The notes beneath the pieces were generated by a model, which saw only the letters and a program-made list of their open reading frames with translations, ran no database searches and was not told the DNA's origin. The position numbers and the translations under genes were made by a program. A stretch of 34,338 nt of DNA, taken from NCBI GenBank assembly GCA_045588285.1, contig JAZNDV010000110.1, forward strand, positions 1 to 34,338, written 5' to 3'. Below are positions 1 to 34,338 of the stretch, piece after piece. Numbering within the stretch: position 1 is the stretch's first letter; every line of letters starts with the position of its first letter. This DNA comes from Eubacteriales bacterium. GTDB lineage: Bacteria > Bacillota > Clostridia > Oscillospirales > UBA644.

Positions 1-428
1 ACGACATGGCTACGATCCGACTTAACAAAACGAGGGAGCAATTAGAAGCCGTTTCTCCCAAAAGCAAATTGATCAAGGCAATCGTCGGCGGCATATTCGT
101 TGGATTTATCTGCGGCTTTGCCGGAGCCGGCGGTGGAATGATGCTTTTGCTCGTTCTGACTTCTTTCCTCGGTTACCCTATGCATTTGGCAGTTGGTACG
201 AGCGTATTTATAATGGCGTTTACGGCTCTTACGGGCGGCATCAGCCACTTTATGATTGGCGGATTGCCCGACCTTCTGTGCCTCGTCCTGTGCGTTGTGT
301 TTACGTTGCTTTGGGCAAGAATTGCCGCAAAAATCGCTAACAAATCTAATGCAAAAACCCTAAACAGAGTGGTCGGTGTTGTTATGATCGTCACGAGCAT
401 TGTAATCTTGGCTGTCAATTATCTTTAA
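1..428 (+). CDS. TauE/SafE (TSUP) family membrane transporter, C-terminal part. Probably truncated by the window edge, since the frame is open to position 3.
   Basis: The ORF 6..428 translation has a GFxGAGGG-type motif (FICGFAGAGGGMMLLLVL) and 4 predicted TM helices. This is typical of the second half of the duplicated TSUP fold. A stand-alone half-size protein starting at ATG 6 cannot be excluded. Confidence 0.65.
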   Translation, partial: DMATIRLNKTREQLEAVSPKSKLIKAIVGGIFVGFICGFAGAGGGMMLLLVLTSFLGYPMHLAVGTSVFIMAFTALTGGISHFMIGGLPDLLCLVLCVVFTLLWARIAAKIANKSNAKTLNRVVGVVMIVTSIVILAVNYL

Positions 429-682
429 TGTTTATTAAATAAGTAAGAATTTGTGATAGAAAGTCTCTATTTGTTTATGTTTTTGTCCGAAGGACACGAT
501 CTCATCTTGCAACGAAACTGCAAACATCGCTTCGAGTGTGGAGGGAACTTCATTGTGTGCGAAGCGGACGCAAAACGGAGTTTGCAGCAAGCCGCAAGCA
601 ATGTTTGTTTTTTTCATAAACAGTGTTTGATGATATTCGCCGTTTTATCAAAACAACTGTCTTACAAAGAAAAGGAAGAACC

Positions 683-1108
683 ATGTATTTAGACGATTTT
701 GTGATTGGCACGGAATATGAAATCCCTGAGGCTGAAATTGAGAGAGAAGAGATGCTGGAATTCGCCCGGCGTTACGACCCCTTCGCCATTCATTTAGACG
801 AAGAATATGCAAAAAAATCTCGGTTCGGAGGGCTGATTTCCCCCGGTCTCTATTCCCTTCTTGTGGTGTGGAAGCAATTCGTAGATTTGGAATTGTTCGG
901 CGATGAATTGGTTGCAGGAAAGTCAACAAAAGTTGAATTTTTGAAACCGGTTTATCCCGGGGACGTGTTGTCCGGAACTGCCCGGGTCATCAACGTCACC
1001 CGGCGCAATCAATACAATGGAATCGCCGAAGTTTCCATTAACGTTCGCAACCAAAAGGGAGAGGTTGTATTAACCGATCTTACGGAAGCCGTCGTCCGGT
1101 ATCGGTGA
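683..1108 (+). CDS. MaoC-like (R)-hydratase/dehydratase, hotdog fold
   Basis: ATG 683 follows AAGGAAG by about 5 nt. The translation (YLDDFVIG..., RYDPFAIHLDEEYAKKSRFGGLISPG, VTRRNQ...) resembles MaoC dehydratase domains. The upstream extension of the ORF to 623 lacks an RBS. Confidence 0.75.
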   Translation: MYLDDFVIGTEYEIPEAEIEREEMLEFARRYDPFAIHLDEEYAKKSRFGGLISPGLYSLLVVWKQFVDLELFGDELVAGKSTKVEFLKPVYPGDVLSGTARVINVTRRNQYNGIAEVSINVRNQKGEVVLTDLTEAVVRYR

Positions 1109-1151
1109 TGCTTCGTTTTACAAAAATCTTCAAAAAAAATGTAAATCAAAG

Positions 1152-1182
1152 AAAAAACGGCTCATTTCGAGACCGTTTTTTT
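1152..1182. terminator. Bidirectional rho-independent terminator between the convergent MaoC-like and XRE genes
   Basis: AAAAAACGGCTC-ATTTC-GAGACCGTTTTTT forms a GC stem with one bulge. It is flanked by an A-run on the left and a T-run on the right. Confidence 0.6.
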
Positions 1183-1186
1183 GCTT

Positions 1187-1399
1187 TTATCTGTTTTTTT
1201 CATTGGTTCTGCCAATAAGATAATCCGCCGAAACTTGATAAAAGTCGCATAATTTGATTAGGTCGTCGATTTTCAGTTCCGCCCGTCCGGATTCGATGTG
1301 ATTATATCCCTGCTGTGATTTGTTCAGGAGTTTTCCCAACTGCAATTGCGTCAGGTCTCGGTCTTCTCTCAGATTCTTCATTCTGACTCTGTAATCCAC
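1187..1399 (-). CDS. Small XRE/Cro-CI family helix-turn-helix transcriptional regulator (70 aa)
   Basis: The HTH_3-like sequence is LREDRDLTQLQLGKLLNKSQQGYNHIESGRAELKIDDLIKLCDFYQVSADYLIGR. The GTG start at 1399 follows GGAGGA (complement of 1409-1414) by about 9 nt. Confidence 0.85.
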   Translation of the reverse strand: MDYRVRMKNLREDRDLTQLQLGKLLNKSQQGYNHIESGRAELKIDDLIKLCDFYQVSADYLIGRTNEKNR

Positions 1400-1457
1400 G
1401 GTGATCGATCCTCCAAATGATTAAAAATGTAACGTTTGCGTAATTATTTTAACATAT

Positions 1458-1500
1458 TCAATTTTTGAGTATTGACTTTTACTCAAAAATTGAGTATAAT
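1458..1500 (+). promoter_or_regulatory. Sigma-A-type promoter (TTGACT-N17-TATAAT) embedded in a perfect 14-bp inverted repeat; likely operator of the adjacent XRE regulator
   Basis: The -35 TTGACT is at 1472-1477 and the -10 TATAAT at 1495-1500, with a 17-nt spacer. The inverted-repeat arms TCAATTTTTGAGTA (1458-1471) and TACTCAAAAATTGA (1480-1493) bracket the -35 and fill the spacer. Confidence 0.65.
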
Positions 1501-1718
1501 AGAGTCGAAAAGTTCTTAGGAAAAAGAAGTATTCAAGGGGAACGACCGATGAAAACGACAGAATTCTGTGAATAAACGGATAAAAAATTCAACTGCGTAG
1601 GACAGATTTTTTCATCAATTATCAAAAATACATACTTTTTCGTTATGATGCCTTTCTTTTCGTGCGAAAACATTTTTATCCCTATTTTGTCATTTTTAGC
1701 AAGTTTTCCCCTTTTCTA

Positions 1719-1747
1719 TTGACTTTTCCCGTAGTGTGTGCTACAAT
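1719..1747 (+). promoter_or_regulatory. Second sigma-A-type promoter upstream of the glycan locus (TTGACT-N17-TACAAT with TGn extension)
   Basis: TTGACT is at 1719-1724 and TGc-TACAAT at 1739-1747, with a 17-nt spacer. It lies about 110 nt upstream of ATG 1859. Confidence 0.55.
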
Positions 1748-1858
1748 ATACTTAATAATACAAAGATAGAGGAAAAAGATTCCTTCAGCATACGTCACTT
1801 TTTGCGTTGCAAAAAATCCCGTTCCGTGACGTAGCGGGAGGACTTAGGATTTATAGAA

Positions 1859-2992
1859 ATGAGTAAAAAAGTTGCGTATTTGATCAGCTGCTTTGATCAT
1901 TACGGGTGCCGTCTTCAGGTAATGGATGAGTGCCTCCGGTCTTCGGGGTATGATACCACTTATATTACCTCGGATTTCGATCACACTTTTAAGCAATCTT
2001 TTGTTTGTAAGGTTCCGGGGTGTATGCAGATTCATGCTCGCCCCTATCTCAAAAATCTTTCGGTGGATAGAATTCTCTCTCATCGCGCTTTTGCAAGAGA
2101 TGCTTTTCGGTTTTTTGAAAGTCTTCCGGAAGAGCCGGAACTGATCGTCGTACATATTCCTCCCAATTTCTTAGCGCATTATGCTGCGAAATACAAGAAG
2201 AAGCACCCGAACGTAAAACTGATTTTCGATATTTTCGATTTGTGGCCCGAAACCTTTCCTTTTGGGAAATTAAAGAAATTGCTCACTCCGGTCTTCCGCG
2301 TTTGGGCATGGATTCGGGATCACAGCCTGCATGCGGCGGACTTTATTACGACGGAATGTGATCTATTTCGTGAAAAACTGAAATTATCAAAAGAGAAGTC
2401 CGCAACGGTATACCTGTGTGCAAAACCGCTTGATATTCCCCCCGCTCCCGTGGTTCTTCGGGAAGATGCGCTGGATCTTTGCTATTTAGGCGCAATCAAT
2501 AACGTTATCGGAATTTCGGATATTTCTCTACTGATTGAACGGTTGGTAAAAGAAAAACCCGTGACGTTGCATATCATCGGCAAGGGGGAACGTGAGCAGG
2601 AATTTATCGATTCCGCAAAAGCCGCCGGGGCAGAGGTCGTTTTCTACGGTCCTATCTACGACGATGTGAAAAAGCAGGAGATCATAAACCGCTGCCATTT
2701 TGGTCTGAATATTATGAAATCCTCCGTCTGCGTCGGTTTGACCATGAAATCTGTCGACTATTTCCGCTTCGGCTTGCCCATTATCAACAATATTCCTGCA
2801 GATACCCAAAGATTGGTGGAAAAAAACGGCATCGGTGTTCCGCTCGATTCGAAGTGTGCGGAAAAGATTTTGAATTTGAATACTACAGATGTTTTACAAA
2901 TGCGAGTGCATGTTTATGATATGTTTGCCCAGAATTTTTCCGAGCAAATAATTGATGAACAATACAAGAAAATGATGAATAGACTTGAGTGA
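1859..2992 (+). CDS. GT-B fold glycosyltransferase (GT4-like, WbuB/WcaI-like)
   Basis: The 377-aa protein starts with an N-terminal Rossmann beta-strand (KVAYLISCFDHYG). It has an IFDLWPE motif typical of WbuB/WcaI-type GT4 enzymes. It is the first gene of a co-directional glycan cluster. Confidence 0.7.
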   Translation: MSKKVAYLISCFDHYGCRLQVMDECLRSSGYDTTYITSDFDHTFKQSFVCKVPGCMQIHARPYLKNLSVDRILSHRAFARDAFRFFESLPEEPELIVVHIPPNFLAHYAAKYKKKHPNVKLIFDIFDLWPETFPFGKLKKLLTPVFRVWAWIRDHSLHAADFITTECDLFREKLKLSKEKSATVYLCAKPLDIPPAPVVLREDALDLCYLGAINNVIGISDISLLIERLVKEKPVTLHIIGKGEREQEFIDSAKAAGAEVVFYGPIYDDVKKQEIINRCHFGLNIMKSSVCVGLTMKSVDYFRFGLPIINNIPADTQRLVEKNGIGVPLDSKCAEKILNLNTTDVLQMRVHVYDMFAQNFSEQIIDEQYKKMMNRLE

Positions 2993-2999
2993 GGATACT

Positions 3000-3938
3000 A
3001 TGTCGAATCCTATAGTACGTATTTTGTTAGCCACATATAACGGCAAGAGTTATATTCGTGAAATGGTGGATTCAGTTTTAGACCAAGATTATCCAAATAT
3101 CCATATTGTACTGTCTGATGACGGGTCCAATGATGGTACGGATTTGATTCTTGAGGAATATGCTACTGCAAATCCTGAAAAAATCACGCATTATAAATCC
3201 GGATTGCGCTTTGGTTGTGCACAGAAGCATTTCATGCATCTTCTTTCGAAGTTTCAGAACGCACCGTATATTATGTTTTGTGATCAAGATGATGTGTGGC
3301 ATCCGGACAAGGTTCGTAAAACTTTAGAAAAAATGAAGTCGGTTGAGCCTGATTCTTCGGTTCCGTCTATGGTGCATACAGACCTTCGGGTTGTGGATGG
3401 GAACCTTACAGAAATTTCTCCGTCCTTCTGTAAACATTCTAAGTTGGATGGAACTCGGCTTGCATTGAATCAGTTACTTGTGCAAAACGTAGTCACCGGC
3501 TGTACGATGATGATTAACAATTCTCTTGCAAAGATTGCTTGCGGGAATTATTCGGAAGATGGAATGATGATGCACGATTGGTGGTTGGCTTTGCTGGCAT
3601 CTGCTTGCGGAAAAACAGGGTTTCTTGATGAGGCAACCATCGATTATCGACAACACGGAAACAATTCCGTCGGTGCCAAAAATGTGTATTCTATAAAATA
3701 CTTGGTGAACAGGTTGCAATCTAAAAAAATGCGTGGATCTTTGAGAGATGCCGCCGGTCAGGCAGAATTATTTCTTTCTTGCTATGAAAATCTTTTAGGT
3801 ACGAATCAGAAAGAATTGTTATTTGCTTTTGGAAAAACCGCAAGAATGGGAATCCTGAAAAAGAATTATGTCTATTTTAAGTTCGGGTTGTTGAAATACG
3901 GAGTCGTTCGAAAAATCGGTCAAGTTTTAGGAATATGA
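3000..3938 (+). CDS. GT2 (GT-A fold) glycosyltransferase, rhamnosyltransferase-like
   Basis: Motifs are ILLATYNG..YI..(DSVL)DQDY, SDDGSNDGT and CDQDDVWHPDK. ATG 3000 follows GAGGA; the 2985 start would overlap the preceding gene. Confidence 0.8.
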   Translation: MSNPIVRILLATYNGKSYIREMVDSVLDQDYPNIHIVLSDDGSNDGTDLILEEYATANPEKITHYKSGLRFGCAQKHFMHLLSKFQNAPYIMFCDQDDVWHPDKVRKTLEKMKSVEPDSSVPSMVHTDLRVVDGNLTEISPSFCKHSKLDGTRLALNQLLVQNVVTGCTMMINNSLAKIACGNYSEDGMMMHDWWLALLASACGKTGFLDEATIDYRQHGNNSVGAKNVYSIKYLVNRLQSKKMRGSLRDAAGQAELFLSCYENLLGTNQKELLFAFGKTARMGILKKNYVYFKFGLLKYGVVRKIGQVLGI

Positions 3939-3956
3939 TTTGTTGATTTACGAGGT

Positions 3957-5510
3957 ATGATGATGAAAAATAATGTTAGAGCTTCAGGCAACACAAGAAA
4001 ACAGTTTTTCGGAACGTTGATTACTGCCTTTGCAGGATTCTTTTTGATGTCGGTTAGCCTAGTCTTGAATCCCGTTAACCATTACGTCAATGGATTGTTC
4101 TTGGTTTTATGTTCTGTTATACTGTATTTCTTCTGTGTGCTTACTCTTTCAGATAAAAACTGGATGGATATCCGAGCCGTTTTTTCTTTAATTTGGTTTT
4201 CTACGATTGGACTGGCCTCCTTTCGCTTAACAGATTATCAGGAGCCTTGGCAGCGAGGTACATGGTTCTTGGTGGCGGTGACCTACGCAATGTTTCAAGT
4301 GGGTGCGGCGCTTGGTATTTACGGTGGTTATAAAATGATTCCCCCTTTGATGAAAAAAGCAAAAAATCTGCGTTTGGGGAGAATCGGATTTAAGTTGCAG
4401 GAAAACCGATTGTTCTGGATATGTATTGTTACAACTGTGGTTGGTTTGGTTTGTTTTATTATCAACGTTTTTATCCGAGGATACATTCCATGCTTTTCGG
4501 ACAGTCCCACCGCGTATGTTGATTTTTACACCCGGTTGCATGTGTTTTCTGTTGCGTCTACCGGTGTTTGTGGGCTTTGCTATTATTGTATTCGGACTCA
4601 AAAAATCAGCGTTGTAAAAAGAGTGGTTTTGTGGAGCTGTATTTTCTACGAATTGATATTGTTTCCCATTTTAGTTGTTTCCAGAGGAACTTTCGTTGTT
4701 GCCGCGGTTTCCTTTACGGTTGTTGTGTTTTATTTGCATAAAAAGAAATTTATTTCATTGGTTCTTTGCCTCTTGGTTATTTTGGGTGTTTATATGATTT
4801 CATCAAAAATCAGAGGATACACGGACGCTCAGCTGCAAGTCTTTTTTGAACCGTCTAAAATCACCGTTGACCCTTCCGGAGTCCCTAACTCTAGTAAGGG
4901 AACTGATACGAACGCAGACCGTACAGATAGTTTGTCCACGGATTCTGAGATTAGTTCAAGCAGTACAGATTCCGATATCAGTATGAATGGTACTGATTCA
5001 GGCGTTGATTCAAATGATTCGGATGTGATTTCCTTTTCACTGTCTCCTAAAATGGCGTTTTTGTACGGATATTTGACTGTAAGTCACGATAATTTTAACG
5101 AGGCGGTCCAGAATACGAAAAATTTTAGTTTAGGAATCCGACAATTGCAACCTTTTAACGTAATTCTGCGGAGTCAATGGGTATCAATGAAGGCAGAAGG
5201 TCTGGAACACCATTTGGTTCGTCCACACCTGAACACCACCAACTTGATTGGGGATTTCTACTATGACTTCGGCGCGTTGGGAGTAATCTTTTGCACCTTG
5301 ATTTGGGCGTTTGTGTTTGGTTTTATACAATCGTTTTATGAAAAAAGCGGAGATGCGTTCTCTTTGCTGGTTTTGGGGAATTCAATGATTCCTATTGCAC
5401 TGTGTTTCTTCGCCTCCTGGCTTAGTGTATTCAGTCAATGGTTGCTTTGGGGTGTTGTCCTAATCTTTTGGGTAGCGGCATGCCTTAAGATTAAATCCAG
5501 AAAACGATAA
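3957..5510 (+). CDS. wzy: Wzy-like oligosaccharide repeat-unit polymerase, polytopic membrane protein
   Basis: The 517-aa protein has more than 10 hydrophobic segments, no soluble catalytic motifs and one large hydrophilic loop. It sits between glycosyltransferases and rml genes in a locus that also encodes Wzx. Three consecutive ATGs occur at 3957/3960/3963, and 3963 is best spaced from GAGG. Confidence 0.6.
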
Positions 5511-5541
5511 AAAATTGATAAACGAAGGAGGAATTTCATAT

Positions 5542-6438
5542 ATGAAAGGAATCATTCTTGCCGGAGGGTCCGGCACGCGGTTATACCCTTTGACGAAGGT
5601 TACGTCGAAGCAGTTGCTTCCGATCTACGATAAGCCGATGATCTACTATCCCATGTCGGTGTTGATGAATGCGGGGATTCGGGATATTCTGATTATCTCT
5701 ACCCCTCAGGACACGCCCCGCTTCCGGGATTTGCTTGGAGATGGAAAACAATTTGGGGTGAATTTGTCTTACGCGGTTCAGCCTTCTCCCGACGGTTTGG
5801 CACAGGCGTTTATTATCGGTGCCGATTTCATTGGTTCCGATCCCGTCGCGATGGTGTTGGGTGATAATATTTTTGCAGGTCACGGCTTGAAAAAGCGGCT
5901 CCGTGCTGCCGTAGATAATGCAGTTTCCGGGAAAGGTGCCACCGTATTCGGATATTACGTGGACGATCCCGAACGGTTTGGTATCGTTGAGTTTGATGCT
6001 GACGGACGAGCGATTTCCATCGAAGAAAAGCCGGAAAAGCCCAAGAGCAATTACTGCGTTACCGGTCTCTACTTTTACGACAACCGGGTCGTGGAATATG
6101 CGAAGGATCTGAAGCCTTCTCCCCGGGGAGAGTTGGAAATTACCGATTTGAACCGCATCTATCTGGAGCAGGGTGACTTGAACGTAGAGTTGTTGGGACA
6201 AGGATTTACCTGGCTGGATACCGGGACCCACGAAAGTCTTGTGGAGGCGACGAATTTCGTTAAGACCGTGGAAACCCATCAGCACCGCAAGATCGCTTGT
6301 TTGGAAGAGATTGCTTATCTGAACGGCTGGATCTCCAAGGAAGAGGTTTTGGAAGTCTACGAAGTTTTGAAGAAAAACCAATACGGACAGTACTTGAAAG
6401 ACGTTCTGGACGGAAAATATATTGACGTGCTTCACTGA
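5542..6438 (+). CDS. rfbA: Glucose-1-phosphate thymidylyltransferase
   Basis: The N-terminus [34 protein letters not shown] is the RmlA signature. GAAGGAGG lies 8 nt upstream of ATG 5542. Confidence 0.95.
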
Positions 6439-6457
6439 TTTATTGGAGGAAAACAAC

Positions 6458-7477
6458 ATGACCATCATCGTTACCGGCGGTGCCGGATTTATCGGTTCCA
6501 ATTTCGTATTCCATATGTTGGGAAAATATCCGGAGTATCGTATTATCTGTTTGGACAAACTGACCTATGCGGGAAACCTTTCTACCTTGGCTCCTGTGAT
6601 GGACAACCCCAATTTCCGGTTTGTAAAAATGGATATCTGCGACAGGGAAGGGGTCTATAAGCTTTTTGAAGAGGAACACCCCGACATCGTCGTCAATTTT
6701 GCGGCAGAAAGCCACGTGGACCGTTCCATCGAAAATCCCGAAGTCTTCCTGCAGACCAACATTCTCGGCACACAGGTTCTGATGGACGCTTGCCGGAAAT
6801 ACGGAATCACCCGTTATCATCAGGTCTCTACCGACGAAGTGTACGGCGATCTTCCCCTCGACCGTCCCGACCTGTTCTTCACTGAGGAAACCCCCATTCA
6901 TACCTCTTCTCCCTATTCCTCGTCCAAGGCAGGGGCAGATTTGTTGGTTCTTGCTTATCACCGTACCTTTGGTCTTCCCGTAACCATTTCCCGTTGCTCC
7001 AACAACTACGGTCCCTATCACTTTCCCGAAAAATTGATTCCTTTGATGATTGCAAACGCTCTCAACGATAAACCCCTGCCCGTTTACGGCGAAGGGTTGA
7101 ACGTCCGGGACTGGCTGTACGTGGAAGACCATTGTAAAGCCATTGATCTGATTATCCACAAGGGTCGTGTCGGTGAAGTTTACAACATCGGCGGACACAA
7201 CGAAATGAAGAATATTGATATCGTCAAGATCATCTGTAAAGCATTGGACAAGCCTGAAAGCTTGATCACCTACGTTACCGACCGCAAGGGACACGATATG
7301 CGTTACGCCATTGACCCCACCAAGATTCATAACGAATTGGGCTGGCTGCCCGAGACCAAGTTCGTCGATGGAATTCAGAAGACGATTCAATGGTATTTGG
7401 ATAATCGGGAATGGTGGGAAACCATCATCTCCGGCGAATATCAGAATTATTACGAAAAAATGTATGGCAAGCGCTGA
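6458..7477 (+). CDS. rfbB: dTDP-glucose 4,6-dehydratase
   Basis: The protein has TGGAGFIGSNF, an YSSSKAGADLL catalytic motif and typical RmlB length. GGAGGA lies upstream of ATG 6458. Confidence 0.95.
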   Translation: MTIIVTGGAGFIGSNFVFHMLGKYPEYRIICLDKLTYAGNLSTLAPVMDNPNFRFVKMDICDREGVYKLFEEEHPDIVVNFAAESHVDRSIENPEVFLQTNILGTQVLMDACRKYGITRYHQVSTDEVYGDLPLDRPDLFFTEETPIHTSSPYSSSKAGADLLVLAYHRTFGLPVTISRCSNNYGPYHFPEKLIPLMIANALNDKPLPVYGEGLNVRDWLYVEDHCKAIDLIIHKGRVGEVYNIGGHNEMKNIDIVKIICKALDKPESLITYVTDRKGHDMRYAIDPTKIHNELGWLPETKFVDGIQKTIQWYLDNREWWETIISGEYQNYYEKMYGKR

Positions 7478-7500
7478 TTTTTTGGTTGCTCACCACGTTG

Positions 7501-7528
7501 CCCACGATGGTATTGTTACCATTGTGGG
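7501..7528 (+). other. Intercistronic RNA hairpin in the 99-bp rmlB-rmlD spacer
   Basis: CCCACGATGGTA-TTGT-TACCATTGTGGG gives a 12-bp stem including one G-U pair. No T-run follows, so it is not a classical terminator. Confidence 0.4.
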
Positions 7529-7576
7529 TCGTCGTGTGATTTCCCTATTTTTACTTTCCCATTAAAAGGAGTTTTT

Positions 7577-8485
7577 ATGAAAGTCTTTGTAACCGGCGTT
7601 TGCGGACAGCTTGGCCACGATGTCATGCAGGAATTGCATCGCCGCGGGCGCGAATGTATCGGCAGCGACGTTATGGCGGAATATGCCGGCATTTCGTCTG
7701 AAGTAGCAACGCTTCCTTACGTCTCTTTGGATATTACCGATGCTGCAGCGGTGGAGAAGGTCTTGACCGAACTGCGTCCCGATGCCGTCATTCACTGTGC
7801 CGCATGGACTGCGGTAGATGCGGCAGAAGATGAGGAAAATCAAGCAAAAGTTTATGCCATCAACGCGGACGGAACACGGAATATCGCAAAGGTTTGCCGT
7901 GAAATTCAATCCAAAATGGTTTACATCAGCACCGATTACGTTTTTGATGGACAAGGAACGGAACCTTGGTCTCCTGATTGTAAAAACTATGCACCGCTGA
8001 GTGTGTACGGTAAAACCAAATTGGAAGGGGAGCTTGCTGTTTCTGAGCTTTTGGACCGGTACTTTATCGTCCGTATCGCTTGGGTTTTTGGGTTGAACGG
8101 CAAAAACTTCATTAAGACCATGCTGAACGTGGGTAAAAAATACGATACCGTCCGGGTGGTTAACGATCAGATCGGAACCCCGACCTATACGCTGGATCTA
8201 TCCCGTCTTTTGGTTGATATGGTAGAATCGGAAAAATACGGCTATTATCACGCTACCAACGAAGGCGGCTATATTTCTTGGTATGATTTTACCTGTGAAA
8301 TTTTCCGGCAAGCGGGCTATTCGACCAAGGTGGTTCCCGTTACTACCGAAGAATACGGCCTTTCCAAGGCAGCCCGCCCCTTTAACAGCCGTTTGGACAA
8401 ATCCAAATTGGCAGAATCCGGCTTTGCACCTTTGCCTACCTGGCAGGACGCGTTGAGCCGATATTTGAATGAATTCAAGGAGTAA
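7577..8485 (+). CDS. rfbD: dTDP-4-dehydrorhamnose reductase
   Basis: MKVFVTGVCGQLG..., the YGKTKLEGE catalytic motif and the STDYVFDG motif are present. AAAGGAG lies upstream of ATG 7577. Confidence 0.93.
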   Translation: MKVFVTGVCGQLGHDVMQELHRRGRECIGSDVMAEYAGISSEVATLPYVSLDITDAAAVEKVLTELRPDAVIHCAAWTAVDAAEDEENQAKVYAINADGTRNIAKVCREIQSKMVYISTDYVFDGQGTEPWSPDCKNYAPLSVYGKTKLEGELAVSELLDRYFIVRIAWVFGLNGKNFIKTMLNVGKKYDTVRVVNDQIGTPTYTLDLSRLLVDMVESEKYGYYHATNEGGYISWYDFTCEIFRQAGYSTKVVPVTTEEYGLSKAARPFNSRLDKSKLAESGFAPLPTWQDALSRYLNEFKE

Positions 8486-8490
8486 CTGAG

Positions 8491-9099
8491 ATGGGTCAGA
8501 TTACAGTCGAAAAGAACGTAGGCGGAATTGAAGGGCTGTGCGTCATTCAACCTGCCGTTCACGGAGATCACCGTGGGTATTTTATGGAAACCTACAGTCA
8601 AAGAGATATGGCGGAAGCCGGATTGGATATTCCCTTTGTGCAGGACAATCAGAGTATGTCTGTTAAGGGCGTTTTGCGGGGACTTCACTTCCAAAAACAA
8701 TATCCTCAGACCAAATTGGTACGGGCAATCAAAGGGAGCGTTTTTGACGTTGCCGTTGATCTTCGTTCCGGTTCTGCTACTTACGGCAAGTGGTACGGCG
8801 TTCTTTTGACCGAAGAAAACAAAAAGCAGTTCTTGATTCCCAAGGGCTTCGCTCACGGATTTTTGGTTCTGACCGATACGGCGGAATTCTGCTATAAATG
8901 CGATGATTTTTATCATGCCAACGACGAAGGCGGACTTGCCTGGAACGACCCTGCCATCGGCATCGAGTGGCCCGGTCTGGTCGGAACTTATCACGGTTCC
9001 GCTTCTTCGGAAGGCTACACCCTCTCCGACGGTACCCCCCTCAACCTCAGCGACAAAGACCAAAAGTGGCTGGGGCTGAAAGATACGTTTCGATTTTAA
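8491..9099 (+). CDS. rfbC: dTDP-4-dehydrorhamnose 3,5-epimerase
   Basis: HGDHRGYF.E, RGLHFQ, QTKLVRAIKGSVFDVAVDLR and PKGFAHGF are the RmlC cupin signature. Confidence 0.93.
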   Translation: MGQITVEKNVGGIEGLCVIQPAVHGDHRGYFMETYSQRDMAEAGLDIPFVQDNQSMSVKGVLRGLHFQKQYPQTKLVRAIKGSVFDVAVDLRSGSATYGKWYGVLLTEENKKQFLIPKGFAHGFLVLTDTAEFCYKCDDFYHANDEGGLAWNDPAIGIEWPGLVGTYHGSASSEGYTLSDGTPLNLSDKDQKWLGLKDTFRF

Positions 9100-9110
9100 G
9101 GAGCTTTGGA

Positions 9111-10193
9111 ATGAAGAAGAAAATGCTCTATATGTGCCACATAGACTGGAATTGGATCAAACAGCGTCCCCAGTTTATCGCAGAAGGACTCTCGTCTTTT
9201 TTTGATGTTTCCGTCGTTTATATGTTTCAAAACAGAAATCGGACGGTGCTTCAAAAAGGCAAAGAGCCTACGGTTCCTGTAAATCCTATTTATGCAATTC
9301 CTTTTTTTTCCAGGCTGTCCTTAACTCGATATATTGATGAGAAATTTCGTTATTTTCAGTATTTTCGGCATTATAAACGAATTAAGCCTGATTACTTATA
9401 TTTTACACACCCTTATCAGAATCCCGTAATCCCGAAAAGATTCAAGGGGAAGATCGTATACGATTGTATGGACAATTATGTAGCGATGGCTCGGGATAGT
9501 CAAAAAGAAATAATTAAGAATTATGAGCAAAAATTAGTAGACCGGGCTGATTCTATTTTAGTTTCCAGCCAGAAGCTTGAGGAAGTATTGGTGGAACGCT
9601 ACGGAGAGCATTTGAAAGAAAAAATTTCAATTGTGAGAAATGGGTATAGCGGCAATATTCTTCCTGTTGCCGTCGGAAACGAAAGCAGAGCGGAGAATAA
9701 GTTTACCATCTCCTATATTGGAACCATCGGAGCTTGGTTTAACTTTGATTATGTTTTAAGAAGTCTCCAAGAATTCCCTAATCTGGAATATCGGATTATC
9801 GGTCCCTCGGACAGTCCATCGCTGCCGCAAGCGGATAGGCTTGTTTACGTTGGAACGGTTGAGCACAGTAAACTTCATGAAGAAATTCAGGATGTGCAAT
9901 GCTTGGTCATGCCCTTTCAGATGAACGATATTGTGGAGGCAGTAGACCCCGTCAAGCTTTACGAGTACATAAATTTTAATAAGAATATTTTATGCGTGAA
10001 ATACAAAGAAATAGAGCGTTTTGATCCTTTCGTCCATTTTTACACAGACTATGAATCTTTCCGCAATCAGATCTCACGGATGATGGAAGATAATACATTG
10101 CGTTACAGCCAAGAATCCAGACGGATTTTTTTAGAAGAAAACAGTTGGGAAAGTCGTGTGTCTCAAATTAAACAAATTTTAGAAGAAGCTTAA
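9111..10193 (+). CDS. GT-B fold glycosyltransferase (GT4/TuaH-like)
   Basis: ATG 9111 follows AAGGAG. The N-terminus is MLYMCHIDWNWIKQRPQ. The C-terminal half has a GT-B nucleotide-sugar-binding pattern (YIGTIGAWFNFD, VDPVKLYEY). The ORF part from 8967 to 9110 overlaps rfbC and is not coding. Confidence 0.65.
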   Translation: MKKKMLYMCHIDWNWIKQRPQFIAEGLSSFFDVSVVYMFQNRNRTVLQKGKEPTVPVNPIYAIPFFSRLSLTRYIDEKFRYFQYFRHYKRIKPDYLYFTHPYQNPVIPKRFKGKIVYDCMDNYVAMARDSQKEIIKNYEQKLVDRADSILVSSQKLEEVLVERYGEHLKEKISIVRNGYSGNILPVAVGNESRAENKFTISYIGTIGAWFNFDYVLRSLQEFPNLEYRIIGPSDSPSLPQADRLVYVGTVEHSKLHEEIQDVQCLVMPFQMNDIVEAVDPVKLYEYINFNKNILCVKYKEIERFDPFVHFYTDYESFRNQISRMMEDNTLRYSQESRRIFLEENSWESRVSQIKQILEEA

Positions 10194-10239
10194 TGATTTC
10201 AAGCTGGAGGCTGCTTGCAAAAGCAGAAGAGAAGATCGT

Positions 10240-11337
10240 ATGAAAAAGATTATGCTTGTGTTTGGAACCAGACCGGAGGCAATCAAAATGTGTCCGTTGG
10301 TCAATGAATTAAAAAGCAGACAGAACCTGCAGACGGTAGTTTGTGTCACGGGACAGCACAGACAGATGTTGGATCAAGTGTTGGAAACGTTTCACGTAGT
10401 TCCGGATTACGATTTATCTATTATGAAAGATCGTCAGACGTTGTTTGATGTGACTACCAATATTTTGAACCGAATTAAAGATGTTTTAGAAACTGAAAAA
10501 CCTGACGTCGTTCTGGTTCATGGAGATACTTCTACCACGTTTGTGACAGCTTTGGCTTGTTTTTATTTGCAAATTCCCGTTGGGCATGTTGAGGCGGGGC
10601 TTCGTACCTACAATATCTATTCTCCTTATCCTGAGGAATTTAACCGGCAGGCTGTTGGAATTATAAGTCAATATAATTTTTCTCCCACGGAGCGATCGAA
10701 ACAAAATTTATTGAATGAAGGAAAAGACCCGTCTACCATTTACGTTACGGGTAACACTGCAATCGATGCTTTGAAAACAACGGTTCGCGAGGATTACGCA
10801 CATCCCGAATTGGATTGGGCAAAAGACAGCAGGTTAATTATGATTACTGCCCATCGCCGTGAAAATTTGGGTGAGCCGATGAAGAATATGTTTCGCGCTA
10901 TTCGAAGAGTCATGGACGAACATCCTGACGTAAAAGCAATTTATCCTATTCATATGAATCCGACGGTTCGGGAAACTGCCGATGCAATTTTGGGTGATTA
11001 TGATCGGATTCATATCATAGAACCTTTGGAGGTCTTGGATTTTCATAACTTCTTAGCGAGAAGTTATTTGATTTTAACGGATTCCGGAGGGATTCAGGAA
11101 GAAGCCCCCAGTTTGGGAAAACCTGTTCTGGTTATGCGGGATACCACGGAGCGCCCGGAGGGAATTGCTGCGGGAACACTGAAGTTGGTCGGAACGGACG
11201 AGCAGGTAATCTATGATAATTTTAAGTTGTTGTTAGATGATCCTGAAGCGTACGATAAAATGAGTAAAGCAAGCAATCCTTATGGTGACGGCTTTGCCTC
11301 TAAACGTATTGCAGATATTTTGAGTGCGGCAGAATGA
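10240..11337 (+). CDS. wecB: UDP-N-acetylglucosamine 2-epimerase (non-hydrolysing)
   Basis: FGTRPEAIKMCPLV, HVEAGLRT and DSGGIQEEAPSLGKPVLVMRDTTERPE are present. Confidence 0.92.
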   Translation: MKKIMLVFGTRPEAIKMCPLVNELKSRQNLQTVVCVTGQHRQMLDQVLETFHVVPDYDLSIMKDRQTLFDVTTNILNRIKDVLETEKPDVVLVHGDTSTTFVTALACFYLQIPVGHVEAGLRTYNIYSPYPEEFNRQAVGIISQYNFSPTERSKQNLLNEGKDPSTIYVTGNTAIDALKTTVREDYAHPELDWAKDSRLIMITAHRRENLGEPMKNMFRAIRRVMDEHPDVKAIYPIHMNPTVRETADAILGDYDRIHIIEPLEVLDFHNFLARSYLILTDSGGIQEEAPSLGKPVLVMRDTTERPEGIAAGTLKLVGTDEQVIYDNFKLLLDDPEAYDKMSKASNPYGDGFASKRIADILSAAE

Positions 11338-12617
11338 AGATGAAGTTTTTTCTAAAGTCTTTTTGGCAGAAATCCGCTGTAAAAAACGGTGTATGGATGT
11401 ATTTGCTTCAAGCCTTCAATACGATAATTCCGCTTTTCACATTACCATATATTACGCGAATCCTGGGGGATGACCGTTTCGGTGTTTTTTCGATTGCCCT
11501 GAATCTGATTGGTTATCTTCAGGTTGTAGTAGAGTATGGTTTTGGCATGTCTGCCACTCGGAAGGTTGCCCTTTGCGGATATGATGTTAAAAAGCTAAAT
11601 CGATTGTATTCTTCGGTTCTGTATTCCCGCTGTGTCCTGTTTGGACTTTCCGCGGCAGTAATCGGTGTGTATATGCTTTTTAATTTGGACGATCCCGTTC
11701 AACTCCGATGTGTTCTCTGGTTAGGAATTTGTCTGGTCGGCTATGTGCTTCAGCAAGATTGGATGTTTCAGGGATTGCAGGATATGAAATATATTTCTGT
11801 AATTAGCATCATTGGAAGAATTATTTCTGTTGTGCTTATCTTTGTTTTTGTTCGGGATCGAGATGACGTGGATCTTTACAGTTTTTTGTATGCTGTTTCT
11901 CCTTTGTTAAGCGGTGTGATAGGTTTTGTCCTTGTAAAGGTGAAGTACAAGTTGCATCTCTGTCGGATTTCTGTAAAAGAAATTCTGGAAGAGCTGAAAA
12001 GTGGTTGGTATGTGTTTACCACATCACTCAGCTCCAAGGTCTTTGGAGCCATTGGCATTACATTTTTGGGAATTTTTGATACAGAAGCCACGGTCGGTGT
12101 TTATTCTGCCATACAAAAGATTCCTCAAATGATTTTGCTTGCATGGACTCCCATCAGCCAAGTGTTGTATCCCATTACAAGCAAACGTATGAGTAGCGGT
12201 TCTTTCTCCGAGGGAAAAGCATTTGTTTTCAAACTGCGTACGAAGTTTCTTATTCCATTTATTGCTTTGGCATTGTTTGTTGGTGTGTTTGCTAAATTCT
12301 TTGTGAATCTTGCTTTTGGGAATGAGTATGCGGAGTTTTATTATTGGATTTTCCCCTTGCTTTGTTGGATGATTCTTGCGATTAATAACAATTTTCTTGG
12401 AATTCAGACATTACTTGGAAGCGGTCGGGATTTGGAATACAGCAAGTGTTTTCAGGTCGGCGTTGTTTGTACCATAGGGTTTAATTTAGTTTTGGTTTAC
12501 TTTTTCGGTGGTTTTGGTGCGGCGATTGCCCCTGTTCTTTCCGAGATGCTTTTAGGTATTTTGCTTGTTTTTCGGATTAGAAAGTGTGAAAAAGAATTTG
12601 TTGAATGCAAACAATAA
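11334..12617 (+). CDS. wzx: Wzx-type oligosaccharide flippase (MOP superfamily)
   Basis: The 427-aa protein has about 12 TM segments and an N-terminal ITRILGDDRFGVFSIALNLIGY pattern. The ATGA overlap with the wecB stop indicates translational coupling. Confidence 0.8.
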   Translation: MKMKFFLKSFWQKSAVKNGVWMYLLQAFNTIIPLFTLPYITRILGDDRFGVFSIALNLIGYLQVVVEYGFGMSATRKVALCGYDVKKLNRLYSSVLYSRCVLFGLSAAVIGVYMLFNLDDPVQLRCVLWLGICLVGYVLQQDWMFQGLQDMKYISVISIIGRIISVVLIFVFVRDRDDVDLYSFLYAVSPLLSGVIGFVLVKVKYKLHLCRISVKEILEELKSGWYVFTTSLSSKVFGAIGITFLGIFDTEATVGVYSAIQKIPQMILLAWTPISQVLYPITSKRMSSGSFSEGKAFVFKLRTKFLIPFIALALFVGVFAKFFVNLAFGNEYAEFYYWIFPLLCWMILAINNNFLGIQTLLGSGRDLEYSKCFQVGVVCTIGFNLVLVYFFGGFGAAIAPVLSEMLLGILLVFRIRKCEKEFVECKQ

Positions 12618-12659
12618 TTTCTTCTTTTGCTGACTATAATAGTTTAGGAAGTGTTTTTT

Positions 12660-14066
12660 ATGGCTATGAACAAATATAAAAACAAGGAATTATACAAAAA
12701 ACTGTTGCGCTATATCTTTTCTCTGATATTGATTGCTTCTCAGACAGCTTGTTTTGCCCGGGTTTGGCTGCAGGAATATAATCAGCATATCATGGGGCCG
12801 TTTTTTGAACGCGGAAACTGGTTGTTCTTTGCCGTATATGCGATTTTGTTCGTTGTTTTCCTGATTTGCTTTGACGGGCTGAAGTACGGTCTTTACCGTC
12901 AGTTTAATCTGCTTTTGGGACAATGGCTGGCGACGTTGGGGACGACCTTTATCGTCTATTTGCAGATTTGTCTTCTGTCTCTCCGCTTCGTAAATCCGAT
13001 CCCTCTTCTGTGGGCGATGGTAATCAATCTTGTGCTATGTGTGATTTTGACTTTATTGAGCGAATGGTTGATTCATACGCTGTTTCCGGCAAAAAAACTG
13101 CTGGTGATTTGCGACAGTTATCCCCCGGACGATTTTTTGAAGAAAATGTCCGGCCGGCGGGACAAGTATCGGGTTGCTGAAATCGTCAACGTATCGGAAG
13201 GTTTGGATACCATTGAAACGATGATTCGAGAGGCGGAAAACGTTCTTGTTTACGATGTTCACTCTGAAACCCGTAACAAAATCTTAAAGTGGTGTTTTGA
13301 GTATAACGTGCGCGCCTATTCTACCACAAAGGTGTCGGATATTTTAATCCGCGGCGCGGAACGGATTCATATTTTTGATACGCCGCTGCTTCTATACCGC
13401 AATATCGGACTGACCATTGAACAGCGGTTTTTTAAGCGTCTTATGGATATCGTGGTATCACTGCTGATGCTGATCGTTTTTTCTCCCATTCTTTTACTCA
13501 GTGCCATTGCGATTAAATTGTGTGACGGCGGGCCTGTATTTTATCTGCAGGAACGTTGTACGCTGAACGGAAAAGTTTTCAAAATTCATAAGTTCCGCAG
13601 TATGGTAGTAGATGCGGAAAAGTATAGCGGTGCTCAGTTGGCAACCGAAAAAGATCCGCGGATCACCCCCGTGGGACGTGTTTTACGTGCCACTCGTCTT
13701 GATGAACTTCCTCAGTTGATCGACATTCTCGTGGGGAATATGAGCCTTGTCGGACCCCGTCCGGAACGAAAGGAAATTACCGAGCAGTATGCAAAGGAAA
13801 TGCCGGAGTTTAAGTATCGGCTTAAGGTTCGCGGAGGACTTACGGGATACGCTCAGCTTTACGGAAAATATAATACGACTGCATATGATAAACTGCAGTT
13901 GGATTTGATGTATATTCAAAACTATTCTTTGCTTCTTGATATTCGTCTGATCCTTATGACGGTTAAAATTATGTTTATGAAAGAAAGCACGGAAGGAGTT
14001 TCGGAAGAGACCAATCAAAAAATTGCAGAAATGATTGAAGCATCCGACGATCAAAAAAATCAATAA
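12660..14066 (+). CDS. Polyprenyl-phosphate hexose-1-phosphate transferase (large WbaP/CpsE-type priming enzyme)
   Basis: The C-terminal bacterial sugar-transferase domain has KRLMDIVVSL, KFRSM, PRITPVGRVLRATRLDELPQL and NMSLVGPRPE. It is preceded by N-terminal TM helices and a central Rossmann-like segment. ATG 12660 lies 9 nt after AGGAAG. Confidence 0.88.
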   Translation: MAMNKYKNKELYKKLLRYIFSLILIASQTACFARVWLQEYNQHIMGPFFERGNWLFFAVYAILFVVFLICFDGLKYGLYRQFNLLLGQWLATLGTTFIVYLQICLLSLRFVNPIPLLWAMVINLVLCVILTLLSEWLIHTLFPAKKLLVICDSYPPDDFLKKMSGRRDKYRVAEIVNVSEGLDTIETMIREAENVLVYDVHSETRNKILKWCFEYNVRAYSTTKVSDILIRGAERIHIFDTPLLLYRNIGLTIEQRFFKRLMDIVVSLLMLIVFSPILLLSAIAIKLCDGGPVFYLQERCTLNGKVFKIHKFRSMVVDAEKYSGAQLATEKDPRITPVGRVLRATRLDELPQLIDILVGNMSLVGPRPERKEITEQYAKEMPEFKYRLKVRGGLTGYAQLYGKYNTTAYDKLQLDLMYIQNYSLLLDIRLILMTVKIMFMKESTEGVSEETNQKIAEMIEASDDQKNQ

Positions 14067-14178
14067 GAAAGCGGTTATATAATGAAACGTCTTCTTCTGT
14101 TTGCGGTAAGATCTTGATGCTGCCCTTCCAATTTCCGGAGAAGTACGTTTTAGTAGAACGGCGGAGGAGGAGAGACCA

Positions 14179-14847
14179 ATGACGAAAAAATCTACGGGCT
14201 TGGTTCTTGCCGTTTCCTTGGTCTGTTGTGTCGCCATGGCATTGGTGGACGGGGTTTGGCAGCCGGGATACGCCTTGAAATCCGCAGTGAAGATTGCTCT
14301 GTTTCTGCTGTTGCCTTTTGTCTGTTCTCTCGTGGATCGGGAAGTGGAATACCGATCCCTGTTCCGATCCAATAAAAAAGGGCTGTCGGTAGCCTTTGCG
14401 TTGGGGATCGGCTTGTTCGGAGTGATTTTAGGCGGTTATTTTCTCCTTTCTTCCTATTTTGATTTCTCTAACATTGCCTCGTCCTTGACCGCGTCCACCG
14501 GCGTGGACGGTGACAATTTTATCTTCGTCGCCTTGTATATTTCTTTTATCAATTCTCTGCTCGAAGAATTTTTCTTCCGAGGATTTGTTTTTACTAATTT
14601 GAAACGAACTGCAAATCGGACGGTCGCGTATCTGTTTAGTTCTTTGCTGTTCTCTTTGTATCATACGGCAATGATGATCGGCTGGTTTTCTCTGCCCCTG
14701 TTTTTGTTGGTCCTCGTAGGGCTTGCGGTGGGCGGTGCCATTTTCAACTTTCTTAACGAGAAATATAATACGGTCTTCGTTTCGTGGATCGTTCATATGT
14801 TTACCAATTTTGCCATCAACACCATCGGGTTTCTGTTGCTGAAATAA
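14179..14847 (+). CDS. CPBP (CAAX/Abi) family intramembrane glutamic endopeptidase
   Basis: EEFFFRG, FSLYH and HMFTNF motifs sit within a 7-8 TM protein. GGAGGAGGAG lies upstream of ATG 14179. Confidence 0.85.
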   Translation: MTKKSTGLVLAVSLVCCVAMALVDGVWQPGYALKSAVKIALFLLLPFVCSLVDREVEYRSLFRSNKKGLSVAFALGIGLFGVILGGYFLLSSYFDFSNIASSLTASTGVDGDNFIFVALYISFINSLLEEFFFRGFVFTNLKRTANRTVAYLFSSLLFSLYHTAMMIGWFSLPLFLLVLVGLAVGGAIFNFLNEKYNTVFVSWIVHMFTNFAINTIGFLLLK

Positions 14848-14866
14848 AACGCTTTTTTATATAGTA

Positions 14867-14905
14867 GATATTCTGCAGAATATTTTTTGTTCTGCAGAAT
14901 TTTTC
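14867..14905 (+). terminator. Tandem rho-independent terminators ending the glycan operon
   Basis: ATATTCTGCAGAATAT followed by TTTTT, then GTTCTGCAGAAT followed by TTTT. Both are palindromes centred on CTGCAG. Confidence 0.6.
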
Positions 14906-14974
14906 TGTTTATATTCATGTTTTTGCGCAAAAAATCCTGTCAAAAAATGTTCAAAACTTTTTTTATGAAAGGGA

Positions 14975-15003
14975 TTGAAATTTGTTTTTTTTCATGCTAT
15001 ACT
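14975..15003 (+). promoter_or_regulatory. Sigma-A-type promoter of the ABC exporter operon (TTGAAA-N17-TATACT with TGn extension)
   Basis: TTGAAA is at 14975-14980 and TGc-TATACT at 14995-15003, with a 17-nt spacer. This predicts a ~135-nt leader before ATG 15145. Confidence 0.6.
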
Positions 15004-15144
15004 ACAAGCAATTAAAGGTTTCCAGTTTCCCGGCAGGAGGTTCGGGGACTGCGGTGAGACTGATAAGCCAACACCGGATTCAAAACGCGCCCCTATCGTC
15101 TATCTTCAAAATAATGCAAAAGAAATGAAAAGGAGAAATCCGAA

Positions 15145-17517
15145 ATGGGAACGAATACGAATCGAAATGTTGCGGCTGATCCGCAAAAACCTCCGGGTAT
15201 CAACCCGGAACGGGGGTTCAATACCTCTTTCCGGGGACTTCCGCTTCTGACGAATAAGCAACTGTCGTCTGACGAATTGCTCCTGTTGGAACAGGCGGTT
15301 CCGAACGATGAAAAAGTACAGTTTGTAATCGTTGGCGATCTGAATTTGAAAAACAAATACGCCACTTCCTTTTTGGCGGTCACCGATCGACAGATCTACG
15401 GGTTTGATCCTTCTTTGGAGAAGGGATATAAAACCCACGGATACCAAGGAATCTGCCGTGCTTACGTGAAGCGGTATTACGGCAACGCGACGTTGGTGTT
15501 TTCTTCCGATGACAGCGGCAGAGAATATATCGATCTATCCAAGCAATATGAAAATTTTATCCGATTTTCTTACAAAGTTGCTTCCCTTTACGATTCGGCT
15601 GCCCGTTATATCGAGAACGTTGCCGCCGGTAAAGATCCGGGGGAGGAACTGAAGTTTGTGGAAGCCGCCTTTGAAAAGCAATTCAGCATTTGTCCCAAGT
15701 GTGGACGTGCGCTGATCCGCCCCGGTGCCCCTTGTCTGAATTGTCAATCCAAAGGGCAGGTGGTTAAAAAATTGGCGGGGTATATTTTGCCTCAAAAATG
15801 GCTGCTTCTGTTTTGTCTGTTGTTGTCCGTGATCACCACTGCCGTGTCCCTCGTTCCTCCTTATATGACGAAAACGCTTGTGGACGACGTACTTCCCCAC
15901 GGAAAGAAGAATATGCTTCTGGTGTGCGTCGGAGTTCTGTTTGGAACGTATTTGATTCAGTATGGAATCGGTGCGGTTCGTTCCTATCTTCTCCGGGTCA
16001 GCGGGGACAAAATTGTGGCGGAGTTGCGCAACGACGTCTACCGTAAAGCACAGCTTTTGCCCATGCGCTTTTATGACCGCACCTCTACCGGTTCGGTCAT
16101 CAACCGGATCAGCGGCGATACGTCCACGATACAGGCGTTTATGCTCCGTATTACGCAAGAGGTCGTGGTTCAGTTTTTCCTTTTGATCGGAATTATCGTC
16201 ATTATGTTCGTGCTGAATTGGGAACTGACCTTGTTGTCCTTGATTCCCGTTCCTTTCGTGGTCGTGGGGGCTCGCATCTTCGGTAAAAAGATTGCGCCTT
16301 TTTATCGCCGCATTTGGCGGCGTTGGTCGGCAGTCTCGTCAATTCTGACCGATACGATTCCCGGAATCCGGGTGATTAAGGCATTTACCAACGAAAAAAA
16401 GAGCGTAGACACCTTCTGCGATTATAACGGAGAATGGCTGAAAACCGATATTTCCGCGTCGAAGATCACGACGTTATTTCCCAACGTCGTCAGTTTCGTT
16501 ATTTCCTGCGGTTCGCTTTTGATTTGGAGCGTCGGCGGAAATTGGACCATCGACGATCCGGGGATTTTGTCTCCGGGGTTGTTGGTCTCCTTTATTTCCT
16601 ATACGTCTATGTTCTACGGTCCGGTCAATTTCTTTGCAAACCTCAACGATTCCTATCAGAACGCCCTGAATTCCGCAGAACGGTTGTTGGATATTTTGGA
16701 CGCGGAACCGGAAGCCGATTTCGCGAAGGGGAATCACCCCAAGCATTTGAAGGGAAAAATCGAATTTAAGAACGTCAGTTTTTCCTTCGACCGTTCCAAG
16801 CGTACCCTCTCCAACGTGAATCTTACCATTGAACCGGGGGATATTGTGGGCATCGTCGGGACGACCGGTGCGGGGAAATCCACGTTGATCAATCTTCTTA
16901 TGCGGTATTACGACCACTACGACGGTGAGATCTTGATGGACGGAATCAACATCAAAGAGATCGACTTGGAATTCTACCGTTCCGAAATCGGCTACGTTCA
17001 GCAGGAGCCCATGATCTTTCACGACTCCATCTACAACAATATCGCATACGGTTGTGATAACGTTCACGTGGAACAGGTGATCCACGCCGCAGACGTTGCC
17101 AACGCCCATGAATTCATTGCCCGGCTTCCGGATGGATACGATACTCTTTTGGGAGAACGGGGAACCGGATTGTCCGGCGGCGAACGGCAACGGTTGTCCA
17201 TTGCCCGGGCAGTGTTGCGAAATCCCAATATTCTGTTTTTGGACGAAGCCACCGCTTCCGTTGACTCGGAAACCGAAAGCCTCATTCAAGATGCGATCGA
17301 CAATCTGATTCGGGGGAGAACCACCCTGATGATCGCCCACCGTTTATCTACTCTGCGGAAGGCAAACAAAATTATCGTCGTGGATAAAGGGGAGATCCTG
17401 GAAATGGGTTCTCCGGAAGAATTGATGGAAAAGAAAGGCAAATACTATAAGTTGGTTCAGATTCAGACCATGTCCGACCAAATTCGTAAAACCAAGGAAG
17501 AAGAGAGGTTTGAGTAA
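15145..17517 (+). CDS. Type-I ABC exporter half-transporter (TMD-NBD) with a ~215-aa N-terminal cytoplasmic extension containing a zinc ribbon
   Basis: AAGGAG lies 9 nt upstream of ATG 15145. Six TM helices of the ABC_membrane type start near residue 217. The NBD has Walker A GTTGAGKST, signature LSGGERQRLSIARA, Walker B ILFLDEATASVD and H-loop IAHRLST. The N-terminal CPKCGRALIRPGAPCLNC is encoded at 15691-15744. Confidence 0.9.
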   Translation: MGTNTNRNVAADPQKPPGINPERGFNTSFRGLPLLTNKQLSSDELLLLEQAVPNDEKVQFVIVGDLNLKNKYATSFLAVTDRQIYGFDPSLEKGYKTHGYQGICRAYVKRYYGNATLVFSSDDSGREYIDLSKQYENFIRFSYKVASLYDSAARYIENVAAGKDPGEELKFVEAAFEKQFSICPKCGRALIRPGAPCLNCQSKGQVVKKLAGYILPQKWLLLFCLLLSVITTAVSLVPPYMTKTLVDDVLPHGKKNMLLVCVGVLFGTYLIQYGIGAVRSYLLRVSGDKIVAELRNDVYRKAQLLPMRFYDRTSTGSVINRISGDTSTIQAFMLRITQEVVVQFFLLIGIIVIMFVLNWELTLLSLIPVPFVVVGARIFGKKIAPFYRRIWRRWSAVSSILTDTIPGIRVIKAFTNEKKSVDTFCDYNGEWLKTDISASKITTLFPNVVSFVISCGSLLIWSVGGNWTIDDPGILSPGLLVSFISYTSMFYGPVNFFANLNDSYQNALNSAERLLDILDAEPEADFAKGNHPKHLKGKIEFKNVSFSFDRSKRTLSNVNLTIEPGDIVGIVGTTGAGKSTLINLLMRYYDHYDGEILMDGINIKEIDLEFYRSEIGYVQQEPMIFHDSIYNNIAYGCDNVHVEQVIHAADVANAHEFIARLPDGYDTLLGERGTGLSGGERQRLSIARAVLRNPNILFLDEATASVDSETESLIQDAIDNLIRGRTTLMIAHRLSTLRKANKIIVVDKGEILEMGSPEELMEKKGKYYKLVQIQTMSDQIRKTKEEERFE

Positions 17518-18005
17518 TGGAACGGATTTATATCGACCGCGATTTTGCCCGGTTCACCCGAAAGGATATTACGGTTGTGGATATGGAATTGTATGACGGG
17601 CGGAAATTTGAAAATCTGGAACCCCGCCGGCTGTTCCCTATGACGGGTCTTGAAAAGTACATAACCCTTTTAGACCAGGAAGGACATGAGGTTGCGGTGA
17701 TCCGAGATCTGCGCACCTTGCCGGAAGGAGAACGAAAGATCATCGAGAGTTGTTTGGAGGAATATTATTTGATTCCCCGCATCACCCGGATCAATGAGTG
17801 CAAGGAATCTTTCGGAATGCTTACTCTCAACGTGGAGACCGACCGGGGGAACGCTGTCATCGAAATCAGAAACATTTTTCACGGGTTAAAGCTTCTGTAC
17901 GGAAGCAGAGTTTTGGTTTGTGACATCAACGATAACCGCTATGAGATTCCGGACTTAAACAAGCTCGACCGAAAAAGCAGAGCTTTACTTGATTTATTCT
18001 TATAA
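17517..18005 (+). CDS. DUF1854-like protein (162 aa)
   Basis: The TAATG stop/start overlap with the exporter gene indicates coupling. I recognise the sequence style (LEPRRLFP, YITLLD..G.E...IRDL..LP, YLIP.I.RI, VETDRG, RYEIPDL..LD..SR.LLDLF) as DUF1854 (PF08909) from memory. This needs HMM confirmation. Confidence 0.7.
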   Translation: MERIYIDRDFARFTRKDITVVDMELYDGRKFENLEPRRLFPMTGLEKYITLLDQEGHEVAVIRDLRTLPEGERKIIESCLEEYYLIPRITRINECKESFGMLTLNVETDRGNAVIEIRNIFHGLKLLYGSRVLVCDINDNRYEIPDLNKLDRKSRALLDLFL

Positions 18006-18021
18006 TACGGAGGAATAAAAT

Positions 18022-18348
18022 ATGAAATTGATTCTTGCCATCGTGAATAACGATGATAGTGCCGTTGCATCTTCCGCATTGACCGATGCCGGATTTTTTG
18101 TCACCCGTCTTTCTACGACCGGCGGCTTTCTGATGGTTGGGAATACGACCCTCCTCATCGGAACGGAAGACGACGACACTGCAGCAGCCCTTGATATTCT
18201 GAAAGAGCATTGTACGACCCGGAAGCATATCAATGCCCATACGGCGTCCTTTGGCGCCGGAATGAAAAACCATAGTTTACCCGAAGAGGTGACCGTCGGC
18301 GGCGCTACGGTGTTCGTTCTGAACGTGGATCAGATGGAAAAGTTCTAA
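18022..18348 (+). CDS. darA: PII-like cyclic-di-AMP receptor (DarA/PstA, YaaQ family)
   Basis: The 108-aa protein reads MKLILAIVNNDDS...FFVTRLSTTGGFLMVGNTTLLIGTEDD...VGGATVFVLNVDQMEKF. It is collinear with B. subtilis YaaQ/DarA as I remember it (TKLATTGGFL..GNTT..IG, GGATVFVL). GGAGGA lies 8 nt upstream and only 16 nt separate it from the DUF1854 stop. Confidence 0.85.
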   Translation: MKLILAIVNNDDSAVASSALTDAGFFVTRLSTTGGFLMVGNTTLLIGTEDDDTAAALDILKEHCTTRKHINAHTASFGAGMKNHSLPEEVTVGGATVFVLNVDQMEKF

Positions 18349-18375
18349 TCTTTTGCAAACAATAGATACGATCCC

Positions 18376-18404
18376 TTGACGATTCAAGGGGATTGAGTTA
18401 TAAT
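18376..18404 (+). promoter_or_regulatory. Sigma-A-type promoter (TTGACG-N17-TATAAT) for the reductase-like/importer operon
   Basis: TTGACG is at 18376-18381 and TATAAT at 18399-18404, with a 17-nt spacer. The -35 lies inside the inverted repeat CCCTTGA-CGAT-TCAAGGG (18373-18390). Confidence 0.55.
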
Positions 18405-18439
18405 AAGAATAAGAAGTAATGAAAAAGGGAGAAATCATT

Positions 18440-19207
18440 ATGGCGTTAACAACGGAACAAATTAACTCCGTAAAGGGGAGAGGGTTTTTACGCAACCGTG
18501 GAACAGAGTGTTTTTCCGGGCGTATGCTTGCCCCCGGAACGGTGTTTACTGCGGAAAATATCCGGGATATGGCGACCCTTGCGGAAGCCTACGGCAACGG
18601 AAAATTGATTCCCACCAGCCGTCAATGTATTGAGATCCCCGGCATCGCTTTTGACGATATCCCAAAGGCGGAAGTCTTTGCCATGGAGCACGGTCTGGTT
18701 TTCGGCGGAACCGGTCCGAAGGTTCGCCCGATCACCGCCTGCAAGGGAACGACCTGTGTTTTCGGTTGTTATGATACCCAAGCCCTTGCCAAGGAGATTC
18801 ACGAGACCTTTTATGTCGGCTGGAATTCTGTAAAACTGCCTCACAAATTCAAGATCGGCGTGGGCGGTTGTCCCAACAGCTGTATCAAGCCTTCTCTGAA
18901 TGATTTCGGAGTGGAAGGCCGCCGGATTCCCGGTCAGAAAGATGCCGTCTATCAGATCTACGTAGGCGGTACTTGGGGAAAAACTACCCGTATGGGAACG
19001 GCACTTTCCCGTCTCGTGACGGCGGAGGAAGTGTTGCCGATCTTAGAAAAAACCATTCTATGGTTCCGGGAAAACGCCTACGTCAAAGAGCGCCTCGGAA
19101 AAGCCGTAGACCGTATCGGCGTGGAATCTTTGGAAAAGGCTCTGTTTTCCGACGATCTATTGAATCGAAAGGAAGAGATCCTTTCCGCGGAATTGAAAGT
19201 ACGGTAA
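18440..19207 (+). CDS. Small nitrite/sulfite-reductase-like 4Fe-4S (siroheme-type) domain protein (~255 aa)
   Basis: The Cys clusters ACKGTTCVFGC and GVGGCPNSC, with the spacing and surrounding residues, resemble NIR_SIR ferredoxin-like plus 4Fe-4S domains of low-molecular-weight sulfite reductases. AGGGAG lies 8 nt before ATG 18440. The in-frame ATG at 18419 would sit almost at the predicted transcript start. Confidence 0.6.
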   Translation: MALTTEQINSVKGRGFLRNRGTECFSGRMLAPGTVFTAENIRDMATLAEAYGNGKLIPTSRQCIEIPGIAFDDIPKAEVFAMEHGLVFGGTGPKVRPITACKGTTCVFGCYDTQALAKEIHETFYVGWNSVKLPHKFKIGVGGCPNSCIKPSLNDFGVEGRRIPGQKDAVYQIYVGGTWGKTTRMGTALSRLVTAEEVLPILEKTILWFRENAYVKERLGKAVDRIGVESLEKALFSDDLLNRKEEILSAELKVR

Positions 19208-19208
19208 A

Positions 19209-20141
19209 ATGAAGCGATTGATATCTTTGATTGTTCTCTTGATGTTGTGTATTGCACTTTCCGCTTGCGGGAAGCCGAGGGTGCCGGATTCTTCCGATGG
19301 TTTCCTTCTCACCGATGCCATGGGGAATCCTGTCCGCCTTTCTCCCAATGCCCGGGTGGTGTCCTGTTACGGTTCTTTTGCCGATTGCTGGATTCTCTCC
19401 GGCGGGGAATTGGTCGGGGTGACCGACGATGCAGTGGAGCAGGGAATTCTTTCGGCAGGCTCCGTTTCTCTTGTAGGGACGGTGAAGAATATTGACTTGG
19501 AGCGGATTATTGCACTAAGTCCCGATTATGTTATTCTTTCTGCCGATCTTGCGGCACATTTGAAATTGCAGGAGTCTTTGGACAAGGCAAAGATTCCCCA
19601 CGGCTATTTTCGGGTGGATACCTTTTCTGATTATAAGAAATTGATGGAGCAGTTCTGTGCCGTCAATGGACGGCAGGATCTATACAAAATTCATGTGTCC
19701 GACGTGGAAGAAAAGATCTCTTCCGTGTTGGAAAAGATTCCCAAGAATACCGAAAAATCCGTTCTTCTCCTTCGGGTCTATTCCACCGGAATGAAGGCAA
19801 AGACCGACGACAACTTGGCAGGACAGATTCTGAAAGAATTCGGACTTTCCAATATTGCGCACGAAAATGCGTCTTTGCTGGAAGATTTGAGTGTGGAAAA
19901 GATTCTTTTGGAAGACCCTGATTATATCGTTGCCCTTGCGATGGGGGAACAGGCGGCTGCCGATGAATTTTTACGGCAAAACGTAGAAAATAATCCGGCG
20001 TGGGCGGGGCTTACTGCGGTGAAAAACGGAACTTATTTTATGCTTCCGAAGGAGTTATTTCATTATAAACCCAACGAACGGTGGGCTGAAAGTTATGAAA
20101 CCCTTGCAAAAAGGATCTATCCCGAACATTTCGAATCGTAA
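19209..20141 (+). CDS. ABC importer substrate-binding lipoprotein, BtuF/FhuD (cluster A-II, PF01497-like) class
   Basis: The lipoprotein signal peptide has the lipobox LSAC (MKRLISLIVLLMLCIALSACG). LSPDYVILSADL and NPAWAGLTAVKNGTYFMLPKELF are typical of the iron-chelate/corrinoid-binding family. Confidence 0.85.
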   Translation: MKRLISLIVLLMLCIALSACGKPRVPDSSDGFLLTDAMGNPVRLSPNARVVSCYGSFADCWILSGGELVGVTDDAVEQGILSAGSVSLVGTVKNIDLERIIALSPDYVILSADLAAHLKLQESLDKAKIPHGYFRVDTFSDYKKLMEQFCAVNGRQDLYKIHVSDVEEKISSVLEKIPKNTEKSVLLLRVYSTGMKAKTDDNLAGQILKEFGLSNIAHENASLLEDLSVEKILLEDPDYIVALAMGEQAAADEFLRQNVENNPAWAGLTAVKNGTYFMLPKELFHYKPNERWAESYETLAKRIYPEHFES

Positions 20142-21135
20142 AAAGCACGGAATTACCCCTTCCGTGCTCCTGTTTATTCTGATGTTTTCCCTTCTGGTTT
20201 CTTTTATTGCCGCTCTTTGCTTCGGTTCGGTTCCGATTTCCCCGGGGGAGATTTTCTCTGCTTTGTATTCCGGAGATTTTGAGGCTCCTGCGTTGCGGAT
20301 CTTGGTATATCTTCGTCTGCCTCGGGCATGCGGTGCTCTTTTTTCGGGTATGGCGTTGGCTGCAGCCGGGGTTCTGATTCAGGCTGTGCTCCATAATCCC
20401 ATGGCGGCACCCAATGTAATCGGGGTTAATTCCGGTGCTGGATTGGGGGCGGTGTTGATGCTTGCCGTGTTTCCGTCGGCGGTTCGCTTTTTGCCTTTGG
20501 CGGCGTTTTTTGGGGCGGTGGCGGCGTGTCTTTGCATCTACGCCATCTCTTTGAAGACCGGAGCAGACCGAATGACCGTTACTTTGGTAGGAATTGCCGT
20601 CAGTTCCACTCTCAATGCGGGGATCAATACGGTTAAAATTCTTTATCCCGACAGTGTATACGATACCGACGCTTTTATGATCGGCGGACTTTCCGGGGTC
20701 ACCTTTTCTCGAATTGCATTTCCGGGTCTTCTGATTCTTTCCGGATTGTTGGTAAGCGTTCTTTTGGCTCGGGACGTAGATATTCTTGTCCTCGGAGACG
20801 ATACCGCAAAAAGTTTAGGAATGAACGTCAAGGGAATGCAGATTCTGTTGTTGTGTCTTGCCAGTATTCTTGCCGGTTCGTCCGTTAGTTTTTCCGGACT
20901 CCTGGGATTTGTGGGGCTGATCGTTCCCCATATTGCCCGCCGTTTGGTGGGACAGAACCACCGATGGCTCATTCCTGTAAGTGCTTTGGGCGGGGCAGTT
21001 TTGGTGCTGATCTGCGACCTTTTCAGCCGGATTCTCTTTGCTCCCTACGAATTGCCCGTGGGAATTTTACTTTCCTTCATAGGCGCTCCCTTCTTCGTAA
21101 TTTTGATTTTGATGGGGGAGAAGCGGTATGATTGA
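20095..21135 (+). CDS. FecCD/BtuC-family ABC importer permease
   Basis: YLRLPRACGALFSGMALAAAGVLIQ, about 10 TM segments and the C-terminal GILLSFIGAPFFVILIL are present. The start at 20095 overlaps the SBP gene by 47 nt, so the start is uncertain. Confidence 0.88.
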   Translation: MKPLQKGSIPNISNRKKHGITPSVLLFILMFSLLVSFIAALCFGSVPISPGEIFSALYSGDFEAPALRILVYLRLPRACGALFSGMALAAAGVLIQAVLHNPMAAPNVIGVNSGAGLGAVLMLAVFPSAVRFLPLAAFFGAVAACLCIYAISLKTGADRMTVTLVGIAVSSTLNAGINTVKILYPDSVYDTDAFMIGGLSGVTFSRIAFPGLLILSGLLVSVLLARDVDILVLGDDTAKSLGMNVKGMQILLLCLASILAGSSVSFSGLLGFVGLIVPHIARRLVGQNHRWLIPVSALGGAVLVLICDLFSRILFAPYELPVGILLSFIGAPFFVILILMGEKRYD

Positions 21136-21892
21136 ATTAAAATCCATTTCCTTCTCCTACGGTGAAAAACCGGTCCTTTCCAATCTTTCCGCGGCTTTCG
21201 GTCCCGGAACCTTTTACGGCATCGTCGGACCGAACGGATGCGGAAAAACGACGCTGATCCGTTTGCTTTGCGGATTAAATAAACCCTCAGAGGGACAGGT
21301 CCTGTTAAACGGCCGGTCTTACGGCGATTACTCCAGAAAAGAGCTTGGGAAGCAGTTGTCCTTGTTGCCTCAATCCCGGTCGTTGCCTTCCGTTACGGTG
21401 GAAGACTTGGTCTCTCGGGGGCGGTATCCCTATTTGGGACTGACCCGCCGTATGACCGACGCAGATCGAACCGCCGTACAAAAGGCGTTGTCTGACGCAG
21501 GTGCTGTCTCATTCGCACGTCGGGATATCACTACCCTTTCCGGCGGAGAGCGTCAGCGGGTCTGCTTTGCTCTGCTTTTGGCACAAGATACCCCCTACGT
21601 TCTTTTGGACGAGCCTACTACCTATCTTGATATTGCCCATCGCTTCTCTTTGTTGGAACAATTGAAATCTTTGAAAGAACAGGGAAAGTGCGTCATTGCG
21701 GTATTGCACGACCTCTCCCTGGCGTTGCGGTATTGCGATCAGGTTGCGGTGTTGGAAAAGGGATCGCTCTGTGCCATGGATTCTCCGCAGACATTGTTGG
21801 ACCGCGGTATTTTGGAACGGGTTTTCTCCGTTCGATGTGCGGCCGTCGAAAAGGACGGAGAAAAAGACGTGATCTTTTCCCCCAAAGAATAA
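21128..21892 (+). CDS. FecE/BtuD-type ABC importer ATPase
   Basis: Walker A is GPNGCGKTTL, the signature LSGGERQRV and Walker B VLLDEPTTYLD. GGGGGAG lies upstream, and the gene overlaps the permease stop by 8 nt. Confidence 0.9.
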   Translation: MIELKSISFSYGEKPVLSNLSAAFGPGTFYGIVGPNGCGKTTLIRLLCGLNKPSEGQVLLNGRSYGDYSRKELGKQLSLLPQSRSLPSVTVEDLVSRGRYPYLGLTRRMTDADRTAVQKALSDAGAVSFARRDITTLSGGERQRVCFALLLAQDTPYVLLDEPTTYLDIAHRFSLLEQLKSLKEQGKCVIAVLHDLSLALRYCDQVAVLEKGSLCAMDSPQTLLDRGILERVFSVRCAAVEKDGEKDVIFSPKE

Positions 21893-21895
21893 ATA

Positions 21896-21929
21896 AGAGC
21901 GACCAAAATCGGTCGCTCTCAATTTTTTT
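21896..21929. terminator. Bidirectional terminator between the importer operon and the convergent DUF3048 gene
   Basis: AGAGCGACC-AAAATC-GGTCGCTCT is followed by CAATTTTTTT. Confidence 0.75.
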
Positions 21930-21933
21930 AACG

Positions 21934-23067
21934 TTACGGATTCACCGTCCGGTTGGTGGCGTTCATGTTCACTTTGCTCTCCACCGTGGTGGGGCAGACG
22001 TTGATGGCGGTTTTTCCGCAATTAATGACGATGGGCTTTCCGGTGGTGGTGTCGGTCAAGGTCAGGTTACCGTCCCGATCGGTTCTGGACCAAGTAACGG
22101 CGGTATATTTTCCTTCGCTGACCAAATAACCGGTTCCGGTCCCGGTGGTCGTAATTCCCAAATGTCCGCCGCTGTCTACTACTTTGGTTTCGCAGAAAAG
22201 CACGATCAGATTTTTGAAGGTAAGCTGTTTGCCGTTGCTTGCATCCACGTGTTTCTGTCCGTTGTACTGATACCGCAGGTATTCTTTGGTCTGTGCATCG
22301 TAAACGTAATCTACGTTTTGATAACCGGAAATGGGAAGATAAACGTGCAATGCGTCCTTCTCTCCCACTTGCACGGAAGATCCTTCTTCCGGGAAAGAGA
22401 AGGGATAAACGTACCCTTCCCGGATCGAGGTTCTGTATTTCAGATGTTCAACGGTCTTTACGATACCTTCCCCGGTGGTCATCATGGTGTGTTCCAACGC
22501 CATGGTTTTCAGTCGTTCCGGATCCCGGTAAAAGATATTCAGGGGATCTTTCGTTAAGTCGTCAAAGTCGTCGATCTTGCGGGCCTTGATTTCGGCATAT
22601 GCCTGGTCGCTTCCGCCTACGTGACAGTAAATGGCGTCGAAGGCTTGGGCAAAGTCCAGGTAATAGGGGCGGGCAGAGCGGATCGACCCCACCACCCCTA
22701 AGGATTTATAATCGGAATAAATGCCCATCAAACGGGTAATGCTTCCTTCCACTAAACATTCGATCAAAATATCCGCATCGCTGACTCCTTCTTGGGGAAG
22801 GGATTGCTTGATGTTATTGATCATGACGGCAACAGGACGGGCGCTGACACCGGTTTCGTCCGTCTCCAGACCGGTAAGGGGATTTACGTAAACCACCGCC
22901 GGATCGTTGCTGACGTTTTCGTCCTGAGAAACGGAGCCGGAAGATTGTGAAACGTTGGGTTCGTCGGATTGTGGAGTCTCAATCGGCTTGTCGCTGCCGC
23001 AAGCCGCGAAACCCGAGCAAAGAACAGTAATCAACAGAATAGAAAAAATACGTTTCATTTTTTGCAT
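21934..23067 (-). CDS. DUF3048 (YerB-like) lipoprotein
   Basis: The lipobox is GFAACG in MQKMKRIFSILLITVLCSGFAACGS. ARPVAVMINN, ADILIECLVEGSITRLMGIY and IRSARPYYLDFA are typical of DUF3048 N- and C-domains. Confidence 0.8.
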   Translation of the reverse strand: MQKMKRIFSILLITVLCSGFAACGSDKPIETPQSDEPNVSQSSGSVSQDENVSNDPAVVYVNPLTGLETDETGVSARPVAVMINNIKQSLPQEGVSDADILIECLVEGSITRLMGIYSDYKSLGVVGSIRSARPYYLDFAQAFDAIYCHVGGSDQAYAEIKARKIDDFDDLTKDPLNIFYRDPERLKTMALEHTMMTTGEGIVKTVEHLKYRTSIREGYVYPFSFPEEGSSVQVGEKDALHVYLPISGYQNVDYVYDAQTKEYLRYQYNGQKHVDASNGKQLTFKNLIVLFCETKVVDSGGHLGITTTGTGTGYLVSEGKYTAVTWSRTDRDGNLTLTDTTTGKPIVINCGKTAINVCPTTVESKVNMNATNRTVNP

Positions 23068-23185
23068 AGCCAGTCCTCCCGTGGTGGTGAAATTTGTTCT
23101 GTGTAAGGTTTCCTATAACAATATTATAAACGACTTCGCGGAATTTGTCAATCGCCCCGTTCCTATGTTCAAAAATGTGTTAAAA

Positions 23186-23222
23186 ATCTCTCCGAAGAAT
23201 TGCGTTTCGGAGAGATTTTTTT
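23186..23222. terminator. Strong hairpin terminator downstream of the MATE gene (usable in both directions)
   Basis: ATCTCTCCGAA (23186-23196) pairs with TTCGGAGAGAT (23206-23216), an 11-bp perfect stem. It is flanked by A5 on the left and T6 on the right. Confidence 0.7.
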
Positions 23223-23225
23223 ACA

Positions 23226-24587
23226 TTATTTCATTTTTAGATTTATTTGATGCTCTTTCTTTTTCAGAACGATGCGGAACGCGGCGTATTGAACGGCAAA
23301 GGTGATGACCCAGGAAATGGGATAGGAAATGTAAAGCATTTCCGGGGTTTTCATCAGGGGTAAGACGGTGTAGATCCAAAGGATACGGAATCCGCAGACA
23401 CCGATAACCGAAACGATCATTGGAAAAACCGACGACCCGATTCCCCGGAGAAGCCCGGTCGTCACGTTCATTATTCCGCAAAGGAAATAGGGCATTACGA
23501 TATACCAAAGGCGCGTAATTCCCTCTGCTACAGCTTCGGGGGAGTCCTTGATATAGATTTTCAACAGCGGTTCTCCAAAAAAAGTGACGATCCCGCCGGT
23601 TAAAAGTCCCACCGCCGTTACGATTCCGAGGCACGCCCAAGCGATTCTCCGGATATTATCAAATTTTCGGGCACCGTAGTTTTGTCCGGCAAAATTCATT
23701 GCCGACTGATTGACCGAGTGCATGGACGTGTATACAAATCCTCCCAAACTGTTTGCCGCCGAATTCCCCGCCAAAAAAACCGATCCGAAGGAATTTATGG
23801 TGGATTGAATCAGCACGTTTGAGATCGCAAACAGAGAATTTTGCAATCCGGAAGGAAGTCCGATGCGCAGAATTTTCTTCAGCGGACCTATGTGGAATCG
23901 GATCTTCCGGAAATCCAGCCGGCAGAAATCCTTCCGCTTCGTCAGGGAAATCAGAACTAAAACCGCCGAAAGGTATTGGGAAATGACCGTAGCCAATGCA
24001 ACTCCGTCTACGTTCATGTCAAAAACCGTAACGAAAAACGTATTTAATGCGACGTTGGCGATTCCTGATATTGATAAATAAATCAGCGGACCTTTCGTGT
24101 CCCCTGCCGCCCGGAGGATCGCCGCGCCGAAATTGTAGAGTAACGAGGCGGTGCTTCCGCAAAAGTGAATTTTCATATAAAGGGTAGACAAGGGTAATTC
24201 CTGCTCCGGAGTGTCCATCCACTTCAGCATCGTGTCGGAGAAGATCATTCCAAGCACTGTCAACAAAATTCCGCACACTGCCGCCAAAGGGATGGCAGTA
24301 TGAACGGTCTTTTCCGTGGTTCGGGAATCTCCCGCCCCGATGGATTGCGCCACCGCAACCCCGGCACCGACGGAAAATCCCAGGAATAAATTGACGAAAA
24401 GAGTTGTCAGCGAAGAGGTCGCCCCCACCGCCGCAACGTAGGAACTTCCGCAAAACTGCCCTATGATGACCAAGTCTGCCGCATTGAAGGCCAACTGTAG
24501 CAGCCCCGTAAAGATAATGGGAATGGAATATAAGAAGATTTTCTTGAGAAACGGACCTTCACACAGGTTTGCAGAAGTCTGAGCCAT
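23226..24587 (-). CDS. MATE family multidrug/toxic-compound efflux transporter
   Basis: The 453-aa protein has 12 TM segments, an N-terminal GPFLKKIFLYSIPIIFTGLLQLAFNAADLVIIGQF pattern and a duplicated MatE repeat. Confidence 0.9.
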   Translation of the reverse strand: MAQTSANLCEGPFLKKIFLYSIPIIFTGLLQLAFNAADLVIIGQFCGSSYVAAVGATSSLTTLFVNLFLGFSVGAGVAVAQSIGAGDSRTTEKTVHTAIPLAAVCGILLTVLGMIFSDTMLKWMDTPEQELPLSTLYMKIHFCGSTASLLYNFGAAILRAAGDTKGPLIYLSISGIANVALNTFFVTVFDMNVDGVALATVISQYLSAVLVLISLTKRKDFCRLDFRKIRFHIGPLKKILRIGLPSGLQNSLFAISNVLIQSTINSFGSVFLAGNSAANSLGGFVYTSMHSVNQSAMNFAGQNYGARKFDNIRRIAWACLGIVTAVGLLTGGIVTFFGEPLLKIYIKDSPEAVAEGITRLWYIVMPYFLCGIMNVTTGLLRGIGSSVFPMIVSVIGVCGFRILWIYTVLPLMKTPEMLYISYPISWVITFAVQYAAFRIVLKKKEHQINLKMK

Positions 24588-24733
24588 AACGTTTTCCTTT
24601 CGTTTTTTCGTCTCCCATTATACCCCCGAAAGAGAAGATTGTCAACTCAAAACGACGGATTTTTCAAAAGATTCAAAAAAAATTGAAATATTACAGATGC
24701 AAAGTTTTTCTTTGAAAAAAGCAGTTTTTTCTC

Positions 24734-24762
24734 TTGAATTTCTATAAAAATTGTGATATAAT
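24734..24762 (+). promoter_or_regulatory. Sigma-A-type promoter of pyk (TTGAAT-N17-TATAAT with TGn extension)
   Basis: TTGAAT is at 24734-24739 and TGa-TATAAT at 24754-24762, with a 17-nt spacer. Confidence 0.6.
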
Positions 24763-24813
24763 GTATCATGGAGTGATTTTTGTACTTTAATACTTTCAGG
24801 AGTGTTTATATAT

Positions 24814-26226
24814 ATGCGAAAAACAAAGATTGTTTGTACCGTAGGACCTGCGTGCTCTGACGAAAAAACTCTGACCGAAATGTGTCTTGCCGGTATGAAT
24901 GTTGCCCGGTTGAATTTTTCTCATGGTACTCATCAACAGCATCAGGAGACCATAGATACGATTAAAAAAGTTCGTGAGGCGTTGGATCTCCCTATCGCCA
25001 TTCTTTTGGATACCAAAGGCCCGGAATGCCGAATCCGCACCTTTGAAAAGGGAAGCGTCACGCTAAGAGACGGCGATACCTTTTCCCTTACGGTAGAGGA
25101 TATTGTGGGGGACGAGACCAGGGTCTCCGTTTCTTACGCGGGAATGATCGACGATCTTTCCGTGGGAGATCGGGTGTTGATCAACAACGGATTGGTGGTG
25201 CTTGAAGTTCGGGAATTGACCAAGACCGATGCTCTTTGTACCGTTCTCTCCGGCGGCGTTCTTTCCGACCGGAAAAGCATGGCGTTCCCCAATAGAGTGC
25301 TGAATCAGGTGTATCTCAGCGAGCAGGATAAAAAAGATCTTCTGTTCGGAATTCAAAACGGCGTGGATTTTATCGCCTGCTCCTTCGTTTCCCGGAAACA
25401 GGACCTGACTGATGTGCGTAATTTTTTGGCAGAATGCGGAGCAAAAAATCCGGCCCTGATCGCCAAGATTGAAAACCGGGCTGGGGTGAACAATATCGAA
25501 GAAATCTGCGAAGAATGCGACGGCATTATGATCGCCAGAGGGGATATGGGGGTGGAAATTCCCTTTGAGGAACTGCCGGGAATTCAAAAGGAACTGATTA
25601 CCAAATGCAGTCTTTTGGGCAAACGGGTCATTACCGCAACGGAAATGCTGGAATCCATGATTCAAAATATTCGTCCCACCCGGGCGGAAATTACCGACGT
25701 GGCAAACGCCGTTTACGACGGAACCAGCGCCATCATGCTTTCCGCAGAAACCGCCGCAGGGCAGCACCCGGTGTTGGCGGTGCAGACGATGGCTCGCATT
25801 GCTGAACACACCGAACGGAACGTGGATTACGCCGCACGGTTCCATTCTTCGTCTTTTAAGATCAAAAACACCGTAGACGCCATTTCCCACGCCACCGTCG
25901 GCATGGCGATCGATATTCAGGCGAAAGCGATTTCCGTGTGCTCTCTTTCGGGACGAACCGCCCGCATGGTCTCCCGCTTCCGGCCGCCCGTGGATATCGT
26001 CGGATTGACTACCGATGAGAGAACCTGGCGAAGCCTCGCCCTCTCTTGGGGTGTAAATCCGGTGTTGTGCGAAACCTTCAATTCCACCGACGTTCTATTC
26101 TATTCCGCAAAAAAACTGACGCAGAAGACCTTGAAACTTCAGAAAGACGACCGTATCGTTATTACCGGAGGTATTACCAACGGTTGCTCGGGAAATACAG
26201 ACCTGATTAAAATCGAAAAGATATAA
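24814..26226 (+). CDS. pyk: Pyruvate kinase (470 aa, without a PEP-utilizer C-terminal extension)
   Basis: MRKTKIVCTVGPA, NVARLNFSHG, DTKGPE.R, MIARGDMGVEIP and ITDVANAV.DG are present. Confidence 0.95.
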   Translation: MRKTKIVCTVGPACSDEKTLTEMCLAGMNVARLNFSHGTHQQHQETIDTIKKVREALDLPIAILLDTKGPECRIRTFEKGSVTLRDGDTFSLTVEDIVGDETRVSVSYAGMIDDLSVGDRVLINNGLVVLEVRELTKTDALCTVLSGGVLSDRKSMAFPNRVLNQVYLSEQDKKDLLFGIQNGVDFIACSFVSRKQDLTDVRNFLAECGAKNPALIAKIENRAGVNNIEEICEECDGIMIARGDMGVEIPFEELPGIQKELITKCSLLGKRVITATEMLESMIQNIRPTRAEITDVANAVYDGTSAIMLSAETAAGQHPVLAVQTMARIAEHTERNVDYAARFHSSSFKIKNTVDAISHATVGMAIDIQAKAISVCSLSGRTARMVSRFRPPVDIVGLTTDERTWRSLALSWGVNPVLCETFNSTDVLFYSAKKLTQKTLKLQKDDRIVITGGITNGCSGNTDLIKIEKI

Positions 26227-26244
26227 AAGATATAATGGAATGAA

Positions 26245-26272
26245 GAAGCGAATCTCGACCGAGATTCGCTTC
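26245..26272. terminator. Bidirectional terminator between the convergent pyk and antiporter genes
   Basis: GAAGCGAATCTCG-AC-CGAGATTCGCTTC has perfect 13-nt arms and is followed by ATACTTTTATT. Confidence 0.7.
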
Positions 26273-26281
26273 ATACTTTTA

Positions 26282-27610
26282 TTAAGATTGTTTCGTCTGT
26301 TTTGCTTCGTTAAGTTTGTGATGGCGGCGGTTTTTGACGTGTTCCGGAATGGGTGTGATTTCCCCTGCGGCTTGCAAGGCCATTCTCGTTAGTACCGGCC
26401 CGATCAATTCGTAAACCAACACGGCAAACAGCGTGATGTTTCGGATGATTTCTCCGCTTGCTCCCAATTCCGGTGTTGCGGCGGCGATGGTGCACATGCC
26501 CAGCGCGACCCCCGCCTGGGGCAATAAGGTGATGCCTAAGTATTTGCAGATCTGAGGTTCGCATTTGACCATTTTGGAACTTCCAAAGGTTCCCAAGTAT
26601 TTCCCTGCGGAACGAGCGAGAATATAGATCACACCTGCAAGAACGACGTAGCCGTTTTTCAAAATATCCAGATTCAATTCTGCACCGCTGATGACGAAGA
26701 ACAGGGCAAAGAGGGGAGAGGTCCATTTATCGGAGCGTTCCATCAGATCGTGGGATAGAGGACAGATGTTGCAAAATACCGTTCCCAGCATCATGCAGAC
26801 CAACAAAGAAGAGAATTGTACGTGGACGGCTCCGATGCGGAAATCGATCATTGCCACGGAAACGGTGAGGAACACGAATGCGATGGTAAGATTGAGTCGG
26901 TTTGTGTTTGAGTTAAACAGTTTTTCCAACAACGTCAACACCCAACCCAATACCGCACCCAAAAGCAGGGACGCCGCAATTTCCACGAGGGGGTTGACGA
27001 TGATGGAGATGAGGTCAACGTCTCCGCTTGCCATTGCCCGGGCGATTCCGAAGGAAACGGCGAATACTACGAGCCCCACCGCATCGTCTAACGCGACGAT
27101 GGGCAAAAGCAATTTGGTCAAAGGCCCTTTTGCTTTGTATTGCCGTACGACCATCAGCGTGGCAGCAGGCGCTGTCGCCGTGGCGATCGCTCCTAAAACC
27201 AAAACCGTGGGCAGAGGCAGAATTTCCGGAATCAGAAGGTGAACTCCGAAAAGTGCGAGGTCCACGAACAGGGTGGCAACCAACGCCTGCAGAATCCCGA
27301 TAACGGTGGCTTGTTTTCCGGTTTTTTTCAAGTCAGACAGCCGAAATTCGTTGCCAATGGAAAAGGCGATGAATCCCAGCGCCACTTCCGAGATCAGTGC
27401 GAACCCTTCCATGCCTTCATGGGAGGTGAAGCCTATGCCGTCTTGATGCAGCATCCCCAAGCAATGGGGACCTACCAAGACACCGGCGATGAGATATGCC
27501 GTTACGGAAGGTAATTTCAGTGGTTTGAACAGACGGGTCATCAAAAGCCCTGCCAAAAGAGCGATGGAGACTGAGAGCAAAGTCGTTGCCATAACGGATA
27601 CTTCTTTCAT
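26282..27610 (-). CDS. Cation:proton antiporter (CPA2, Na_H_Exchanger domain only, no RCK domain)
   Basis: The 442-aa protein has about 12-13 TM segments. The N-terminus (LLSVSIALLAGLLMTRLFKPLKLPSVTAYLIAGVLVGP) is typical of KefB/NapA-type antiporters. The start could be 27610 or 27592, and neither has a strong RBS. Confidence 0.85.
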   Translation of the reverse strand: MKEVSVMATTLLSVSIALLAGLLMTRLFKPLKLPSVTAYLIAGVLVGPHCLGMLHQDGIGFTSHEGMEGFALISEVALGFIAFSIGNEFRLSDLKKTGKQATVIGILQALVATLFVDLALFGVHLLIPEILPLPTVLVLGAIATATAPAATLMVVRQYKAKGPLTKLLLPIVALDDAVGLVVFAVSFGIARAMASGDVDLISIIVNPLVEIAASLLLGAVLGWVLTLLEKLFNSNTNRLNLTIAFVFLTVSVAMIDFRIGAVHVQFSSLLVCMMLGTVFCNICPLSHDLMERSDKWTSPLFALFFVISGAELNLDILKNGYVVLAGVIYILARSAGKYLGTFGSSKMVKCEPQICKYLGITLLPQAGVALGMCTIAAATPELGASGEIIRNITLFAVLVYELIGPVLTRMALQAAGEITPIPEHVKNRRHHKLNEAKQTKQS

Positions 27611-27743
27611 ATAGTAATTTTAGGGGAGATGATTTCGATTTTCCACTTCGTGAAAATACGATACAATATCCGTTCCTTTCTACGCGGTATGTATATCATC
27701 TGCGTAGCAGATATCATGTCCGAAGGGAAAGGATATCATCGTA

Positions 27744-27780
27744 AAAAAGCTCTTTTGCCAGGTAGACAAAAGAGTTTTTT
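27744..27780. terminator. Terminator immediately downstream of tRNA-Arg on the minus strand (bidirectional shape)
   Basis: AAAAAAGCTCTTTTG-CCAGGTAGA-CAAAAGAGTTTTTT has an 8-bp stem flanked by an A-run and a T-run. Confidence 0.7.
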
Positions 27781-27783
27781 ACG

Positions 27784-27860
27784 TGGCGTACCCGAAAGGA
27801 TTCGAACCTTCGACCTTCAGAGTCGGAGTCTGACACTCTATCCAGCTGAGCTACGGGTAC
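27784..27860 (-). tRNA. tRNA-Arg (anticodon CCG), 77 nt, CCA encoded
   Basis: I folded the reverse complement by hand. The acceptor stem GUACCCG/CGGGUAC is perfect. The D arm is GCUC-AGCUGGAUA-GAGU. The anticodon arm is UCAGA-CUCCGAC-UCUGA, which gives anticodon CCG. The variable loop is AGGUC and the T arm GAAGG-UUCGAAU-CCUUU. The discriminator is G, followed by CCA. Confidence 0.93.
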
Positions 27861-28300
27861 ATATATTTAATTTTGAATTGAGATTTTTCCTCAGAACAGT
27901 ATATCACATTTTACTTTCAAATGCAAGCGTATTTTGAGAATGTAATATTTTATTCACAAATTCCAGGGTGGAATTATCCCGGTTATAGGACACGCTCTGC
28001 TTCTTTTCTTTCCGGGACGGGAATCCAGTTTCCAAAATCTTTCCAAAAGGTGTCGTTTCAAGGGTTTGGAAGGAAAAAAATATTGACAAAAAGAGCAAAA
28101 AAATTTATCTATTTGACATTGTTTTGTCATACATAGATGGTACACTTTCCTTGCTTACTTATAAATATAGTTGGAAGAGCCATACTGAGGTTATCAAAGT
28201 CAACTCTTGGAAACGCAGCCAAAAGGTATGAATCCAAAATTCAAAACTGCGGCGAAGAAAGGATTGAAAGAAGCAAAATTCTAATCTTGGAGTGGTGAAC

Positions 28301-29818
28301 ATGGAAAAAGAAAATGTCATCATTGAGTTGATCGGAGTTACGAAGTCTTATAATGAAACCACCGCGGTGGATAACTTCAACTTCTACGTCAACAAAGGCG
28401 AATTTGTTTCGTTTCTTGGTCCGTCCGGGTGCGGCAAGACCACGACTCTGCGCATGATTGCCGGATTCGAGCGTCCTACATCCGGGAAAATTCTTCTGAA
28501 TGGGGAGGATATTTCCAATCTTCCACCCTATGAACGTCCGGTCAATACGGTCTTTCAGAAGTATGCGCTGTTCCCTCATCTTGACGTGTACGATAACGTT
28601 GCCTTCGGATTGAAATTGAAGCGGGTTCCCTACGAAACCACCGACCGCAACGGAAACAAAATTACCAAGTATCGCAAACTGACCAAGGAAGAGATTTCTA
28701 AAAAGGTGACGGAAGCCTTGAAGATCGTTGATCTGGAAGAGTTTGAATGGAGAGATATCTCTACCCTTTCCGGAGGTCAGCAGCAACGGATCGCCATCGC
28801 CCGCGCCATCGTCAACGAACCTCAGATTCTTCTTTTGGACGAACCTTTGGGTGCGTTGGATCTGAAAATGCGCAAGGAAATGCAATTGGAATTAAAGGAG
28901 ATGCACCGTAAGTTGGGCATCACCTTCATTTACGTTACCCACGATCAGGAAGAAGCCTTGACTATGTCCGACACGATCGTCGTCATGAAGGACGGCTGTA
29001 TTCAGCAGATCGGCACACCCGAAGATATTTACAACGAGCCGAAAAATGCCTTCGTTGCCGACTTTATTGGGGAGAGCAATCTTTACGAAGGCACCTATAT
29101 GGGCAACCGTAAGGTTCGGTTCTTGAATCACATCTTTGACTGTGTGGACGATTTCCCCGCCAACGAAAAGGTCAACGTGGTCGTCCGTCCCGAGGACGTG
29201 AAGTTTGCCGAACCGGGTAAAGGAATGATTGACGGCGTTTTGACCGAAAAGGTCTTTAAGGGAATCCATTACGAATATACCATGATGGTGGGACGCAACG
29301 AAGTAACGATTCAATCTACCAAAAATATGGAGACGGGAATCCCCGTAGCCGTCAATATTGCCCCCGATCTGATTCATATCATGAAAAAGGATATGCTTTC
29401 CAACGTTTACGACGATGCCTATATCGACAATGATAACCGGGTCGTTATCGCCGGCGGCACCTTCGATTGTGACGTTACGCAGCTGATTCCCGGTTCTAAA
29501 TTGGACGAGGAAGGCTACGTTATCGCTCCTGACGGAAAGAAATACGATTTCAAAGACGCGGACGTTTTTGCCGACGTGGCGTTTTCCGATATTGAAATTA
29601 TCGACAACGAAGACGGAGGGGTGGTCTGCGGAAAGATTGTTTCCATGATCTATCTGGGCAACCACTACCAAGTTATTATCCGCACCGAAGACGATGAAGA
29701 TTTCGTTGCCGATACGGAATATACCTGGAACGAATTTGACCGGGTCTCGGTTCGTATCCCCGGGGAGAAGATCCGCCTCAAACTGCGTGGGGAGGCGTCT
29801 AAGTATGTCAAAAATTAA
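28301..29818 (+). CDS. potA: Spermidine/putrescine ABC importer ATPase, long form (505 aa)
   Basis: Walker A is GPSGCGKTT, with Q-loop, signature [14 protein letters not shown], Walker [12 protein letters not shown] and VTHDQEEA. The ADFIGESN motif is typical of PotA. GGAG lies 8 nt before ATG 28301. Confidence 0.88.
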
Positions 29819-30602
29819 ATTTACCCGGAAATGGCTTGCTTTCCCCTACGGCGTATTTATGATCCTGTTCGTCGTTATTCCTTTGATTCTGATTTTGGGA
29901 TACGCCTTCACCGATGCGGAAGGGAATTTTACGTTTTCCAATTTAATGTCACTGTTCGGAAATGCGTCCAATATTAACACGATTCTCGTGTCCTTTATCA
30001 TCGGGGCGGCGAATACTGTGATCTGCCTTTTGATTGGTTATCCCGTGGCGTATTTTCTCGCTCACCGGGAACTGAACATGCCCACGGCGATCGTGTTGCT
30101 ATTCGTGATGCCTATGTGGATCAATTTCGTGCTTCGCACCGCCGCCACCCGGGATCTGCTGTATTGGATCGGGTTGAACGGCGGGGAACACCCCTATCTT
30201 TGCACCATGATCGGTATGGTTTATAACTACCTGCCCTTTGTGATTCTCCCGCTGTATACCACCATGACGAAGCTGGATTACAGTCAGATCGAAGCATCTT
30301 CCGATCTGGGTGCCCGTCCTTTGCAGACCTTCGTCAAGGTCATTCTTCCCATGACTGCCCCCGGTATCGTTTCGGCGGCAACCATGGTGTTCATGCCCAC
30401 CATGTCGTCTTACGTCATCAGCGACGTTATGGGGGAACGGAAACTGTCTTTGATCGGCAACAGTATCCAGTTGTATTTTGATCAGGGGCTTTGGCATATG
30501 GGCAGTATCGTGGCTGTGGTCATGTTGCTGTTGATTGCCGTTGGTATGTTCGCAACGAAGAACGTACAGAAAGAAGACGATGTCAGAGGTACGATGCTGT
30601 GA
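29805..30602 (+). CDS. potB: Spermidine/putrescine ABC importer permease
   Basis: ATG 29805 follows GGGGAGG. The protein has 6 TM segments and an EAA-like loop ([21 protein letters not shown]). The ORF part from 29694 to 29804 overlaps potA and is not coding. Confidence 0.88.
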
Positions 30603-31399
30603 AAAAGTCAACTCGTATCCTCGCCCGCCTCTACGTTTCCGTTATGCTGTTTTTGATGTATGCTCCCATTTTGGTTTTGATGGTTTTTTCCTTTACCGAA
30701 GCCAAAGTTATCGGCTCTTGGACGGGATTTTCTTTGGACCTGTACCCCGATTTGTTTAAGAATACAGAGATCGTTACCGCCGTGATCAATACGGTTATCG
30801 TCGCTCTCTCTTCTGCTGCCGTTTCCACGATTCTCGGAACGTTCGGCGCCATCGGAATCCATTACAGCGGAAAAAAGATGAAATCTGCCTTAGAGGGCGT
30901 TTCTCAGATTCCTATTATGAACGCAGAGATCGTCACCGCTCTTTCTTTGACGATTTTGTTTGTTTATTTCGGTGTCCATTTTAACTTTATTACGCTGTTG
31001 ATCGGGCACGTGGTTCTTACTCTTCCCTTCGTGGTGTTGAGTATCAATCCAAAACTTCAGCAGATGGATCCCAATATTTATGAAGCCGCCTTGGACTTGG
31101 GTTCAAGACCCTCGCAAGCCCTGCGGAAGATCGTTCTTCCGGAGATCATGCCGGGAATTTTCAGCGGATTTCTTTTGTCTGTCACCCTTTCTTTGGACGA
31201 TTATATCATCACCGCCTTCACCCGGGATACGTCCTTTACGACGTTGTCTACCTACGTTTACGGTGTTACCAGCAAAAAGGGAACGTTGCCCCCCACTCTG
31301 CGGGCGTTGACCACACTTATTTTCGTCTTTGCATTGGCGTTTCTTGTGATCGTTAATATCCGCAAGGGGCGTGGCAAAGGGGAAGGAGGCAGACGGTGA
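30599..31399 (+). CDS. potC: Spermidine/putrescine ABC importer permease
   Basis: The GTG start at 30599 overlaps the potB TGA (GTGA). The EAA-like loop is YEAALDLGSRPSQALRKIVLPEI. The ORF part from 30491 to 30598 overlaps potB. Confidence 0.85.
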   Translation: MKKSTRILARLYVSVMLFLMYAPILVLMVFSFTEAKVIGSWTGFSLDLYPDLFKNTEIVTAVINTVIVALSSAAVSTILGTFGAIGIHYSGKKMKSALEGVSQIPIMNAEIVTALSLTILFVYFGVHFNFITLLIGHVVLTLPFVVLSINPKLQQMDPNIYEAALDLGSRPSQALRKIVLPEIMPGIFSGFLLSVTLSLDDYIITAFTRDTSFTTLSTYVYGVTSKKGTLPPTLRALTTLIFVFALAFLVIVNIRKGRGKGEGGRR

Positions 31400-32865
31400 A
31401 AAAGATCTTATCGCTTCTCTTGTTCTTTTCTCTGTTCTTTTCGATCTCTGCCGGGTTCCGCTTTTCGGCAAGTGCAGAGGAACTGACCTTGCGGGTCTAT
31501 AATTGGCAGGATTATATCGATGACGGAACCGATGAGAACGGAACCAAAGTAATCCCCTCCGTCATGGAAGACTGGGCTGCGGATTATTACGCCCGCACCG
31601 GGGTAAAGGTGACCGTTCAGTATGATACGTTTGAGACCAACGAAACCATGCTAAATACTCTGAAAACCGGGAAATCTCAGTATGATCTGGTCTGTCCTTC
31701 CGATTACGTAATTCAGAAAATGATCGCCGCTACCGAACAGGGCACCGACGATAACATCGCTCTGGAAAAGTTCGATTATTCCAAGTTGGGTAATTACACG
31801 AAATACGCTTCGCCCTATATCAAGCAGGTCTTTGAAGAGAACGGGTTCGATCAATATTCCGTAGGCTATATGTGGGGTACGGTGGGCATCATGTACAATC
31901 CTGAAGCCGTAGCGGAAGAAGATACCAAATCATGGGAGATTCTTTGGAATACGGATTACAAAAACCGTATCACCATCAAGGATTCCGTCCGGGACGCCTA
32001 CATTCCCGCGGTGGTCGCCGCTTATAAGGAAGAAATCGAATCTTGGAATCAACGGTTTGAGGACGGAAGCGTTACGCTGCAGGAATACCGCACCGCCTTG
32101 GGCGATTTGATGAATCGCACCGACGACGGTACCATCGCCGCCGCCGGCTCCGCTTTGAAGTCTATGAAGAATAACATTTACGGACTGGAAGTGGACAGCG
32201 GAAAGAGCGACATCGTCTCCGGAAAGATCGACATCAATCAGGCGTGGTCGGGAGATGCCGTTTACGCTATGGATTTGGCAGAGGAAGAAGACGGCGTTCT
32301 TCTTAATTTCTCCGTTCCCGAAGACGGCGGTTCGGTCTGGTTTGACGGTTGGGTCATGCCCAAGGGGGCAAATACCGAACTTGCCCACGATTTTGTTAAT
32401 TACCTTTGTCAACCTTCCGTTGCTGCCCGGAATATGGAATTTATCGGTTACACCAGCGTTATTGCCGGAAATGAAATTTTTGACTTGGTTCAGGATTGGT
32501 ACGGCGATGACGAAGGGGAATACACCGTAGATCTGACCTATTACTTTGAAGGAACCCTTTCGGAAGATTATCTGTCCGAGGACGGAAAGATTCTCGTTCA
32601 GACTGCTGAGATCGGACGGCAATTCTCCGCCCAATATCCGGAAAAATCCGTGGTAGACCGCTGTTTCATCATGCGTGATTTCGGAGACCGAAACGATGCG
32701 GTGCTTACCATGTGGTCCCAATTCAAAGCCAACGATATCTCTGCAGGACTTTTGATGATGTTCGTCGTGATCCTTGCCGGGGCGTGTTTCGTTCTGCTCT
32801 GGTTTACTAAGCCCAAACGGGACTCCGCCCGCCGCCGCAAGGAATGGTTAGCGAAGCAGAAGTAA
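31396..32865 (+). CDS. potD: Spermidine/putrescine-binding protein (PotD/PotF family) with an N-terminal signal peptide and an extra C-terminal TM anchor
   Basis: The GTG start at 31396 overlaps the potC TGA. RVYNWQDYID, DLVCPSDY and NQAWSGDAVYAM are PotD-like. The C-terminus has a hydrophobic helix followed by KPKRDSARRRKEWLAKQK. Confidence 0.85.
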   Translation: MKKILSLLLFFSLFFSISAGFRFSASAEELTLRVYNWQDYIDDGTDENGTKVIPSVMEDWAADYYARTGVKVTVQYDTFETNETMLNTLKTGKSQYDLVCPSDYVIQKMIAATEQGTDDNIALEKFDYSKLGNYTKYASPYIKQVFEENGFDQYSVGYMWGTVGIMYNPEAVAEEDTKSWEILWNTDYKNRITIKDSVRDAYIPAVVAAYKEEIESWNQRFEDGSVTLQEYRTALGDLMNRTDDGTIAAAGSALKSMKNNIYGLEVDSGKSDIVSGKIDINQAWSGDAVYAMDLAEEEDGVLLNFSVPEDGGSVWFDGWVMPKGANTELAHDFVNYLCQPSVAARNMEFIGYTSVIAGNEIFDLVQDWYGDDEGEYTVDLTYYFEGTLSEDYLSEDGKILVQTAEIGRQFSAQYPEKSVVDRCFIMRDFGDRNDAVLTMWSQFKANDISAGLLMMFVVILAGACFVLLWFTKPKRDSARRRKEWLAKQK

Positions 32866-32929
32866 GAAGGGGAGAGGTGGTGCTTTTCCTTTTCGTGAAA
32901 GGAAAAAGTACCAAAAAGAAAAGTTGAGA

Positions 32930-32950
32930 CCGATGCAATTCTTGCATCGG
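32930..32950. terminator. Hairpin in the convergent potD/lipoprotein intergenic region
   Basis: CCGATGCAA-TTC-TTGCATCGG has a 9-bp perfect stem. T-rich sequence follows on the minus strand. A further A/T-rich hairpin lies at about 32883-32908. Confidence 0.4.
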
Positions 32951-32966
32951 GAGAGTAAAAAATTAA

Positions 32967-32994
32967 GGTGCATATCACGTTTGTGGTATGCACC
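32967..32994. terminator. Terminator for the minus-strand lipoprotein gene; possibly also used by potD
   Basis: GGTGCATA-N12-TATGCACC. On the minus strand it is followed by TTAATTTTTT, and on the plus strand by GTTTGTTATAT. Confidence 0.55.
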
Positions 32995-33038
32995 GTTTGT
33001 TATATATTCGAAAGAGGTGGTGGAATTATTATAACCGA

Positions 33039-33920
33039 TTATCCGTTGAAAGAGATTTTAATGATATCCGTTTCTTTTATGTCGTCCCATGTTTCCTTAT
33101 TGAAGATGTTAAGTTTCAGCTCCAATTCTGTAATATCCGTAATTCCGTTGTTGGTTAAATCCGATTCAAGAAACGTAACGGACGAGTAAGCCACTTTCCC
33201 GGAGAGTATGTCACAAGAAAAGACGGGATCGACCATAAAGCCGTTAATGGAGACATCTTTGGTTTGTATTGTAATGTTTTCGTTGGTGTTGTTTTCGATG
33301 TAAAGATACAGTTCTGAACCCCAAAAACTGTCTTCGCTACTCAATTTTTTTGCTATGACTTTAATTCCATCTGCGTCGTAAAGGGTTTCGCCCAATTTGT
33401 CAAAAACTTGATTGAAAGAAGCATCGGCGGAGGTTGTTAGTGTGATCGTTTCAGAAGTTGCAACATCGTCATAACTTTCTGTATCACAGAGATGTATTCT
33501 GAATTCAATATCTTTGATTGTTTGAATTTCGGCGGTTTTCAGTTCACTTTCTGTAAATACGATAGAGGAATTCGCTTTTTTCCCTGCGGCAACGTCTTCG
33601 GAGAAGATCGTTTCAATCATGGCTCCGTTGACAGCACTGTCACGAGTTTGAACTGTGAGGTTTTGGGGAGAGTTGTTTTCAATCAAAACTTTTACGGCAG
33701 GACCGAAAAATCCGGAATAGTCCATACCTGTAGCGGTAATTTTTACGTCGTTTTGATCAAAAATAACTTTTTCCGAAAGAGTTACTTCCGTTTTTTCGGA
33801 AGGTTTTGCATTATCGCCTACGGAGGGCTTTTTATCTGTTCCTGCTTCGGGGACGTCAACACAGGCAGAAAAAGAAAATGTAAGGACGAGAATCAGTGCG
33901 AGGGATAATAGTTTTTTCAT
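33039..33920 (-). CDS. Lipoprotein of unknown function with two tandem ~115-aa homologous domains
   Basis: The signal peptide has the lipobox FSAC (MKKLLSLALILVLTFSFSACV). AAAGGAG lies upstream. The internal repeat is visible in the translation (IENNSPQNLTVQTRDSAVNGAMIE versus IENNTNENITIQTKDVSINGFMVD, and so on). Confidence 0.75.
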   Translation of the reverse strand: MKKLLSLALILVLTFSFSACVDVPEAGTDKKPSVGDNAKPSEKTEVTLSEKVIFDQNDVKITATGMDYSGFFGPAVKVLIENNSPQNLTVQTRDSAVNGAMIETIFSEDVAAGKKANSSIVFTESELKTAEIQTIKDIEFRIHLCDTESYDDVATSETITLTTSADASFNQVFDKLGETLYDADGIKVIAKKLSSEDSFWGSELYLYIENNTNENITIQTKDVSINGFMVDPVFSCDILSGKVAYSSVTFLESDLTNNGITDITELELKLNIFNKETWDDIKETDIIKISFNG

Positions 33921-34120
33921 AGAAAAGACTCCTTTTTCTTTTTATTTTGCAGAATTTACCTTCTTCATTATACAACAATAGTTTAATAATGTCAATCTGT
34001 AAATATAAAAGTTCACCAAAAAGTCAAATAAATACATCTAAAAGTGCTTATTATTTTACCTCAAATTTAATATACTATATTTATAAGCGAAATGGGGTGT
34101 TGACAATAAGCGAGATTAAC

Positions 34121-34338
34121 TTGAAAGAAATCGGACTGCGAATCAGCGAACGCCGTCGACAATTAGGATACACGCAGGAGCAGATGGCAGAGTGGATGAA
34201 CGTTTCCATTCAGATGATTTCAAATTTGGAACGAGGAAATAAATCTATACGTATTGAAAACCTTATAAAAGTGTCCTCAATTTTAGGCATTAGTGCAGAT
34301 TACATTTTGACGGGGAATCAGGGTCGCATCGACGTACT
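34121..34338 (+). CDS. XRE-family helix-turn-helix regulator, 3'-truncated by the window edge (start uncertain: TTG 34121 or GTG 34097)
   Basis: My own translation of this frame is LKEIGLRISERRRQLGYTQEQMAEWMNVSIQMISNLERGNKSIRIENLIKVSSILGISADYIL, a classic HTH_3 domain. It is not in the ORF track because no stop falls within the window. Confidence 0.7.
   Translation, partial: MKEIGLRISERRRQLGYTQEQMAEWMNVSIQMISNLERGNKSIRIENLIKVSSILGISADYILTGNQGRIDV

Follow-up and report, generated by a model that had tools for sequence, protein, structure and literature searches.

The window, that is, the whole stretch of 34,338 nucleotides that was analysed, contains three tightly packed genes on the forward strand. 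They encode an ABC exporter, a DUF1854 protein and a DarA protein, and their features are as follows.

15145-17517, forward strand: ABC exporter half-transporter, 790 aa, with PF00664 and PF00005 domains
15223-15624, forward strand: PH-like domain of the exporter (aa 27-160), with seven strands and a C-terminal helix in the AlphaFold model
15691-15744, forward strand: predicted zinc-ribbon motif CPKC-x10-CLNC of the exporter (aa 183-200), right before the first transmembrane helix
17517-18005, forward strand: DUF1854 protein, 162 aa (PF08909, 1.4e-40)
18009-18014, forward strand: Shine-Dalgarno sequence GGAGGA of darA, 7 nt 5' of the ATG, as read from the sequence
18022-18348, forward strand: darA/pstA, PII-like c-di-AMP receptor, 108 aa, the last gene (PF06153, 1.2e-31)

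The TAA stop codon of the exporter (17515-17517) shares base 17517 with the ATG of the DUF1854 gene (17517-17519), which forms a TAATG overlap, and a spacer of 16 nt containing the GGAGGA separates the DUF1854 gene from darA. The open reading frames and junctions matched exactly the packing described in an earlier sequence-only reading of this DNA. Its statement that no terminator precedes position 18348 also held, as only weak hairpins at chance level were found within the three genes. The exporter/DUF1854 stop-start overlap was present in 41 of 80 loci, and nearly all others had a gap of 0-20 nt. Judged by its sequence, the DUF1854 gene is translationally coupled to the exporter gene. The following features lie on either side of the three genes.

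14870-14900, forward strand: intrinsic terminator of the upstream CPBP-protease gene, a 13-bp stem followed by a T-run
14975-15003, forward strand: promoter-like site, TTGAAA and TATACT with a 17-nt spacer and a TG before the -10 (extended -10)
15004-15110, forward strand: structured 5' leader RNA that forms two hairpins; the AGGAGG loop is invariant, as are the single-stranded stretches GAUUC and ACGCGCCCC
18369-18395, forward strand: hairpin 3' of darA with a weak T-tail, found by RNA folding (z = -2.15 for the 86-nt segment)

The upstream terminator folded at -21 kcal/mol (z = -6.28), with 0 of 200 shuffled sequences as stable, and it delimits the unit on the 5' side. The promoter-like site matches the consensus at 10 of 12 positions, its -35, -10 and TG are kept in the close relatives L001-L005 and L049, and it probably acts as a promoter. 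The hairpin 3' of darA is kept in L001-L004 and overlaps the -35 of the promoter-like site of the next gene (18376-18404). Within 150 nt past darA, a hairpin with a T-rich tail was found in 41 of 69 loci, many of them strong and located 8-25 nt after the stop codon. The exporter, DUF1854 and darA genes probably share one transcript.

Conservation of the leader at 15004-15110 far exceeds that of the intergenic DNA around it. A covariance model of the leader, R1, recovered four loci outside its building set (three distinct sequences) with E-values of 1e-21 to 1e-30. The alignment supports 19 base pairs, with 97.9% of cells paired and compensatory changes in 5 pairs; none of 500 shuffles matched the covariation score, and slid controls paired at 33-50%. 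Searches with nhmmer and the covariance model found the leader only in the closest clade, in which DUF1854 identity is about 76% or more, and not 5' of module copies that are more distant. When the whole window was searched with Rfam 15 at gathering thresholds, only one tRNA was detected and neither ydaO nor any other riboswitch; a permissive scan of 14840-15200 gave chance-level matches only. A known riboswitch, especially the c-di-AMP-responsive ydaO, was therefore rejected as the identity of the leader, as no Rfam family matched. As judged from its covariation, the leader is an unannotated RNA preceding the operon in the closest relatives.

In the exporter, PF00664 and PF00005 matched at 8.9e-49 and 2.2e-33, respectively. 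After the N-terminal cytoplasmic domain, the transmembrane domain has six helices (aa 221-494), and the nucleotide-binding domain spans aa 555-704. The translation has intact Walker A (GTTGAGKST), Walker B (ILFLDEA), signature (LSGGERQR) and H-loop (IAHR) motifs. With both domains and all ATPase motifs present, the protein is a Type I ABC exporter half-transporter of the MsbA-like fold. The extra cytoplasmic module noted in the sequence-only reading is present as an N-terminal extension, in which modelling places a PH-like domain and a zinc ribbon. The AlphaFold model of this N-domain has a mean pLDDT of 79.6, and above 84 over aa 31-170 except aa 61-70 (78), with a shallow alignment under the model since the homology search yielded only 18 proteins, mostly fragments. 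Foldseek matched the N-domain to the PH-like domain of DENND3 (E 7.8e-4, probability 1.0) and to the bacterial PH domains 3dcx and 3hsa (probability up to 0.98), and the Pfam family bPH_3 gave a weak match (E 0.048). The four Cys residues of the zinc-ribbon motif are kept in homologues covering the region, with weak DZR and Zn_ribbon Pfam matches. The possibility that the N-domain is a copy of DUF1854 was ruled out by hhalign (probability 0.1%). Through its PH-like and zinc-ribbon module, the exporter might dock a partner or sense a signal.

The DUF1854 protein matched PF08909 over the full model with 138.6 bits (cut-off 26.8). Its structural model (pLDDT 86) consists of two beta-rich halves, each with a helix cap. 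Neither a sequence relative nor a significant structure match was found for it in the PDB, and a likeness to the MalK/PotA regulatory domain and to HIN/OB folds was not significant (best Foldseek E 0.09, top TM-scores about 0.2). No DUF1854-DarA or exporter-DarA fusions were seen, and the longer DUF1854 matches lacked a DarA domain. In beta-proteobacteria, cofitness and an occasional fusion link DUF1854 to its ABC partner, and DUF1854 was proposed there as a transporter subunit (bioRxiv 10.1101/072470). Most likely, the DUF1854 protein assists the exporter as an accessory subunit, and the two would form a complex.

DarA scored 109.5 bits against PF06153 (cut-off 27). PF00664, PF00005, PF08909 and PF06153 were all far over threshold in the HMM check proposed earlier. 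It reached 114.9 bits for the NCBIfam equivalog NF058593, under the cut-off of 140, and is therefore a DarA family member outside the curated equivalog set. Its similarity to L. monocytogenes PstA (4rww, E 6.8e-25) and B. subtilis DarA (4rle, E 1.4e-21) extends to S. aureus PstA (4d3g), with E-values of 1e-19 to 7e-25 over the three. PF06153, the length, the T-loop GGFL and the c-di-AMP contacts are shared with these proteins. All contact residues defined by Choi et al. 2015 are present in the DarA of the window (T28, GGFL34-37, N41, G47, G94, T97 and F99). The contacts, including the VGGATxF motif, are at least 90% conserved over 69 copies of the module. The C-terminal phosphate-contacting residue differs, being a near-invariant Lys (motif E-K) in the module, His108 in L. 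monocytogenes and Gln in B. subtilis. On the basis of these residues, the DarA of the module is predicted to bind c-di-AMP, and it would be a trimer. In Bacilli, darA is placed with tmk and holB (tmk-darA-holB), whereas here it forms the 3' end of an exporter operon. The tmk-holB linkage in Bacilli, although long conserved, did not readily expose a direct partner of DarA. The sequence-only reading called the target of DarA poorly defined. As a c-di-AMP receptor, DarA/PstA is conserved widely. A review of 2023 likewise stated that the partner of DarA/PstA "has escaped identification" after extensive efforts (PMC10636490), and targets are still largely unknown, but a preprint of July 2026 has now named GlnR as a partner of PstA in S. 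aureus.

We then examined how far the linkage of darA to the exporter/DUF1854 pair is conserved. The census was performed with tblastn, as ORF calling of the neighbours was confounded by long antisense ORFs. Of 79 species-representative genomes that could be tested, 69 had a darA gene directly 3' of the DUF1854 gene and in the same orientation. When genome and metagenome loci were dereplicated at 95%, the same was found in 87 of 104 DUF1854 lineages, with the metagenome scan mostly re-sampling the same broad clade. The linkage extends over Lachnospirales and Eubacteriales/Oscillospiraceae, down to a DUF1854 identity of about 47%, and darA is always the last gene of the module and on the same strand, with a median DUF1854-darA gap of about 27 nt. 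The surroundings behave otherwise: the CPBP and NirSir neighbours of the window are kept in just 4-5 of 80 loci, and each other neighbour family is common to no more than about 7 of 80. Seven further contexts all had different flanks. The linkage of darA is thus far above chance (69/79 versus 4-5/80 for the other flanks). Among DarA homologues at 70-76% identity, six of seven are in the same trio. A linkage unique to this genome, which the sequence-only reading had named as evidence against its proposal, is clearly not what was found, and darA is enriched in the neighbourhood census that it had suggested. No report of an exporter-DUF1854-darA linkage was found in the literature searched.

The linkage is not complete. 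In about 17 of the 104 lineages, falling in roughly four clades, the exporter/DUF1854 pair has no adjacent darA; therefore the exporter functions even where no DarA is encoded beside it, and a global signalling role is probable for DarA. Pfam annotation of the flanks of two such loci, L099 and L122, revealed nothing telling. One DarA orthologue with 73% identity is encoded as a stand-alone gene, so DarA is probably the general cellular DarA and not a dedicated exporter subunit. In addition, few gain or loss events lie behind the linkage, and it therefore represents fewer independent evolutionary observations than loci.

PII-family proteins encoded beside transporters gate them, as in GlnK-AmtB and SbtB-SbtA. 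Likewise, the present operon would combine a small trimeric PII-fold sensor with a membrane transporter, here as judged from the genes, and the two genes are adjacent, co-oriented and conserved across taxa as in a PII-gated operon (87 of 104 lineages, two orders of Clostridia). This operon logic is the basis of the mechanism that we propose for DarA. The systems differ in that AmtB is a channel and SbtA a secondary importer, whereas an ABC exporter plus a DUF1854 component is encoded here. SbtB, too, binds c-di-AMP (PMC8654305). OpuC is also a c-di-AMP-responsive ABC transporter, acting through the CBS domains of OpuCA according to a table in PMC10636490; it is an importer on whose own ATPase subunit c-di-AMP acts directly, whereas an exporter with a separate PII-like sensor is proposed here. 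In the proposed mechanism, the exporter would be a homodimer whose N-terminus bears the cytoplasmic PH-like domain and zinc ribbon, and the DUF1854 protein, a small cytoplasmic protein, would be supplied to it via translational coupling. DarA, as a trimeric PII-like protein, would read the c-di-AMP level and with it potassium, osmotic and amino-acid status. DarA would have two states, and in one of them it would bind cytoplasmic parts of the exporter/DUF1854 complex and alter transport. By analogy with DarB and the genetics of apo-DarA, the binding state would probably be the ligand-free one, and export of the substrate would then track the second messenger. The gene context and the analogy to GlnK-AmtB and SbtB-SbtA suggest that DarA gates the exporter directly; the interaction itself, whether it would raise or lower transport, and what kind of substrate is exported are likewise matters of inference, and any link to osmolyte or amino-acid homeostasis is speculative. 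We consider it quite possible, at a little under an even chance, that the three genes form a conserved transcription unit and functional module in which DarA tunes the exporter by c-di-AMP. The narrower reading, in which DarA is a dedicated c-di-AMP gate of the PH-domain ABC exporter/DUF1854 complex in gut Clostridia, is doubtful.

The stand-alone orthologue, the roughly four clades whose pairs lack a neighbouring darA, the tmk-holB operon of Bacilli and the GlnR preprint all fit a general DarA that is only co-expressed with the exporter. Such a DarA would act elsewhere, on enzymes or on regulators of the GlnR type, for instance, without contacting the exporter, and the two would have a promoter in common, perhaps as both are needed under the same conditions. 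This alternative is rather unlikely, as the convenience of co-expression alone rarely outlasts such rearrangement as is seen here, with adjacency in 87 of 104 lineages amid shuffled neighbours, tight gaps, and darA always last on the same strand. A functionally meaningless adjacency inherited by chance would require only a single ancestral arrangement followed by three or four losses, since the DarA-less loci fall in few clades. To this we assign the least probability of all, because both flanks turn over completely in the same genomes while the linkage spans two orders, to about 47% DUF1854 identity, and the intergenic gaps stay short.

Other alternatives concern the substrate. The best NCBIfam matches of the exporter and the DUF1854 protein were NF052233 (582.6 bits, cut-off 880) and NF052234 (89.8 bits, cut-off 150), so the "cyanophycin-metabolism-associated" naming given in the sequence-only reading was right, with both matches below cut-off. 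The pair is within the cyanophycin-associated ABC/DUF1854 superfamily, under both equivalog cut-offs. It has the same core as the pair of Price et al., an ABC exporter followed by DUF1854, for which DUF1854 and its ABC partner were cofit with cphA and cphA' in two beta-proteobacteria (bioRxiv 10.1101/072470). NF052233 exporters have the same architecture including the N-terminal domain, and the PH-like domain is common to the CphA-associated relatives because the alignment begins at aa 44. As has been suggested for the beta-proteobacterial relatives, the exporter might carry a cyanophycin-like polymer or peptide, that is, an Asp/Arg polymer or dipeptide from CphA-like enzymes encoded elsewhere, with DarA providing nitrogen or amino-acid coupling. 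However, the host here is a member of Clostridia and not a beta-proteobacterium, darA is added as a third gene, and no cphA, cphA' or cphB was found nearby. The 34-kb window contains no cphA, cphB or cphA-like gene, as noted before, although a copy might lie elsewhere in the genome. Neither cphA nor cphB was found near the module in about 160 loci, and none was seen among the recurring neighbours of the 80 genome loci or in two Pfam-annotated flanks. The cyanophycin tie is weak for this clade because both scores fall well under the equivalog cut-offs and cphA/cphB are missing nearby, and we regard such a substrate as improbable. Neither cdaA nor tmk was present in the window or among the recurring neighbour families of the 80 genome loci. 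The presence of a c-di-AMP receptor gene with an exporter gene also raises the idea that c-di-AMP or a related nucleotide is itself expelled, with DarA as the sensor or hand-over protein and export on at high c-di-AMP. In other Firmicutes, c-di-AMP is known to leave the cell via multidrug-type pumps (PMC5874923). We give this idea still less credit, since the known c-di-AMP exporters are MFS pumps and the exporter family is also proteobacterial, whereas DarA/PstA is reportedly absent in Gram-negative bacteria.

A trio that stays intact over two orders of Clostridia in scrambled surroundings is the type of signal that revealed GlnK-AmtB. The linkage offers DarA a concrete candidate partner, in a system of three defined proteins. 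If the narrower reading of DarA as a dedicated gate is true, DarA/PstA would for the first time have a transporter as target, and an ABC exporter under c-di-AMP control through a PII-like protein would likewise be a first. For the window's own clade, the undescribed leader RNA would then mean a second layer of regulation. For DUF1854 and the PH-domain exporter, whose function has until now been deduced solely from beta-proteobacterial fitness data, the linkage is a second point of entry. Since the module is carried by abundant Lachnospiraceae and Oscillospiraceae of the gut and rumen, export controlled by a second messenger could matter for host-microbe chemistry.

The exporter, the DUF1854 gene and darA follow one another closely on the forward strand of the window. 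The sequence-only reading had described them as one operon, and we found that its ORF positions and packing match exactly. The HMM domain check that it had proposed was performed with Pfam, which backs all three proteins with scores far over threshold. The features of the region are as follows.

14870-14900: strong terminator hairpin (z = -6.3) at the end of the CPBP-protease gene
14975-15003: promoter-like site with an extended -10, upstream of the exporter
15004-15110 (+): two-hairpin 5' leader RNA, beginning at the putative transcription start, right next to the predicted -10 box
15145-17517 (+): ABC exporter, 790 aa (Pfam ABC_membrane 8.9e-49, ABC_tran 2.2e-33)
17517-18005 (+): DUF1854 gene, 162 aa (Pfam DUF1854 1.4e-40)
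18022-18348 (+): darA, 108 aa (Pfam CdAMP_rec 1.2e-31)
18369-18395: hairpin after darA (CCCTTGA-CGAT-TCAAGGG), kept in the related loci L001-L004

The exporter stop codon (TAA, 17515-17517) and the DUF1854 start codon (ATG, 17517-17519) have one A in common. The gap between DUF1854 and darA is 16 bases and includes GGAGGA at 18009-18014. The next, unrelated gene has an 11/12 promoter-like site whose TTGACG -35 box sits inside the hairpin after darA, so that terminator and promoter overlap within 18369-18404. Long antisense ORFs were observed within the three genes at 15535-16158, 16474-17340 and 17926-18273, all on the reverse strand, and similar ones in related loci led a simple longest-ORF gene caller astray. 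These were regarded as probable shadow ORFs, since the forward-strand genes, which are confirmed, account for the whole region.

One genome per species (GTDB set) was scanned with a DUF1854 alignment, and the best 80 of 535 relatives were kept. By tblastn, the exporter was directly upstream of DUF1854 in all 80 of these loci. In the gene-neighbourhood census proposed with the sequence-only reading, 69 of the 79 loci with enough contig had a co-oriented darA directly behind DUF1854. A metagenome scan seeded with more distant DUF1854 sequences gave 80 more loci. After the pooled loci were dereplicated at 95% identity, darA was immediately downstream in 87 of 104 testable lineages. The linkage thus withstands the refuting condition set with the sequence-only reading, that it be unique to this genome.

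Linkage of darA by DUF1854 identity to the window (linked/testable lineages)
at least 70%: 16/16
60-69%: 14/18
50-59%: 48/54
40-49%: 9/14
30-39%: 0/2

In a DUF1854 tree, the DarA-less loci formed about four clades, a pattern that fits a putative single ancestral trio followed by a few losses. The trio was carried by Lachnospirales (Acetatifactor, Roseburia, Lachnospiraceae) and Eubacteriales (Mageeibacillus, Ruminococcus, Oscillospiraceae). When DarA was the starting point, exporter-DUF1854-darA trios were found around six of seven homologues (70-76% identity), and the flanks of the seven contexts were all different. The seventh, 73% identical to the DarA of the window, is a stand-alone gene (L081, 6001-6330) with an AraC-type regulator and a VanY/choline-binding protein on either side and DUF1846 and MatE downstream. 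At least two DarA-less Faecousia-type loci (L031 and L060) also had DUF1846 as the gene immediately before the exporter, which hints that a local rearrangement parted darA from the exporter.

The exporter stop and DUF1854 start overlapped in 41 of the 80 loci, with a gap of 0-20 nt in nearly all others, and the median gap between DUF1854 and darA was about 27 nt. A hairpin with a T-rich tail was found within 150 nt after darA in 41 of 69 loci. With this hairpin behind it, darA would typically close a three-gene operon. These results demonstrate that the conserved three-gene module is real.

The leader RNA was found upstream of the exporter in the window, L001-L005, L049, L172 and L174-L176, and among the closest relatives it was far better conserved than the intergenic sequence around it. 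With a covariance model derived from seven sequences, four further loci outside the build set (three distinct sequences) were recovered at E values of 1e-21 to 1e-30. In the 11-sequence alignment, 97.9% of cells were paired over 19 pairs, compared with 33-50% in slid-register controls. Compensatory changes were found in five pairs and the covariation score was reached by 0 of 500 shuffles, statistics that are only suggestive since the leader sequences are closely related. The AGGAGG loop did not vary, and the stretches GAUUC and ACGCGCCCC were invariant or nearly so. A comparison with Rfam gave no family match, ydaO included. The leader, which is confined to the window's clade, the closest clade of the module, looks like a candidate new cis-regulatory RNA. 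More distant Lachnospiraceae-type operon copies without the leader had an operator-like palindrome, ACAAATGATTTGT, instead. It was found upstream of the exporter, about 10 nt past an extended -10 box, in L006, L009 and L012 (also L015 and L028). Its place near the predicted transcription start suggests that these copies may be under a different, protein-based control.

The CPBP-protease and NirSir-like neighbours of the window were found again in only 4-5 of 80 loci. When all flanking ORFs were clustered, no other family exceeded about 7 of 80 loci, a count that the crude ORF calling may make too low, and the recurring families were housekeeping genes without relation to the module. A candidate pair identified by eye, a VTC/CYTH-like polyphosphate-polymerase-domain gene and DUF4956, preceded the exporter in 6-7 of 80 loci (L056, L071 and five others), about 3-4 kb upstream of DUF1854; it is rare, yet among the commonest neighbour families. 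Downstream of the module in the window (18419-21892, +) are a stand-alone nitrite/sulfite-reductase-type 4Fe-4S/siroheme-domain protein of 262 aa, a Peripla_BP_2 binding-protein gene and two ORFs that by look resemble an iron/B12-type ABC importer permease and ATPase. Of the 80 genomes, only the closest five have this cluster next to the module. Upstream is a long co-directional surface-polysaccharide cluster (1859-14066, +), which was not kept beside the module in other loci. It encodes glycosyltransferases, an O-antigen-polymerase-like protein, a UDP-GlcNAc 2-epimerase, a priming sugar transferase, a multi-pass membrane ORF (11334-12617) and three rhamnose-pathway-type enzymes (nucleotidyltransferase, 4,6-dehydratase and RmlD-type reductase). 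A Na+/H+-exchanger (CPA-type) gene in which no RCK domain was detected (26282-27610, -) and a tRNA gene (27787-27860, -) had no obvious c-di-AMP signalling link within the window.

The relation of DarA to potassium, osmotic and amino-acid homeostasis is reportedly the subject of a 2024 J. Bacteriol. paper from the Stülke laboratory. We found that the DarA of the window matched solved structures of this family, namely PstA from L. monocytogenes (4rww, E 6.8e-25) and DarA from B. subtilis (4rle, E 1.4e-21). The c-di-AMP contacts listed by Choi et al. (T28, the GGFL T-loop, N41, G47 and VGGATxF) are all present in it and at least 90% conserved in 69 module copies, so that it is expected to bind c-di-AMP. 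The position of the phosphate contact His108 of L. monocytogenes is a near-invariant Lys in module DarAs, whereas B. subtilis DarA has Gln. Module DarAs have a C-terminal E-K motif, such as MEKF (last darA codons, 18340-18348 in the window; also in the related loci), whereas those of Listeria and Bacillus end in FHHx/FHQF. A 2023 review (PMC10636490) stated that the interaction partner of DarA/PstA had escaped identification, and a July 2026 preprint reported GlnR as a binding partner of PstA in S. aureus, termed the first target.

The exporter has intact ATPase motifs and about 205 residues ahead of the first transmembrane helix. In the model of this N-terminus, pLDDT exceeds 84 across residues 31-170 apart from a single block at 78. 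A PH-like domain of seven strands and a C-terminal helix comes first; a further helix and a CPKC...CLNC zinc ribbon come after it. Foldseek matches were consistently PH-like or PTB domains. The top match was the DENND3 PH-like domain (E 7.8e-4); among bacterial PH domains, 3dcx and 3hsa had probabilities up to 0.98. The domain is common to CphA-associated relatives, because the alignment of NF052233, the NCBIfam model for the cyanophycin metabolism-associated ABC protein, begins at residue 44. A relationship of this domain to DUF1854 was ruled out; the two are unrelated. The DUF1854 model (pLDDT 86) has two beta-rich halves, each with a helix cap, and no significant relative was found in the PDB by structure or sequence comparison. 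The DUF1854 family is large (1557 clusters of 50% identity at E ≤1e-3), so the DarA-linked clade makes up only a small, lineage-specific fraction.

A previous report showed that DUF1854 was cofit with the adjacent ABC transporter, cphA and cphA' in two beta-proteobacteria and proposed a role for it as a subunit in an amino-acid polymer exporter (Price et al., bioRxiv 10.1101/072470). This preprint was the only mention of DUF1854 in the literature searched. The naming given in the sequence-only reading agrees with NCBIfam, which now labels the ABC/DUF1854 pair "cyanophycin metabolism-associated", and these models were the best matches for the window pair. Both proteins fell below the equivalog cut-offs (582.6 versus 880 for the ABC protein and 89.8 versus 150 for DUF1854), and neither cphA nor cphB was found close to any of the loci examined. 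The pair in the window is thus a sister subfamily outside the cyanophycin-associated equivalog. Cyanophycin-type export is an improbable, unsupported reading of the substrate, and nucleotide export, likewise unsupported, is more improbable still.

We propose that the trio would be a single transcription unit for one functional module, in which DUF1854 would assist the PH-domain exporter as a cytoplasmic accessory subunit and DarA would tie exporter activity to the c-di-AMP level. DarA may bind the cytoplasmic parts of the exporter when it is in one of its nucleotide states, which is probably the apo form. The three proteins probably act in one pathway; a direct regulatory interaction between DarA and the exporter is plausible and is put forward tentatively. 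The main alternative, which we consider rather unlikely, would make DarA a global signalling protein that only happens to share the promoter of the exporter. It would account for the orthologous DarA that stands alone, for the roughly four exporter/DUF1854 clades without adjacent darA, and for the tmk-type linkage found in Bacilli instead; darA was described as "invariably" operonic with tmk in six Firmicutes (Choi et al.). The conserved module of the sequence-only reading stands and its interpretation is supported in part; the second-messenger gating that it proposed is a hypothesis with good motivation rather than a result.

The literature searched contained no account of the exporter-DUF1854-darA linkage; its coverage is incomplete, so that a prior mention elsewhere is possible; as far as this literature shows, the module is undescribed. 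PII-type sensors encoded with transporters and c-di-AMP control of transport are already known kinds, so the module is a variant, not categorically new, and would not astonish a specialist. It opens the long-standing question of the DarA target to a direct test with three defined proteins.

Follow-up and report, generated by a model that had tools for sequence, protein, structure and literature searches.

Most ABC half-transporters begin near their first transmembrane helix (TM1), and the question raised by this locus is what a long soluble segment placed ahead of TM1 contributes to an exporter of this kind. The gene lies within a 34,338 nt stretch of contig JAZNDV010000110.1, analysed here as a whole (the window), from a Eubacteriales MAG that is 84.5% complete. 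Its product is a type IV (Sav1866/MsbA/ABCB-like) ABC exporter by both its transmembrane domain (TMD) and its nucleotide-binding domain (NBD): the Pfam domains ABC_membrane (residues 221–494; PF00664, 167 bits) and ABC_tran (residues 555–704; PF00005, 116 bits) are both above their cut-offs, and Walker A, signature, Walker B and H-loop motifs are found at residues 572, 676, 697 and 730, respectively. The solved exporters Sav1866, TM287/288 and BmrA align with the protein from residues 204–216 through to its end, with residue 2 of Sav1866 corresponding to residue 207 and residue 22 of TM287/288 chain B to residue 204, and no solved ABC exporter aligned N-terminal to residue 204. Hydropathy places TM1 at approximately residues 218–240, and residues 1–200 contain no hydrophobic segment (19-residue Kyte–Doolittle maximum 0.77). 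A first-pass annotation of the DNA had proposed an N-terminal extension of about 215 aa with TM1 near residue 217, in contrast to canonical half-transporters, and these data bear out both the extension and the contrast. The features of the locus are collected in Table 1.

Table 1. Features of the exporter gene and its immediate neighbours, with positions numbered from the first nucleotide of the window
Feature	Position	Strand	Basis or remarks
Ribosome-binding site AAGGAG	15130–15135	+	GGAG (15132–15135) 9 nt ahead of ATG 15145; read directly from the sequence
ABC exporter ORF	15145–17517	+	790 aa; Sav1866/MsbA-type half-transporter
Residues 1–24, disordered Asn/Pro/Gly-rich tail	15145–15216	+	pLDDT <50; variable or missing in homologues
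Residues 25–160, predicted PH-like domain	15217–15624	+	AlphaFold2 pLDDT mostly >90; Foldseek; Pfam bPH_3 in relatives
Residues 161–180, linker helix (165–179) between PH-like domain and zinc ribbon	15625–15684	+	AlphaFold2 secondary structure
Residues 181–201, predicted Cys4 zinc ribbon CPKCGRALIRPGAPCLNC	15685–15747	+	Invariant Cys, Pfam and profile matches
Residues 202–217, basic pre-TM1 (elbow-type) helix SKGQVVKKLAGYILPQ	15748–15795	+	AlphaFold2 helix 198–211; structure alignments
TM1 and remaining type IV ABC exporter core (six-helix TMD, NBD)	15796–17517	+	Pfam, hydropathy, motifs
DUF1854 gene	17517–18005	+	PF08909 138.6 bits; start overlaps ABC stop codon (ATGA)
darA (PII-like c-di-AMP receptor), third gene of the operon	18022–18348	+	PF06153 109.5 bits

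An extension of this kind could in principle arise from a misplaced start codon, with translation really beginning close to TM1, as the general rule for half-transporters would have it and as the first-pass annotation had itself considered; the first 24 codons, at which pN is approximately equal to pS in comparison with related loci, are indeed free of protein-level constraint. However, no start codon lies between the upstream stop and the ATG at 15145, which is preceded by a ribosome-binding site, and no in-frame ATG occurs between codons 1 and 241. Codons 25–214 are under purifying selection (dN/dS 0.08–0.13 against five related loci), the extension folds confidently in AlphaFold2 (AF2) and contains four invariant cysteines, and it is kept in more than 100 full-length homologues, those of 780–820 aa covering 88–100% of residues 1–215 at 46–87% identity. 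On the strength of the ribosome-binding site, the dN/dS values, the invariant cysteines and this conservation, a downstream start is rejected, its probability being practically nil, and residues 1–215 (hereafter the head) are confirmed as a genuine translated cytoplasmic extension.

In the AF2 model of the head (pLDDT 80.8) a disordered tail leads into a seven-strand sandwich closed by a capping helix, after which come a linker helix and a pair of zinc knuckles. Both the disordered Pro/Gly/Asn-rich start and the PH/GRAM-like β-rich segment that had been read from the sequence reappear in it, the former as the poorly modelled and variable residues 1–24. Residues 25–160 are modelled as a PH-like fold, a seven-strand sandwich with a C-terminal helix, in which two short leading strands and a helix (residues 42–51) precede the seven strands (58–141) and the capping helix (143–160); conserved motifs include GDL (64–66), Y72, KRxYGN (109–114) and R140. 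A Foldseek search with the head, which the first-pass annotation had suggested, gave top matches almost exclusively to PH, PTB and GLUE domains, with modest scores (best E value 4e-4, TM scores 0.3–0.5). At the level of sequence the likeness is fainter: residues 1–220 match no Pfam family at its gathering score, and the exporter's own head scores 14.5 bits (E 0.049) against bPH_3 (PF14470), short of its gathering score of 23. Among 33 relatives, 12 give bPH_3 matches at E ≤ 1, the best of them at 5.1e-6. No C39 fold or profile was found over residues 1–215 among the Pfam, NCBIfam or Foldseek matches. The linker helix that follows contains a FEKQF motif conserved among close relatives.

C-terminal to the linker lie the four cysteines C183, C186, C197 and C200, spaced CxxC-X10-CxxC and all encoded by TGT (15691–15693, 15700–15702, 15733–15735 and 15742–15744), just where the first reading of the sequence had put a four-Cys ribbon. 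They are the only invariant columns in an alignment of 33 N-domains (25–68% identity), and the motif is present in every DUF1854-linked ABC protein examined. Of the 33 relatives, 28 match zinc-ribbon families of Pfam, and a profile search matches the segment to the zinc ribbon of anti-TRAP (E 0.002), from which we infer that the Cys4 motif forms a zinc-binding ribbon. It resembles the Cys4 ribbons of anti-TRAP, ribosomal protein bL32 and the Pfam families DZR and Zn_ribbon in having two CxxC knuckles approximately 10 residues apart, the profile matches being weak but consistent; it differs from them in being placed between a PH-like domain and the first TM helix, and its metal site is a predicted one. 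The ribbon runs directly into the basic helix before TM1 and ends 4–7 residues ahead of the first residues aligned with solved exporters (six in the case of Sav1866 residue 2).

The head is a hallmark of ABC exporters encoded beside DUF1854. In all 49 assessable related loci DUF1854 lies directly downstream of the head-bearing ABC gene, often with overlapping stop and start codons, and among 301 sampled genomes strong matches to the N-domain and to DUF1854 occur in the same 15, side by side; strict co-occurrence, which had been put forward as a check on the head's role, is therefore found. Where the arrangement is an ABC–DUF1854–ABC cassette, the head with its Cys4 motif is present on both halves. 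Cofitness led to the proposal that DUF1854 is a transporter subunit (bioRxiv 10.1101/072470). The Pfam curators note DUF1854–ABC protein fusions in a few genomes, which do not bear here on the part of the exporter that DUF1854 contacts. The head-bearing exporter probably works with the soluble DUF1854 protein.

The best family for the exporter as a whole is NCBIfam NF052233, the equivalog 'cyanophycin metabolism-associated ABC transporter', which it matches with 582.6 bits and thus without reaching the cut-off of 880. The alignment runs end to end, residues 44–783 corresponding to profile positions 19–752 of 766, head included. Positions 19–172 of the profile are covered by only one ABC gene of the MAG, the one described here, and its other ABC genes align only from position ~163–181 onward. 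The head is therefore already spanned by a catalogued model and is not unique to this ORF; the Cys4 motif is also present in fragments with good scores over the head portion of NF052233. The DUF1854 neighbour scores 89.8 bits (cut-off 150) against NF052234, 'cyanophycin metabolism-associated DUF1854 family protein'. The beta-proteobacterial NF052233/NF052234 pair (Price et al., bioRxiv 10.1101/072470) is, by profile, like the present exporter in its full architecture, and a DUF1854 gene lies immediately downstream here as well, but our locus differs in that both proteins fall below the cut-offs, cphA was not found and darA follows the pair. For cyanophycin synthetase (TIGR02068) the best match in the genome reached 114 bits, the cut-off being 850, and there was none in the window, although at 84.5% completeness of the MAG absence of cphA is not proven. 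At a distant related locus (L082), two upstream genes considered as a split cyanophycin synthetase were set aside, as they score above the Ddl and MurF cut-offs.

Our working hypothesis, to which we give slightly better than even chances, is that residues 1–215 are the head of a homodimeric exporter, in which a PH-like platform held by the zinc ribbon docks DUF1854. The ribbon would act as a structural rivet, holding the PH-like domain at the membrane–cytoplasm interface beside the elbow helix, and the exporter dimer would carry two copies of the head. The PH-like domain would then serve as a protein or peptide docking platform that recruits the DUF1854 subunit, and cargo may be brought to the pump's cytoplasmic entrance through DUF1854 or alongside it. 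The head could in this respect be analogous to the accessory domains at the N-termini of HlyB and PCAT, or to the PH-domain helpers of leaderless-bacteriocin ABC exporters. A docking role of the head, for DUF1854 or for cargo, is here inferred. DUF1854 itself gives a confident AF2 model (pLDDT 89.8), for which the best PDB match was no better than E 0.098; its internal-repeat signal is weak (11% probability), and homology between it and the head was considered and discarded, none being detectable (hhalign probability 0.3%). In a mirror-tree comparison, DUF1854 distances correlated equally with those of the N-domain, TMD and NBD (r 0.85–0.87), and all partial correlations were positive (partial Mantel), so that the test does not discriminate which region of the exporter is the partner of DUF1854.

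Among the Foldseek matches of the head are peptide-binding PTB and talin F3 domains, and it is conceivable, though distinctly less probable, that the PH-like head acts as the receptor for cargo, binding an extended peptide or polymer in the manner of a PTB domain, with DUF1854 acting elsewhere, for example at the NBDs. The cofitness of the beta-proteobacterial relatives with cphA-type polymer synthetases and the binding of cargo by the corresponding accessory domains of HlyB and PCAT would both fit such a role. However, no cargo gene is evident at the locus, no cphA scores above the cut-off in the MAG, and no Asn/Gln-rich small ORF that might encode a cargo peptide occurs in either the window or the related loci. 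The PH-like fold, tethered directly at the elbow helix and hence at the membrane surface, also brings lipids to mind. The domain might bind lipid head groups, anchoring or orienting the exporter or sensing the membrane, with no protein partner needed. We regard this as improbable: lysines do occupy the β1–β2 loop in the close clade, but a basic loop is not a consistent feature of the family, the net charge of the head spans −9 to +11, and lipid binding would not explain why the head is so strictly coupled to DUF1854. Docking of DUF1854 is the reading that we prefer, and the strict coupling of head and DUF1854 provides a concrete handle on the role of this orphan family.

The third gene of the operon raises the question of whether the head serves DarA instead. 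Directly after DUF1854, darA is found in 35 of the 49 related loci, and again at L082, where the N-domain is only ~32% identical. These arrangements, and the small number of DarA targets known, could be taken to mean that the head is a regulatory input that binds DarA, whether apo or loaded with c-di-AMP, with c-di-AMP gating export. The head with its Cys4 motif is, however, equally conserved where no darA lies nearby in the fetched flanks, namely in 14 of the 49 close loci and in all 12 divergent loci, which include all ABC–DUF1854–ABC cassettes, and DarA might equally bind DUF1854 or the NBDs. The head is therefore not DarA-specific, and we give little credence to its being a DarA input. Of the earlier suggestion that the head docks DUF1854 and/or DarA, the link to DUF1854 stands, on genomic grounds, whereas docking of DarA fails as a general role. 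It is tempting to speculate, although we consider it rather doubtful, that two PH/zinc-ribbon heads and a two-lobed DUF1854 together form a cytoplasmic gate or loading platform, switched by DarA according to the level of c-di-AMP in this clade. If so, this would be the first known instance of an ABC exporter under the direct control of a PII-like c-di-AMP receptor, and its substrate might be an osmolyte or an amino-acid-derived polymer. With darA in the operon in this clade and few DarA targets known, candidate targets can be short-listed: the exporter, its head and DUF1854. The 5' leader of the operon has no Rfam riboswitch match; a conserved leader is limited to the seven closest loci and is present in a single copy in the genome. 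A plasmid collection searched with a distant head gave no matches.

Soluble N-terminal accessory domains of exporters (C39, C39-like and the siderophore-interaction domain of IrtA) have revealed how cargo is selected and loaded, and the N-terminal domains of HlyB and PCAT dock cargo. We know of no reported structure, cargo or biochemistry for a PH-like/zinc-ribbon exporter head, a type that occurs widely among gut and rumen Clostridia and also outside them. Like the C39-like domain of HlyB and the C39 peptidase of PCAT1, the head is soluble, lies in the cytoplasm and precedes the elbow helix and TM1 in a type IV exporter; unlike them, it combines a predicted PH-like domain and zinc ribbon in place of the papain-like C39 fold, and the comparison is one of analogy only. 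Fixing a PH-like domain to the elbow helix through a zinc ribbon would be a different solution from the C39-type accessory domains. With bacterial PH domains (Pfam bPH_1/2/3; PDB 3dcx and 3hsa) it shares the PH-like sandwich and C-terminal helix, the bPH_3 matches of its relatives being weak. A PH domain is also tied to an ABC exporter in enterocin DD14 export, for which the PH-domain proteins DdE and DdF are needed (PMC8657885); DdE and DdF, however, are separate proteins, whereas the present PH-like module forms part of the exporter chain and is followed by the putative zinc ribbon.

The ABC exporter gene opens with an ATG that is the earliest start codon downstream of the preceding in-frame stop. 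In its product, Pfam places ABC_membrane at residues 221–494 and ABC_tran at 555–704, and residues 1–220 match no Pfam family at gathering score; a 19-residue hydropathy scan puts TM1 at about 218–240 and detects no hydrophobic segment in residues 1–200 (maximum 0.77). The NBD motifs are all intact (Walker A 572, signature 676, Walker B 697, H-loop 730), and alignment to solved exporters begins only at residues 204–216, residue 207 being the counterpart of residue 2 of Sav1866. Because this layout, the cysteine codons and the alignment limits agree, the first-pass annotation, which had described an extension of about 215 aa with a CxxC-X10-CxxC motif before TM1 (residues 1–215, hereafter the head), was correct in its coordinates as well as its description.

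Features of the exporter operon (nucleotide positions in the window) and predicted elements of the head (residues)
Feature	Position	Strand	Remark
Leader	15008-15102	+	
RBS GGAG	15132-15135	+	9 nt upstream of ATG 15145
ABC exporter ORF	15145-17517	+	790 aa
Four Cys codons, all TGT	15691, 15700, 15733, 15742	+	CxxC-X10-CxxC
DUF1854 gene	17517-18005	+	
darA	18022-18348	+	PII-like c-di-AMP receptor
Disordered tail	residues 1-24		AlphaFold2 model
Two short lead-in strands and a helix	helix, residues 42-51		AlphaFold2 model
Seven strands	residues 58-141		AlphaFold2 model
Capping helix	residues 143-160		AlphaFold2 model
Second helix	residues 165-179		AlphaFold2 model
Knuckle region	residues 181-200		AlphaFold2 model
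Final helix	residues 198-211		AlphaFold2 model

The extension is a genuine part of the protein. A word-indexed search with residues 1–215 matched 129 proteins, nearly all of 780–820 aa with both ABC domains, over 88–100 % of the head at 46–87 % identity, and an exhaustive head-only search yielded 108 cluster representatives, mostly proteins of this kind truncated at a contig end. Across 33 aligned heads (25–68 % identity), no column is invariant except those of the four cysteines. Comparison with five related loci gave dN/dS values of 0.08–0.13 for codons 25–214 and 0.02–0.03 for the TMD and NBD, with pN approximately equal to pS in codons 1–24. Against the two closest loci, these first 24 codons (15145–15216, + strand) have a pS of about 0.11, dS being about 1 further in, with pN again close to pS, and the stretch ATGGGAACGAA..GAATCGAAAT is invariant at the nucleotide level in seven loci, which suggests RNA-level constraint around the start codon. 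In the seven closest loci the leader, which lies between a promoter-like TTGAAA/TATACT and the RBS, shows high conservation; it folds as two hairpins with two compensatory pairs and occurs once in the genome. Rfam gave no match to it, more distant DUF1854 operons lack it, and it is a candidate clade-specific cis-regulatory RNA.

AlphaFold2, supplied with a 46-sequence alignment built from the fetched loci, gave a head model of mean pLDDT 80.8 and pTM 0.72, in which the sandwich and capping helix mostly exceed pLDDT 90. Almost all PDB matches found by Foldseek were PH-superfold domains, including the PH-like domain of DENND3 (E 4e-4), bacterial PH domains 3dcx and 3hsa, Vps36 GLUE, kindlin/talin PTB-type domains and BBS5, with scores that are modest (TM 0.3–0.5) yet very consistent. 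Among the 33 related heads, Pfam bPH_3 was found in 12 (best E 5e-6) and zinc-ribbon families in up to 28, the window head lying under the gathering scores for both; a profile search of PDB sequences returned small zinc ribbons only, headed by anti-TRAP (E 0.002). The annotation's reading of a disordered start, a PH-like beta domain and a Cys4 ribbon is thus supported by the model, by the structural search it had proposed and by the conserved cysteines, and the head is shown, at the level of prediction, as a soluble PH-like domain plus ribbon fused straight onto the pre-TM1 helix.

The head is strictly co-inherited with DUF1854, a co-occurrence that had been proposed as a check. In 51 related loci from species-representative genomes, all of them gut or rumen Clostridia MAGs, the DUF1854 gene lies directly 3' of the ABC gene in each of the 49 without contig-end truncation, the ABC stop and DUF1854 start codons overlapping in many. 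DUF1854 is present in 15 of 301 genomes sampled evenly across the phylum, and strong head matches occur in exactly those 15, adjoining DUF1854. Two layouts are seen, ABC-DUF1854, as in the window, and ABC-DUF1854-ABC; in twelve divergent loci every flanking ABC protein carries the head and Cys4 motif. Other families of the phylum commonly have the ABC-DUF1854-ABC layout (loci L069–L080; e.g. L069 1599–7145, L070 1622–6666), with the head on both halves, the upstream half usually having CxxC-X11-CxxC and the downstream half CxxC-X10-CxxC. One sampled genome, G010, holds a lone head fragment broken by TAG (G010:C84:17158–17529) and, on a different contig, a lone partial DUF1854 (G010:C119:12066–12206); a third copy that has decayed may have left both. 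PF08909 (DUF1854) exceeds its cut-off in the control genome of Sulfolobus acidocaldarius, and the family therefore extends to archaea.

The first-pass annotation had offered both DUF1854 and DarA as docking partners of the head. As in the window, darA lies directly 3' of DUF1854 in 35 of the 49 loci; it was not found within the fetched flanks of the other 14, the Faecousia/Oscillospiraceae group, nor nearby in any of the 12 divergent loci. A DarA-specific role is unlikely on this distribution, because the head is equally conserved without darA. The order ddl-murF-ABC-DUF1854-darA at a distant locus (L082 3523–9210), where the head is only about 32 % identical, indicates that the ABC-DUF1854-DarA triad is maintained over deep divergence; a split cyanophycin synthetase beside this ABC gene was considered and rejected, the ligase genes being ordinary Ddl and MurF.

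For DUF1854, the genomic link stands and docking itself is conjectural. We propose that the zinc ribbon would hold the PH-like domain in place next to the elbow helix, on the surface of the membrane, where that domain could dock DUF1854, cargo or both. Profile comparison detected no homology between head and DUF1854; in mirror-tree analysis DUF1854 correlates equally with head, TMD and NBD, and the net charges of head and DUF1854 are weakly complementary (medians +4 and −3). The AlphaFold2 model of DUF1854 is confident (pLDDT 89.8) and has two beta-rich halves, each with a terminal helix; it matches no PDB structure significantly (best E 0.098). A two-lobed DUF1854 as the partner of a two-headed dimer is attractive, if unproven. 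A weak internal repeat signal was seen in DUF1854 (EVAVIRDLRTLPEGERKII versus NRYEIPDLNKLDRKSRALL). Precedent for such a head comes from the HlyB and PCAT exporters, whose N-terminal domains dock cargo, and from the PH-domain proteins DdE and DdF. The latter are needed for ABC export of enterocin DD14 (PMC8657885).

DUF1854 has been proposed as a subunit of an amino-acid-polymer exporter, from cofitness with cphA-like genes and an ABC transporter in two beta-proteobacteria; the head is nowhere described in that paper (bioRxiv 10.1101/072470). The family is already catalogued through a full-length NCBIfam model, but searches returned no domain-level description, structure or biochemistry of the head. 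That model, NF052233 (cyanophycin metabolism-associated ABC transporter), is the best NCBIfam match, and among the many ABC genes of the MAG (1.56 Mb, 84.5 % complete) this gene alone covers the head part of its profile; no cyanophycin synthetase (cphA) above cut-off was found in the MAG. The exporter is a sub-cut-off, cphA-less, darA-linked variant of the NF052233 family. It resembles the NF052233/NF052234 pair in aligning end to end with NF052233, head included, but differs in that both window proteins score below the cut-offs, the exporter at 582.6 bits on NF052233 (cut-off 880) and the DUF1854 protein at 89.8 bits on NF052234 (cut-off 150).
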